Part shown: piece by piece, positions 1 through 64,000 of the stretch | Position numbering within the stretch: the stretch's first letter is position 1 | Layout of the letters: each line of letters opens with the position of its first letter | From: Glycera tridactyla | Taxonomy: Eukaryota | Length of the DNA stretch: 64,000 bases | Direction of reading: 5' to 3' | NCBI GenBank assembly: GCA_965644265.1 | Contig: OZ286476.1 | Span: 23,498,001-23,562,000, forward strand | Notes under the pieces: generated by a model | Told to the model about the DNA's origin: nothing | What the model saw: only the letters and a program-made list of their open reading frames with translations | Database searches by the model: none | Program-made: the position numbers and the translations under genes

Positions 1-2004
1 AAGACAGTGTGATCAGATTCATTTCCAATCAAAAAAGAGCAGCCAACTACTTGTACTTGCTCTGCAGATATTCTGATGATGATCTGCTCCATTTATCCTC
101 ACAATGATATGCTATCATCATAGTATCACAGAATCCGGTTTCTGTATTGGTGAAGATTTCAAAAATAGATGATTGCAATATCAATACAATTACCCATAAG
201 TTTGCCAAACAAGTTGTCAAAGACTAAGCAGTCATTTCCTTGGATATATCCAAGTGCAGACTGGAACTAGATACCGTGCTAGAAAAATTGGAATCACACC
301 ACCAAGGATACTGATTGGAAGTATTGAAATCGAATGAGATGCATGGCAAACCTTGAAACCTTGGGAAAATACATCACAGAGTAGGACATGCGAGTCATGG
401 GTCACATGCTCAATAATCTGTCCTAACCATTACGAATCTTGTCAGAGTTGAAAAAGGCAGAGTGGCCCATTCATCATCTCAAGCATCACACTTCACAATA
501 TATTCTTTATATGGTGTTTTGTCATGTTCTGACACAGTTGATCTGCATTGGAAAACTGGCCTGCAATTATCAGGATACTTTGGGTCTGTTAGTACATCAA
601 ATTTCTCCATACAATAGAGGCAGTTTGTGATGAAGTAAAATGATGAGTGTGAGCTGTGTGACTTGCTAGGAGCAAAGTTGATTCGCTGCAAGCTGCTGGC
701 CAAGCTCCATATGCAGATCACTCACTGCAAGCTGCTGGCCAAGCCCCACATGCAGATCATCATTGTGAAGCATGCTGGCCTTGATGATTGTGTCAATTCA
801 AAAATTATCTCTGTTTAAATGAGCATTGTTCATTATAATTGCACTCACCCCCACACCAGAACTTGATCATACACTTTTTCATAATTCAGCTTTCACCTGA
901 ATGCACCAATGATGAAGGTGTATGACACAAATTATAGGAACAGATTGAATCACATTGGAATGCAGATGTAAATTAGTGCCTTGAGCAGTAGCCAGTTCAA
1001 GGTTTTCAAGATGCTCAAGTGACCAAATAGTACCCCAAAATATTATATTCGAGAAATAACCTAGATGCTCCAGATGGAAAATGTATGCATTGATGTTCAA
1101 ATTGAGCACTGTGCAGAGATGAGCCATCAAGGTAATGTATGGAGCTCATTAACTTGCAGAGAAATTTTGATTTTTATGGGTGTCATTCCACCAGACCCTA
1201 AAAGGTGAAACTTCAGTCAATGATTATTGCAGACTGCTTAACATGAGAAATTCAAATGCTGGTACCGAAGTTGAGAATGCAACTTCTCTCATGTCCAATT
1301 TTCGTTGAGCAATTTCCCAATTGGTGGCCATTTTGAATTTTGAGGCAGCCATTTTGAATTTTCTATTTTATCAAATCAACTAAAACTCTCCTTCATCATT
1401 ATATATGAACAATTTATCATTGAAAATGGGAATAATGTCGTTCAAATGAAGGTATTAGAGGCAATATCACCCTTTATATTCATATCTTGATCATTTGATT
1501 GTTGGCCATTTTGAATTTGTACATATTTCCAATTGCCCAAGGGTGAGAATTTTAGACTAACCTTGGTATGTATATGGGTCGCAGGCATGAATTATCTGCA
1601 GAGAAAAAAAGCTATATCCCAAAATTTCAGGCTGTATACCTGTTCTGATTTTGTTGAAGAAATGTCTTATTTGGCAGCCGTTTTGATTTTTGAGGCGGCC
1701 ATTTGAATTTCTCTGCTCACCAAAGTAACTCAAAATTACCTCAACTATCATTCATGAGTAATTCAACATTAGAAATGAGGGTTATATTATTCAAATGAAG
1801 ATCCAATTGCCTTTTATGTGGAAACTTATCAATCGATTGGCGGCCATTGTGAATCTGCTCATTTTTCAAATTGCCCAAGGGTGAGAAGTTCACACCTACC
1901 TGGATATGTCTATATGGGTCCTACACATGAATTATCGACAAAGACAAAAACTATATCAGAGAATTTTGGGTTAGGCCAAAAATGGCCTCGTCACTGCCGG
2001 ACTA
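1..2004. mobile_element. Right arm of an Academ-like DNA transposon (left end outside window)
   Basis: Ends ...GTCACTGCCGGACTA (CTA terminus) at 2004, exactly where similarity to the 43,145 duplicate begins. Has GGCCATTTTG-rich subterminal DNA like the 3,581-10,248 element. Degenerate ORF 439-630 (LGLLVHQIS) is weakly Academ-like. Confidence 0.45.
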
Positions 2005-2007
2005 TAT

Positions 2008-3580
2008 GTAATCATCACGCTTGATGCTACTCAACATTTATACCTATGTGAACTGATGGCTATTACAATGTATAACTGATGCAATTCATCAGCAACATGC
2101 ATATCGATATCGTGCTTGCTGCTACTCAATGTCTCAATATCACAATACACAGCTGATACAATCATAACATTCCGTCATTTGCAATATTCACATATACTGA
2201 TATCTCTCTAAGCAGCGTGAAATAACTTCAATATGCACTGTATGCAACAGCGTGTAACGCTTACATATGTCACTAACTCGTATGCTATGCAATTACTAAA
2301 CGATGTGTTCTACATTTATGTCAGCCTCCAAATATCCGACGTAAATATATGCATTTGGTTCCACTTATTGTCTCATTGTCACTCTGTTCACGATGGTTGT
2401 TGTTATGCTCTTGTCAATCGAAATATCTCCCAAGAATGTTGCGAGAACTTGTTGCACACGTATCATCATTGTGGTCATCCTCATCCAAGCACACCTTAGG
2501 AATGGGGCCATTGAATACTTCAATATTTGCTTCCAGTTCAAATAGTTCTTTCATTCTAAATTTGAATCCCCTTCTCGTGGGCATTATGTCTTCACCAATG
2601 AGACAAAGATGACAAACTTGCATAATTTTGTACTCGCTGGACATAGTCACAAATAAGAAACCAGATAAGTAATATCTCGTTTCTCCTACAATGTTCTCAT
2701 ACTCGATCCTACCAGTGAGACCAATCAAATCATCTAATATCTTACATAGCATCTTCCATTTCTTGAGTGGAACCGCCATCTTTGACATTTCACCACTCCT
2801 GTCCTGATAAAGCAGACAGATAAAGATCCAGGACTGTAGGTAACAATTGTCTCGCCATCATTTTCTGCGCTGCATACTAGGTGCGACACCCCACATGTTT
2901 CTGTAATAAACAAACATCATGTACATCACCCATCTACTGATCACGACTTACACCAAATACGGATAGAAAGGTGAACCAGTGACAGAGAAGGCGTATCATT
3001 TATATCGTATGGGGGGGGCTGAGAATCTGAACGAGAGAACATGGAAGAGATATGTAACTGTCCGTCAGTCAATCACATCAATAATTTCTATAGAGAAGCG
3101 TCGAGGCCAATATCACCAAGAATCGCTTCATTTCAACCATATCACTTTCTTGCTGTGGCAATCGGCACCAGCGTCACTACTACTGTGGACTGTTCTGGAA
3201 TGCTGAACATTCCACTATAATACGTATTATAAATTATGTACAAAGTGATGTCGAAAGTTTTCTCTATTATTGGAATATTTCCTGATATCCCTTGTCAAAG
3301 CAATTCGTTGCCACCATCATCTCTGCTCCATATGTCTATTGATTCCTAACCGCCTCATTAAGTCATTGTAAAGAAAATGCACGATTCTCATTAGCAAACT
3401 TGATACGTTTCTTTCTCTTAGTGTTGCCGACTCATCTCCGAGATGTGGATATGAAATACCCACGACACTAACATAGACCTGACAAGGCACATGGAATCAT
3501 CGTTATTCATGAAACAATTGAGTGCTACCCTTCATGATCATTATGTTTGCACTCCAAAACGGAGACTGCCCCTTCCCTAA
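2008..3580 (-). pseudogene. Decayed orphan genes of the AT-rich Polinton-like lineage (includes ORF 2414-2788)
   Basis: Near-identical to 43,145-44,710. The 2.9-3.5 kb part recurs at 13.0-13.6, 44.1-44.7 and 47.4-47.95 kb. Confidence 0.5.
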
Positions 3581-4421
3581 TAGCTCAGCAGATTGGTGAA
3601 AAAATTGTGCATTTTATGGTGATTATGGTAAAAGCATGAAATTTTCAGCGAAGATGTTTTCAATGATCCTGAATGATTTTGGATATAGACCCACCTTGGA
3701 TCTGTTCATATTTCAAGATGGCCACCAAAATCTAAGATGGCCAACAGATTGCCAAGTATAAAAATCTCAGGAAACAATAATGATGCCACCAGCATGTGTG
3801 ATACCTCTATTTGAGAGTAATTTTGATGCGGAATCCATGTATACCAATATTGAAACCTTTACATAGATGTAGTTAGTCAATACAAAAATAACATCGATTG
3901 GGATCCAATTTTTCAGATAATTTGCATCAGTGATATCAATACTATACATATCGCCTGTTTTGGTACATGAAACTTATATATATATATAATATATTCCTGA
4001 CATTTTGAGGCACATGGAAACCTTCACCCTGTAATTGTTTTACAATAATAGGAGTAAGTGTTAATAGGTTCATGTATGTCATGCCATATCACGCTGAACC
4101 AGAACCAACCAACCAACAACCAACAACTTCAATGAATGATGGACCCCCTTCATCATACCGGTAATACCTATTTGTTTGTAGCAAATTGGGAGCTCATCTT
4201 AGGTTTCATGAAACATATAATTTTTCACAGGATGCCAAGCTCAGATCATCAATCGTCAAAATACTGCCAGCTCACTAATAAGTGATTAGAATTCTTGGTT
4301 CAGACTTGGATTTGTTTGAGCCAGTACATCACATGAACTTGAAATCAACTTGTGGTGGAGTACATGCTCATTCATATGCATAGGAATTGAAACAAGACTA
4401 TTGACATAGGATGAATTTGCA

Positions 4422-5680
4422 CTAGTTCATACTGAGCTCGCTACATTCCTCACAACAGAGGCACAAAGATGTGCACTTCAAGTCCATTTTGGCACAGCTA
4501 CAACCTCTGCTTATCTTGCATACAGTCTTGCATCTACACTGGATGAGTTCTCTGCAAGCTCTGGTGGCCAAGGGGCCACATGTCCACAGAGGTTCCCACA
4601 TGTCACTGGTGTCTGCTCCAACCCATCCCCAAATACTTGGATCAGGGATTTCAGGTGATTTCAAGAGGGCTTGGCCCCAGGTGTGACCAGCTTAAAAAGT
4701 TGCATGTCTGATATGCTGAATAAGACTGCCTTGTGTAGGAGGAATGTCCATCATTCGCTTATTCTTTCAAGTGAAGAGTTCCTTTCTGAAGGCATTAACC
4801 TCTGTTTGTGTGCTTGTTCTGTCATACAGAATGACAGTGAATCTCTCAACTGCAGTGAGGTGGTTTGGATCACGTTGCTATGGAGCCTGGGACAGTGTGG
4901 TGAAACTGGAGTAATTTCTTGATAAAACAACCAAGTGTCCCAAGCACTGTGTTTAGATTTACTTTAAAACCCTGATATTGTATCACAGCCTGTGAAGGCA
5001 TGGAAGAACAAAAGACCTGATGCTTTCTCAGGACCAAGATTCTGAGTGATATGGTGGACTGGTACTGTCGAAACCCTCTACCTGTACCAAAATGTATCCA
5101 TAACTCTGTGATTGCTGGTATGGTGTTTACAAGTGATATGGCTAATACTAGAACATCAGTGTCAACTGTATGTATGCTAACCAGAGAATGGCCAGTACGT
5201 GCAGCATCAGCCATGTGTACAAATATCCTGGTGTCTGCTTTCTCATCACTGCATGGAGTAAGGTATTATGTCTCATCATCTGGATATGGGTAGGAAGTAT
5301 CATGAGAGGTCACAAAAAGCTGCTTTCCATCAAGTGTTTCAACATCCATTCAACATTGTCATTCCTCAACAAATAACTGATATTGATCGTGTCCCAACTA
5401 TTGAAACCCTCTCACTGTGGTAATCACCGCATGGTCAGCAATCTCTTTGCTGTCCAAAGCAAGAATATCAGAAGACATCTCCAAAAATTGACTGCCCATC
5501 TTTTCCCCTCTTTCATAAATGACTGCTGTATCCCAGCAGTTTGCTCATGATGGTGTGCATACTCTTCGCATGTTCTGATATAAGCCACATTTTTCTTAAT
5601 CTGGTTGCACCACCTTTCATTGGAGCATTGTGTTGTTCATGGGCTTGATCTAGTGGCATGGCTGAAAGCTTTCTTGTGGG
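4422..5680 (-). pseudogene. Academ transposase C-terminal part (XPG/PIN-like + Cys8 zinc finger), duplicate copy
   Basis: Motifs IHTVDTDVLVLA, DQAHEQHNA and CRCKTVCKISRGCSCAKMDLKCTSLCLC; frameshifted. Confidence 0.85.
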
Positions 5681-5689
5681 AGACAAACT

Positions 5690-6194
5690 GGAAATGACAA
5701 AAATGAGTATAACCTCAATAATTTGCAACCTTTCCGGGATGATGCAAGTGATGGAGAATTCTTAGACCGGCAATGCTGAAACATGAAAACCATCAGATAT
5801 TGATCTGAGATCTGTTATGCCATTAGGGCTGAAGACCAGGCATGCATGGAATTGGCCATTTATCGATTATAATAATTCTGAGGAAAACAGCACTCATGTT
5901 TGGAGATATTATGGACATGTTACCCCTTCAACATATGCCATGTCATATCTTATATCAAACTGACGGGTATTTTCTTTATTGTGGTATCATTGTAAGTCAT
6001 TTATCTGTACGCACATTCCACCCTGACCATGTCTGTTTCTAAAGGTCATGCTAACTTGATGGTTGTGAAAGAAGGCTAAAGAGAACCTGTCTGTTGTGGA
6101 TGCTATGTGAACAATTCTGGTGCTTCATCAGACAGGAGGGGATGGAAATATGGCAGGCCATTTGCACCAGCGCAAGATAGAGACATGGACACGG
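5690..6194 (+). repeat. Inverted copy of ~11,150-11,650 captured inside the Academ element
   Basis: AAAATGAGTATAACCTCAATAATTT and following sequence is the reverse complement of the 11.15-11.65 kb region. Confidence 0.85.
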
Positions 6195-6870
6195 AGATTG
6201 CCAAGTATAAAAATCTCAGGAAACAATAATGATGCCACCAGCATGTGTGCGATACCTCTATTTGAAAGTAATTTTGATGCAGAATCCATGTATACCAATA
6301 TTGAAAACATTTACATGAATGTAGTTAGTCAATACAAAAATAACATCGATTGGGATTAATTTTTCAGATAATTTCCATCAGTGATAACGATACTCTACAT
6401 ATTGCCTGTTTCGGTACATGAAACTCATATATATATAATATATTCCTGACATTTTGGGGCACATGGAAACCTTCACCCAGTAATTGTTTTACAATAATAG
6501 GTGTAAGTGTTAATAGGTTCATGTATGTCATGCCATATCACGTTAAACCAGAACCAACCAACCAACAACCAACAACTCCAATGAATGATGGACCCCCTTC
6601 ATCATACCGGTAATACCTTTTTGTTTGTAGCGAATTGGGAGCTCATCTTAGGTTTCATGAAACATATAATTTTTCACAGGATGCCAAGCTCAGATCATCA
6701 TTCGTCGAGATACTGCCAGCTCACTAATAAGTGTTTAGAAATCTTGGTTCAGACTTGGATTTGTTTGAGCCAGTACATCACATGAACTTGAAATCAACTT
6801 CTGGTGGAGTACATGCTCATCCATATGCATAGGAATTGAAACAAGACTATTGACATAGGATGAATTTGCA

Positions 6871-9590
6871 CTAGTTCATACTGAGCTCGCTACATTCCTC
6901 ACAACAGAGGCACAAAGATGTGCACTTCAAGTCCATTTTGGCACAGCTATAACCTCTGCTTATCTTGCATACAGTCTTGCATCTACACTGGATGAGTTCT
7001 CTGCAAGCTCTGGTGGCCAAGGGGCCACATGTCCATAGAGGTTCCCACATGTCACTGGTGTCTGCTTTAACCCATCCCCAATTACCTGGATCAGGGATTT
7101 CAGGTGATTTCAAGAGGGCTTGGCCCCAGGTGTGACCAGCTTGAAAAGTTGCATGTCTGATATGCTGAATAAGACTGCCTTGTGTAGGAGGAATGTCCAT
7201 CATTCGCTTATTCTTTCAAGTGAAGAGTTCCTTTCTGAAGGCATTAACCTCTGTTTGTGTGCTTGTTCTGTCATACGGAATGACAGTGAATCTCTCAACT
7301 GCAGTGAGGTGGTTTGGATCAAGTTGCTTTGGAGCCTGGGACAGTGTGGTGAAACTGGAGTAATTTCTTGATAAAACAACCAAGTGTCCCAAGCACTGTG
7401 TTTAGATTTACTTTAAAACCCTGATATTGTATCACAGCCTGTGAAGGCATGGAAGAACAAAAGACCTGATGCTTTCTCAGGACCAAGATTCTGAGTGATA
7501 TGGTGGACTGGTACTGTCGAAACCCTCTACCTGTACCAAAATGTATCCATAGCTCTGTGATTGCTGGTATGGTGTTTACAAGTGATATGGCTAATACTAG
7601 AACATCAGTGTCAACTGTATGTATGCTAACCAGAGAATGGCCATTACGTGCAGCATCAGCCATGTGTACAAATATCCTTGTTTCTGTTTTCTAATCACTG
7701 CAAGGAGTAAGGTATTATGTCTCATTATCTGGATATGGGGAGAAAGTATCATGAGAGGTCACAAAAAGCTGCTTTCCATCTAGTATTTCAACATCCATTC
7801 AACATTGTCATTCCTCAACAAATGACTAATATTGATCGTGTCCCAACTATTGAAACCCTCTCACTGAGATAATCACTGCATGGTCAGCAATCTCTTTGCT
7901 GTCCAAAGCAAGAATATCAGAAGACATCTCCAAAAATTGACTGCCCATCTTTTCCCCTCTTTCATGAATGACCGCTGTATCCCAGCAGTTTGCTCATGAT
8001 GGTGTGCATACTCTTTGCATGTTCTGATATAAGCCACATCTGGTATGGTGTTTACAAGTGATATGGCTAATACTAGAACATCAGTGTCAACTGTATGTAT
8101 GCTAACCAGAGAATGGCCAGTACGTGCAGCATCAGCCATGTGTACAAATATCCTGGTGTCTGTTTTCTCATCACTGCATGGAGTAAGGTATTATGTCTCA
8201 TTATCTGGATATGGGGAGAAAGTATCATGAGAGGTCACAAAAAGCTGCTTTCCATCTAGTATTTCGACATCCATTCAACATTGTCATTCCTCAACAAATG
8301 ACTGATATCGATCGTGTCCCAACTATTGAAACCCTCTCACTGTGATAATCACTGCATGGTCAGCAATCTCTCTGCTGTCCAAAGCAAGAATATCAGAAGG
8401 CATCTCCAAAAATTGACTGCCCATCTTTTCCCCTCTTTCATGAATGACCGCTGTATCCCAGCAGTTTGCTCATGATGGTGTGCATACTCTTTGCATGTTC
8501 TGATATAAGCCACATCTTTCTTAATCTGGTTGCACCACCTTTCATTGGAGCATTGTGTTGTTCATTGGCTTGCTCTAGTGCCATTGCTGAAAACTTTCTT
8601 GTGGTCATGTGGAATACAAACTGACCATTCATAAACTCAATGTACAAGTTCTGATGCGGGTCTTCCAGGGTCACCATGTCTCTGATATGCACTAGAAGCC
8701 AGCAAGCATAATTGGCATGGTCAAGTGCAAACATCCAAGGGACAAATTTAGAAAGTGATTCAATACAAAGCTGGAAGTCTCATTCTCCAATGGATCTGGC
8801 ATAGATTAGAAATAATAGCTCAAGCTCCAAAGTGAGGTACCAAAACCTGAATATTGGAGTCTGCTGAGATTGATATACAATCCAATCTTCTTGAGTAAGT
8901 GTTTGTTTCTGTTCTGGTATAGTGCTGGCATAGTCCCTGTAAGCATTAGTCAGAAGAATGTTTAGACAAGTGGCAGTGACCTCATGTACATGTGCAGCTT
9001 TGGGAAATGCTTCTGCTTTTCTTGGTGATGCAATATTGGCCTGTACCAGCTCATTGGTCCACAAAACTTGCAGCATCATGTAGCTTATTTCTTTCTTTCC
9101 CTTCACTGTCACAGAAGAAACATACATTCAGTTCTTCATATGTGTCTTTATTTTGGCCCATGTCACTCTGTCGAATATATTTCATCTAAGTTGGAGACTG
9201 GCTTGGAGTTTTTGAGACTTCTACACCTTCACCATCATTAAACCCCTACAGTTTGAAAGGCAACAAATTCAAGTGTGAAAATCTTTGAAGGTTATTTGCT
9301 ATTGCCCCATCCCCAGCACCCACATTGGTATGCTTACTATATGCTGGACATTTCATTGTGCCATCATATTTCTGGCAGATGATGCAGAGTGTATGATCTT
9401 GAGGACAATTCTCACACTGATGACTCTCCCTGGTTACTGCCAACTAACTCCATGGAAACCACCACCAAAGCTTCTAAGCATGCAACTGAGTTTCTATACC
9501 TTTAAACCCGTCTTGACCTGAGAATATAGAAAGGAATGACACATCATCATTCTTTCAACATCCGAATTCAAAATAAAATAACATATCTAG
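6871..9590 (-). pseudogene. Academ transposase/XPG/Cys8 polyprotein gene, disrupted
   Basis: N-terminal CIICQ..CP, catalytic-region FALDHANYACWL..HIRDM and FSAMALEQANEQHNA, XPG-like VDTDV, C-terminal Cys8; includes an internal ~474-bp duplication (7566-8040 vs 8040-8510). Confidence 0.85.
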
Positions 9591-10519
9591 TCCAACAACC
9601 ATGGTCTGAAGAATGAAAGCTCCAGCTTCAGTGAAATAACCTTGTTATGATTATCCAATCTTTTAAATCGAAATCCTGAACAGAGGTATATGATAAACAA
9701 ATTCCTCAACTGATGTTCGAATTTCTGAACATACAGCAATAAACATACCTGATGATACCATCTTATTGAATGATTCTGAATGCAATGTGAAGAGCTGCAA
9801 ATGTACTGAATGAAAGTTGTTTTATTGTATGAAGTGGTAGACATTCAAGCAGAACTTGTGTAACTGCTCATGAATGTGGTACAAAATATTGTTACAATGC
9901 ATTTGTATTTCCGAATTCACCCCACTTAAAATAGATTGATCAATCCTGAATCACTGAAACTTTCAGAAATGGTCTAGATATTATAACCATGACATTCCCC
10001 ATTGAAAATACATATGAATTGAGGTACTGCATGAGGGATTATGGTGATTAGTTCATTCTATATAGTCATTTTGAGATTCTTTGGCAGCCATCTTGGATCT
10101 GTGGCTGCCATCTTGGAAATATAGCTTCCCCAGGGTGGGTCTATATCTGAATTCATTTGGGATGGTCCAGTGACTATTTGTACCAAATTTCATGCTTTTA
10201 CCATAAAATGCACAATTCACCATTTTTCGTCACCAATCTGCTGGGCTATAAAGGAATCGACCGGATCTGACAGAACCTCGACATGGGGCACTTCCCTCAT
10301 TCAGGTTATTCATCAGCTGTCACTGGATTCTCTCATCAGACAACAAACTTTCCTCCATTGATACCAATGCTGCCAACTGCTCCCCAGACATGTGACGGAC
10401 CTGCTGACGCGTTTATAAAAACTTGTTGCGTCAGCAGATCAGAGAAGTGTGAACCAATTCCTAAAAAATATCTAGACCATAGATAAAACAATACTGAAAT
10501 GATACATGCACAGGCGACG

Positions 10520-11900
10520 AATCAGTTATCGTATCTTTCAGAACAGAAAGGGTAGAATGTCTTCACAGATAAATGACTCACCATGGCACGAAAAGAACTG
10601 TCGGTTCGATGTGATATCACATGGCATATGTACGTGGAAGGTGACATGTTCATAAAAAATGGCTTTTTGTATCATGCCCACATTGTCTCACTATGTCTGC
10701 AGCCAAATCAGTATCCTCCCAGATCCAGATGACTGGGCGCTGCTTCTACGTTGATGTTCTCTCTCTCATGCTGGTGCAAATGGCCTGCCATATTTCCATC
10801 CTCGCCTGTCTGATGGAGTGCCAGGATTGTCTGCGTGGCATCCACGACCATCAGGTTCTCTTCAACCCCCTTCACAACCAGCCAGTTATCGTAACCTATA
10901 GAAACAGAAATGGGTGGGATAGAATGTGGGATAGAATGAAACAGGATGGCCCACAATATAGAAAATACAGGTCAGTTTGCTATAAGATATAACATCGCAT
11001 ATGTTGAAGGGGTGTTCTTTGAAGGTAACATGTCCATGAAAATGGTGTGTTTCATATCATGCGCAGGTTGTCTCACTATATCTGTAGCTGAGCCAGTATC
11101 CCCCAGGGTCCAGATTACGAGGTGCTGTTTCTATGTTGGTGATCTCTATCTTGCGCTGGTGCAAATGGCCTGCCATATTTCCATCCCCTCCTGTCTGATG
11201 AAGCACCAGAATTGTCTACATAGCATCCACAACAGACAGGTTCTCTTTAGCCTCCTTCACAACCATCAAGTTATCATAACCTTTAGAAACAGACATGGTC
11301 AGGGTAGAATGTGCGTACAGATAAATGACTTACAATGACACCACAATAAAGAAAATACCCGTCAGTTTGATATAAGATATGACATGGCATATGTTGAAGG
11401 GGTGTTGAGGGGGTAACATGTCCATAATATCTCCAAACCTGAGTGCCGTTTTCCTCAGAATTATTATAATCGATAAATGGCCAATTCCATGCATGCCTGG
11501 TCTTTAGCCCTAATGGCATGAAAAATCTCAGATCAATATCTGATGTCTTTCATGTTTGGAAGCTCATATTGCCAGTCTAAGTATTCTTCATCACTTGCAT
11601 CATCCTGGAAAGTTTGTAAATTATTGAGGTTATACTCATTTTTTTTCACACCATCAGGCTGTTCCACCATGAAGGTCTGAGGAATAATATGCTCCTGCTG
11701 TGTTGCATTCTTGGATAATCTTCCAACCTCGAGTAGACCAGCGACTGAAATCACATAATGCTGATAGTTCTCTGTTGTCTTGTCTGTCCTCATTGTATAA
11801 TTCGGGTATAGCACATAGGATGAATACATCCTCAGCCAAAGCACTAGGCATAACTTTCTCGGATTCAGCAATTGTCTCTTTCTACTTGCTGGCGTGGACT
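10520..11900 (-). pseudogene. Orphan gene: acidic N-terminus (DDASDEEYLDWQY) followed by ~127-aa tandem repeats
   Basis: ~385-bp period (marker TGGCCTGCCATATTTCC at 10781 and 11166). The frame YDNWLVVKG..NL.VVDA.QTIL.LHQT..DGNMAGHLHQ runs in-frame across units. Confidence 0.55.
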
Positions 11901-12179
11901 CCTGAAATGGAAACCACTCATCATCACCACTATATCAAAGCCTGCTGCACTATTATATCTTCACATAAAACAGTCAAGTCATCATGACGACACATAACAT
12001 TCCGACTGAAATATGGTCAGTTTACATCACATGACATTTCCACAAGGAATCATATTGTGCTACATAGCATGTCCTCTACTAACCTATTCAGTACATTGGT
12101 AGAGACTCTTCATACCGAGCACCACCTATTGCCAACGAGACAAAACAACAGCAAATGCTTGACTCACTTCCCCCATCAC

Positions 12180-12730
12180 CGATCACATTAGATTGGCGCA
12201 CATTCCACAACTCGCTGTCACAAATAATTGACTAAATGCCAGTTTGAACACAGATGACCAGAAAAGCGCATTTGCTAATGATCCTGTAGGTAGTTAATCA
12301 GAAGCTTCGTGACCTCCTTCAACTTTGAATAGATTTTTGAACATGATCTAGCAGAACAGTCACAAATGTTTTTCATGCCATTCATCGAGACGATCACATC
12401 GCCAAGCAGCAATCGAGCGAAAACCTTGTGGATAGGTAAGGAATAAATAGACCTAATATCCCTCAACAGGTACACTACACATAAATACTTACTTGGCGAG
12501 ACAAAAGTGGTCCCATTTTTGTGTACTCTTCATTACCTACAGATACTCTTTTGCATTGCGAAACTCAGTGTTTACTGCAGGATACTGATTTTCCTCAAGA
12601 TTCATCGTGATCCTGCTCATTATATGAAAACATTTGCACCATGGCAAAAGGCACCACCTTAACATCCACGACATGCTGGCAAATCCTCTTGCAGAAACAT
12701 GCACCCTTGCAGAAGATGGAAACAGCTATT
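12180..12730 (-). pseudogene. Orphan 'EENQYP' gene immediately downstream of pPolB
   Basis: Motifs SMSW..C.F..WC.C, EENQYPAV and SLANALFWSAVFKM are shared with copies at 14.5, 23.7, 26.1, 29.0, 46.7 and 48.7 kb. Confidence 0.55.
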
Positions 12731-12900
12731 GAGATCTGGTACCCAAACAGCAAGGTCATGCCACGATCTAAATCCGCTGTTATCAACAGTGAACTGATAT
12801 CTCTCTGTGCTTGATGTTCAAATGATGACCTTCAAAGATTGCTTGTCTTTTTCGATTGATGGTGGTTGCACCTTGATAACCTTATTTGTAATGTGGACGA
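12730..12900 (-). pseudogene. pPolB: pPolB C-terminal fragment
   Basis: KVQPPSIEKDKQSLKV matches VHQPSIEKDKQTLQV at the end of the 29.2 and 49.2 kb pPolB copies. Confidence 0.75.
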
Positions 12901-13242
12901 GAAAACGTGGGAGAGGTATGTAACTGTCCGTCAGTCTATCACATAAGTGATATCTAGAGAGATGAAGAGTCTCTCTCTCTAACTCACACACACAAATAAG
13001 AGTCCATCTGTCAATCTCCCTGTCTGAAATCAAGGTGGAAGAAGTATCCAACTGTCTGTCAGTCTATCACATCAATAATTTCTATAGAGAAGCATCGAGG
13101 CCAATATCACCAAGAATCGCTTCATTTTAACCATATCACTTTCTTGCAGCAGCGATTGGCACCAGCTTCACTACTACTGTGAACTGTTCTGGAACCCTGA
13201 ACATTCCACTGTAATACGTATTAGAGATTATGTACATAGCGA

Positions 13243-13416
13243 TGTCGAAAGTTTTTCCAATCATTGGAATATTTCCTGATATCCTTTGTCAAAGCAATAC
13301 GTTGCCATCATCATCATCTCTGCTCCATATGTCGAAAGTTTTTCCAATCATTGGAATATTTCCTGATATCCTTTGTCAAAGCAATACGTTGCCATCATCA
13401 TCATCTCTGCTCCATA
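13243..13416. repeat. 87-bp tandem duplication
   Basis: TGTCGAAAGTTTTTCC... starts at 13243 and again at 13330. Confidence 0.9.
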
Positions 13417-13589
13417 TGCCTATTCATTCCTAACCCGACTCAGTAAGTCATTGTAAACTAAAAGAAAATGCACGATTCTCAATAGCAATCATGACACACT
13501 TCTTTCCCTTAATGTTGCCAACTCATGTTCAAGATGTGGATATGAAATGGCCACGACACTAACATAGCCCTGACAAGGCACATGGAAAC

Positions 13590-14220
13590 ACAATAAAGAA
13601 AATATCTGTCAGTTTGATATAAGATATAGCATGGCATATGTTGAAGGGGTGTTCTTGCAGGGTAACATGTCCATGATATCTCCAAACATGAGTGCTGTTT
13701 TTCTCAGAAATGTCATAATCAATAAATGGCCAATTTCATGCATGCCTGGTCTTTAGCACTAATTTCATACAAAATCTCAGATCAATATCTGATGGCTTTC
13801 ATGTTTGGAAGCTCATATTGCCAGTCTAAGTATTCTTCATCACTTGCATCATCCCGGAAAGTTTGCAAATTCTTAATGTTACACTCATTTTTGTTCACAC
13901 CATCAGGCTGTTCCACCATGAAGGTCTGAGGAATAATATGCTCCTGCTGTGTTGCATTCTTGGATAATCTTTCAACCTCGAGTAGACCAGCTACTGAAAT
14001 CACATAATGCTGATAGTTCTCCCAGGTCCCAGATATGATGGGACATTGGCACGTTTGGCCGACAGCTGATTGCTGTTGTTTTGCATGTCCTCATTGTTTA
14101 ATTCGGGTATGGCACATAGGAAGAATACATCCTCAGCCAAAGCACTAGGCACAACTTCCTTGAATTCAGCTATTGTCTCTTTCCGCTTGCTGGCATGAAC
14201 TCCTGAAATGGAAACCACTC
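13590..14220 (-). pseudogene. Second copy of the 5' part of the acidic/127-aa-repeat gene
   Basis: ORFs 14000-14218 and 13782-14003 (EQPDG...DDASDEEYLDWQYELPNMK) parallel 11.35-11.9 kb. Confidence 0.6.
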
Positions 14221-14479
14221 ATCATCACCACTATATTATAGCTTGCTGTACTATTATAACAGTCAAGTCATCATGATGACACATAACATTCTGACTGAAA
14301 TACAGTCAGTTTACATCACATGACATTTCCACAAGGAAACAAATTGTGCTACATAGCATGTCCTCTACTAACCTATTCAGTACATGGGCAGAGACTCTTC
14401 ATACCAAGCACCACCTATTGCCAACGAGACAAAACAACAGCAAATGCTTGACTCACTTCCCCCATCACCGATCACATTA

Positions 14480-14950
14480 GATTGGCGCACATTCCACAAC
14501 TCGCTGTCACAAATAATTGACTAAATGCCATTTTGAACACAGCTGACCAGAAAAGCGCATTGGCTAATGATCCTGTAGGTAGTTAATCAGAAGCTTCATG
14601 ACCTCCTGCAACTTTGAATAGATTTTTCAACGTGATCTACCAGAACAGTTACAAACGTTTTTCATGCCATTCATGATCGAGATGATCACATCGCAAACCA
14701 GCAATCAAGCAAAAACCTTGTGGATAGAAAAGAATGAATAGAACTAATATTCCTTAACAGGTACATCACACATAAATACTTACTTGGTGAGACAAAAGTG
14801 GTCCCATTTATTGTGTACTCTTCGTTGCCTACAAGTATTCTTTTTGAATCGCAAGACTCAGCATTCACTGCAGGATATTGATTCTCCTCAAAGTTTATCA
14901 CGAGCCTGCTTTTCAAATGAAAACATATGCACCACAGCTAATGAGATCTA
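14480..14950 (-). pseudogene. Orphan 'EENQYP' gene copy
   Basis: ORF 14686-14916: INFEENQYPAVNAES...VGNEEYTINGTTF. Confidence 0.55.
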
Positions 14951-14959
14951 GTACCCAAA

Positions 14960-17900
14960 CGGCAAGGTCATCCCACGGTCTAAATTCACTCTTATCAACA
15001 GTGAACTTCGTGCTTGATTCTCAAATGATGACCTTCAAATTTTGCTTGTCTTTTTCGATTGATGGCGGTTGCACCTCGATAACCTCATTTGTTCTGTCAG
15101 TGAGATATGAATTATTCATTGAATTATTCATTCTTTTAACGCTTGCTCCACCTGATAACTGTATTTCATGACAGCACCACCACTGGATGGTGTGTATGCA
15201 TAGCCTTTGGAACCTATACACACATACCCCTCAAATGTCACCATCTGGAATTTCTGATGTCAGATCTCCAAAATACTTCCCAAATGGCAGAGGTGATTTT
15301 TCGGTAGTGTATAGTACAGAATACTGTCAGTATCGGAATACATCGGCCCCTCTTGAAGCTTTTCCATCCCTCGGTAGAGCTTCATTTGTCTGTTCACTGT
15401 CACAAATGCTGCAACAACCAAGTCATCGGTCAGACCAGCTGAGAGAGGCTCCTTTAGATTAGTTTACTCGACCATCAGGACATCCGATGATATTATGCTG
15501 AAATATTTCTGGGAAACTCTTGGATCAGACATAGATGTCACATACTTCCCCTATCTTCTGTTCACCTTCTCACTCAATTTCCCAAATAGGGCGTTGAGTA
15601 TAACCTTTGCAACTCCAGGTTTCCCACTATTTTTCTGAAAGTTTCTTTTGTTCTATCTGATAACTTTATGAAGCTCATACTCATTTATAAAGGATTCAAG
15701 TCCCTTGTCATTTTCGAAACTGAACAGATTGCCCTCACTTTCTACTTTCATCTTCAGTATTACATTCACAAATTCTGTAAAAGATCATTGGTGTTGTGAG
15801 TAGTGAAGGGGTGATGATAAGTTTCGATCATGTGAGAAATACATCAACCTCTCTCCACTCCAATCTTCAACTCTTCACTAACAAAACCCCTTCCAGCATC
15901 TTCTCCGCATTGTCACATTCACATTCACTTTTTTGTGAGTTCTTTTTGGTGCATTTCCAACAGAGAAATAAGATCAACTTGTCTCTCAGCTTTGGAGGAA
16001 GGACTGGTAGAAACTTCCTAGGAGGGATCACCTCAAAATTCACCATGCCGGATATATCCCATATATCATCAAAGTCCCTTGTTTCAATGACAGGATGAAA
16101 GCATGGAAGGGGCTCATTCTTCTACACGCATGGATACAAGCTACAAAAATCTGCAATATGCACTTGAGCACCCGCTGGTTTGTCTACTCTGTTCCACAAC
16201 AGCCCCAACCACTCCACATGACTGCCATAGGATACCTCTCGTGGATCTAGGGGTCCGTATATCTTTAGTGCAAGATATATGTCTGTAGCTGGTGAATTCG
16301 TCCTCGGTAGAAAACCAAACTAGTGCCCCAACATACACACAATTTTAATTTCCAAATTTCTCGGATCCCTTAAGTACGGCATAGCTAATGACGACAATTA
16401 CTTATATGTCTTCCAAGTTTTCTTAAACCCCAAATCTCCCCAGGTAGTTGAATAACACACTTCACATCCATGCCACATGTAGCCACAAAAATTCTAAAAT
16501 TTTGATCTGGTTGGAAAGGATTCCAGTATCTGATTGATTTCTTGAATAGAGCCATTGCTGGATAAGAATCCATCCACATGAAGGAGCGCCCCATTCACTC
16601 TCCTGACCCTCATCTCCTGTATATTGCCACCATATGAGATGACCACATTATCCCTAGCAGAAACACTTCCTACCGAACAATTCAGAATGTTGGCAATATC
16701 CGACCAGGGGAGTAATCCCTATGGATTACTTTTCGAAATTTAATCTGTCTCGATGATTCAACATTCACCATTCCCTTCCCAAATCTATCTTCAGTTGACC
16801 ACCTCTCCTTACTCCAGGAACTTCCACCTTTCTGCTTGACTTTGATTTCTCAACATGTCAGTGACATACAGCTTTCTGAAAATCTTCATGGACAACGAGG
16901 CATGAGTGAATGCTGAATACTGAATACTGGAACTTTTAATGCATATTATTGGCAGATACATACAAATTCACATGTGACCAAAAGTGGTCATGTTACATAT
17001 ATACAGTGCACAAAATCAGGATGACATCATAATAACACTAATATTTACATGGGCAGATCATGCATCTGTTTATAGAAAGAATAATACAAACATCACAATT
17101 CCACAAAGAGGCACTTCAAAGTATAATGGCTAAGACTCTTCGGACCATCTGGTCAACACCCAAGAATATGGTTGCATGACATATAGAATATGTATGACAT
17201 CAATATAATTTTATCAAAAGTCATCACAGCCTTCCTCAATATTACAATATCATTCACACTATAACTGATGAGCTAGTTTTATGTCGATGAATGAGAACAT
17301 ACTAGATCTACCAGTAACACATCTTCATTTCAGTGACGAGAACCTAGGATCTCGAGGAGTGAAGTATCGGAATGACTCTCATGTCATGATCCATTACTAT
17401 GACATGCTAAGCAGACTGAAACGGTGACTGCCTCCAAAATGTCTGGTAGAATGACAAGTGGCATGCATCGCTTCTCCCTTTGATGCCATAGCTCAGAATT
17501 ATCATGCACTGATGTGTGCCACACAGATGATATTTGATATGGATTTGATGAAACCGACCATCACCATTTTATGTCACTCTGTAATATCTTTGTGATACAA
17601 TACCTGTAACATATAGCACAATCTCAATTGTTCTTGTAGTCAACCTCTTTGTGTTGCTTATGATTATGTGATATTTATGTGTCTGCATGTGCACATAATA
17701 TGACCACGTTGGTCAAAGTGTACTGCCTGATCTAATGTTTTTTGTTATCTGTTATCTTTCCATACAAGCTATTTATCTGATGAACACACCTGATCAAACC
17801 ATGCTCTGAACCTAGAGACTACAGAGGCATCATACTACCGACACAATACATCTCTTCAGGTGGATAAAGCCTCTATACTGAGGGCTCATGTTCCCCAACA

Positions 17901-18570
17901 TCTCAGATACCGTCTCAAATAACTTGGACAGGGGCAAGGGAAGACATTTAGCTCAGTCTAAAATTAATATGTTATAGCCATGACCTATACGCAAAAACAG
18001 CGATTGACCACCATTAACCATGTGTTTGTAACTCTGACCTTGGAAAAAAGCAGTTTACAAAGTATGAAGTAGTACTGATCATAATGACTTCCATTATGAC
18101 TGATAACACATGCATGGGCATCTTGTATTACGACCCACCCACAGAATTCTCCTACACAAGCGAGCCCATAAAACACACTCTTTCTTCTCCCACACACTCC
18201 ATTCACACATGGTCCGCTCTTATAGTTGTGTATGCTGGATGACTTAAAATATTTAGAGCAACACTCTCGACATCAACCACCGCAATGATCACAATGAGGA
18301 TATTCCTTGAAACAAACTCCTATGTGCACAGAAATACATCATATATCTGCTACCGCCAAATTTGGCACATACTCAAAAATGCCATACCAACTGAAATTAC
18401 AGTTCTTACATCTCACACAATCTGCCCAAGGATATGGTTCTGATCTACAAGTAATACAATGGGCGAGAAGTAGAAATCCATCTGCACACTCGAAGATGAT
18501 GTCCTGACAGGTCCTAATGTCACAGGCTATTCACATGAAAATATCATTCTTTCTAGATATTTCTAGCCCC
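14960..18570 (-). pseudogene. pPolB: Older, heavily decayed protein-primed DNA polymerase B with internal insertions
   Basis: Collinear fragments: IACDIRTCQD (ExoI, ~18.55 kb), CVISHNGSHYDQ (~18.1 kb), NDIVILRKAV (~17.25 kb), WHGC region (~16.4 kb), palm remnants (15.3-16.1 kb), QPPSIEKDKQ (~15.06 kb). Confidence 0.85.
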
Positions 18571-19239
18571 TTGGTTCTAACAGACCTGACCTGCTAAGCA
18601 ATCACATATCATCCTTTGGTATGTTTCACCACTATGGTATCGTCATCAGAGTCCTCATCATCACGGATGCTGGCGTTTGGATGAACCAGCGACAGCGACA
18701 GCAAGTGGAGAATCGGTTGATGAATCAGTAGAATCAACTGGGGAATTGACGGTGCCCGTTAACTCGTCTTCAGCCATCAGTTGACTTGGCGGCTGATCAG
18801 GTATACTCAAAATTTGCGATTCGACTGTCATATCAGAGAAGTCGATAATGTATCTTGTATGTGAAGTGCCAGCCATAATGGACGATGTCTCAAGATGCTG
18901 TGAAGTGCTCGAGGAGTGAAGGACTTGAAAAATCGGGAGGCATTTATAAGGAAATCCATTTTACAGTGTCACGATTTGTGTTCAAAATTGTGGATATGTG
19001 GGTATATTTCTATCCAAAAAAGGATTATGAATAATGATCAGTCATAGTTAGTCATATGTCACCGATTATGCTGAATCACTATCTATTGATTGTGATTTGA
19101 CAGCTGCAGCAATAACAAGCCTGATGTGTTACGTCCTAAGGACAAATTTAGCAAATATCATCAAAGGATCCAAATGACATTTCCTTATTTGAGCTGGCAC
19201 GCAGTTGAGTGCTATTGAGTATTCCAAGGAGGGATTAAT

Positions 19240-19900
19240 GTGGGATGGATTTTCTAGAAATGAGTCAATCCCATCGTCAACATCCTGCAAATGATCAACT
19301 CAATGTTATCAATCGATATGCTGCTACTGATCCTTTGATTCACAATAACAGATTCTGCTAGCAGACTTACTCCTTCAAATCTCAGCTAAACTGGCCTTCC
19401 GATTCTGCCTCACACAAACTACTGCTTCCCTCATCAAAACTCATACGACTGAATATCTGTAGAACGCTCTGATCGAATGTCCATGACACCTCTGGAAAAT
19501 ATACATCATCAGCTGTCTGAGTCTCTATCATACTAGCCAACAATGTGACTAGTGTCGTCGTCCATGTAGTCCTCTTCAACACCGACATGTACGAAGAAGG
19601 TCGGTTGAAAATCATGTCCCTATACAGCATCCTCAAAGCCCACTGACTCCCTGATCTAATTCCCTTCTCAATATCAGGGGCAAAACTGCTTCGCTTGGGG
19701 CTCGTAGTCATCACTCTCCTCCTCCGAAAGTTCAAAATCACTGTCAGAAACGCGACTTGGAAATGAGACAACCTGACCACTGGATGCACCCACAATGTCA
19801 GCTTCCCGAAGACGGCTGTCGGAACCCACATCCCTCCTGCCATTATCTGCCGGCGTATATGGCAATGGTATTTAATGTCCTCAAGCAGACATAGACGCAT
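19240..19900 (-). pseudogene. Diverged homolog of the 350-aa orphan gene
   Basis: MLYRDM..YMSVLKRTTW..ADDVYFPEVSWTFDQSVL aligns with MVYRDL..YIRVMKKTVW..ADDYMHMQEVLDTFDISLL of 37076-38128; preceded by an acidic SEEESDDYEPQAKQ segment. Confidence 0.7.
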
Positions 19901-19921
19901 GATCATGGTGAAGCGGGATCG

Positions 19922-20091
19922 TTCTACGAGCCAGAGCTGCCATCCGACGACAGGGAGTACGAGATAGAGATGGTCGTGAGGAGGAGGAAGTCGAAGAGGG
20001 TCCCCAGGTGCTGGTGAAGTGGCGAGGGTACGACAAGAAGTTCAACTCCTGGATAGACGAGAGCGCGCTCATGAGCAGGGAGAAGATATAG
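19922..20091 (+). pseudogene. Polinton integrase C-terminus with chromodomain (5'-truncated, 1 frameshift)
   Basis: FYEPEL...YEIEMVVRRR...VLVKWRGYDKKFNSWIDES. Confidence 0.85.
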
Positions 20092-20096
20092 GACGG

Positions 20097-20546
20097 ATGA
20101 ACGAGAGTTGGGCGATTGTGTCCAGCTCCAATCCGGCCGTAACGGGAGGCGAGCTCAACGCGGCCGACGACTTCTCGGTCGAGCTTCCGTACGAGCTGCG
20201 AGGGTGGTGGAAGTGCATGCTGCACAGCGTTCAGGCGACCTACTCCAACACCGGCTGGCAGCTGAGGGACAACACAGGCTTCGTCAACGTCATCTGCGAT
20301 CTGGTGGACAACTCGGCCTCCGGCGGCACAGTCGCGCCGGTTCTCGGCTCGCTCACGCTACCCTTCCATCCCAGGGGCACACACACTATAGGGCTGGAGT
20401 TTTTCAGGGACTGGTACGTCCGGGTGATCAGACCCAACCCAAAGAGGCTCAGAATCCGCCTGCTGAACGAGGGCCTGTCCAGGTATCTGAGATGCACGTT
20501 CGCCTCGGAGTCGTTCTTCATCCTCCACTTCATCGGGGATGGCTAA
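20097..20546 (+). CDS. Polinton-type minor capsid (penton, single jelly-roll) protein
   Basis: Intact 149 aa. Pattern SSN...N...F.VELP..L.G.W..VICDLVDN...PVL...F..WYV.V...I.I.LL...ILHF is typical of Polinton minor capsids; position follows integrase. Confidence 0.75.
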   Translation: MNESWAIVSSSNPAVTGGELNAADDFSVELPYELRGWWKCMLHSVQATYSNTGWQLRDNTGFVNVICDLVDNSASGGTVAPVLGSLTLPFHPRGTHTIGLEFFRDWYVRVIRPNPKRLRIRLLNEGLSRYLRCTFASESFFILHFIGDG

Positions 20547-20844
20547 CGTGTACTCTCCGGCCTCTGACAGCGACAGCGCCAACATCTGGACCCAGCGCTT
20601 CACCGACATGGCGAGGGGGAAGGTGCCGCACACAATGGACTTCACTGTGATCGGGTCGTCTTCCGGCTCGCGCGCTGGAAAGAAAGGCAAGCTGCTCTCT
20701 GTGTCGCCGGCGGCTGCGGCGGTGGAGAAGGCCAGGGGGGTGCTCAAGGCGACCGAGAGGGCGGTGAGGCGAGGTGATAAGAAGAGGGGGAGGAGGAAGA
20801 AGAGCGACAGGAGGACCGTCAGGGGAAGACGCGAGGCGTTCTAG
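20539..20844 (+). CDS. Small basic protein, putative virion core/DNA-condensing protein
   Basis: 101 aa, F.DMARGK...VSP....E.A motif with K/R-rich tail; sits between mCP and MCP and overlaps the mCP stop. Confidence 0.55.
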   Translation: MANVYSPASDSDSANIWTQRFTDMARGKVPHTMDFTVIGSSSGSRAGKKGKLLSVSPAAAAVEKARGVLKATERAVRRGDKKRGRRKKSDRRTVRGRREAF

Positions 20845-20850
20845 GTCGAG

Positions 20851-22200
20851 ATGGAGGCCGGCGGCGACGTAGAGATGCCCCCCGAGGGACAGAATTGGAA
20901 CAATCGGTGCAGTAAGGATGCGGACCGGAATTGGCTCTGTTCAACATCCCGCCTGTCAACACGGCCATCAAGGGGAAAGGAACAACGTCGACTTCGCTCC
21001 CGTTCACCCCCTGACGCCCACTGGCCTGATCGAGTTCTCGGTGTCGGGGATCGCCAACACCTACATCAACATGCACGGAATCAGGCTGCACCTGAAGGTG
21101 AGGATCCGGAAGGGGAGCGGAAACCAGGGTTCCGACAACGCCGTCAGACTCGTAAACAACCCGATCTGCAGCCTGTTCTCCACGTGCGAACTTTACCTGA
21201 ACTAGGAGCAGATAGAATCGATCAACGCATACGGGTACAAGTCGATGATCAACACGCTGCTCTTCGCGGACCTCAGGCAGATGAAGACCGAACTGTCGAT
21301 GGGCCTGTTTGACCGGGAGGACGCGGGGACCCTCGAGGTCACCAACCCGTCCCTTGAGGGGACCAATGTCAAAAACCACTACTTCGACAAGAGGCACGAC
21401 AAGACGGCGAACTCCGTGGAGGTCGACCTGATCGGGAAGCTGCATTTCAAACTGTTCGAATGCGAGAGGTTCATGCTGAACGCCGTCCAGCTGCAAGTGA
21501 AGATGAGGCAGTCGCCGGACTCCTTCCGCCTGCTGTGCGCAGCCACCGACCAGAGCTACAGGGTGGTGATGACTGGCGTGTTCCTCAGGGTCCCAATGCT
21601 CAAGATCACGCCTGGGCTGGCGATCGCCGCGACGAGGCCCTGTCCATCAGGCCGGCGATGTACCCGTACCGCAAGTCGGACTTCAAGACCTACAACATCG
21701 GGAGCAGCCTCATGTCCTCGACGTACGAGAACATCTACGTCGGGCAGGCGCCATCCAGGCTGCTGGTGGCGCTCGTCGAGTCGTCAAACTTCACCGGCGC
21801 GTACGACAGGAACCCGTACGTGTTCAAGCACTTCATCCTGCAGGAGCTCAGCATCTGCCTGAACGGGAGAAGCGTCCCCAACAGGCCAATCCAGTGCGAC
21901 TCTGCGAACGACCTGTTCCTGGACACCTACTCCACCCTCCACTGCCTCGTCGGCATCGACTGCTGGAACAGGACCACCCTGTCGCGAGATGACTTTAAGT
22001 CCGGATTCGCCATATACAGCTTCAACTTGGACGTGCAGGCCCCTGACGCGGACAGCGTGCAAAAGCGGACCATCGGCCACACCAGGCTTGAGGTGAAGTT
22101 TGCCAGCGTGCTCACCTCCGCCATGACGGTGCTGCTGTAAGGCAGTTTCGCCTCGGTGCTGAAGGTGGACAAGGCGAGGAACGTCTATCCCGAGATATGA
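20851..22200 (+). pseudogene. Polinton major capsid protein (double jelly-roll), frameshifted with two in-frame stops
   Basis: ELALFNIPPVNT, IEFSVSG..YINM, NNPICSLFS, YGYKSMINTLL, LIGKLH..F..R.MLN.V, NPYVFKHF, GFAIYSFNL, RLEVKF, VDKARNV. Stops at 21203 and 22138. Confidence 0.9.
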
Positions 22201-22610
22201 GGGTCCGGCGTGAGTTCGAGCTGTTCTTCATGTCCGGCTTCAACACCGGCACCTGGGCGAATGCGTTTGGCGGACGTTACCCCGTCAAGCTGGCCTTTGC
22301 CCTTGTCCATCGCCTGTATCTCTGCAGGCGCATCAAACTTTCCCCCGATCGGGTGAGGCTCCGGGTGGACTTTCGAGAGGTGGAACTCGTGCGGGCCGAC
22401 GAATCCCTCCTTCGGAGGCAGCACCCACGATTGGCAGGAGGGAGCGCTCTGGCGGCCGTCATACCCGAGGGCCTCGACTGCCGGTGGTGGAACCTCAACA
22501 TCCGTCTCGACAAGCACCTCGACGGCAACTACGACGTCGTCCTCAGCGGCCTCTTTGACGTCGAGAGCGAGAGCTGGACCCTCGCCGAACTGGATGAGGC
22601 GGAATTCTGA
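22197..22610 (+). CDS. Hypothetical protein between MCP and protease
   Basis: Intact 137 aa, ATGA-coupled to the MCP stop, 3 bp before the protease start. Confidence 0.6.
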   Translation: MRVRREFELFFMSGFNTGTWANAFGGRYPVKLAFALVHRLYLCRRIKLSPDRVRLRVDFREVELVRADESLLRRQHPRLAGGSALAAVIPEGLDCRWWNLNIRLDKHLDGNYDVVLSGLFDVESESWTLAELDEAEF

Positions 22611-22613
22611 CTG

Positions 22614-22992
22614 ATGGACGCCTCCGCTGTCCGCCGCGGGCTGTGGGAGATGGCGGGACTGTCCTCCTGGAAGGTCACCGGCAGGTACGGGGTCGTCGGT
22701 CGAATCGGCAAAGAGCCCTGCGCCGTCGTCGCCAACACCAGGATCGCGGGCCATGGCGCCCCGGGGTACAGGGTCTGTTTCTCCTTCGACGGTCGAGTGG
22801 GGACGTTCTTCGATCCCCTGGGGAGGTACCCCGGACAGTACTGCTACCAGTTTCAGTCGTTCCTCTTCCGGAATTCCGAGGTCCAGGTCGTGTCGTTGAG
22901 GAGGCGGCTCAAGGCCCCCCAGCGATCGGAGCTGCGGGAGGCTCTGCCTCCTCTTCGTCGAATCCAGGCTGAAGGGAGAACTTACATTTTGA
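22614..22992 (+). pseudogene. Adenain-like maturation cysteine protease, frameshifted
   Basis: VVANT..PG...FFDPLG.YP. Removing one C from the run at 22915-22920 restores SCGRLCLLFV. YR occupies the usual HW position. Confidence 0.8.
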
Positions 22993-23169
22993 CGTTGCTG
23001 CGCATGTGGAGATTTCATTTTGGGCGACCGTTAATACACGACGCTTTTACGAAGAGGTCTCGTCCGTGTTCTTCTTTCGGGGGGGAAGGCCTCGGGGCTA
23101 TCCCCCCCCCCCCCCCGCATGCAGATTGGTTCTATTATTGCCAAGAAGTATGATATAACTCGTTGTTGG

Positions 23170-23580
23170 GGATAAATAGCAGCGCCACCACCTCTCAGCG
23201 GCCGCTCAAGAAACTATCGCTATTGAAAATGTTGAAATAAAATTTTCCCGGGTGAAACCTATTACGACTGCAGCGCCACCGCCTCTCCACGGTCACTTCC
23301 GGAACTATCAGTATCGAGATGGCGGAGAACACGTTTCTTTCATACGTCGAGGAATATAACGTTCGGATATTCGAATTTCACGGCGAGTAGAGATGAATCG
23401 ATCAAGAAACTATCGCTATTAAAGATGTTGAAATAAAAGTTTCGACTGCAGCGTCACTGTCTCTCCGCGGTCACTTTCGAAACCATCAGTATCAAAATGG
23501 CGGAGTACACGTTTCTTTGGACGTCAAGGAAGGAATAAAACGTTCGGATATTTGAATTTCATGGCAAGTAGTGATGATTC
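23170..23580. repeat. ~200-bp tandem duplication with promoter-like motifs
   Basis: TCAAGAAACTATCGCTATT occurs at ~23208 and ~23403. Each unit has a (G/A)ATGGCGG YY1-like motif; unit 1 has CACTTCCGG (ETS-like). Confidence 0.45.
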
Positions 23581-23619
23581 AGTAAATGATCTCCTTATAA
23601 AGACCACTTGGTGCGGCTT

Positions 23620-24070
23620 TCATAGAGAGGCATGACAATCGGGGGGGGGGGGGGGCAATATTCCGTAGACGAATCACAATAACATGCTTGATTTCAAAGA
23701 GCAAACAATACTCACCACTGACGAAAAACAATCCATCTCTGATTGTATACTCGTGATTGCGCTTTCATAGAGAGACATGACAATCGGGGGACAATATCTC
23801 CGTAGGCAAGCAGAGATTCACAATAACATGCTTGATTTTATAGAGCAAACAATACTCGCTAATGGCGAAAAACAATCCATCTCTGATGATATACTCGTGA
23901 TTGCCTACAAAGATCCTGCCAGCTGCATAGGTCTCTCCACTCACGCTTGGAAACTGTTTATCTTCACAATCCATCACAAAATATCCTCTCAGATATACAC
24001 AGGAACACCAGGCAGAGAAAGGACATGCTGATGTCCAAGACATGGCAGAGCAGCAACTGATCAGAGTCAC
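23620..24070 (-). pseudogene. Diverged 'EENQYP' gene copy with internal ~145-bp duplication (repeated at 26,055-26,487)
   Basis: ORF 23765-24070: MSWTSACPFSAWCSC..MDCEDKQFPSVSGE..IFVGNHEYII. Confidence 0.6.
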
Positions 24071-24114
24071 TCAGCGCTGACAATGAAGTCACCGATGCAT
24101 GACTGCCTGCCAAT

Positions 24115-25782
24115 TAGGGGTGAAACGATATGGCTTTGTCGCGATACGATACGTGCACAATACACCACTCACAATACGATACGTTCCACGATATTTTCAT
24201 ATAATTTATGCTGCTTATTGAAGTAGAAGTGAGCTATTGCTCCATGATGAAATCGACAAGGTGTTACATAATACAGGGAAGAACATGCCATATAATTTTG
24301 TGGGAAATTGATTAAGTTGTGACTATTTCACAAACAGAAATTGATGGAGGAGGGGGGCATTGAGTATCATGATTAACAAGAATAGAGGTTCCCTGCTCAT
24401 TGCTATGTCCTTGTTCACATGATAACTGTCTGGATGTGAGCAAAATGCAATGACTTGAATTGGCCTATGATTTTGCAGGAAACTGATCGGTTTGTGAGCA
24501 TCTCACAATAAGAAAGTAGATAAATAGGCTGTGATTGAATTTGACAAGGAAGATCATTTCCAGGGCTAAAAAAGGAGTCTTGAGAGCTACAAACATGCTT
24601 ATCTGTGTTTACAACTGTAGATTATGGGTGTGAATGTTGGGGAAATACTCGATTTGAAGCAGTTCACAAACATAGAGTTTATGCAAGCATGTTCACATTT
24701 CACTACCCCCAAGTTTCACCAGCAAAAACGATCTTTTCAAGTGCTTGAAAATGCAGTCTGACAGCTACAAGCATGCAAAATTCTGCCTAAAACTGCAAGT
24801 TATGGGTGGTCCTGTGGGGTAATCATTTATCTGGATGCAGTTTACAAACTTATGGGTGATTATCAGCACCTTCACTGGCACCACTCCTGAGTTTGACAGG
24901 TAAAAACGATCTTTTTCAGGGCTATAAAATGTTGTTAGACAGCTTCAAACGCACTCTATTCTGCTTGAAACTGGGGGATATTAGTGTTTTTCAAGCCTAG
25001 ACACAATTATTTTGACAGCAGAAGTACACGAGTGGTCAAATACAGTTATTCAATAGCAGTAGGTGTCATGGAAACACACTCCTGAATGAAGCAGCCTATC
25101 CTCATTCTTACCATATTGACAGCAAAAATCACCAAGTCAGCTCGAATGACAGGCCATAAAATATATCCAGCAGTATCCCTTTATGATCAAATATGTATCC
25201 TACACATGACTGCATCCATAAAAATCATGATAACAGATGAAAAACGCGAAAAAAACAGTGAGGGGAATACAACAAGAAACTCCAATCTCCATCTTGGGTG
25301 GGAAGTTCTGTGATAATGTCATCACTCTTTGTGTACTTCCTGGTTGGGGATCCCTCCAAAATGAGCTGTTCACTCTGGCTATTCCAGGCCCTTACTCTTG
25401 ATATAAAGATACGTTTTGACCTTGTAAATGTCATGTAAATAATTCTAGAAGTGCACACCTGCCATGTAAATGCCTGATTAGTGCTAATGATGTGTTTTTA
25501 TGGCCGATTTTGGGGGAATCTCTGGGGAATCCCTGGAAGCCCAGGTCACTATCAAGCACTCTCACGCTGGATCATGCTTGACAGCTAATACACACACCAG
25601 CCGACGCTCAACTTTTTCGGAAATTTTCAGCAATGTTATGCCATTTGGACACTTTTTCTGGCCACAATCATCATTAATGCCGACACTGTATCGTATCGTG
25701 TTTTGACAGCGTGTATCGTGGTGTGAATCGATGTGTCATGTTCAGCGATGCATTGGTGTACCGGCGAATCGTTTCATCCCTA
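24115..25782. mobile_element. Non-autonomous hAT-type element
   Basis: TIR TAGGGGTGAAACGAT / ATCGTTTCATCCCTA, 8-bp TSD CTGCCAAT (24107-24114, 25783-25790), no transposase ORF. Confidence 0.9.
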
Positions 25783-25869
25783 CTGCCAATGAAGTCAGTG
25801 ATGCGTGACGTTGATTATGGAGCGCCAATTGCTACATCTTATCATGAACTGTTGGGGGGGGGGGGGGGT

Positions 25870-26046
25870 GAGTAGATATTGTCAGTTACAGTCAAACTTG
25901 TCCTAAGCATGAAGACAGTGTGCTTAGAGCAAGTTCATGCTTATGCTTCTATTCACAGCTGGCTAGAGTAGACAAGTAGATTTGGTATTGTTGAGTAGAC
26001 ATTGTCAGTCACAGTCAAACTTATCCTAAGCATGAAGACAGTGTGC
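25870..26046 (+). repeat. 123-bp satellite, ~1.4 units
   Basis: Same unit as 28287-28926. Confidence 0.9.
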
Positions 26047-26531
26047 TGACAATACAATCGGGGGGGGGGGGGCAATATTCCGTAGACGAATCACAATAAC
26101 ATGCTTGATTTCAAAGAGCAAACAATACTCACCACTGACGAAAAACAATCCATCTCTGATTGTATACTCGTGATTGCGCTTTCATAGAGAGACATGACAA
26201 TCGGGGGACAATATCTCCGTAGGCAAGCAGAGATTCACAATAACATGCTTGATTTTATAGAGCAAACAATACTCGCTAATGGCGAAAAACAATCCATCTC
26301 TGATGATATACTCGTGATTGCCTACAAAGATCCTGCCAGCTGCATAGGTCTCTCCACTCACGCTTGGAAACTGTTTATCTTCACAATCCATCACAAAATA
26401 TCCTCTCAGATATACACAGGAACACCAGGCAGAGAAAGGACATGCTGATGTCCAAGACATGGCAGAGCAGCAACTGATCAGAGTCACTCAGCGCTGACAA
26501 TGAAGTCACCGATGCATGACTGCCTGCCAAT

Positions 26532-28199
26532 TAGGGGTGAAACGATATGGCTTTGTCGCGATACGATACGTGCACAATACACCACTCACAATACGATACG
26601 TTCCACGATATTTTCATATAATTTATGCTGCTTATTGAAGTAGAAGTGAGCTATTGCTCCATGATGAAATCGACAAGGTGTTACATAATACAGGGAAGAA
26701 CATGCCATATAATTTTGTGGGAAATTGATTAAGTTGTGACTATTTCACAAACAGAAATTGATGGAGGAGGGGGGCATTGAGTATCATGATTAACAAGAAT
26801 AGAGGTTCCCTGCTCATTGCTATGTCCTTGTTCACATGATAACTGTCTGGATGTGAGCAAAATGCAATGACTTGAATTGGCCTATGATTTTGCAGGAAAC
26901 TGATCGGTTTGTGAGCATCTCACAATAAGAAAGTAGATAAATAGGCTGTGATTGAATTTGACAAGGAAGATCATTTCCAGGGCTAAAAAAGGAGTCTTGA
27001 GAGCTACAAACATGCTTATCTGTGTTTACAACTGTAGATTATGGGTGTGAATGTTGGGGAAATACTCGATTTGAAGCAGTTCACAAACATAGAGTTTATG
27101 CAAGCATGTTCACATTTCACTACCCCCAAGTTTCACCAGCAAAAACGATCTTTTCAAGTGCTTGAAAATGCAGTCTGACAGCTACAAGCATGCAAAATTC
27201 TGCCTAAAACTGCAAGTTATGGGTGGTCCTGTGGGGTAATCATTTATCTGGATGCAGTTTACAAACTTATGGGTGATTATCAGCACCTTCACTGGCACCA
27301 CTCCTGAGTTTGACAGGTAAAAACGATCTTTTTCAGGGCTATAAAATGTTGTTAGACAGCTTCAAACGCACTCTATTCTGCTTGAAACTGGGGGATATCA
27401 GTGTTTTTCAAGCCTAGACACAATTATTTTGACAGCAGAAGTACACGAGTGGTCAAATACAGTTATTCAATAGCAGTAGGTGTCATGGAAACACACTCCT
27501 GAATGAAGCAGCCTATCCTCATTCTTACCATATTGACAGCAAAAATCACCAAGTCAGCTCGAATGACAGGCCATAAAATATATCCAGCAGTATCCCTTTA
27601 TGATCAAATATGTATCCTACACATGACTGCATCCATAAAAATCATGATAACAGATGAAAAACGCGAAAAAAACAGTGAGGGGAATACAACAAGAAACTCC
27701 AATCTCCATCTTGGGTGGGAAGTTCTGTGATAATGTCATCACTCTTTGTGTACTTCCTGGTTGGGGATCCCTCCAAAATGAGCTGTTCACTCTGGCTATT
27801 CCAGGCCCTTACTCTTGATATAAAGATACGTTTTGACCTTGTAAATGTCATGTAAATAATTCTAGAAGTGCACACCTGCCATGTAAATGCCTGATTAGTG
27901 CTAATGATGTGTTTTTATGGCCGATTTTGGGGGAATCTCTGGGGAATCCCTGGAAGCCCAGGTCACTATCAAGCACTCTCACGCTGGATCATGCTTGACA
28001 GCTAATACACACACCAGCCGACGCTCAACTTTTTCGGAAATTTTCAGCAATGTTATGCCATTTGGACACTTTTTCTGGCCACAATCATCATTAATGCCGA
28101 CACTGTATCGTATCGTGTTTTGACAGCGTGTATCGTGGTGTGAATCGATGTGTCATGTTCAGCGATGCATTGGTGTACCGGCGAATCGTTTCATCCCTA
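26532..28199. mobile_element. Non-autonomous hAT-type element (copy within the tandem duplication)
   Basis: Same TIRs and CTGCCAAT TSD as 24115-25782. Confidence 0.9.
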
Positions 28200-28286
28200 C
28201 TGCCAATGAAGTCAGTGATGCGTGACGTTGATTATGGAGCGCCAATTGCTACATCTTATCATGAACTGTTGGGGGGGGGGGGGGGT

Positions 28287-28926
28287 GAGTAGATATTGTC
28301 AGTTACAGTCAAACTTGTCCTAAGCATGAAGACAGTGTGCTTAGAGCAAGTTCATGCTTATGCTTCTATTCACAGCTGGCTAGAGTAGACAAGTAGATTT
28401 GGTATTGTTGAGTAGACATTGTCAGTCACAGTCAAACTTATCCTAAGCATGAAGACAGTGTGCTTAGAGCAAGTTCATGCTTATGCTTCTATTCACAGCT
28501 GGCTAGAGTAGACAAGTAGATTCGGTATTGTTGAGTAGACATTGTCAGTCACAGTCAAACTTATCCTAAGCATGAAGACAGTGTGCTTAGAGCAAGTTCA
28601 TGTTTATGCTTCTATTCACAGCTGGCTAGAGTAGACAAGTAGATTTGGTATTGTTGAGTAGACATTGTCAGTTACAGTCAAACTTATCCTGAGCATGAAG
28701 ACAGTGTGCTTAGAGCAAGTTCATGCTTATGCTTCTATTCACAGCTGGCTAGAGTAGACAAGTAGGTTTGGTATTGTTGAGTAGACATAGTCAGTTACAG
28801 TCAAACTTATCCTAATCATGAAGTCAGTGTGCTTAGAGCAAGTTCATGCTTATGCTTCTATTCACAGCTGGCTAGAGTAGACATCGTCAGTTACAGTCAA
28901 ACTTGTCCTAAGCATAAAGTCAGTGT
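28287..28926 (+). repeat. 123-bp satellite array, ~5 units
   Basis: Unit starts (ATTGTCAG and variants) at 28295, 28418, 28541, 28664 and 28787; the last unit has an internal deletion. Confidence 0.95.
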
Positions 28927-29204
28927 ATCCAAACAACTGCCTCATACAGGCAAAATTATTGTGTCATTTACCTGCTGCAGTCGCTGCTGCCACGGGCAAG
29001 AAGTCGGTGCCGTTTACAATGTAAGGACTGTTGCCGACATATATCTTTGTCGCCGAAATTGGACTCCCCAATTATCGATGGAAACGATCTCTCCTCACAC
29101 TCAATATAAAGTTCACCTTTGTGATGATAGCATCTGCACCATGTAGAAAAGTGGCAAGATGACTTCCACGACATGCTGCTGTTTGACAGCAAATGCACTG
29201 ACAT
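28927..29204 (-). pseudogene. 5' part of the 'EENQYP' gene directly after pPolB, cut by the satellite
   Basis: SSMSWKSSCHFSTWCRC..IECEERSFPSIIGE, then frameshifted VGNSPYIVNGTDF. Confidence 0.65.
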
Positions 29205-29229
29205 AACATCACTGAATGAATGCACTTTA

Positions 29230-32200
29230 TCAGACCCCAAGATCAACCTGTGAAGGGTAACCAAATGGCACTGTCTTACCGCCAGGCAGAACAACACGCT
29301 TGTCTACTGTAAAGTGGTATTTCTTTGTTGTTGACTTATGTGTTCGCACTTGAAGTGTTTGTTTATCTTTTTCAATAGAGGGCTGATGCACCTGAACGAC
29401 AGTGCCCTTGTCGCATCTGTCCTTGAGATATGAGCAAACCATGTCTTTCATGACAGACATGTTTAACCTCTGTTCATCTAAATAGTTGAGAGAGAATCCT
29501 TTGTATTTCATAACTCCCTGAATCTATAAGCATAACTCTTTGAACCAGTGCATACAAATTCATCTACTATCTCGCCATCTGGAATCTCTGATGTCAAATC
29601 TCCCAGGTAATCGCCGACCTCCAGCGGTTGTTCACTCGGAAGAGTGCTATACAAAATACTATCTGTATCGGAGTACATCAACCTCCTGTAACTCTTCCAT
29701 TTTCTCATACAATTTCATTCTGCCATAAGCTGTCACAAATGCCGCTATCACTACATTGTTTGTGGGACCAGCAGACGGAGCCTCTTTCAGATCAGAATAC
29801 TCTACCATCATGACATCATCTGAGATAATACTGAAATACTTCAAACACACCCTCGGATCTGACATCAGAGTTAACAATTCTTGTGGATTTGATGATGTTA
29901 TGTACTTTGTCTGTCTCCTATTTACTTTTTTGCTCATCTTGCCGGACAAAGAATTTAATGCCAATTTAGCTACACTGCGTTTACCACTATTTTTTTGCAT
30001 CAAATTATCATCCAAGCGTATTCCCTCATGTCTCTCATACTCGCTGATATACTTTTCAAGGTCTGATTTTGATTTACATCTGGGAGGCTTGCCCTCACTG
30101 TCTACTTTCATCTCCAGAATGGCATTGACAAACCCTGTAAAATATTCTGCCGATTTCCCATCAAATGGATCGATCGTATCATGGGTATTAAAAAGACAAT
30201 GATATGTTTCAATCATTCTTGAAATAGTATAGCCCCTTTTCAGCCCCATTTTCAGTTCCTCACTTATAAACACACCATCTAACATCCTGTCCGCATCTGA
30301 ACAAGTGCACCCATCTTGTGAATTCTCTGCAGCACATTTTTTGCATAACATAAACACCAGCTTGCCTCTGATTCTTGAAGGTAACACCGGTAAGAACAAT
30401 TTTCTGGGAGGCAGCACCTCACACTTGATCATACCAAAAATATCCCAAACTTCATCAAAATCTGTTGTTTTGATTACAGGATGAAAACATGGTAAAGGCA
30501 TATTTTTCTGTACCAATGGATACAGACTGCAAAAATCTGCATAGTGAATACACAATCCATCCGGCTCGTCCATTCTGTTCCATAGTAGCCTGACAGACTC
30601 AACTCTGCCACCATAAAATCCATCCCTTGGATTTAGTGGATCATCCATCTTCAGAGACTTGTATATTTCGCTAGCTTGTTTATTTGCTTGAACTATCAAA
30701 TCATACTCGTGCTCCCATATACTGATGACCTCTGCACCCAGAGCATTCAACTCTGACAAATAAAGCACGGCTAAGGAATACAACTAGGTCCTGCCAGTAT
30801 TTTTGCATCTCAAGTCCTCTCTCGATGTTTGGAAACATATATTGCATCCATGCCACATACAGCCAAAAACATTATATATTTTTGAATTTTCAGGTACGAC
30901 TTCTAAGATATGATTGATTGCAGGAACATTTCGATCTCCAGATTCAAATCCGTCAACATGAACAATTTTTCCATTCCTCTTCCGAATTCTAACTTCTTGA
31001 ATATTTCCACCATGAGATATTTTCACACCGTCTCTCTGAGACAAGTAGTCTAGCCAAGCACAGCACTTTTTACTGAAAATTTTTGAGTGCCTGCTATATC
31101 CGAAAGGTGGTGTTATTCCAATAAATGTTTTATCAAAAGACTCTGATATGACTTTGAAATCCAAACTTGTGTCTGCAGACACCATACCATCACCCATGTC
31201 AACTTTCAAATGACCTCCCCTTCTAGCACCCGGTACAATCATTCGTTCTCCGCTTTCATTCTTCTCAACCTTGCATCTCACCATTTCTGTCACATGCATC
31301 TTCCTAAAAATGTGCATAGACATTGAAGCTAAAGTAAATACCTCTCTGAAAGGATGCAAACCAGCCAGATTAACTATTATACTATCAAATGCTATGATTG
31401 CTTTCCGCAAGATAACCACATCATTCACACAGTAATTAATCGATTCATCCTTCAGCACAAATATATCACCTGATGCAATTCTTTCATCATACCAAGATCG
31501 AAACCTAGTGACTTTGCTAGGTCTCATCCCTTCCACACAGTACATGCTTTCATCTGGGTACATGCCACTATAAGCGAGATCCATATTGTGCACTGTATTG
31601 AACAAATGTGGGAAAAAACCTTTTGTCAGTTCACCGACCACCTCAGATTCCATTTCAAACATCAATGGTAATTTTGAGAGAGCCATCGGCATGAACCTGG
31701 CAGAATCTAGAAATCTAATCTTGTACCCTTTTCCAACTTAAGAAAAAAAGCAGCTGGGCGCCGTTCATCACTGTATCAGATATTTTAACATTAGAGGATA
31801 ACAATTCACGGTATATGAAATATTGATCATAACGACTGCCATTATGACTCACTACACATGCGTAAGAATGTTCTGGAACTACGACCCACTGGCAAAATCT
31901 ACTCACACTATCTGAGCCATACAAAAATGCGCCTAAATCTGCCGCATGCGTCACTTTCACATGGCGGATACTTGTAATCATGCACTCCTGGTGATTGACC
32001 CCTACGGGTCCGGCATCTATCACATCGATCACCACAATGAGAGCACTCTAACTGATCTCCAAAACTCAAATTGACACAAAACATGCACTACTTATCAGCT
32101 ACAATCAAATTTGGAACATGGTTATAACTTCCACATTCGGTTGTGCGACAATTAGTGCATTTTGCACAACTCGAACAAGGATACATATTTGCTTCACATG

Positions 32201-33801
32201 ATGAACACCTACTGCCCATCACAAAACCTTCTTCACACTGCACCATCTGATCTTGGCAGGACTCAATATCAAATGCAATATACATAAAAATATCATTCTT
32301 GCCTACTTTAGCTAGACCTTTGGTTTTCGAAGATCTAACGTAGCATCCATGATGGCCAACAAAATATCTAATACATCGCCTACACAAATATTCTCCACAA
32401 ATGTGCTGTTCACGAGAATGTGAACTACTTGACATGGTCTTAGTGCAGGTTGAGCATCTCCAAGATGATGAACACATTGTATACTTCTTCTTCCTCCCCC
32501 TCATTTTCAGGTGTTGTTCATAACAGTAGTTTGAACGACAAATCTTATTACAATCATCACGAACAATACACTCGGATGAGGCGTTTGACAGACATTTTAC
32601 CATCGAACATACACTGCATTTTTTACAACATCTATGATGCTCCTCACTCACAGCTGCCTGTTAACATGCATTGCAATAATAACCTTTACCAAATAACCCT
32701 TTGTGGGTTTGTTACTGCATCGAAATGATACTTGTCTGGGCTGAGCATCATATGAAACACATGAACGGGAGGATAGCGTTCATTCACTAACCTATCGTCT
32801 GGTTTCCGAAATAGTCCATTGTAACAAGTATTAGAAATTATGCTCACTGCTATTTTAAATGCATGCTCAATTTTCGGAATATCTTCAATCTTAAAATATT
32901 TATTTTCATCGAATCCACTCATTCTCATCATTATCTTAGCACCCTGAGTCTGCTCATTCCTTTGTCAACTCTTCAAATCATTATACAGACTATCTGAAAC
33001 CAAGTGGTTCTCCATAGCCATCTCAATGCGCTTTTTATCCTTTATATGGCTAAAATGTTCTAGCCATTCCTTATTCCTCATTCGACGATGAAATGCCCAT
33101 GCAACCAAAATGGCTCTAACAAGACACATAGAATCATCGTTATTTATAACAACCATCGAGTGCTTTCCCTCCCTATCATTTCTCTCTCCTCGCAAACGCA
33201 ATAATGGAAATGCTGCACCACCCTGCTGTCTATTTATAATTTGAATTTGAACCCTCAAACTATCATCTGCAAGAATATCTTGCTTGGACTGTGATACAGC
33301 AGCAATCCTGTCCAGAATGACATCAGGTGTCACCTCATGCATTTCCATCAAAGGGACCACCATAGGAGACTCTAGCCCATTTTGATATATCACCATTCTA
33401 AACAATGAATCAGGCTGAACTTCTTCTCTGAACAAATCAATTATGCTACTGAAAACCTGGCGAAGAGATGATGTCATATCTATCATCAGAGGAGCATTCT
33501 GTAATAGTGATGCATTCAATGCTACATCAAACGTAACACTCATCCCCCGACAATTTAAAAAATAGCGCACATCCCTCCAAACATTAGAATACAACGGCTG
33601 CACTCTCTGAATTCGCCCCAGTTCCTCGTCTTGGCCTACTTGTGGCAAGCTGGGTGGACTATTGTCATCACCAAATCCAATCTGGTCATCCTGCAATACA
33701 TCCAAACATGCATGACTTACATCAACTGCCTGCCATTCATAACACGACATTTGCATTCGTCTTCCTTGTTGCCACTGGTAACGCATAATATCATCTGCCA
33801 T
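29230..33801 (-). pseudogene. pPolB: Protein-primed DNA polymerase B with N-terminal extension (OTU-like and Cys-rich domains), disrupted
   Basis: AFDIES (ExoI), SHNGSRYD (ExoII), NDVVIL (ExoIII), GCMWHGC, YGGRVE, DFCSLYP (A), KLALNSLSGK (B), YSDTDS (C); several stops and frameshifts. Confidence 0.95.
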
Positions 33802-33947
33802 CTAGTGAATACGATCATACAACAATGACAGCTGCTAACACTGACCTCTGCCGCATTCATCCTTCAGTACCATCAGATACAACGACAACTGCTAACACTG
33901 CCCTCTACTGCTAACAGCACATCTGATCGACTGTCGTCTACCAGATT

Positions 33948-34193
33948 CAGTTGAACCTATCTATAAAGACCGCCTTGGGTCTTATGGGCAAGTGGTCTTT
34001 ACAGAGAGGTCATTTACTTTTGAAATACTACCACGGTCACAGCTGAGGTGGTCTTTGAAGCAGGTTTGACTATACAATGACAGCTGCTAACAAGGCGGTC
34101 TTTATAGGCAAGTGGTCTTTACAGAGAGGTCATTTACTGTTGAAAATACTACCGCGGTCACAGCTCAGGTGGTCTTTAGAGCAGGTTCAACTG
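33948..34193. mobile_element. TA-target MITE (CAGT...ACTG) with internal duplication
   Basis: CAGTTGAACC / GGTTCAACTG termini. Confidence 0.7.
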
Positions 34194-34442
34194 TACAATG
34201 ACAGTTGCCAACACCGCCCTCTGCTGCTAATAACACATACTCACCTCCTGCTGATCTGTTCCCAGGTCGCCCCCACTGTTGATGTCACCATTAACCTGCA
34301 AAAAAATGGCAATACATAATTCGCAGAACATTCGCAGTCTTCTCATACAACAATGACAACTGATGCTAACACTGACCTCCACCGCTAATAACACATCAGA
34401 TCAACTGCCAACTACCAGATACAAACACGACAGCCGGTAATA

Positions 34443-34550
34443 CATTGAAACCTGTCTTGGGAGACCACTCTTTATCCGCTCTTAAATACCTGTCTTGAGA
34501 GACCGCTTTTCTTTGGTATTTGGAGCGGTCTCCCAAGACAGGTTTTACTG
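34443..34550. mobile_element. TA-target MITE
   Basis: TA-CATTGAAACCTGTCTTGGGAGACC...GGTCTCCCAAGACAGGTTTTACTG-TA. Confidence 0.8.
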
Positions 34551-35106
34551 TACTGTCGTTACCAGATACAACAGCAACTGGTTACACTGGCCTCTACCGC
34601 TGATAACACACCAGATCAACTTCCGCCTACCAAATACAACAACGACAACTGCCAATGCCTTTCTCTACTGCTAACACCGCATACTCACCTCCTGCTGATC
34701 TATTTCAGGTTTGCTGCCACCATTGTCAACTCCATTAACCTGCAATAAATTGACAATACATCATCCACCAGTACAGAGATTACACTTGTAACATTCTCAC
34801 ATGCACACTACAACGTCTGCTGTCAACCGTTCCATTAATTGTTCTACTCACCTAATGCGACATCCTCATACCAAGCAAATACCAATATCTATAATCATAA
34901 AACATTTGCGAAATGTGTTACATCAAATATATTATCACAGCATCAGTAATAATATCATACTCACAGCGTCATCATGCTCCATGTTTGATCGAACATCGAA
35001 AATATCCTGATCGCTATCATATACATCATCAACCACCTGTTATAACAGCAAATACGTCCTGTTAACACCAATAACTACTAATTGTGTTTCTACCCATCCT
35101 ACTGTA

Positions 35107-35550
35107 CAGTAAAACCTGTCTTGGGGGACCGCCCTAAATGCCAACAAAAAGTGGCCACTCAAGACTGGGTGTGTCTCATTGGAGGTATATTTGACTATGG
35201 CAAATAGAGAAGAGCAGATATAGAGCAGTCTCCCATTAGAGGATGGTCTCCCAAGACAGGTTCCACTGTACTATTCTTCACCTGCCTCCTCCCCTGAATC
35301 ATATATTCCACACACTCGTGGTCCTATTAACACCAATAATTACTAACTGCGTTTCTACCCTTCCTACTGTACAGTAAAACCTGTCTTTGGAGTCCGCCCC
35401 AAAAATGCCAACAAAAGTGGTCTCTCAAGACAGGGTGTCTCTCATTGGAGGTATATTTGACTATGGCAAATAGAAAAGAGCAAATATAGAGCAGTCTCCC
35501 ATTGAAGAGTGGTCTCCCAAAAGAGGTGTCTCCCAAGACAGGTTTCACTG
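35107..35550. mobile_element. Two tandem TA-target MITEs (35107-35268, 35372-35550) duplicated with their flanks
   Basis: TA-CAGTAAAACCTGTCTT...AAGACAGGTT(C/T)CACTG-TA. Confidence 0.8.
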
Positions 35551-35588
35551 TACTATTCTTCACCTGCCTCCTCCCCCTGAATCATATA

Positions 35589-35750
35589 CAGTGAAACCTG
35601 CGATGAGAGACCACCTTCAACGGGAGACCACCTTTCCAGGGCAGCTTTTCTGTTTGATATAGTCAAATATACCTCCGACGAGAGACCACTTCTTTTGAGA
35701 GACCCCTTTTTGGTATCAATCAGGGCGGTCTCTCTTCGCAGGTTTCACTG
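35589..35750. mobile_element. TA-target MITE
   Basis: TA-CAGTGAAACCTGCGA...TCGCAGGTTTCACTG-TA. Confidence 0.85.
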
Positions 35751-36282
35751 TATTCTACGCTGAATACATGTCCGTCCACCTCTTCATTCATCTCTAAGTA
35801 TAATCTACTCCACTTAAGTTACGAAAATATCTACAATCTATTATTCACTACACTTTATCTGTCAATCTTCTACTAAACCAATACCACTTACTTCTTCGTT
35901 GGCTGCAACCTCAGAATTACATGAATAAATACTTCTATCGTCATCATCACGAACCTCGGAGCTATCTGATGTAACACAGACACAAACTTCATGATCAGTA
36001 GTAGACGAGGGTTCCTCACGAGACACACTCACTTCCTGGAATAGAATATACCATCCGTACTATAACAGACTAATGCAATCACCTCCTAATTAAACTCTCC
36101 ACGTAATTCGTCCGTCTGCTGTCATCTATCATATCCATTCACTCAACCCTCGCATTGATCCTGCAATCTGTCAATTGTCAACCCTGACTATCACTTAGCA
36201 AATGGTAGAAGCCTGCTAGTCTACAGTAGACCACATGCAACTATAATAATATTCAATCATTATGCTGTATATATAAACTATC

Positions 36283-36747
36283 TCACCTCTGATTGTGGCT
36301 GTCAAAACGTACCCTTCTGTTTGTTTTTGATGACGAATCTTCATCGTCATCGTCATCATCATCAGTTTTCTCGGGTCTTTGTGATAGGGATGTACTTCCC
36401 GTGACAGGATAATATCCCGTGAGACCATAGACAAGTGACAGTACACGGTCCAATGCTAATGAAGGAATTTCCTCAAATGCGCGTTGAAAATTGACAGTAC
36501 CCAACATAGACACTGCTTGCTCTCTAACATTCTGTCATGGGTGTTTCGGAAGCTCAGAATAATCCATGCTTTGGACTGTCTCATTGAGACCATCGATGAG
36601 TCGCCCCTGCACATATTCTTCTTGACATAGAGAACTGTCTTCAGCAACCAACTGTTCTAGTTGTTGATCACTAACTCGACGTGCTAACTGACGAGACTTT
36701 GACATCCTAGTGTCATCATCCACAGCACGTAATAACGACATCGCCAT
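36283..36747 (-). pseudogene. ~155-aa orphan with acidic C-terminus (frameshifted)
   Basis: ORFs 36535-36747 and 36283-36513 join into the protein seen at 54321-54785. Confidence 0.65.
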
Positions 36748-36796
36748 CTAAAACCACCAATCACTATAAGAAGACATACTAACTAAATATCATATA

Positions 36797-36955
36797 CAGT
36801 TAAACCTGCTATAAAGGTCACCTGTATCAATCAACCACCTGCCTTAAGCAACCACTTTTGGAAATCCCTCCAGGGTATTTCTCACTATAATTAACCTGTA
36901 TCAGACAAACACTTTTCACTGTCCCAATGGTAGTTGCTGAATACAGGTTTGACTG
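36797..36955. mobile_element. TA-target MITE (orthologous copy at 54835-55010)
   Basis: TA-CAGTTAAACCTG...CAGGTTTGACTG-TA. Confidence 0.85.
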
Positions 36956-37075
36956 TATCACACATATTATCTATCAAATAAATCAAATATCAATACGATC
37001 TACCAATATATATCTACACTAGCATGTTCGCTTTCTGACCATCTTCTTCAACACTCGTAGCAATATCATCTACAA

Positions 37076-38128
37076 TCACAAAAACAACGCACTACTTCCA
37101 GAAAACAACTGCCTTCTAACATATGTTGTCATCATATCACGGAACTTCCTAACATGTGTCCCATTGTCAAGCTTTGAGCACAATCTCATAGTGAACAAAT
37201 GCACGTCTAACTGAGTGTCTTCTATGCTCAAGATATCATCTAACATCATTGATGACTGATGAATCATCAACTCTCTTACCGAACGGTACTCCCATAATGC
37301 CTGTAACCCTCTTAAATGACTCTCATCTTCATTGAACAGCCTACATAAGTAATCATACTTCAGATCCTTGACTACTCTTAACAGAGATATGTCAAATGTG
37401 TCTAACACTTCTTGCATATGCATATAGTCATCTGCCTGTTCTTCCATCATATCTCTCATTATCCTCATCAACTGAAACCACACTGTTTTCTTCATTACTC
37501 TTATATATTCAACAGACCGCTGACTGTTCATCAGATAATATAATGACCTGACATGCCTCCACTCAATACATCTATTTTCTTTTTGTAAATCTCTATATAC
37601 CATAGAAACAGTACCTGCTCTAGATTCCGTACATTTCCTTTTAGTCTTAGGCTCATCATCATCATCTGTGTCTTCAAGATTTATTGGTGAGTTTACACTC
37701 ACACCTCTTCTGTCTGATGACAAGTGACCACTTGTAGAAGGAGATGGAGATATCCGTCTCTCTCTTCTTGCTATAGATGAACGTCTCCCCCTACTTGTTG
37801 ATGGAGCTGCTGAAGGGTTGAAGACGCTCTGACCAACATTAGGAACAGGCACTAAGATTTGTTTACCTCTCATCATTGTTGTTGCTATAGCAGAGTTGCA
37901 TCGAGCAACCTGCAAAGATACTGGCATAACTCCCGCAGTGCTTACTGATGGATGCACATTCTGCCTCTCATCCACTGTAGAAATCTGTCCTGCATTATCT
38001 TCCACCTGGCTAATTTGTAGAACGTAAACAAGACTGGCTCCCATATCTACCACAGAATCATACCCCTGTTGTGTACCCTCGTCTCCAGACATAATCTCAA
38101 ACACGTTCCGTGCATCTCGACTATCCAT
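37076..38128 (-). CDS. 350-aa orphan: S/R-rich disordered N-terminus, acidic/basic NLS-like linker, helical C-terminal domain
   Basis: Intact 1053-bp ORF; same length at 55131-56183; distant homolog at 19.2-19.9 kb. Confidence 0.8.
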   Translation of the reverse strand: MDSRDARNVFEIMSGDEGTQQGYDSVVDMGASLVYVLQISQVEDNAGQISTVDERQNVHPSVSTAGVMPVSLQVARCNSAIATTMMRGKQILVPVPNVGQSVFNPSAAPSTSRGRRSSIARRERRISPSPSTSGHLSSDRRGVSVNSPINLEDTDDDDEPKTKRKCTESRAGTVSMVYRDLQKENRCIEWRHVRSLYYLMNSQRSVEYIRVMKKTVWFQLMRIMRDMMEEQADDYMHMQEVLDTFDISLLRVVKDLKYDYLCRLFNEDESHLRGLQALWEYRSVRELMIHQSSMMLDDILSIEDTQLDVHLFTMRLCSKLDNGTHVRKFRDMMTTYVRRQLFSGSSALFL

Positions 38129-38138
38129 CTTGACAGTG

Positions 38139-38586
38139 CTAATTGACGATTCTGATGATGATAGTCAAGTAGATGTTATTCTCGTGTCGGTCAATCGTGA
38201 ATGCGAGCAACGCAAGCATTGCAGCCACTTCACCAACGTAATGTAAATACTCGATCCTCATATCCAGCGCAAACATTGTCAATTGAATCGCCAGTGCAAA
38301 GAACAATCTCGTCCTCCGTGATTTCACCCTCTCATCACAAACTATAATTTTCAATTTCCGAAAAATATCTACTACTCCTGAATGTCACATCCCTCGTATT
38401 ACATAATGATAAAAATGCACACATCCTTGCATGTGATGACCTTAACACAAATCCAACGAATCGTAATATAAATTCTTCCAGCTTCATTGGTGATGACCTC
38501 CATGAAATATATGTAAACATTTCATGAACAAATAAAGTACGGATTTTGCCATGATGACTTTCAGCGACCAAATTATCCAATACCAA
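38139..38586 (-). CDS. Two small tightly packed hypothetical ORFs (38139-38354, 38335-38586)
   Basis: Conserved in part at 56.2-56.64 kb; short overlaps. Confidence 0.4.
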
Positions 38587-38604
38587 ATCAATGTCATCAT
38601 ATTT

Positions 38605-39021
38605 TTACAAACTACCATCACGAATCCATTTAGAATAATTCAATATCGACCATTTCGACACTGCTCGAAATATGCACAAAGAAACTGCACATAAATACTC
38701 CTTATTCGTAACCAATGATCCCTTGTATGCATTCAACAATAACTCAATTTTTTTCCTTTCAAACGCAAACACTCTCTTCATGCGTCCTATATTGCCATTC
38801 CTTTTACTACTTAATGTATACTGAATCCTTCGAGCAAAAGCAACGACCTCAAACTCATATTTATGCATATAATCCAACTCCGCATCAATACTAACAAATC
38901 CAGATTGAAGGCACCTATTATAGTGAAAACTAATTCCTGACTTCCGCTTGTATTTCTTCAAACATAGAAGACATTTGACTTTTTTCCTACATATCACAAT
39001 CATGAACACATATCTCTTCAT
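38605..39021 (-). CDS. 138-aa orphan with C2HC zinc-finger-like motif
   Basis: CLLC-x12-H-x3-C; ortholog 56630-57040; paralog 39930-40358. Confidence 0.7.
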   Translation of the reverse strand: MKRYVFMIVICRKKVKCLLCLKKYKRKSGISFHYNRCLQSGFVSIDAELDYMHKYEFEVVAFARRIQYTLSSKRNGNIGRMKRVFAFERKKIELLLNAYKGSLVTNKEYLCAVSLCIFRAVSKWSILNYSKWIRDGSL

Positions 39022-39384
39022 CCATCACATTCTGAACATCCACCTTTCCTCATATATATTCCTACCAAAACCACTGATACAAAACCACTGTCATGTTATT
39101 CTATCTATCCATGCAATCATGATATCCTGTAATCCTAAGTCAACATCGATCATATTTAAATTAAATCTCTTACCCCAAAAATCAACAAATCTTGCTACAA
39201 TATTCATCCAATATTCACTTTATATAAACAACACTTCTTTTTGCAGTGATAGTACACACTGATTTATATTAATAAATCTCCTTCAATGTTGACAATATCA
39301 ACAACATATTGCCTCTCTCGCAATCTAGCATCTACACCTCTTCCTTGCTGCGGCGATAACAAAAGAAACGTGCATGCAACATGA

Positions 39385-39660
39385 AAGCACACTGACTTCA
39401 TGCCTAAGACAAGTGTCTACTCATGTCTACTCAACAATACCGAACCTACCTGTCTACTCTAGCCAGCTGTTTTTGACTGTAACTGACAATGTCTACTTAT
39501 CAATACCAAACCTACCTGTCTACTCTAGCAAGCTGTGAATGAAAGCATAGCATGAACTTGCTCTAAGCACACTGACTTCATGCTTAAGACAATTTTTTGA
39601 CTGTATCTGACAATGTCTACTCAACAATGCCAAACCTACCTGTCTACTCTAGCCAGCTGT
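39385..39660 (-). repeat. 123-bp satellite, degenerate, inverted relative to the 28.3 kb array
   Basis: GTCTACTCAACAATACC..CTACTCTAGCCAGCTGT is the reverse complement of the unit. Confidence 0.85.
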
Positions 39661-39781
39661 GAACTTTGGTTGATCATGAGGAGTTCTAGTGTGAACAAGG
39701 AGGGAGAGGATGAAGAGGATGAAGAGAAAGAGAAGGTCTTTTGCCTCACACACATACACACAAATACATACATCTTGAAGG

Positions 39782-39929
39782 TTGCAATAACTTACGCTAA
39801 ATCAATAACAAACACCTTGCTCAAATATACGCTTCACTTTATTGCCTCGATATATGATAACAGCTACCTGTGTAGATACACTACATCTCTTTGTCCACTG
39901 CTGCGGCGATCGGCACTAGTATTACTATT
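39782..39929. repeat. Right TIR of pPolB element copy 1
   Basis: Reverse complement matches 48953-49100 over ~148 bp. Confidence 0.9.
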
Positions 39930-40358
39930 CATAGTCATGATTCTATCATGACTTCCATCATCAAACAAATTCCCTGACCACATGGATATTGACCAAAATA
40001 ATTGCAAACATACTGCATTTATAAACTCCTTATTCCTCACAAGCAATCCTCTATAAGAACTAAATAACACCTCCATTCTCTTCCTCTCATGTTGAAAGAG
40101 TCGTTTCATTTGTTCGGTGTCTCTATTTCTCTTACATTTCTATGCAAGAGCTATCCTCTTTGCCAATTGAATAGTGTCCAATTCATACTCATGTAAAATG
40201 TCTTCCAATAAATCTCCATTATCAAAACTGGACAAAACACACCGTCGATAATGTGATGACATTCCAGCAGAACTTTCACATTTCTGAAGACATATCACAC
40301 ATATTTCTCTATGTCTGAAAACAGGCATTGTGTCCTCAGTCTCAACTATTTCCACCAA
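39930..40358 (-). pseudogene. Paralog of the C2HC orphan, frameshifted and running into the TIR
   Basis: CVIC..CESSAGMSSHYRRC..HEYE...AKRI..ERKRMEVL..Y.G.LV.NKEF aligns with 38605-39021. Confidence 0.75.
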
Positions 40359-40660
40359 CGACTGCCAGGAAACAGCTCAATACACTCGAAATACCACGTC
40401 CTATTTATACAAACATCTGCGAATACAATGCATGCATGCAATGATACCATTCACTCTGATAATCTATTCATGTTACGGTCACTTCTTATTTACATTGGTA
40501 AACATCACATTAACACTCTCAACCCTAACCTGTCGAATAACTGGAAAACATCCACACCATTCCAGACTTTCTTCTGCATGTTCCACCATCACATTCCTTT
40601 CCGCCATCCTACATTCCTCTGACCTGCATTTATAGGGCCTAATATTATTAGTAATTCTAT

Positions 40661-41341
40661 CTAAAAGACGAATAACACAGCAGGAGAAGAATTGGACGGG
40701 TCCACTAAATCCACCCCCTCACCCTCAGATGAATCCTTATCGAAAACCCGCTGCTCTCCCAAATATATCTGCTTAAATGGACCTACCAAGGCTACTGTTT
40801 CAAACAACCTAGTGTAATACATGTCCCTCCCCCTGATGGTTGAAATGGTCTCATCTCCACTCCACCCTCCCACCGGCATCCGCCCCCTTCTGTTAAACCT
40901 CCTCAAAGTGAAATACAGACAATAGTAGCCGCTGTATTCAGCACGAGGAGTAGCCTGGTTAGTGTAAAATATATCACCCTTGTATGCGTTGAAATAGTCT
41001 AAAACCCTACATCCATAATCAGATGGTCCCCTCATTGTAGGATCGTACATCGTCATCCAATAGTCAGTGCTCACAGTGTAACAACTGCCATCACTAATAC
41101 ATAGCAATATCCAGTTTTGGAGGATAGTTTTGACAAACACCAAAACTGGGAAATCTAGCACATTTATCATAGGTAAATTATAACAGTCGGTCACGAAAAT
41201 CTGCTTCCCGATAGTAAAGTCATGAAAGCAGTCTCCAAAAAATAAGTACTTCCACAATATTTCGCTCTCCATATCGCATGTAACACTAACCTTCTTCCCT
41301 CCCTCACAAATCCGGCCGCCGCTTCTTCTGACTGAAGTCAT
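40661..41341 (-). CDS. Adenain-like protease homolog with catalytic His and Cys replaced (pseudo-protease)
   Basis: Intact 226 aa. FPVLVFVKT-ILQNWILL (NW for HW), MYDP (FDS), YTNQ, EYSGYYCLYF (SG for CG). Confidence 0.7.
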   Translation of the reverse strand: MTSVRRSGGRICEGGKKVSVTCDMESEILWKYLFFGDCFHDFTIGKQIFVTDCYNLPMINVLDFPVLVFVKTILQNWILLCISDGSCYTVSTDYWMTMYDPTMRGPSDYGCRVLDYFNAYKGDIFYTNQATPRAEYSGYYCLYFTLRRFNRRGRMPVGGWSGDETISTIRGRDMYYTRLFETVALVGPFKQIYLGEQRVFDKDSSEGEGVDLVDPSNSSPAVLFVF

Positions 41342-41361
41342 TCCTGCTCACAAATTAAATC

Positions 41362-42590
41362 ACAAAGCATCCACAATCACTAGGTTCTTTCAACCTCTTT
41401 TACAACAAGCCAATTGTCGTTAGAAACAGAAAACGGGGCAGAATGTGTGTACAAATGGATGACACGAAATGGCACACGATGAAGAAAATACCTGTCAGTT
41501 CGGTATAAGATATCACATAGGGTAATTTGAAGGGTTCTTCATGGAAAGTAATGTGTCCTTGAAAATGGCGCTCAGGTTGTCTCACTATGTCTGTAGCTAA
41601 AGCAATATCCCTCCAGATCCAGATCACCCTGTGCTGCTTCTACGTTGGTGTTCTCTATCTTGTGCTGGGGCAAATGGCCTGCCATATTTCCATCCACTCA
41701 TGTATCATGGAGTGCCAGAGTTGTCTGCGTATTATCTACAACCATCAGCTTCTTTTCAACCTCTTCACAAGCAACCAGTTATCATTAGAAACATAGTGTG
41801 GGGTTGTGTAGAATGTGTGTACAGATAGATGACACGCAATGGTACAGAATAAAGCAGATACCTGTCAGTTTGGTACAAGATATCACATATCATATGTTGG
41901 AGGGGTGTTCATGGAAGAAGACAAGTCTATGAAGATTTGCATTTCGTATCATGTGCAGGCTGTCTACTATATCTGTAGATAAATCAGTATCTTTCAAGAT
42001 CCAGATTGCTGGATGCAGCTCCTACGTTGGTGTTCTCTCTCTCATGCTGGTGCAAAAGCCCTGCCATATTTCCATCCTATCCTATCTCATGGAGCGCCAG
42101 GATTGTCTGCATGACATCCACAATAACCAGGTTCTTTTCAATTCCCTTTCCAACCAGCCAGTTATTGTAACCTCTTGAAACAGAAAATGGCAGGGTAGAA
42201 TATGTGTACAGATAGATGACACACAATGGCACACATTAAAGAAAATACCTGTCAAGATATCACATGGCATATGTTGAAGGCGTTTTCTTGGAAAGTAACA
42301 TGTCCATGAAAATAGTGTGTTATGCCTGATGCACTGGTTGTCTTACTATTTCTGTGGCTAAATCAGTACTCCTCCAGATCCAGATTATCAGGCGCTGCCT
42401 ATACATTGGTATTCTCTATCTCACGCTGGTGCAGATGGCCTTCCATATTTCCGTTCTCCCCTGTCTGATGAAGCACCAAAATTATCTATGTAGCATCCAC
42501 AAGCACCAGATTCCCTTCAGCTCCCTTCACAACCAGCCAGTTATTGTGACCTTCAGAAACAGACATGGGCATGGTGAAATGACTTCAGAG
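41362..42590 (-). pseudogene. About three diverged ~380-bp units of the 127-aa repeat gene
   Basis: Marker motif at ~41675, ~42056 and ~42436. Confidence 0.65.
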
Positions 42591-42790
42591 ATACTAACTC
42601 ATGTGGATTTGCTGATGTGAATGTATTTTGTTTGCCTCCTGTTCACTTTTTCAATCATTTTTCCAAAAAAACTATTCAAAGTCAATTTAGCTACACTACG
42701 TTTACCACTATTTTTTGCATCATTGATTTATCTATATGTATTACTTCATGCAACTCATATTCATCAATGAATGATTCTAGGTCATCTACT
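42590..42790 (-). pseudogene. pPolB: pPolB motif-B fragment
   Basis: FIDEYELHE..MQKNSGKRSVAKLTLNSFFGKM..VNRRQTKY. Confidence 0.85.
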
Positions 42791-43144
42791 GTCTTCACCC
42801 TGAGACTGCTGTCAACACCGTTTGGAGTGTACAAACACAGGCCACTCACCGAACATCTGTTCATTCCAGACAGCTCAAGGATATTGTTCGGCGAGATAGA
42901 TGCGGACATTGACAAAGTGGCCCTGCATCTGAATGATGATGACAACGACAAACACGATGGTCTAGACTTGAGCGCGAAACTGTTTTCAAAATATCTTGAC
43001 CTGTCCGAACAGAAGTCCATGATAGGTGACCTCTTGCACAGAACGGAGAACATACGCCAACGACGGCGACGACGACAACTAGGACACTGACAATGACGAC
43101 CGCACCATCCCAAGAAGAAGCTCAAGATTGAGCATCCCTCATAA

Positions 43145-46100
43145 GTAATCATCATGCTTGGTCTATATCTATGTGAACTGATAGCTATTACAATGAATGA
43201 CTGATGCAAATCATCAGCAATATGCATATTGATATCGTGCTTGGTGCTACTCACTATCTGCAGACCGCTGGCTTTCACAATATACAGCTGACACAATCAC
43301 AACGTTCCATCATCAGCAATATTCACATGTACCGATATCTCTCTGTCCAGCGTGAAATAACTTCAATATGTACTGTATGCAACAATGTGTAACGCTTACA
43401 TATGTCACTGACTCGTATGCTATGCAATTACTAAACAATATATTCTACATTTATTTCAGCCTCCAGATACCCGGCGTAAATATATGCATATGGTTCCACT
43501 TATTGTGTCATTGTCACTCTGTTCACGATGGTTGTTGTTATGCTCTTGTCAATCGAAATATCTCCCAAGAATGTTGCGAGAACTTGTTGCACACGTATCA
43601 TCATTGTGGTCATCCTCATCCAAGCACACCTTAGGAATGCGGCCATTGAATACTTCAATATTTGCTTCCAGTTCAAATAGTTCTTCCTTTCTGAATTTGA
43701 ATACCTTTTTTCGTGGGCAGTACGTCTTCGCCAATGAGACAGAAATGACAAACTTGCATAATTTTGTACTCGCTGGAAATAGTCGCAAATAAGAAACCAG
43801 ATGAATGATATCTCGTTTCCCCCACCATGTTTCCACTCTCGATCCTACCAATGAGACCCAACATATCATCTAATCTCTTGCATAGCATCTTCCATCTCTA
43901 AAGTGGAACCGCCATCCTTGACATTTCACCATTCCTGTCCTGATAAAGCAGATGGATACAGAGCCGGGACTGTGGGTGACAATCGTCTAGCCGTTATTTT
44001 CTGTGCCGCATACTAAGCGCGACACCCCACATGTTTCTGTAATATGCAAACATCATGTACATCACCCATCTACTGATCACGACTTACACAAAATACGGAT
44101 AGAGAGGTGAACCAGTGACGAAGAAGGCGTATCATTTATATCGTATGGGGGGGAATCTGAACGAGAGAACTTGGAAGAGGTATGTAACTGTCCATCAGTC
44201 TATCACTTCAATAATTTCTATAGAGAAGCGTCGAGGCCAATATCACCAAGAATCGCTTCATTTCAACCATATCACTTTCTTGCTGTGGCGATCGGCACCA
44301 GCGTCACTACTACTGTGAACTGTTCTGGAATGCTGAACATTCCACTATAATACATATTATAAATTATGTACATAGTGATGTCGAAAGCTTTCTCTATCAT
44401 TGGGATATTTCCTGATATCCCTTGTCAAAGCAATTCATTGCCACCATCATCTCTGCTCCATATGTCTATTGATTCCTAACCGGACTCATTAAGTCATTGT
44501 AAAGAAATTCACGATTCTCATTAGCAAACTTGATACGTTTCTTTCTCTTAATGTTGCCGACTAATCTTCGAGATGTGGATATGAAATACCCACGACACTA
44601 ACATAGACCTGACAAGGCACATGGAAACATCGTTATTCATGAAACAATTGAGTGCACCCTTCATGATCATTATGTTTGCACTCCAAAACGGAGACTGCCC
44701 CTTCCCTAAAGGAATCGACCAGATCTGACAGGACCTCGACGTGGGGCACTTTCTTCATTCAGTATATTTATCAGCTGTCACTGGATTCTCTCATCAGACA
44801 ACAAACTTTCCTCCATTGATACCAATGCTGCCAACTGCTCCCCAGACATGTTACAGACCTGCTGATGTGCGTTTATAACAACTTAGACCATAGATAAGAC
44901 AATACTGAAATGATACATGAACAGGCGACGAATCAGTTATCGTATCTTGCAGAACAGAAAGGGTAGAATGTCTTCACAGATAAATGACTCACCATGGCAC
45001 AAAAAAACTGTCGGTTTGATGTGATATCACATGGCATATGTTCATGGAAGGTGACATGTTCATAAAAAATGGCTTTTTGTATCATGCCCACATTGTCTCA
45101 CTATGTCTGCAGCCAAATCAGTATCCCCCCAGATCCAGATGACTGGGCGCTGCTGCTACGTTGATGTTCTCTCTCTCATGCTGGTGCAAATGGCCTGCCA
45201 TATTTCCATCCTCGCCTGTCTGATGGAGCGCCAGGATTGTCTGAGTAGCATCCACGACCATCAGGTTCTCTTCAACCCCCTTCACAACCAGCCAGTTATC
45301 GTGACCTGTAGTAACAGAAATGGGTGGGATAGAATGTTGGATAGAATGTGTGATAGAAAGAAACAGGATGGCCCACAATATAGAAAATACAGGTCAGTTT
45401 GCTATAAGATATAACATCGCATATGTTGAAGGGGTGTTCTTGGAAGGTAACATGTCCATCAAAATGGTGTGTTTCATATCATGCGCAGGTTGTCTTACTA
45501 TATCTGTAGCTAAGCCAGTATCCCCCAGGGTCCAGATTACTAGGTGCTGCTTCTATGTTGGTGATCTCTATCTTGCGCTGGTGCAAATGGCCTGCCATAT
45601 TTCCATCCCCTCCTGTCTGATAAAGCACCAGAATTGTCTACATAGCATCCACAACAGACAGGTTCTCTTTAGCCTTCTTCACAACCATCAAGTTATCATA
45701 ACCTTTAGAAACAGACATGGTCAGGGTAGAATGTGCGTACAGATAAATGACTTACAATGACACCACAATAAAGAAAATACCCGTAAGTTTGATATAATAT
45801 ATGACATGGCATATGTTGAAGGGGAGTTGAAGGGGTAACATGTCCATAATATCTCCAAACATGAGTGCTGTTTTCCTGAGAATTATCATAATCGATAAAT
45901 GGCCAATTCAATGCATGCCTGGTCTTTAGCCCTAATGGCATGAAAAATCTCAGATCAATATCTGATGTCTCTCATGTTTGGAAGCTCATATTGCCAGTCT
46001 AAGTATTCTTCATTACTTGCATCATCCCGGAAAGTTTGCAAATTATTCAGGTTATACTCATTTTTGTTCACACCATCAGGCTATTCCACCATGAAGGTCT

Positions 46101-48505
46101 GAGGAATAATATGCTCCTGCTGTGTTGCATTCTTGGATAATCTTTCAACCTCGAGTAGACCAGCAAGTGAAATCACATAATGCTGATAGTTCTCCCAGGT
46201 CTCAGATATGATGGGACATTGTCACGTTTTGCCAACAGCTGATTTCTGTTGTCTTGTCTGTCATTGTATAATTCGGGTATAGCACATCGGATGAATACAT
46301 CCTCAGTCAAAGCACTAGGCACAACTTTCTTGGATTCGGCAATTGTCTCTTTCTACTTGCTGGCGTGGACTCCTGAAATGGAAACCACTCATCATCACCT
46401 CTATATCAAAGCCTGCTGCACTATTATATCTTCACATAAAACAGTCAAGTCATCATGACGACACATAACATTCCGACTGAAATACAGTCAGTTTACATCA
46501 CATGACATTTCCACAAGGAAACAAATTGTGCTACATAGCATGTCCTCTATTAACCTATTCAGTACATGGGTAGAGACTCTTCATACCGAGCACCACCTAT
46601 TGCCAACGAGACCAAACAACAGCAAATGCTTGACTCACTTCCCCATCACCGATCACGTTAGATTGGCGCACATTCCACAACTCGCTCTCACAAATAATTG
46701 ACTAAATGCCATTTTAAACACAGCTGACCAGAAAAGCGCATTGGCTAATGATCCTGTAGGTAGTCAATCAGAAGCTTTGTGACCTCCTTCAACTTTGAAT
46801 AGATTTTTGAATATGATCTAGCAGAACAGTCACAAATGTTTTTCATGCCATTCATTGAGACGATCACATTGCCAACCAGCAATCGAGCAAAAACCTTGTT
46901 GATAGGTAAGAGATAAATAGACCTAATATCCCTCAACAGGTAGACTACACATAAATACTTACTTGAAGAGACAAAAGTGGTCCCATTTTTGTGTACTCCT
47001 CATCACCTACAAATACTCTTTTGCGATGCGAAACTCAGTTTTTACTGCAGGATACTGATTTTCCTCAAGGTTCATCGTGAGCCTGCTCTTTAAATGAAAA
47101 CATTTGCACCATGGCAAAAGGCGCCACCTTGACATCCACGACATGCTGACAAATCCTCTTGCAGAAACATGCACCCTTGCAGAAGATGGTAACAGCTATT
47201 GAGATCTGGTACCAAAACAGCAAGGTCATGCCACGATCTGAATCCACTCTTATCAACAGTGAGCTGATATCTCTTTGTGCTTGATGTTCAAATGATGACC
47301 TTCAAAGATTGCTTGTCTTTTTCGATTGATGGTGGTTGCACCTTGATAACCTTATTTGTAATCTGGACGAGAGATTGTGGGAGAGGTGTGTAACTGTCCG
47401 TCAGTCTATCACTCTCTCTCTAACTCACACACACAGATGAGAGTCCATCTGTCAATCTCCCTGTCTGAAATCAAGGTGGAAGAAGTATCTAACTATCTGT
47501 CAGTCTATCACATCAATAATTTCTATAGAGAAGCATCGAGGCTAATATCACTAAGAATCGCTTCATTTTAAGCATATCACTTTCTTGCAGCGGCGATTGG
47601 CCCCAGCTTCACTCTACTGTGAACTTTTCTGGAACCCTGAACATTCCAATTTAAAACGTATTATAGATTATGTACATAGCGGTGTCGAAAGTTTTTTCAA
47701 TCATTGGAATATTTCCTGATATCCCTTGTCAAAGCAATACGGTGCCATCATCATCATCTCTGCTCCATATGTCCATTCATTCCTAACCCGACTCATTAAA
47801 TCATTGTAAACTGAAAGAAAATGCACTATTCTCAATAGCAATCATGATACACTTCTTTCCCTTAATGTTGCCAACTCATGTTCAAGATGTTGATATGAAA
47901 TGGCCACGACACTAACATAGCCCTGACAAGGCACATGGAAACACAATAAAGAAAATACCTGTCAGTTTGATATAAGATATAACATGGCATATGTTGAAGG
48001 GGTGTTCTTGCAGGGTAACATGTCCATGATCTCTCCAAACATGAGTGCTGTTTTCCTCAGAATTGTCATAATCAATGAATGGCCAATTTCATGCATGCCT
48101 GGTCTTTAGCACTAATTGCATACAGAATCTCAGATCAATATCTGATGGCTTTCATGTTTCAGTATTGCCAGTCTAAGTATTCTTCATCACTTGCATCATC
48201 CCCGAAAGTTTGCAAATTCTTGAGGTTACACTCATGTTTGTTCATACCATCAGGTTGTTTCATCATGAAGGTCTGGGGAATAATATGCTCCTGCTGTGTT
48301 GATTCTTGGATAATCTTTCAACCTCGAGTAGACCAGCAAGTGAAATCACATAATGCTGATAGTTCTCCCAGGTCCCAGATATGATGGGTCATTGTCACGT
48401 TTTGCCAACAGCTGATTACTGTTGTCTTGTCTGTCCTCATTGTATAGTTCCTGTATAGCACATAGGATAAATACATCCTCAGCCAAAGCACTAGGCACAA
48501 CTTTC
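43145..48505 (-). repeat. Segmental duplicate of 2008-3580 + 10249-14158 without the Academ insertion
   Basis: Collinear throughout, with many point differences; contains the Academ empty site at ~44,705. Confidence 0.95.
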
Positions 48506-48679
48506 TTTTTCATTTCCTGTCATATCCTGCCATTGTTAATAGCATTATTACTATCGAATCATGTGAATCAATCTATGATCTACCTCATCACTGTCTACCT
48601 CATCAGTAATGTCTTTAGCTCAATTGTCCCAATCCTTAAACACAATAATCTGATCACATACTATGCATAATGCAATTAC

Positions 48680-48910
48680 CCCAAGAACAATTGACTAGAT
48701 ATGTCATTCTGAACACAGCTGACCAGAATTGCGTACCCGCTAATGATCATGCAGTCATCTGACCAGAACCTTTGTGAACTCCTGTGACTTTGACTGCATT
48801 TTTCAATGTGATTGAGCAAAACAATAACAAATTTCGTTCATGACATTCAGTAAGATAATTGCATTGCCAGCCAGCAATTGAACTAAACCCTTGTGTCAAA
48901 TAGAATCAGA
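48680..48910 (-). pseudogene. Diverged fragment of the 'EENQYP' gene (3' part)
   Basis: QGFSSIAGWQC..ECHERNLLLFCSITLKN..SLAGTQFWSAVFRM parallels 12.2-12.45 kb. Confidence 0.6.
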
Positions 48911-49250
48911 GCTTTGAAATTTGAGGATTTAACCGGTTGATTTTGGCACCCTAGTAGTAATACTAGTGCCGATCACCGCAGCAGTGGACATAGAGATGTA
49001 GTGTATTTACACAGGTAGCTGTTATTATATATCGAGGCAATAAAGTGAAGCGTATATTTGAGCAAGGTGTTTGTTATTGATTTAGTGTTAGTTATTGTAG
49101 CATAGGTAGGTGACCACTGCAGATCGTGATGAATATATTTGAGCAAGGTGTTTGTCATTGATTTAGGTGACAGTTATTACAGCGAGAAATCTAATATATC
49201 TATGTTGTTGTTGATACTGTTCAAGAACATCACTGAATGAATGCACTTCA

Positions 49251-52200
49251 TCAGACCCCAAGATCAACCTGTGAATGATAACCAAATGGCACGGTCTTAC
49301 CGCCAGGCAGAACAACACGCTTGTCTACTGTGAAGTGGTATGTCTTCGTTGTTGACTTATGTGTTCGCACTTGAAGTGTTTGTTTATCTTTTTCAATAGA
49401 GGGCTGATGCACCTGAACGACAGTGCCCTTGTTGCATCTGTCCTTGAGATATGAGCAAACCATGTCTTTCATGACAGACATGTTTAAGCTCTGTTCAGCT
49501 AAATAGTTGAGAGAGAATCCTTTGTATTTCATAACTCCCTCACCTGAAATGAATCTACAAGCATAAGTCTTTGAGCCAGTGCATACAAATTCATCTACTA
49601 TCTCGCCATCTGGAATCTCTGATGTCAAATCTCCCAGGTAATCGCCGACCCCCAGCGGTTGTTCACTCGGAAGAGTGCTATACAAAATACTATCTGTATT
49701 GGAGTACATCAATCTCTCCTGTAACTCTCCCATTTTCTCATACAATTTCATTCTGCCATAAGCTGTCACAAATGCCGCTATCACTACATTGTTTGTGGGA
49801 CCGGCAGACAGAGCCTCTTTCAGATCAGAATACTCTACCATCATGACATCATCTGAGATAATACTGAAATCCTTCAAACACACCCTCGGATCTGACATCA
49901 GAGTTACCAATTCGTTTGGATTTGATGATGTTATGTACTTTGTCTGTCTCCTATTTACTTTTTCGCTCATCTTGCCGGACAAAGAATTTGATGCCAATTT
50001 AGCTACACTGCGTTTACCACTATTTTCTTTGCATCAAATTTTCATCCAAGCGTATTCCCTCATGTCTCTCATACTCACTGATATACTTTTCAAGGTCTGA
50101 TTTTGATTTACATCTGGGAGGCTTGCCCTCACTCTCTACTTTCATCTTCAAAATGGCATTGACAAACCCTGTCAAATATTCTGCCGATTTCCCATCAAAT
50201 GGATAGATCATACTATGGGTATTAAAAGGATAATGATATGTTTCAATCATTCTCGAAATAGTATAGCCCCTCTTCAACCCCATTTTCAGTTCCTCACTTA
50301 CAAACACACCATCTAACATCCTGTCCGCATCTGAACAAGTGCACCCATCTTGTGAATTCTCTGCAGCACATTTTTTGCATAACGTAGACACCAGATTGCC
50401 TCTGATTCTTGAAGGTAACACTGGTAAGAACAATTTTCTGGGAGGTAGCACCTCACACTTGATCATACCAAAAATATCCCAAACTTCATCAAAATCTGTT
50501 GTTTTGATCACAGGATGAAAACATGGTAAAGGCATATTTTTCTGTACCCATGGATACAGACTGCAGAAATCTGCATAGTGAATGCACGATCCATCCGGCT
50601 CGTCCATTCTGTTCCATAGTAGCCTGACTGACTCAACTCTGCCACCATAAAATCCATCCCTAGGATCTAGTGGATCATCTATCTTCAGAGACTTGTATAT
50701 ATCGCTAGCTTGTTTATTTGCTTGAACTATCAGATCATACTCGTGCTCCCATATACTGATGACCTCTGCACCCGGTGCATTCAACTTTGACAAATAAAGC
50801 ATGGCTGAGGAATACAACTCCTTGTAGGTCCTGCCAGTATTTTTGCATCTCAAGTCCTCTCTCGATGCTGGGAAACATATATTGCATCCATGCCACATAC
50901 AGCCAAAAAGATTATATATTTTTGAATTTTCAGGTACAACTTCTAAGATATGATTGATTGCAGGAACATTTCCATCTCCAGATTCAAATCCGTCAACATG
51001 AACAATTTTTCCATTCCTCTTCCGAATTCTAATTTCTTGAATATTTCCACCATGAGATATTTTCACACCGTCTCTCTGAGACAAGTAGTCTAGCCAAGCA
51101 CAGCACTTTTTACTGAAAAATTTTGAGTGCCTCCTATATCCGAAAGGTGGTGTCATTCCGATAAATGTTTCATCAAAAGACTCTGATATGACTCTGAAAT
51201 CCAAGCTTGTGTCTGCAGACACCATACCATCACCCATGTCAACTTTCAAATGACCTCCCCTTCTAGCACCCGGTACAATCATTCGTTCTCCGTTTTCATT
51301 CTTCTCAACCTCGCATCTCACCATTTCTGTCACATGCAACTTCCTAAAAATGCGCATAGACATTGAAGCTAAAGTAAATACCTCTCTGAGAGGATGCAAA
51401 CCAGCCAGATTAACTATTATATTATCAAATGCTATGATTGCTTTCCTCAAGATAACCACATCATTCACACAGTAATTAATTAATTCATCCTTTAGCACAA
51501 ATATATCACCTGATGCAATTCTTTCATCATACCAAGATCGAAACCTAGTGACTTCGCTAGGTCTCACCCCTTCCACACAGTACATGCTTTTATCTGGGTA
51601 CGGGCCACTATAAGCGAGATCCATATTGTGCACTGTATTGAACAAATGTGGAAAAAAGCCTTTTGTCAGTCCACCGACCACCTCAGATTCAATTTCAAAC
51701 ATCAATGGTAATTTTGAGAGAGCCATCGGCATGAACCTGGCAGAATCTAGAAATCTAATGTTGTACCCTTTTCCAACTTTAAAAAAAAGCAGCTGGGCGC
51801 CGTTCATCACTGTATCAGATATTTTAACATTAGAGGATAACAATTCACGGTATATGAAAAATTGATCATAACGACTGCCATTATGACTCACTACACATGC
51901 GTGAGAATGTTCTGGAACTACGACCCACTGGCAAAATCTACTCACACTATCTAAGCCATAAAAAATGTGCCTACGTCTACCGCATGCGCCATTTTTACAC
52001 GGCGGATACTTGTAATCATGCACTCCTGATGATTGACCCCTACGGGTCCTGCATCTATCACATCAATCACCACAATGAGAGCACTCTAACTGATCTACAA
52101 AACTCAAATTGACGCAATACATGCACCACTTATCAGCTACAACCAAATTTGGAACATGGTTATAACTTCCACATTTGGTTGTGTGACAATTAGTGCATTT

Positions 52201-53749
52201 TGCACAACTAGAACAAGGATACATATCTGCTTCACATGATGAACACCTCCTGCCCATCACAAAACCTTCTTCACACTTCACCATCTGATCTTGGCAGGAC
52301 TCGATATCAAATGCAATATACATAAAAATATCATTCTTGCCTGCTCCAGCTAGACCTTTGGTTTTCAAAGATCTAACATAGCATTCGTGATGGCCAACAA
52401 AATATCTAATACATCGCCTAAGTCTAAGTGCAGGTTGAGCATCTCCAAGATGATGAACACATTGTATTCTTCTTCTTCCTCCCCCTCATTTTCAGGTGTT
52501 GTTCATAACAGTAGTTTGAACGACAAATCTTATTACAATCATCACACACAATACACTCGGATGAGGCGCTTGACAGACATTTCACCATCGAACATACACT
52601 GCATTTTTTACAACATCTATGATGCTCCTCACTCGCGGCTACCTGCTGATATGCATTGCAATGATAACCTTTACCAAATAACCCTTGTGAGTTTGTTACT
52701 GCATCGAAATGATACTCATCTGAGCTGAGCATCATATGAAACACATGAACGGGAGAATAGCCTTCATTCACTAACCTATCGTCTGGTTTCCGAAATAGTC
52801 CATTGTAACAAGTATTAGAAATTATGGTCACTGCTATTTTGAATGCATGCTCAATTTTCGGAATATCTTCAATCTTAAAATATTTATTTTCATCGAATCC
52901 ACTCATTCTCATCATCATCTTAGCACCCTGAGTCTGCTCATTCCTTTGTGAACTCTTCAAATCATTATACAGACTATCTGAAACCAAGTGGTTCTCCATA
53001 GCTATCTCAATGCGCTTTTTATCCTTTATATGGCTAAAACGTTCTAGCCATTCCTTATTCGTTATTCGACGATGAAATGCCCATGCAACCAAAATGGCTC
53101 TAACAAGACACATAGAATCATCATTATTTCTCTCTCCTTGCAAACGCAATAATGGAAATGCTGCACCACCCTGCTGTCTATTTATAATTTGAATTTGAAT
53201 CCTCAAACTATCATCTGCACAAATATCTCGCTTGGACTGTGACACAGCAGCAATCCTGTCCAGAATGACATCAGGTGACACCTCATGCATTTCCATCAAA
53301 GGGACCACCATAGGAGACTCTAGCCCATTTTGATATATCACCATTCTAAACAATGAATCAGGCTGAACTTCTTCTCTGAACAAATCAATTATGCCACTGA
53401 AAACCTGGCGAAGAGATGATGTTATATCTATCATCAGAGGAGCATTCTGTAATAGTGATGCATTCAATGCTACATCAAGCGTAACACTCATCCCCCAACG
53501 ATTCAAAAAATAGCGCACATCCCTCCGAACATTAGAATACAACGGCTGCACTCTCTGAATTCGCCCCAGTTCCTCGTCTGGGCCAACTTGTGGCGAGCCA
53601 GGCGGACTGTCGTCATCACCAAATCCAATCTGGGCATCCTGCAATACATCCAAACATGCATGACTTACATCAACTGCATGCCATCCATAACATGACATTT
53701 GCATTCGTCTTCCTTGTTGCCACTGGTAACGCATAATATCATCTGCCAT
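49251..53749 (-). pseudogene. pPolB: Protein-primed DNA polymerase B, disrupted
   Basis: ORF pieces of 441, 101, 667 and 248 aa with the same motifs as copy 1; motif C reads YSNTDS. Confidence 0.95.
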
Positions 53750-54320
53750 CTAGAGAGTACGATCATACAACAACGACAACTGCTAACACTGCCCTCTACC
53801 GCTTACAGCACATCTGATCATCTGTCGCCTACCAGATTCAGTCGAACCTATCTATAAAGACCGCCTTCGGTCTTATGGTCAAGTGGTCTTTACAGAGAGG
53901 TCATTTACTACTAAACCAATACCACTTACTTCTTCGTTGGCTGCAACCTCAGAATTACATGAATAAATACTTCTATCGTCATCATCACGAACCTCGGAGT
54001 TATCTGATGTAGCACAGACACAAACTCCATGATCACTAGTAGACGAGGGTTCCTCACGAGACACACTCACTTCCTAGAATAGAATATACCATCCGTACTA
54101 TGACAGACTAATGCAATCACCTCCTAATTAAACTCTCCACGTAATTCGTTTGTCTGCTGTCATCTATCATATCCATTCACTCAACCCTCACATTCATCCA
54201 GCAATCTGTCAATTGTCAACCCTGACTATCACTTAGCAAATGGTAGAAGCCTGCTAGTCTACAGTAGACCACATGCAACTACAACAATATTCAATCATTA
54301 TGCTGTATATATAAACTATC

Positions 54321-54785
54321 TCACCTCTGATTGTGGCTGTCAAAACGTACCCTTCTGTTTGTTTTTGATGACAAATCTTCATTGTCATCGTCATCATCAT
54401 CAGTTTCCTTGGGTCTTTGTGATAGGGATGCACTTCCCGGGACAGAATAATATCCTGTGAGACCATATACAAGTGACAGTACATGGTCCAATGCTAATGA
54501 AGGAATTTCCCCAAATGCGCGTTGAAAATTGACAGTACCCAACATTGACACTGCTTGCTCTCTAACATTCTGTGATGGGTCTTTCGGAAGCTCAGAATAA
54601 TCCATGCTTTGGACTATCTCATTGAGACCATCGATGAGTCGCCCCTGCACATATTCTTCTTGACATAGAGAACTGTATTCAGCAACCATCTGTTCTAGTT
54701 GTTGATCACTAACTCGACGTGCTAACTGACGAGACTTTGACATCCTAGTGGCATCATCCACAGCACGTTATAACGACATCGCCAT
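54321..54785 (-). pseudogene. ~155-aa orphan (early in-frame stop)
   Basis: Ortholog of 36283-36747. Confidence 0.65.
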
Positions 54786-54834
54786 CTCAAACCACCAATC
54801 CCTATCAGAAGACATACTAACTAAATATCATATA

Positions 54835-55010
54835 CAGTTAAACCTGCTATAAAGGTCACCTGTATCAATCAACCACCTGCCTTAAGTAACCACTTTTGAA
54901 AATCCCTCCAGGGTATTTCTCACTATAATTGACCTGTATTAGACAGCCACCTGTCTTAAGCAACCACTTTTCACTGTCCCTATGGTAGTTGCTGAATACA
55001 GGTTTGACTG
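54835..55010. mobile_element. TA-target MITE
   Basis: TA-CAGTTAAACC...GGTTTGACTG-TA. Confidence 0.85.
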
Positions 55011-55130
55011 TATCACACATATTATTTATCAAATAAATCAAATATCAATATGATCTACCAATATATATCTACACTCACATGTTCGATTTCTGACCATCTT
55101 CTTCAACACTCGTAGCAATATCATCTACAA

Positions 55131-56183
55131 TCACAAAAACACCCAATTACTTCCAGAAAACAACTGCCTTCTAACAAATGTTGTCATCATATCACGGAAC
55201 TTCCTAACATGTGTCCCATTGTCAAGCTTTGAGCACAATCTCATAGTGAACAAATGCACGTCTAACTGAGTGTCTTCTACGCTCAAGAAATCATCTAACA
55301 TCATTGATGACTGATGAATCATCAACTCTCTTACCGAACGGTACTCCCATAATACCTGTAACCCTCTTAAATGACTCTCATCTTCATTGAACAACCGACA
55401 TAAGTAATCATACTTCAGATCCTTGACTACTCTTAACAGAGATATGTCAAATGTGTCTAACACTTCTTGCATATGCATATAGTCATCTGCCTGTTCTTCC
55501 ATCATATCTCTCATTATCCTCATCAACTGAAACCACACTGTTTTCTTCATTACTCTTATATATTCAACAGACCGCTGACTGATCATCAGATAATATAATG
55601 ACCTGACATGCCTCCACTCAATACATCTATTCTCTTTTTGTAAATCTCTATATACCATAGAAACAGTACCTGCTCTAGATTCCGTACATTTCCTTTTAGT
55701 CTTAGGCTCATCATCATCATCTGTGTCTTCAAGATTTATCAGTGAGTTTACACTCACACCTCTTCTGTCTGATGACAAGTGACCACTTGTAGAAGGAGAT
55801 GGAGATATCCGTCTCTCCCGTCTTGCTATAGATGAACGTCTCCCCCTACTTGTTGATGGAGCTGCTGAAGGGTTGAAGACGCTCTGACCAACATTAGGAA
55901 CAGGCGCTAAGATTTGTTTACCTCTCATCATTGTTGTTGCTATAGCAGAGTCGCGTCGGGCAACCTGCAAAGATACTGGCATAACTCCCGCAGTGCTTAC
56001 TGATGGATGCCCATTCTGCCTCTCATCCACTGTAGAAATCTGTCCTGCATTATCTTCCACATGGCTAATTTGTAAAACGTGAACAAGACTGGCTCCCTTA
56101 TCTACCACAGAATCATCCCCCTGTTGTGTACCCTCGTCTCCAGACATAATCTCAAACACGTTCCGTGCATCTCGACTATCCAT
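55131..56183 (-). CDS. 350-aa orphan (ortholog of 37076-38128)
   Basis: Intact from MDSRDA (ATG 56183), same length. Confidence 0.8.
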   Translation of the reverse strand: MDSRDARNVFEIMSGDEGTQQGDDSVVDKGASLVHVLQISHVEDNAGQISTVDERQNGHPSVSTAGVMPVSLQVARRDSAIATTMMRGKQILAPVPNVGQSVFNPSAAPSTSRGRRSSIARRERRISPSPSTSGHLSSDRRGVSVNSLINLEDTDDDDEPKTKRKCTESRAGTVSMVYRDLQKENRCIEWRHVRSLYYLMISQRSVEYIRVMKKTVWFQLMRIMRDMMEEQADDYMHMQEVLDTFDISLLRVVKDLKYDYLCRLFNEDESHLRGLQVLWEYRSVRELMIHQSSMMLDDFLSVEDTQLDVHLFTMRLCSKLDNGTHVRKFRDMMTTFVRRQLFSGSNWVFL

Positions 56184-56385
56184 CTTGACAGTACTAATTG
56201 CCAATACTGATGATGATAGATAAGTCGATGTTATTCTCGTGTCACTCAATCGTGAATGCGAGCAATGCAAGCATTGCAGCCACTTCACCGACGTAATGTA
56301 AATACTCGATCCTCATATCCAGCGCAAACATTGTCAATTGAATCGCCTCTCATTACAAACTATAATTTTCAATTTCCGAATAATA

Positions 56386-56640
56386 TCAACTGCACCTAAA
56401 TGTTACATCCCTCATATTACATAATGATGAAGATGCACACATCCTCACATGTGATGACCTTAACACAAATCCAAGGAATCGTAATATAAATTCTTTCAGC
56501 TTCATTGGTGATGACCTCCATGAAATATATGTAGACATTTCATGAACAAATAAAGTACGGATTTTGCCATGATGACTTTCAGCGACCAAATTATCCAATA
56601 CCAAATCAATGTCATCATATTTTGACAAACTAGCCATCAC
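56386..56640 (-). CDS. Small hypothetical protein
   Basis: Ortholog of 38335-38586; overlaps the stop of the upstream ORF. Confidence 0.45.
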   Translation of the reverse strand: MMASLSKYDDIDLVLDNLVAESHHGKIRTLFVHEMSTYISWRSSPMKLKEFILRFLGFVLRSSHVRMCASSSLCNMRDVTFRCS

Positions 56641-57040
56641 GAATCCATTTAGAATAATTCATTTTCAACCATTTCGCCACTGCTCTAAATATGCGCAGAG
56701 AAACTGCACATACATACACCTTATTCGTAACCAATGATCCCTTGTATGCATTCAACAATAACTCAATTTTTTTCCTTTCAAATGCAAACATTCTCTTCAT
56801 GCGTCCTATATTACCATTCCTTTTACTACTTAATGCATATTGAATCCTTCGAGCAAAAGCAACGACCTCAAACTCATATTTATGCATATAATCCAACTCT
56901 GCATCAATACTATCAAATCCAGATTGAAGGCACCTATTACAGTGAAAACTAATTCCTGACTTCCGCTTGTATTTCTTCAAACATAGAAGACATTCGACTT
57001 TTTTCCTACATATCACCATCATGAACACATATCCCGTCAT
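56630..57040 (-). CDS. 136-aa orphan (ortholog of the C2HC zinc-finger-like gene)
   Basis: Ortholog of 38605-39021. Confidence 0.7.
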   Translation of the reverse strand: MTGYVFMMVICRKKVECLLCLKKYKRKSGISFHCNRCLQSGFDSIDAELDYMHKYEFEVVAFARRIQYALSSKRNGNIGRMKRMFAFERKKIELLLNAYKGSLVTNKVYVCAVSLRIFRAVAKWLKMNYSKWIRDG

Positions 57041-57452
57041 CCATCACATTCTGAACATCCACCTCTCCTCATATATATTCCTACCAAAACCACTGATACA
57101 AAACCACTGTCATGTTATTCTATCGATCCATGCAATCATGATATCCTGTAATCCTAAGTCAACATCGATCAACTTTACATTAGATTTTCTTACCCCCAAA
57201 ATCAACAAATCTTGCTACAATATTCATCCAATATTCACTTTATATAAACAACACTTCTTTTTGCAGTGATAGTACACACTGATTTATATTGATAAATCTC
57301 CTTCAATGTTGACAATATCAACAACATATTGCCCCTCTCGCAATCTACACTGACTTCATGCTTAAGACAAGTTTGACTGTAACTGACAATGTCTCCTCAA
57401 CAATACCAAACCTACCTGTCTACTTAAGCAAGCTGGGAATAAAAGCATAGCA

Positions 57453-58426
57453 AGCCCATTGATCCGGTTCAAATTTTTAAATACCTGGGCATTATCCTAG
57501 ACAAACACATGTCCTTCCATGATCACTGCGAATACATATCAAAGAAAGCTGCAAAGCGACTATATGCCTTGGCAAAGAGTAGAAAATATATGTCTGCAGA
57601 TACCAGCTTGCAATTGTACAAGTCCCTTATTGTACCAGTTTTCGACTACTGCGATACTGTATACTGCTGTATCTCGGAACAGGATGCTTCTCATCTTCAA
57701 GTCCTTCAGAACAAGGCGTGCAGAACTATTTTGTGCCGGAGTAGATTTACCCCATCCGCTGAAACACATCATGAATTGAACTTGCCTTTACTAAGAGATA
57801 GAAGAGAACTTCATCTTGGCGTTGCAATGTATAAAAATGTGCACAATATATCTCCACAGTATCTCTATGACCTGTTATCTTTCTCAAGCGAACATGGCAT
57901 GGGCACCAGAGGCTCAACCCAATTATACCTTGAACTTCCAAATTCCCGCACTCAAAAAGGCCAAAAAGCCTTCTCCTTCACTGGCCCTCATTTATGGAAT
58001 AGATTGCCCTCTGAAATAAGACAAATACCAGCAAATAGAAAAGGAGCTTTCAAGACCGCTTTCATAAAATGGCAAAACGAATGCAAAAATCAAAACTAGT
58101 AATTCTGCCATGTTTTAGTCTTGAGCAGGACCGGGCACTTTTGGATGGGTCTGGTCTATGATTTCTCCAATAAGATAGGGACCTTCTCCATGAAATGTAT
58201 ACCAGCTGTTGATATGAACAAGTAGTTTGTTATTTCATAGTAAGTATTCATCATACTAAGTTTTCGACGAGCCGAGAAACAACAACATTTTCTATTCATG
58301 TACCATGTGGTAATTACAGTTGCTCTATTCTATTTTTTCAGGGACGGGGGGAAGCATCATTGTTATAATGACCCAATGTCTGCCTGAACTTAAATAAAAG
58401 TTTGTCTATTGTCTATTGTCTATTGT
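57453..58426 (+). mobile_element. 5'-truncated CR1/L2-type LINE inserted in the 123-bp satellite
   Basis: ORF 57509-58099 is the post-RT C-terminus (LYKSLIVP.FDYC, LQNKACRTIL, FSFTGPHLWNRLP). 3' end AATAAA + (TTGTCTA)n; satellite sequence on both flanks. Confidence 0.9.
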
Positions 58427-58581
58427 CTAAGCACACTGACAGGAGGGAGAGGATGAAGAGGATGAAGCCTTGCTCAAATATACGCTTCACTTTATTGCCT
58501 CGATATATAATAACAACTACCTATGTAAATACAATGAATCTCTATGTCCACTGCTGCGGCGATCGGCACTAGTAGTACTAC

Positions 58582-58582
<1 letters not shown>

Positions 58583-58624
<42 letters not shown>

Positions 58625-58965
58625 TGTGTAGCTACACTGTCCTTCTTGCTTTGATCATCCAGACATGTTTTCACACCTTGCATGTGCCGAGGTGTTGTTC
58701 ACACATTCACCCAACAACTATAGCTACTCTGTCCTTCTTGCTTTGATCAGCTATCCATCCATAAGTCCCTCCATCCATCAACAACTGTAGCTTCTCTGTC
58801 TCCCCTGCTTTGTCCATCATATCATACGATAATAATAATAATAATAATAATAATCATGATAATCATGATAAAGATAATAATAATTCTATTATTATAATTA
58901 TTGTCATTATCATCACTATCATCGAGTGAGTGAGTGAATGAGTGAGTGAGTGAGGGAGGGAGTGA
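58583..58965. repeat. Microsatellites (TG)n, (ATA)n, (GAGT)n
   Basis: Direct reading. Confidence 0.95.
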
Positions 58966-60611
58966 GCAAGAGTAGTAATTGTAGCCGGATAACGGCATTC
59001 AGCACCCAGACAATGATCAGAGGCATACATCAATAATAAGACAAATAGATTCCCATACCTTTTCTTTACCAACGATAATAATCTGAATAAATCTATCATC
59101 ATCAAATAGTTCACAATCTTTGTGGACAATGTAATAATCCTTAAAAATGCAATTCCATCATAAGATAATCCGATGTAGCAAATATAATTTCAGCATCATC
59201 AAATCTTATCTATCAGAGCAGTTTTATTTCACAATCTCTGTGGAACTTCAATGACAAATATTCACCTCCAACAAGATATATAAACCTCATAATCACCGAT
59301 CAACTGCACAATCCTTAAAATGGCTTTTCAAGATTTAACAACTGGTCTTTTGATTCATCCGGATCATTTACCGGTGATGAATCAGAAGTTCTCAGAGATA
59401 TAATTTTTTCAAAGCAAGCTGCTTCTGATTATATACATTATTCAACAACTCACGATGATGAATAATCTACTGTACAATATATCAATCTATTAATGTTTTT
59501 CAAAAGATATAAACTTTCCGAGATTCAACCAATTCATGATGAAACACATGATATATCAATTTACCTACCATTTGAATATTTTTTTATTACTGAATTTTTC
59601 ATTAAATGTATATCAATTAAAGATTCTCATTTATTTGGATCCTTGATTCATGATATATATCAAAAAACTACCAAGGAAATGGCTATCATAATACTCATTT
59701 TAACAGAGGTATCGAAATGAAATTATACCAACGCTCCAGATTTCATTTTTTATTATGTCAAGTTCTTATTATATGAATTATCAGGTAAACCGTCTACAAA
59801 AACTGTACAGGATTTGACCTATGATTGTTCAATCCATTCAGATCCACCATGTGGCAATTTCACACTTCTATGTCAATATCCATTTTGGATTCCACCTTCC
59901 TCAGCAATTCATTGTATCGAAAGGACAAAATTCCATATACGTCCATCTTTCGTTATCTAATTTGGCACCTGCATGTCACCGGTCTTTGTTTATGATTCAT
60001 TTGTTGCCAAATCTATTAGAGATACTAAGTCATTTGCTCATTTTGGTCGCGTTCTAAGAGTACTCTTTATTAATTTACATGTGACATTAAAAAATCTTCT
60101 CAAGTTCTTCAAATTTGGCACTCTCCCGAATCCCGGGAAGAGTGGATTTGATTTCGGGAGAGTGAATTTCCAACTAACTCTCCCAATTTTTAGTTGATGT
60201 GAGATTGATAGATTTTCTGTGAAGACAGAACACCACAATTTTGATTACACCATCAATAATCCCTAGTCCCTGTGAGTAGGCTTTGCATTTGCCTTCACAT
60301 GTATGATTCTGAAGAACTAACCCCGGGAAAATATATATCAGTAGGACTTGTACAAATTCGTGAGAGTGAATTCATTTTCGGGAGAGTGATTCTCCAAATC
60401 TGCTCTCCCGATGGGAGAGTGGCTGAAAAGGTTTGTCGTGGAGACTGTCAGTTGTATACATGTTAGATGTTCTTACCTTTGGATTGTTGAGTAATGCCTA
60501 TGTCATTGAGGAATTTGCAGACACTGTACAACATTTGAGAGTCATGTCACTTTCACCTTATCCATCCTCCAACCCTGATGATGAGACAAAGTAAGTAATA
60601 TGTCTTAGAAA

Positions 60612-60800
60612 ATTCAAATTCAAATTCAAAAGAACTTTATTGACATCTTATCACTGGAATGACATCGATACTAATTACAATAAAGTATACTACATGACTT
60701 AACTATGGGCACAGAAAAACAGTTCATGAGTACATGAGCACAAAAATACAGGTCAAGGATGCAAAGTGGTCTATATACAGTCATTATAGAGTCATTGTTG
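60612..60800 (-). mobile_element. Probable LINE 3' tail fragment
   Basis: Minus strand AATAAAG followed by (TTTGAA)n. Confidence 0.4.
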
Positions 60801-61184
60801 GGCTCAGAGAGTTTGCTATCCACAATTGATAGATGCATACTCAGCCTGCTGCTATTACATAGATACAGTGATTGCATACATTATATCATTATATCATCAC
60901 TCATCAAAATTATCCATCGCATCACACTTGGTGATCTATCATTCATTGAAATAGATAATGCTGATGTAATCATTTCTATTTATATCCCATTTCTTGAATT
61001 ATGTTGTGAATTATGCAATAATACCTCGATATTTGAGTACATAAGAAGCAAATCTCAAAAGGTTTCGGTATTCCACTCTAGAGCACCTGATATTCATTCA
61101 TCATGAAACGTCGAGTAACGGAACTTCTTGAAGATACACCACGGAAATCAGTCAAATCCAAAAAGACTGATGATAGAGAGAGAG

Positions 61185-61369
61185 AAAATCAAATGAAATG
61201 TTAAGGTTTTAGGTCCATTTTCTGCACTTGAGTAGGCTAAATCAGACCACCTGCCAAGGAGGAGCGAAGATGAAGGGTGAAACATTCCTGCATGGTAGGA
61301 CCGGGGATTGAACCCCAGACCCATTGCACGCCAGCCCAGCATGCTACCACTGAGCCACCAAGGCAGGCC
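61185..61369 (-). mobile_element. tRNA-derived SINE
   Basis: A box TGGCTCAGTGG, B box GGTTCAATCC, CATTT-type tail, 12-bp TSD ATAGAGAGAGAG (61173-61184, 61370-61381). Confidence 0.9.
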
Positions 61370-61602
61370 ATAGAGAGAGAGTCAAACGTCCTATACATAA
61401 AACGTCTTTGGAAGATATCCCCTTCAGTCGGTGGTTGATCAATATCGTACAATTGGTTGCAGTCTTCATGTTGGTAAGTTATCCCACTTGCAAACGATCA
61501 ACTGAAATAATAGATAAATACATTCGTTTTATATCAATGTTTGATATCTGATGATCTTGATAAAAACGATGATTTTTTTCAGATGATGGTGGAGTTGCCA
61601 GA

Positions 61603-62079
61603 ATGACCATATCGGTTTCGAATGAGGCTGAAACCCTGATCATTTATGCTCCGAAATCCACCAATGTTTGCATTAACAGACATCAACCATGTAAGAATGG
61701 ACCCCTTCGAGTTAAACGTCACTCAATCAATATACGTCGATGGAAGGTTTTTTCTACACAGTTGGAAGATATTGTTGCTACAGCACAACAGCTTATGAAT
61801 GGAAATGAGACAGAACTGAAACTACATTTAGGTAATCATCAGTACGTATCCATGAGCAACGAATATCCAATATTGCAATTCCGTGAGTTTTATCGCAATC
61901 AAGAGGGAGAACTGCGTGCATCGAGTAGAGGTATACATCTCACATTCGAGGAACTACTCAAACTTCAAGCTCATCTCCAGGATTTTAACAAATTGATTAA
62001 GGGTTATGAGGACATTGAACTAAGTTTTGAACAACCAGAACATAAATATCTATCCTGTAGAGATTGCAACCCTAAGTAA
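61603..62079 (+). CDS. PC4-like ssDNA-binding protein of Polinton type with C-terminal CxxCNP
   Basis: LHLGNHQYVSM..LQFREFY..ASSRGIHLTFEEL..H..SCRDCNP. Confidence 0.8.
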   Translation: MTISVSNEAETLIIYAPKSTNVCINRHQPCKNGPLRVKRHSINIRRWKVFSTQLEDIVATAQQLMNGNETELKLHLGNHQYVSMSNEYPILQFREFYRNQEGELRASSRGIHLTFEELLKLQAHLQDFNKLIKGYEDIELSFEQPEHKYLSCRDCNPK

Positions 62080-63690
62080 AAGACTCACCTGCGTATCTAT
62101 TTTGATTGCTTTATCTGGGAATTGTTCTATTTTGATCTGTCTCCTTGGGATCAGTTTCTTTTAGCCCATTGTTGAAGCTAATTTCGGCAAATAACTTCTC
62201 TGGATCTCTATATAACTGATCCCTAATACTGGACATTTCCGGTGCGCTTGGAGATTTTGGGAGTATCAATGGTTTCTAATTCAAATCCATTTCACCAAAT
62301 TTGTTAATCAATTTGACTAAGCTGGTACCCGCCCCCCCCCCCACCCCCGTTTTCATCAATGGGAGAGATCTGCCATCACGTACCTCTTCCTGTATCCATC
62401 AACGGTGTTGAACATGCTCCCAAGGTCGATGACTCAGATGTGCCTGGAGATATATCAGGTGCAACCGGGAAAGAAACGCGAAGAGATAAAAGAGATAAGA
62501 GAGACAAAAGTTTCGATGTCAAAGGTTGATTTACCTTCCACATCATCAGAGTCCTGTCCAATCACATCTTCCACATCGTTAGAATCCTGTCCAATCACAT
62601 CATAAACGAAGGAATCTGGAGAGATCCAATCTTTAGAACTCGAATGAGCTATAGCTGAAAAACAAGAGAGTTCTTTATTATTATCTCCGATAGATATTAC
62701 TTAAATTCAGAAGAAAAATACTATGGAGAAACAAAGATATCTGCCATCACGTACCTCTTCCTGTATCCATCAACGGTGTTGAACATGCTCCCAAGGTCGA
62801 TGCCTTAGATGTGCCTGGAGATATATCAGGTGCAACCGGGAGAGAAATCAATTCAGTCTCACGGTACCCTGAAAGTAAATATGGTTATTGATCTATAAAC
62901 CAATAATGTCTGGTTGATGTGTAAACATTATATATTTAGATATGTTTATCATGATTTATTATCGGGCATTGATGTGTATACAGTATATATTTAGATATGT
63001 TTATCATGATTTATTATTGGGCATTATTTATTATTGATTGATGTGTATACAATGTATATTTATCATGATTTATTACAGTGCAATATGAACTATGTATATG
63101 AATTGATTTATTATAGTGCAATATGAACTATGTATTATCAAGGTTAAATGGAATTTAATAACATGTTGAACTATTATATCAACGCTTCATTATATCACTT
63201 GATTGTATTACTAACCTTCACATTTTGTGGATCATCGATATTATCAATGGTTGTATCAAGGTTGAAATGATAATTGATGTTTGCCATCTCAACACCTGTG
63301 ATTGCATTCCGTCCTGTGAATAAAGTTGAATGAAGTGAATATCTACTTGTTGTTTTGATTTCAATAAATACATATGTCATAATGGAGAGAAATCAATTGT
63401 TTTTATTTAGATTAGAATATCATATATCATTCTAATTTAAATCAGATTGATATACATGTATATTGATACTCTTTGCGGGTGGATAATACTGGTAGGTAGT
63501 CAAACTCAGACTACATAAAGTAGGACTCAAGAAATATTAGAAATTAGATAAAATAGACTTATATAAATTATTACTCAGAAAAAAATAGACTCACCTAATG
63601 AATCAGAAATATCATATTTATAAAATTCATAAGAAGTAGATGATAATCATATTCCATTGAAAATTTTCTTTACAAGGAAAGCATATAAGC

Positions 63691-64000
63691 ATGGTTGACT
63701 TAGTAAAGCAACATGAAACTCTCCTGAAAATGTTTAAAATTGCTGGAAATACAGCATTTATAAGAGCAAGTTTATTATCTTCTTTAAATAAGAAGGAGGT
63801 AAGGGTATTTTCTCAGTTGGCGTACAACATTCTTTATGGTAACACCCCTCCCTCCAAAAATCAGAAAGAGTTGTTAATACTTCTAGAACCTCTACTCCAA
63901 GCGATATCTGATAAAAATAAGAGTCTTAAAAGGAAAAAACAGGAATTGATTGAATATGATGGAGAGGTTTTAGAATTTATTGTAATAATATTTGACACAC
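63691..64000 (+). CDS. Conserved small Polinton-type protein, runs off window end
   Basis: Open for 103 codons; LAYNILYGNTP..K..L..L..I..K..S.KRKK resembles the Polinton N.L.GN.P protein family. Confidence 0.6.
   Translation, partial: MVDLVKQHETLLKMFKIAGNTAFIRASLLSSLNKKEVRVFSQLAYNILYGNTPPSKNQKELLILLEPLLQAISDKNKSLKRKKQELIEYDGEVLEFIVIIFDT

What the first reader, a model, noticed from the sequence alone, without database searches (positions are those of the whole stretch)
48953..58582. TIR-bounded pPolB replicon with Polinton ends but no integrase, capsid, ATPase or protease
Seen: 115-bp TIRs with AGTAGT...ACTACT termini enclose ~8.65 kb (excluding the LINE). This holds only pPolB and four or five orphan genes, all on one strand. 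Known: autonomous Polintons carry integrase and usually MCP, mCP, ATPase and protease. Inference: this is either a capsid-less, linear-plasmid/satellite-like replicon that borrows integrase and virions from helper Polintons, or a deletion derivative. The sister copy keeps a further gene after pPolB, so the parent was longer, but no AT-rich virion or integrase gene occurs anywhere in the window.
Basis: partly seen in the sequence, partly recalled or inferred. Interest (0 to 1): 0.85.

Follow-up and report, generated by a model that had tools for sequence, protein, structure and literature searches.

The report
Decayed integrase-less Maverick/Polinton remnant
This is a dead, shortened copy of a Maverick/Polinton virus-like transposon that keeps its inverted ends, a broken DNA polymerase gene and four small unknown genes; it sits in a cluster of other Polinton debris that does include capsid, protease and integrase remnants, so it is most likely an ordinary decayed derivative rather than a new kind of replicon.

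Summary
The terminal inverted repeats are real: 115-121 nt, 93% complementary, with AGTAGT...ACTACT ends. That end motif is already published for Mavericks. No integrase, capsid, ATPase or protease gene lies between them. Three details in the finding are wrong.

- Three of the apparently separate ORFs are pieces of one ~4.5-kb protein-primed polymerase gene. It is broken three times (two frame changes, one stop). Only four non-polymerase ORFs remain, and they have no homologues outside the window (tested exhaustively for the largest only).
- The sister copy's extra DNA is an expanded repeat tract, not a gene.
- The window does hold virion and integrase remnants. A 3.4-kb GC-rich block at 19.75-23.2 kb carries an integrase tail, a double-jelly-roll capsid pseudogene and a protease-like remnant. 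A third polymerase pseudogene lies at 14.95-18.6 kb.

The nearest polymerase relatives (25-37% identity) sit in classical Polintons with integrase, capsid and protease, and ATPase in two of the three loci. There is no target-site duplication, and the sister has no left terminus.

Best reading: a decayed, non-autonomous, replication-module-only derivative of a Maverick/Polinton. A propagating capsid-less satellite family is not excluded (about 0.12). The host genome was not available for a census.

The parts
48953..49067 (.). Left terminal inverted repeat. The match to the sister's right end extends to 49097. The outermost hexamer is AGTAGT.
49251..53749 (-). [quoted passage not shown] It comprises an N-terminal lineage-specific domain, a Cys-rich stretch, the exonuclease and the polymerase. 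It is broken three times (two frame changes, one in-frame stop). It keeps 86 of 101 family-invariant positions.
   Evidence: Pfam DNA_pol_B_2 at 5.7e-31; PHROG DNA polymerase hits on the central and C-terminal pieces; collinear matches of all pieces to single relatives; break counts; invariant positions
53756..53909 (.). Short repeat-bearing spacer upstream of the polymerase. The same tract is expanded to about 1.85 kb in the sister (34018-35870).
54321..54761 (-). ORF of 146 codons with no detectable family. It is not open in the sister. dN/dS against the sister is about 1.3.
55131..56288 (-). ORF of 385 codons (350 from the first ATG; the sister's ORF is also 350). The N-terminal half is low-complexity. 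It has no homologue in any database searched.
56386..56640 (-). ORF of 84 codons with no family hit. It is open in both copies.
56630..57040 (-). ORF of 136 codons with a Cys-rich, zinc-ribbon-like motif. It is open in both copies. A 39%-identical paralogue lies at 39978-40328.
57347..57452 (.). One unit of the 123-nt subterminal repeat, interrupted by the LINE insertion.
57453..58428 (+). 5'-truncated LINE-like insertion. It has an ORF resembling the C-terminus of a reverse transcriptase, an AATAAA signal and a (TTGTCTA)n tail. No family match confirms it.
58468..58582 (.). Right terminal inverted repeat, ending ACTACT and followed by a (TG)n microsatellite.
29205..39927 (-). Sister copy, collinear and 95-96% identical. 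Its polymerase is far more broken (about 9 open pieces). It has a right terminus (39785-39927) with an imperfect terminal hexamer. No left terminus exists.
28163..28883 (.). Array of 123-nt tandem repeats left of the sister's polymerase. It is inverted relative to the subterminal units at 39385-39663 and 57347-57452, and may be the inner part of a long left TIR.
19750..23200 (+). GC-rich fragment (60% GC, CpG o/e 0.96) of a classical Polinton integrase/virion module. It holds an integrase C-terminal tail (19999-20073), a double-jelly-roll capsid pseudogene (20996-22185, in several frames) and a protease-like remnant (22704-22956). It has no rve core and no ATPase.
14951..18581 (-). Third, divergent polymerase pseudogene, about 45% amino-acid identity to the element's polymerase and shattered by many stops.
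39978..40328 (-). Paralogue of the 136-codon ORF (39% identity, E 3e-27), abutting the sister's right terminus.

Best explanation
The unit at 48953-58582 is a dead, non-autonomous, shortened copy of a Maverick/Polinton (polintovirus-like) element. It keeps the family's terminal inverted repeats and only the replication half of the genome: four lineage-specific accessory ORFs followed by the protein-primed polymerase, all on one strand. The integrase and virion half (ATPase, protease, major and minor capsid, integrase), which the nearest relatives carry on the far side of the polymerase, is missing. The left terminus sits about 180 bp beyond the polymerase stop.

Shown: the ends, the gene content, the broken polymerase, and the classical architecture of the relatives.

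Inferred: the short form arose by loss of the integrase/virion half. While its genes were still open it could at most supply its own polymerase, so integration and packaging would have had to come from full-length elements of the same genome. Since then both copies have decayed close to neutrally, one has taken a LINE insertion, and neither is functional now.
For: - The TIRs and the (AGT)2//(ACT)2 end motif match a motif published for vertebrate Mavericks (PMC8097293).
- Pfam finds only DNA_pol_B_2 between the TIRs. The same method finds rve, Pox_A32 and Peptidase_C5/C48 in oyster relative L001.
- All polymerase pieces are collinear with single relatives.
- The N-terminal domain is shared with classical elements L001 and L002.
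- L001 and L003 carry polymerase, integrase, a capsid-position ORF, protease and ATPase; L002 has the polymerase plus protease, capsid and integrase remnants.
- The capsid-position ORF gives only double-jelly-roll capsid fold matches.
- L002 has the same layout of several unknown same-strand ORFs upstream of its polymerase.
- Break counts: 3 in the element and many more in the sister. dN/dS between the copies is 0.5-1.3. 15 of 101 family-invariant polymerase positions are lost.
- Capsid, protease and integrase remnants and a third polymerase pseudogene lie in the same window. The flanking 2.2-kb repeats carry polymerase fragments, so deleted Polinton derivatives are common here.
- 96% of vertebrate Maverick loci are degraded (PMC8097293).
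Against: - No full-length copy with the same termini was seen, so the parent is inferred rather than observed.
- There is no target-site duplication, and the flanking repeat does not resume on the other side. Integration of this copy as a unit is therefore unproven.
- The only nearby virion module differs by 20 points of GC and in CpG content. It is probably another lineage, so it is not shown to be the parent or helper.
- The four accessory ORFs have no homologues outside the window (for the largest; tblastn against the three fetched loci for all), so their Polinton ancestry rests on position alone.
- The short form may be shared by both copies (inverted 123-nt arrays). That fits a propagating short family as well as it fits decay.
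Confidence: 0.6

Rival explanations
1. A genuine capsid-less, integrase-less pPolB lineage. In this view a satellite-like short element, consisting of accessory ORFs, polymerase and TIRs, propagates as such and depends on helper Polintons for integrase and virions. These two copies would be old dead members of it.
For: - Both copies share the same internal gene set.
- The sister has 123-nt arrays in inverted orientation on both sides of the same module. That fits a long TIR lying directly beyond the polymerase, so the sister may also be a short form.
- Three of the four accessory ORFs are open in both copies.
- The 136-codon ORF has a diverged paralogue, so it is a real protein family.
- Potential helpers existed in the genome.
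Against: - Only one complete TIR-to-TIR copy is seen, and it has no target-site duplication.
- Both polymerases are broken, and dN/dS is near neutral.
- The nearest relatives all carry the full gene set.
- No relative elsewhere shows this architecture.
- The largest accessory ORF has no homologue in 1.84 billion representatives, so no conserved lineage is visible.
Confidence: 0.12
2. Not a transposed unit at all. The TIR-bounded appearance would be a product of local rearrangement (deletion, inversion, duplication) inside a scrambled Polinton-rich cluster. The two copies would have arisen by segmental duplication rather than by integration.
For: - There is no target-site duplication.
- The left flank is itself a Polinton-derived 2.2-kb repeat that does not resume to the right.
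- About 45 bp of inner TIR sequence is duplicated next to the left TIR.
- The sister has no left terminus anywhere in the window.
- A 2.4-kb tandem duplication at 99.9% identity lies beside the sister.
- Many fragments of at least three Polinton lineages lie within 64 kb.
Against: - The two termini are precise, and they end in the canonical hexamers exactly where similarity between the arms stops.
- The flanks of the two copies are unrelated, which is not what a segmental duplication predicts.
Confidence: 0.23
3. The sister plus the GC-rich block is the full-length parent. In this view one element runs from the integrase tail (about 20 kb) through capsid and protease to the convergent polymerase and on to the right terminus at 39927. 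The finding's copy would be a one-off deletion of that element.
For: The order and orientation are integrase tail, then capsid, then protease on the plus strand, followed by a convergent minus-strand polymerase. That is exactly the architecture of oyster L001 and of L002.
Against: - GC is 60% against 40% and CpG o/e is 0.96 against 0.54, with sharp edges. Modules within the relatives differ by 8 points of GC or less.
- The integrase is cut off at the edge of the block.
- There is no ATPase, and 6 kb of non-coding repeats lie in between.
- There is no left terminus.
- Matching side and strand by chance has odds of only about 1 in 4.
Confidence: 0.1

Closest known systems
Degraded Maverick/Polinton loci of animal genomes (Barreat & Katzourakis 2021, PMC8097293; Kapitonov & Jurka 2006 as cited there)
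   Same: Protein-primed polymerase; TIRs within the published size range (46-1447 bp); the (AGT)2//(ACT)2 end motif; stops and frameshifts. 96% of vertebrate loci are in this degraded state.
   Different: No integrase or virion genes lie between the TIRs. The unit is 8.65 kb, against 12.7-24.6 kb for intact elements. No 6-bp target-site duplication is present. The polymerase is only 25-37% identical to any database relative.
Capsid-less Polintons (nine elements lacking MCP, protease and ATPase together; Krupovic, Bamford & Koonin 2014, PMC4028283)
   Same: Concerted absence of the whole capsid-morphogenesis module while the polymerase is kept.
   Different: Polintons by definition encode the RVE integrase as well as the polymerase (PMC5499653), and those nine are Polintons. 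Here the integrase is missing too.
TIR-flanked polinton-related insertions of Pieris butterflies that lack polB (bioRxiv 10.1101/2025.02.07.637071)
   Same: TIR-bounded Polinton derivatives that lack one hallmark gene, raising the question of trans-mobilisation. They also carry nested LINE or LTR elements.
   Different: The loss is the mirror image. Those keep the integrase and virion genes and lose polB. This one keeps polB and loses the rest. Those are recent polymorphic insertions, whereas this copy is old and decayed.
Linear pPolB plasmids of fungal and plant mitochondria and yeast cytoplasm (derived from Polinton-like ancestors according to Krupovic & Koonin 2015, PMC5898198, listed; my own knowledge of its content)
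   Same: TIRs plus a protein-primed polymerase, with no capsid genes and no integrase.
   Different: Those are extrachromosomal and usually encode an RNA polymerase. This copy is embedded in chromosomal repeat DNA, has no RNA polymerase domain, and its polymerase groups with those of integrated animal Polintons.

Membership tests
Polinton/Maverick | [quoted passage not shown] | tested here: met
   Pfam DNA_pol_B_2 at 5.7e-31. All pieces are collinear with relatives that sit in classical elements. The gene is broken three times.
Polinton/Maverick | Retrovirus-like (RVE) integrase in the element ('by definition', PMC5499653) | tested here: not met
   No rve hit in any ORF between the TIRs. tblastn with the integrases of L001 and L003 finds nothing inside either copy. 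The same tools find rve in L001.
Polinton/Maverick | Terminal inverted repeats with a conserved end motif | tested here: met
   115-121 nt at 93%. The AGTAGT...ACTACT ends equal the (AGT)2//(ACT)2 motif in PMC8097293.
Polinton/Maverick | 6-bp target-site duplication | tested here: not met
   The six bases outside the two ends differ, and the right flank is a (TG)n microsatellite.
Polinton/Maverick | Virion module: double-jelly-roll major capsid, penton, A32-like ATPase, adenain-like protease | tested here: not met
   None lies between the TIRs. Capsid and protease remnants exist 26 kb away, in a compositionally different block.
Polinton/Maverick | Length of about 12.7-24.6 kb for intact vertebrate elements (PMC8097293) | tested here: not met
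   9.63 kb with the LINE insertion and about 8.65 kb without it.
Linear pPolB plasmids (mitochondrial or cytoplasmic) | Extrachromosomal linear molecule | not testable with these tools
   In this assembly the copy is flanked on both sides by chromosomal repeat DNA. Reads were not available.
Linear pPolB plasmids (mitochondrial or cytoplasmic) | Plasmid-type gene set (commonly a single-subunit RNA polymerase next to the pPolB) | tested here: not met
   No RNA polymerase domain in any ORF.
Capsid-less Polintons (PMC4028283) | Joint loss of capsid, protease and ATPase with the integrase kept | tested here: not met
   The capsid module is absent, which fits, but the integrase is absent as well.
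OTU-type cysteine protease domain at the polymerase N-terminus (my impression on reading the sequence) | Detectable OTU family or fold match | tested here: inconclusive
   No Pfam hit at E<0.1. A profile search of solved structures gives only zinc-finger and weak Vsr hits. The structure model has pLDDT 51 and is unusable.

The most novel reading that the evidence does not exclude
The short form is a real, once-propagating family: a replication-module-only Polinton satellite made of accessory ORFs, its own protein-primed polymerase and family TIRs. It would have relied on co-resident full-length Polintons for integrase and capsids. That is the mirror image of the polB-less polintons recently seen in butterflies.
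Probability: 0.12. Interest if true: 0.6.

Novelty: new member of a known kind. Interest (0 to 1): 0.25.

Why it matters
If it is what it seems, it adds one more decayed Maverick/Polinton to a very large fossil record, from a polymerase lineage that is poorly sampled (at most 37% identity to anything in 5.8 billion proteins).

Its modest value is as a pointer. This genome region is a dense cluster of at least three Polinton lineages and of internally deleted derivatives. A genome-wide census there could show whether half-elements that keep only the replication module are ever copied. That bears on how capsid-less pPolB replicons such as linear plasmids could arise from Polinton-like ancestors.

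Tried and rejected
- Homologues of the 385-codon ORF: none in the word-seeded search of 5.8 billion proteins or in the exhaustive HMMER scan of 1.84 billion representatives. PDB and PHROG gave only noise.
- Pfam and PHROG on the other three accessory ORFs: nothing.
- OTU-protease idea for the polymerase N-terminal domain: not supported by Pfam or a PDB profile search. The model is too poor for a fold search.
- Vsr-endonuclease-like insert in the polymerase: a weak profile hit (E 0.02), not reproduced with the window's own stretch.
- PDB sequence search with the central polymerase piece: no hit.
- Target-site duplication and resumption of the flanking repeat: none.
- A left terminus for the sister: none within 4 mismatches per 24 nt anywhere in the window.
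- ATPase or rve-core remnants in 18-29.3 kb at relaxed thresholds: none.
- Rfam: no RNA family in the window.
- Sequence-profile search of the capsid candidates against the PDB: no hit. Only the fold search identified them.
- Host identification: no protein hit above 47% identity in any protein search, so the host genome appears to be absent from the protein collection.


Full report
OBSERVATION. The inverted repeat is real and far beyond chance. The arms lie at 48947/48953-49067 and 58468-58582/58588, are 115-121 nt long and 93% complementary. The only other inverted pair in the 13.5-kb region is 33 nt at 76%. The outermost hexamers read AGTAGT...ACTACT. A third copy of the same terminus, 143 nt at 96%, ends the sister copy at 39785-39927. 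A fuzzy scan finds no fourth terminus in the window. The window has no N runs and no Rfam match. It has an ORF resembling the C-terminus of a reverse transcriptase, an AATAAA signal and a (TTGTCTA)n tail, and it sits inside a 123-nt repeat unit. No family match confirms it.

GENE CONTENT. Pfam finds one domain between the ends, DNA_pol_B_2 at E 5.7e-31. The ORF just downstream of that piece is not a separate gene. It matches the C-terminal third of phage DNA polymerase families. Local BLASTP shows that four adjacent open stretches match single relatives collinearly. P0021 covers the N-terminal and central pieces. P0002 covers the second, central and C-terminal pieces. P0001 covers the central and C-terminal pieces. 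The polymerase gene therefore spans 49251-53749, about 1,480 codons. It comprises a lineage-specific N-terminal domain, a Cys-rich stretch, the exonuclease and the polymerase. The relatives are continuous across the junctions, so these are breaks, not introns: two frame changes and one in-frame stop. Of 101 positions invariant in at least 10 of 12 relatives, the window pieces keep 86.

Four other minus-strand ORFs remain, of 146, 385 (350 from the first ATG), 84 and 136 codons. They give no Pfam or PHROG family hit at informative E-values. The 385-codon ORF has no homologue in a word-seeded search of 5.8 billion proteins or in an exhaustive HMMER scan of 1.84 billion representatives. The 136-codon ORF has a 39%-identical paralogue in the window at 39978-40328 (E 3e-27), so it is a real protein family.

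THE SISTER COPY. Positions 29205-39927 are collinear with the element at 95-96% identity. Its polymerase is much more broken, with about nine open stretches. Three of the four accessory ORFs are open in both copies; the 146-codon one is not open in the sister. dN/dS between the copies is 0.5-0.7 for most genes and 1.3 for the 146-codon ORF. The counts are small, and the values are close to neutral decay. The sister's extra ~1.85 kb (34018-35870) consists of 121-nt and ~265-nt repeats related to a short tract at 53756-53909. It has no ORF above 80 codons, so it is not a gene. At its left end the sister diverges from the element about 25 bp beyond the polymerase stop. About 320 bp of unique DNA follows, and the ORFs there have no family hit. 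Then comes an array of 123-nt repeats (28163-28883), inverted relative to the subterminal 123-nt units at the right ends of both copies. This suggests a longer ancestral TIR (terminus, spacer, 123-nt array) lying directly beyond the polymerase, so the sister may also be a short form with its outer left end lost. To the left of the array, a 2.4-kb tandem duplication at 99.9% identity complicates the region.

THE REST OF THE WINDOW. Pfam on all 25 ORFs of 110 codons or more outside the two copies gave only a weak PC4 hit. Translated searches told a different story. Using the actual ORFs of three fetched relatives as queries showed that the window is a cluster of Polinton debris.

- A GC-rich block at about 19750-23200 (60% GC, CpG o/e 0.96) carries three remnants on the plus strand. 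The first is the extreme C-terminus of an integrase (19999-20073), hit independently by the integrases of L001 and L003 at E 0.012 and 0.005. The second is a capsid-like gene in several frames (20996-22185), at E 1.6e-20 (3e-21 against the smaller database) to the oyster ORF and about 1e-13 to the L003 ORF. The third is a protease-like remnant (22704-22956), with E 2e-4 and 0.011 from two relatives.
- There is no rve core and no ATPase in the block.
- A third polymerase pseudogene lies at 14951-18581 on the minus strand. It is about 45% identical in protein to the element's polymerase and is shattered by stops.
- Small polymerase fragments sit in the dispersed 2.2-2.4-kb repeats at 3.3-3.5, 12.7-13.6, 42.5-42.8, 44.3-44.7 and 47.2-47.9 kb. 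The element's own left flank belongs to this repeat family.

RELATIVES. The central polymerase piece finds 25 proteins at 24-37% identity. The named ones come from oyster, spider, octocoral, leafhopper, beetle, tardigrade, fly and minnow genomes. I looked up three carrier contigs for description only.

- L001 (Saccostrea cucullata scaffold) has the N-terminal domain and polymerase on one strand. On the other strand, convergent with them, lie an A32-like ATPase, a Peptidase_C5/C48 protease, a 438/442-codon ORF and an rve integrase with a weak Chromo-domain hit (E 0.008, below Pfam's cut-off).
- L003 (a 134-kb contig) has integrase, a 467-codon ORF, protease, ATPase, accessory ORFs including a PLA2-like one, and then the polymerase, all on one strand.
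- L002 has six unknown same-strand ORFs upstream of its polymerase. Protease, capsid and integrase remnants lie downstream.

An AlphaFold model of the oyster 438-residue ORF is of low confidence (pLDDT 54). Even so, all 50 top Foldseek matches in the PDB are double-jelly-roll major capsid proteins: Sputnik, PBCV-1, an iridovirus, mavirus, ASFV p72, faustovirus and PR772. E-values go down to 3e-9 with TM-scores of 0.2-0.3. This supports the fold class only. The polymerase lineage of the finding, including its N-terminal domain, therefore belongs to classical Polintons. The methods used also detect the hallmark genes where they exist.

WHAT IT IS AND HOW IT WORKED. The element keeps the replication half of an L001/L002-type architecture (accessory ORFs, then polymerase) between family termini. 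It lacks everything that in those relatives lies beyond the polymerase. I infer that the integrase/virion half was lost. While its genes were open, such a form could at most have primed and copied its own DNA. Any integration or packaging would have required proteins from full-length elements. This is inference: nothing here shows mobilisation. At present both copies are pseudogenised and one carries a LINE, so neither is a working replicon.

Three observations keep an in-situ rearrangement origin alive, at about 0.23. There is no 6-bp target-site duplication. The Polinton-derived flanking repeat does not resume on the right. About 45 bp of inner TIR sequence is duplicated beside the left TIR.

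The GC-rich block sits on the correct side and strand to be the missing half of the sister. However, it differs by 20 points of GC and by twofold in CpG, whereas modules within the relatives differ by 8 points or less. Its integrase is cut at the block's edge, and 6 kb of non-coding repeats intervene. I rate that reading at about 0.1.

COMPARISON WITH WHAT IS KNOWN. Polintons are defined by a pPolB plus an RVE integrase (PMC5499653). Typical copies have 6-bp target-site duplications, TIRs of 46-1447 bp and (AG)3 or (AGT)2 end motifs, and 96% of vertebrate loci are degraded (PMC8097293). Nine Polintons lack capsid, protease and ATPase together (PMC4028283). TIR-flanked polintons lacking polB have been reported in Pieris butterflies. 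This element meets the polymerase, TIR and end-motif criteria. It fails the integrase, target-site duplication, virion-module and length criteria. It is best filed as a decayed derivative of the family, not as an autonomous member. It resembles linear pPolB plasmids only in gene poverty. It is chromosomal, has no RNA polymerase gene, and its polymerase groups with those of integrated animal elements.

NOVELTY AND SCORE. New member of a known kind; interest 0.25. The most novel reading not excluded is a once-propagating, replication-module-only satellite family. I give it a probability of about 0.12 and an interest of 0.6 if true.

LIMITS, SLIPS AND STEPS LEFT OUT.
- The host genome is not in the protein collection: no protein hit exceeded 47% identity in any search. 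The genome-wide census, which is the decisive test, could not be run.
The 84-, 136- and 146-codon ORFs were therefore searched only against Pfam, PHROGs and the fetched loci.
Comparisons across breaks report counts only. Consensus lines printed by the alignment tools were not used.
- Possible slip 2: the three look-ups returned contigs carrying integrated, apparently near-complete Maverick/Polinton elements of an oyster and of unnamed hosts. I used them only to describe gene order and as search queries. I made no further look-ups once I saw what they were.
- I ran no pattern scans of public collections and fetched no adintovirus or adenovirus comparator.

Noticed in passing
window 19750-23200: Sharp-edged GC-rich block (60% GC, CpG o/e 0.96, in 40%-GC surroundings). 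It holds an integrase tail, a double-jelly-roll capsid pseudogene and a protease-like remnant of a classical Polinton. Its composition suggests a different lineage or history from the AT-rich copies.
   Followed up: yes
window 14951-18581: Third, divergent protein-primed polymerase pseudogene on the minus strand, about 45% amino-acid identity to the element's polymerase and with many stops.
   Followed up: partly
window 39978-40328: Paralogue of the 136-codon accessory ORF (39% identity, E 3e-27), ending a few bases from the sister's right terminus. An unannotated 226-codon ORF (40661-41341) lies upstream on the same strand.
   Followed up: partly
window 3.0-3.5, 11.4-14.7 and 44.1-48.9 kb: A 2.2-2.4-kb repeat family, partly in tandem and 90-97% identical between copies. 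It contains short fragments of the polymerase N-terminal domain and C-terminus, so it looks like heavily deleted Polinton derivatives. The element's left flank is one of these units.
   Followed up: partly
window 23635-26047 and 26054-28464: A 2.4-kb tandem duplication at 99.9% identity that ends inside the 123-nt array. It is either very recent or an assembly artefact.
   Followed up: no
window 61603-62079; L001 17524-17904: PC4-like (ssDNA-binding transcriptional coactivator) ORF. The Pfam PC4 hit is 1.1e-14 in the oyster element, just beyond its integrase, and 1.5e-4 in the window ORF; the two are homologous (E 4e-12). It may be a Polinton accessory gene.
   Followed up: partly
polymerase relatives (alignment A3, profile positions 724-796); central part of window 49251-53749: Weak profile match (E about 0.02) to Vsr very-short-patch endonucleases between the exonuclease and polymerase parts. 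It was not reproduced with the window sequence alone.
   Followed up: partly
L003 9140-9511: A parvovirus-type phospholipase-A2-like domain (PF08398, 6e-13) is encoded immediately upstream of the polymerase in a classical Polinton relative.
   Followed up: no
L001 4493-5620: PIF/Harbinger-type DDE transposase ORF (DDE_Tnp_4 plus HTH_Tnp_4), about 1.5 kb upstream of the oyster element's polymerase gene (7095-11703); probably a separate transposon insertion.
   Followed up: no
window 41573-42575, 10591-11275 and 45001-45697: A satellite of about 380 nt in three places in the window, adjacent to polymerase fragments.
   Followed up: no
window 50000-58000 and 30000-41000: Strong, uniform negative GC skew (-0.23 to -0.35) over both copies, including the accessory-ORF region. 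This fits one long coding or transcribed strand.
   Followed up: no
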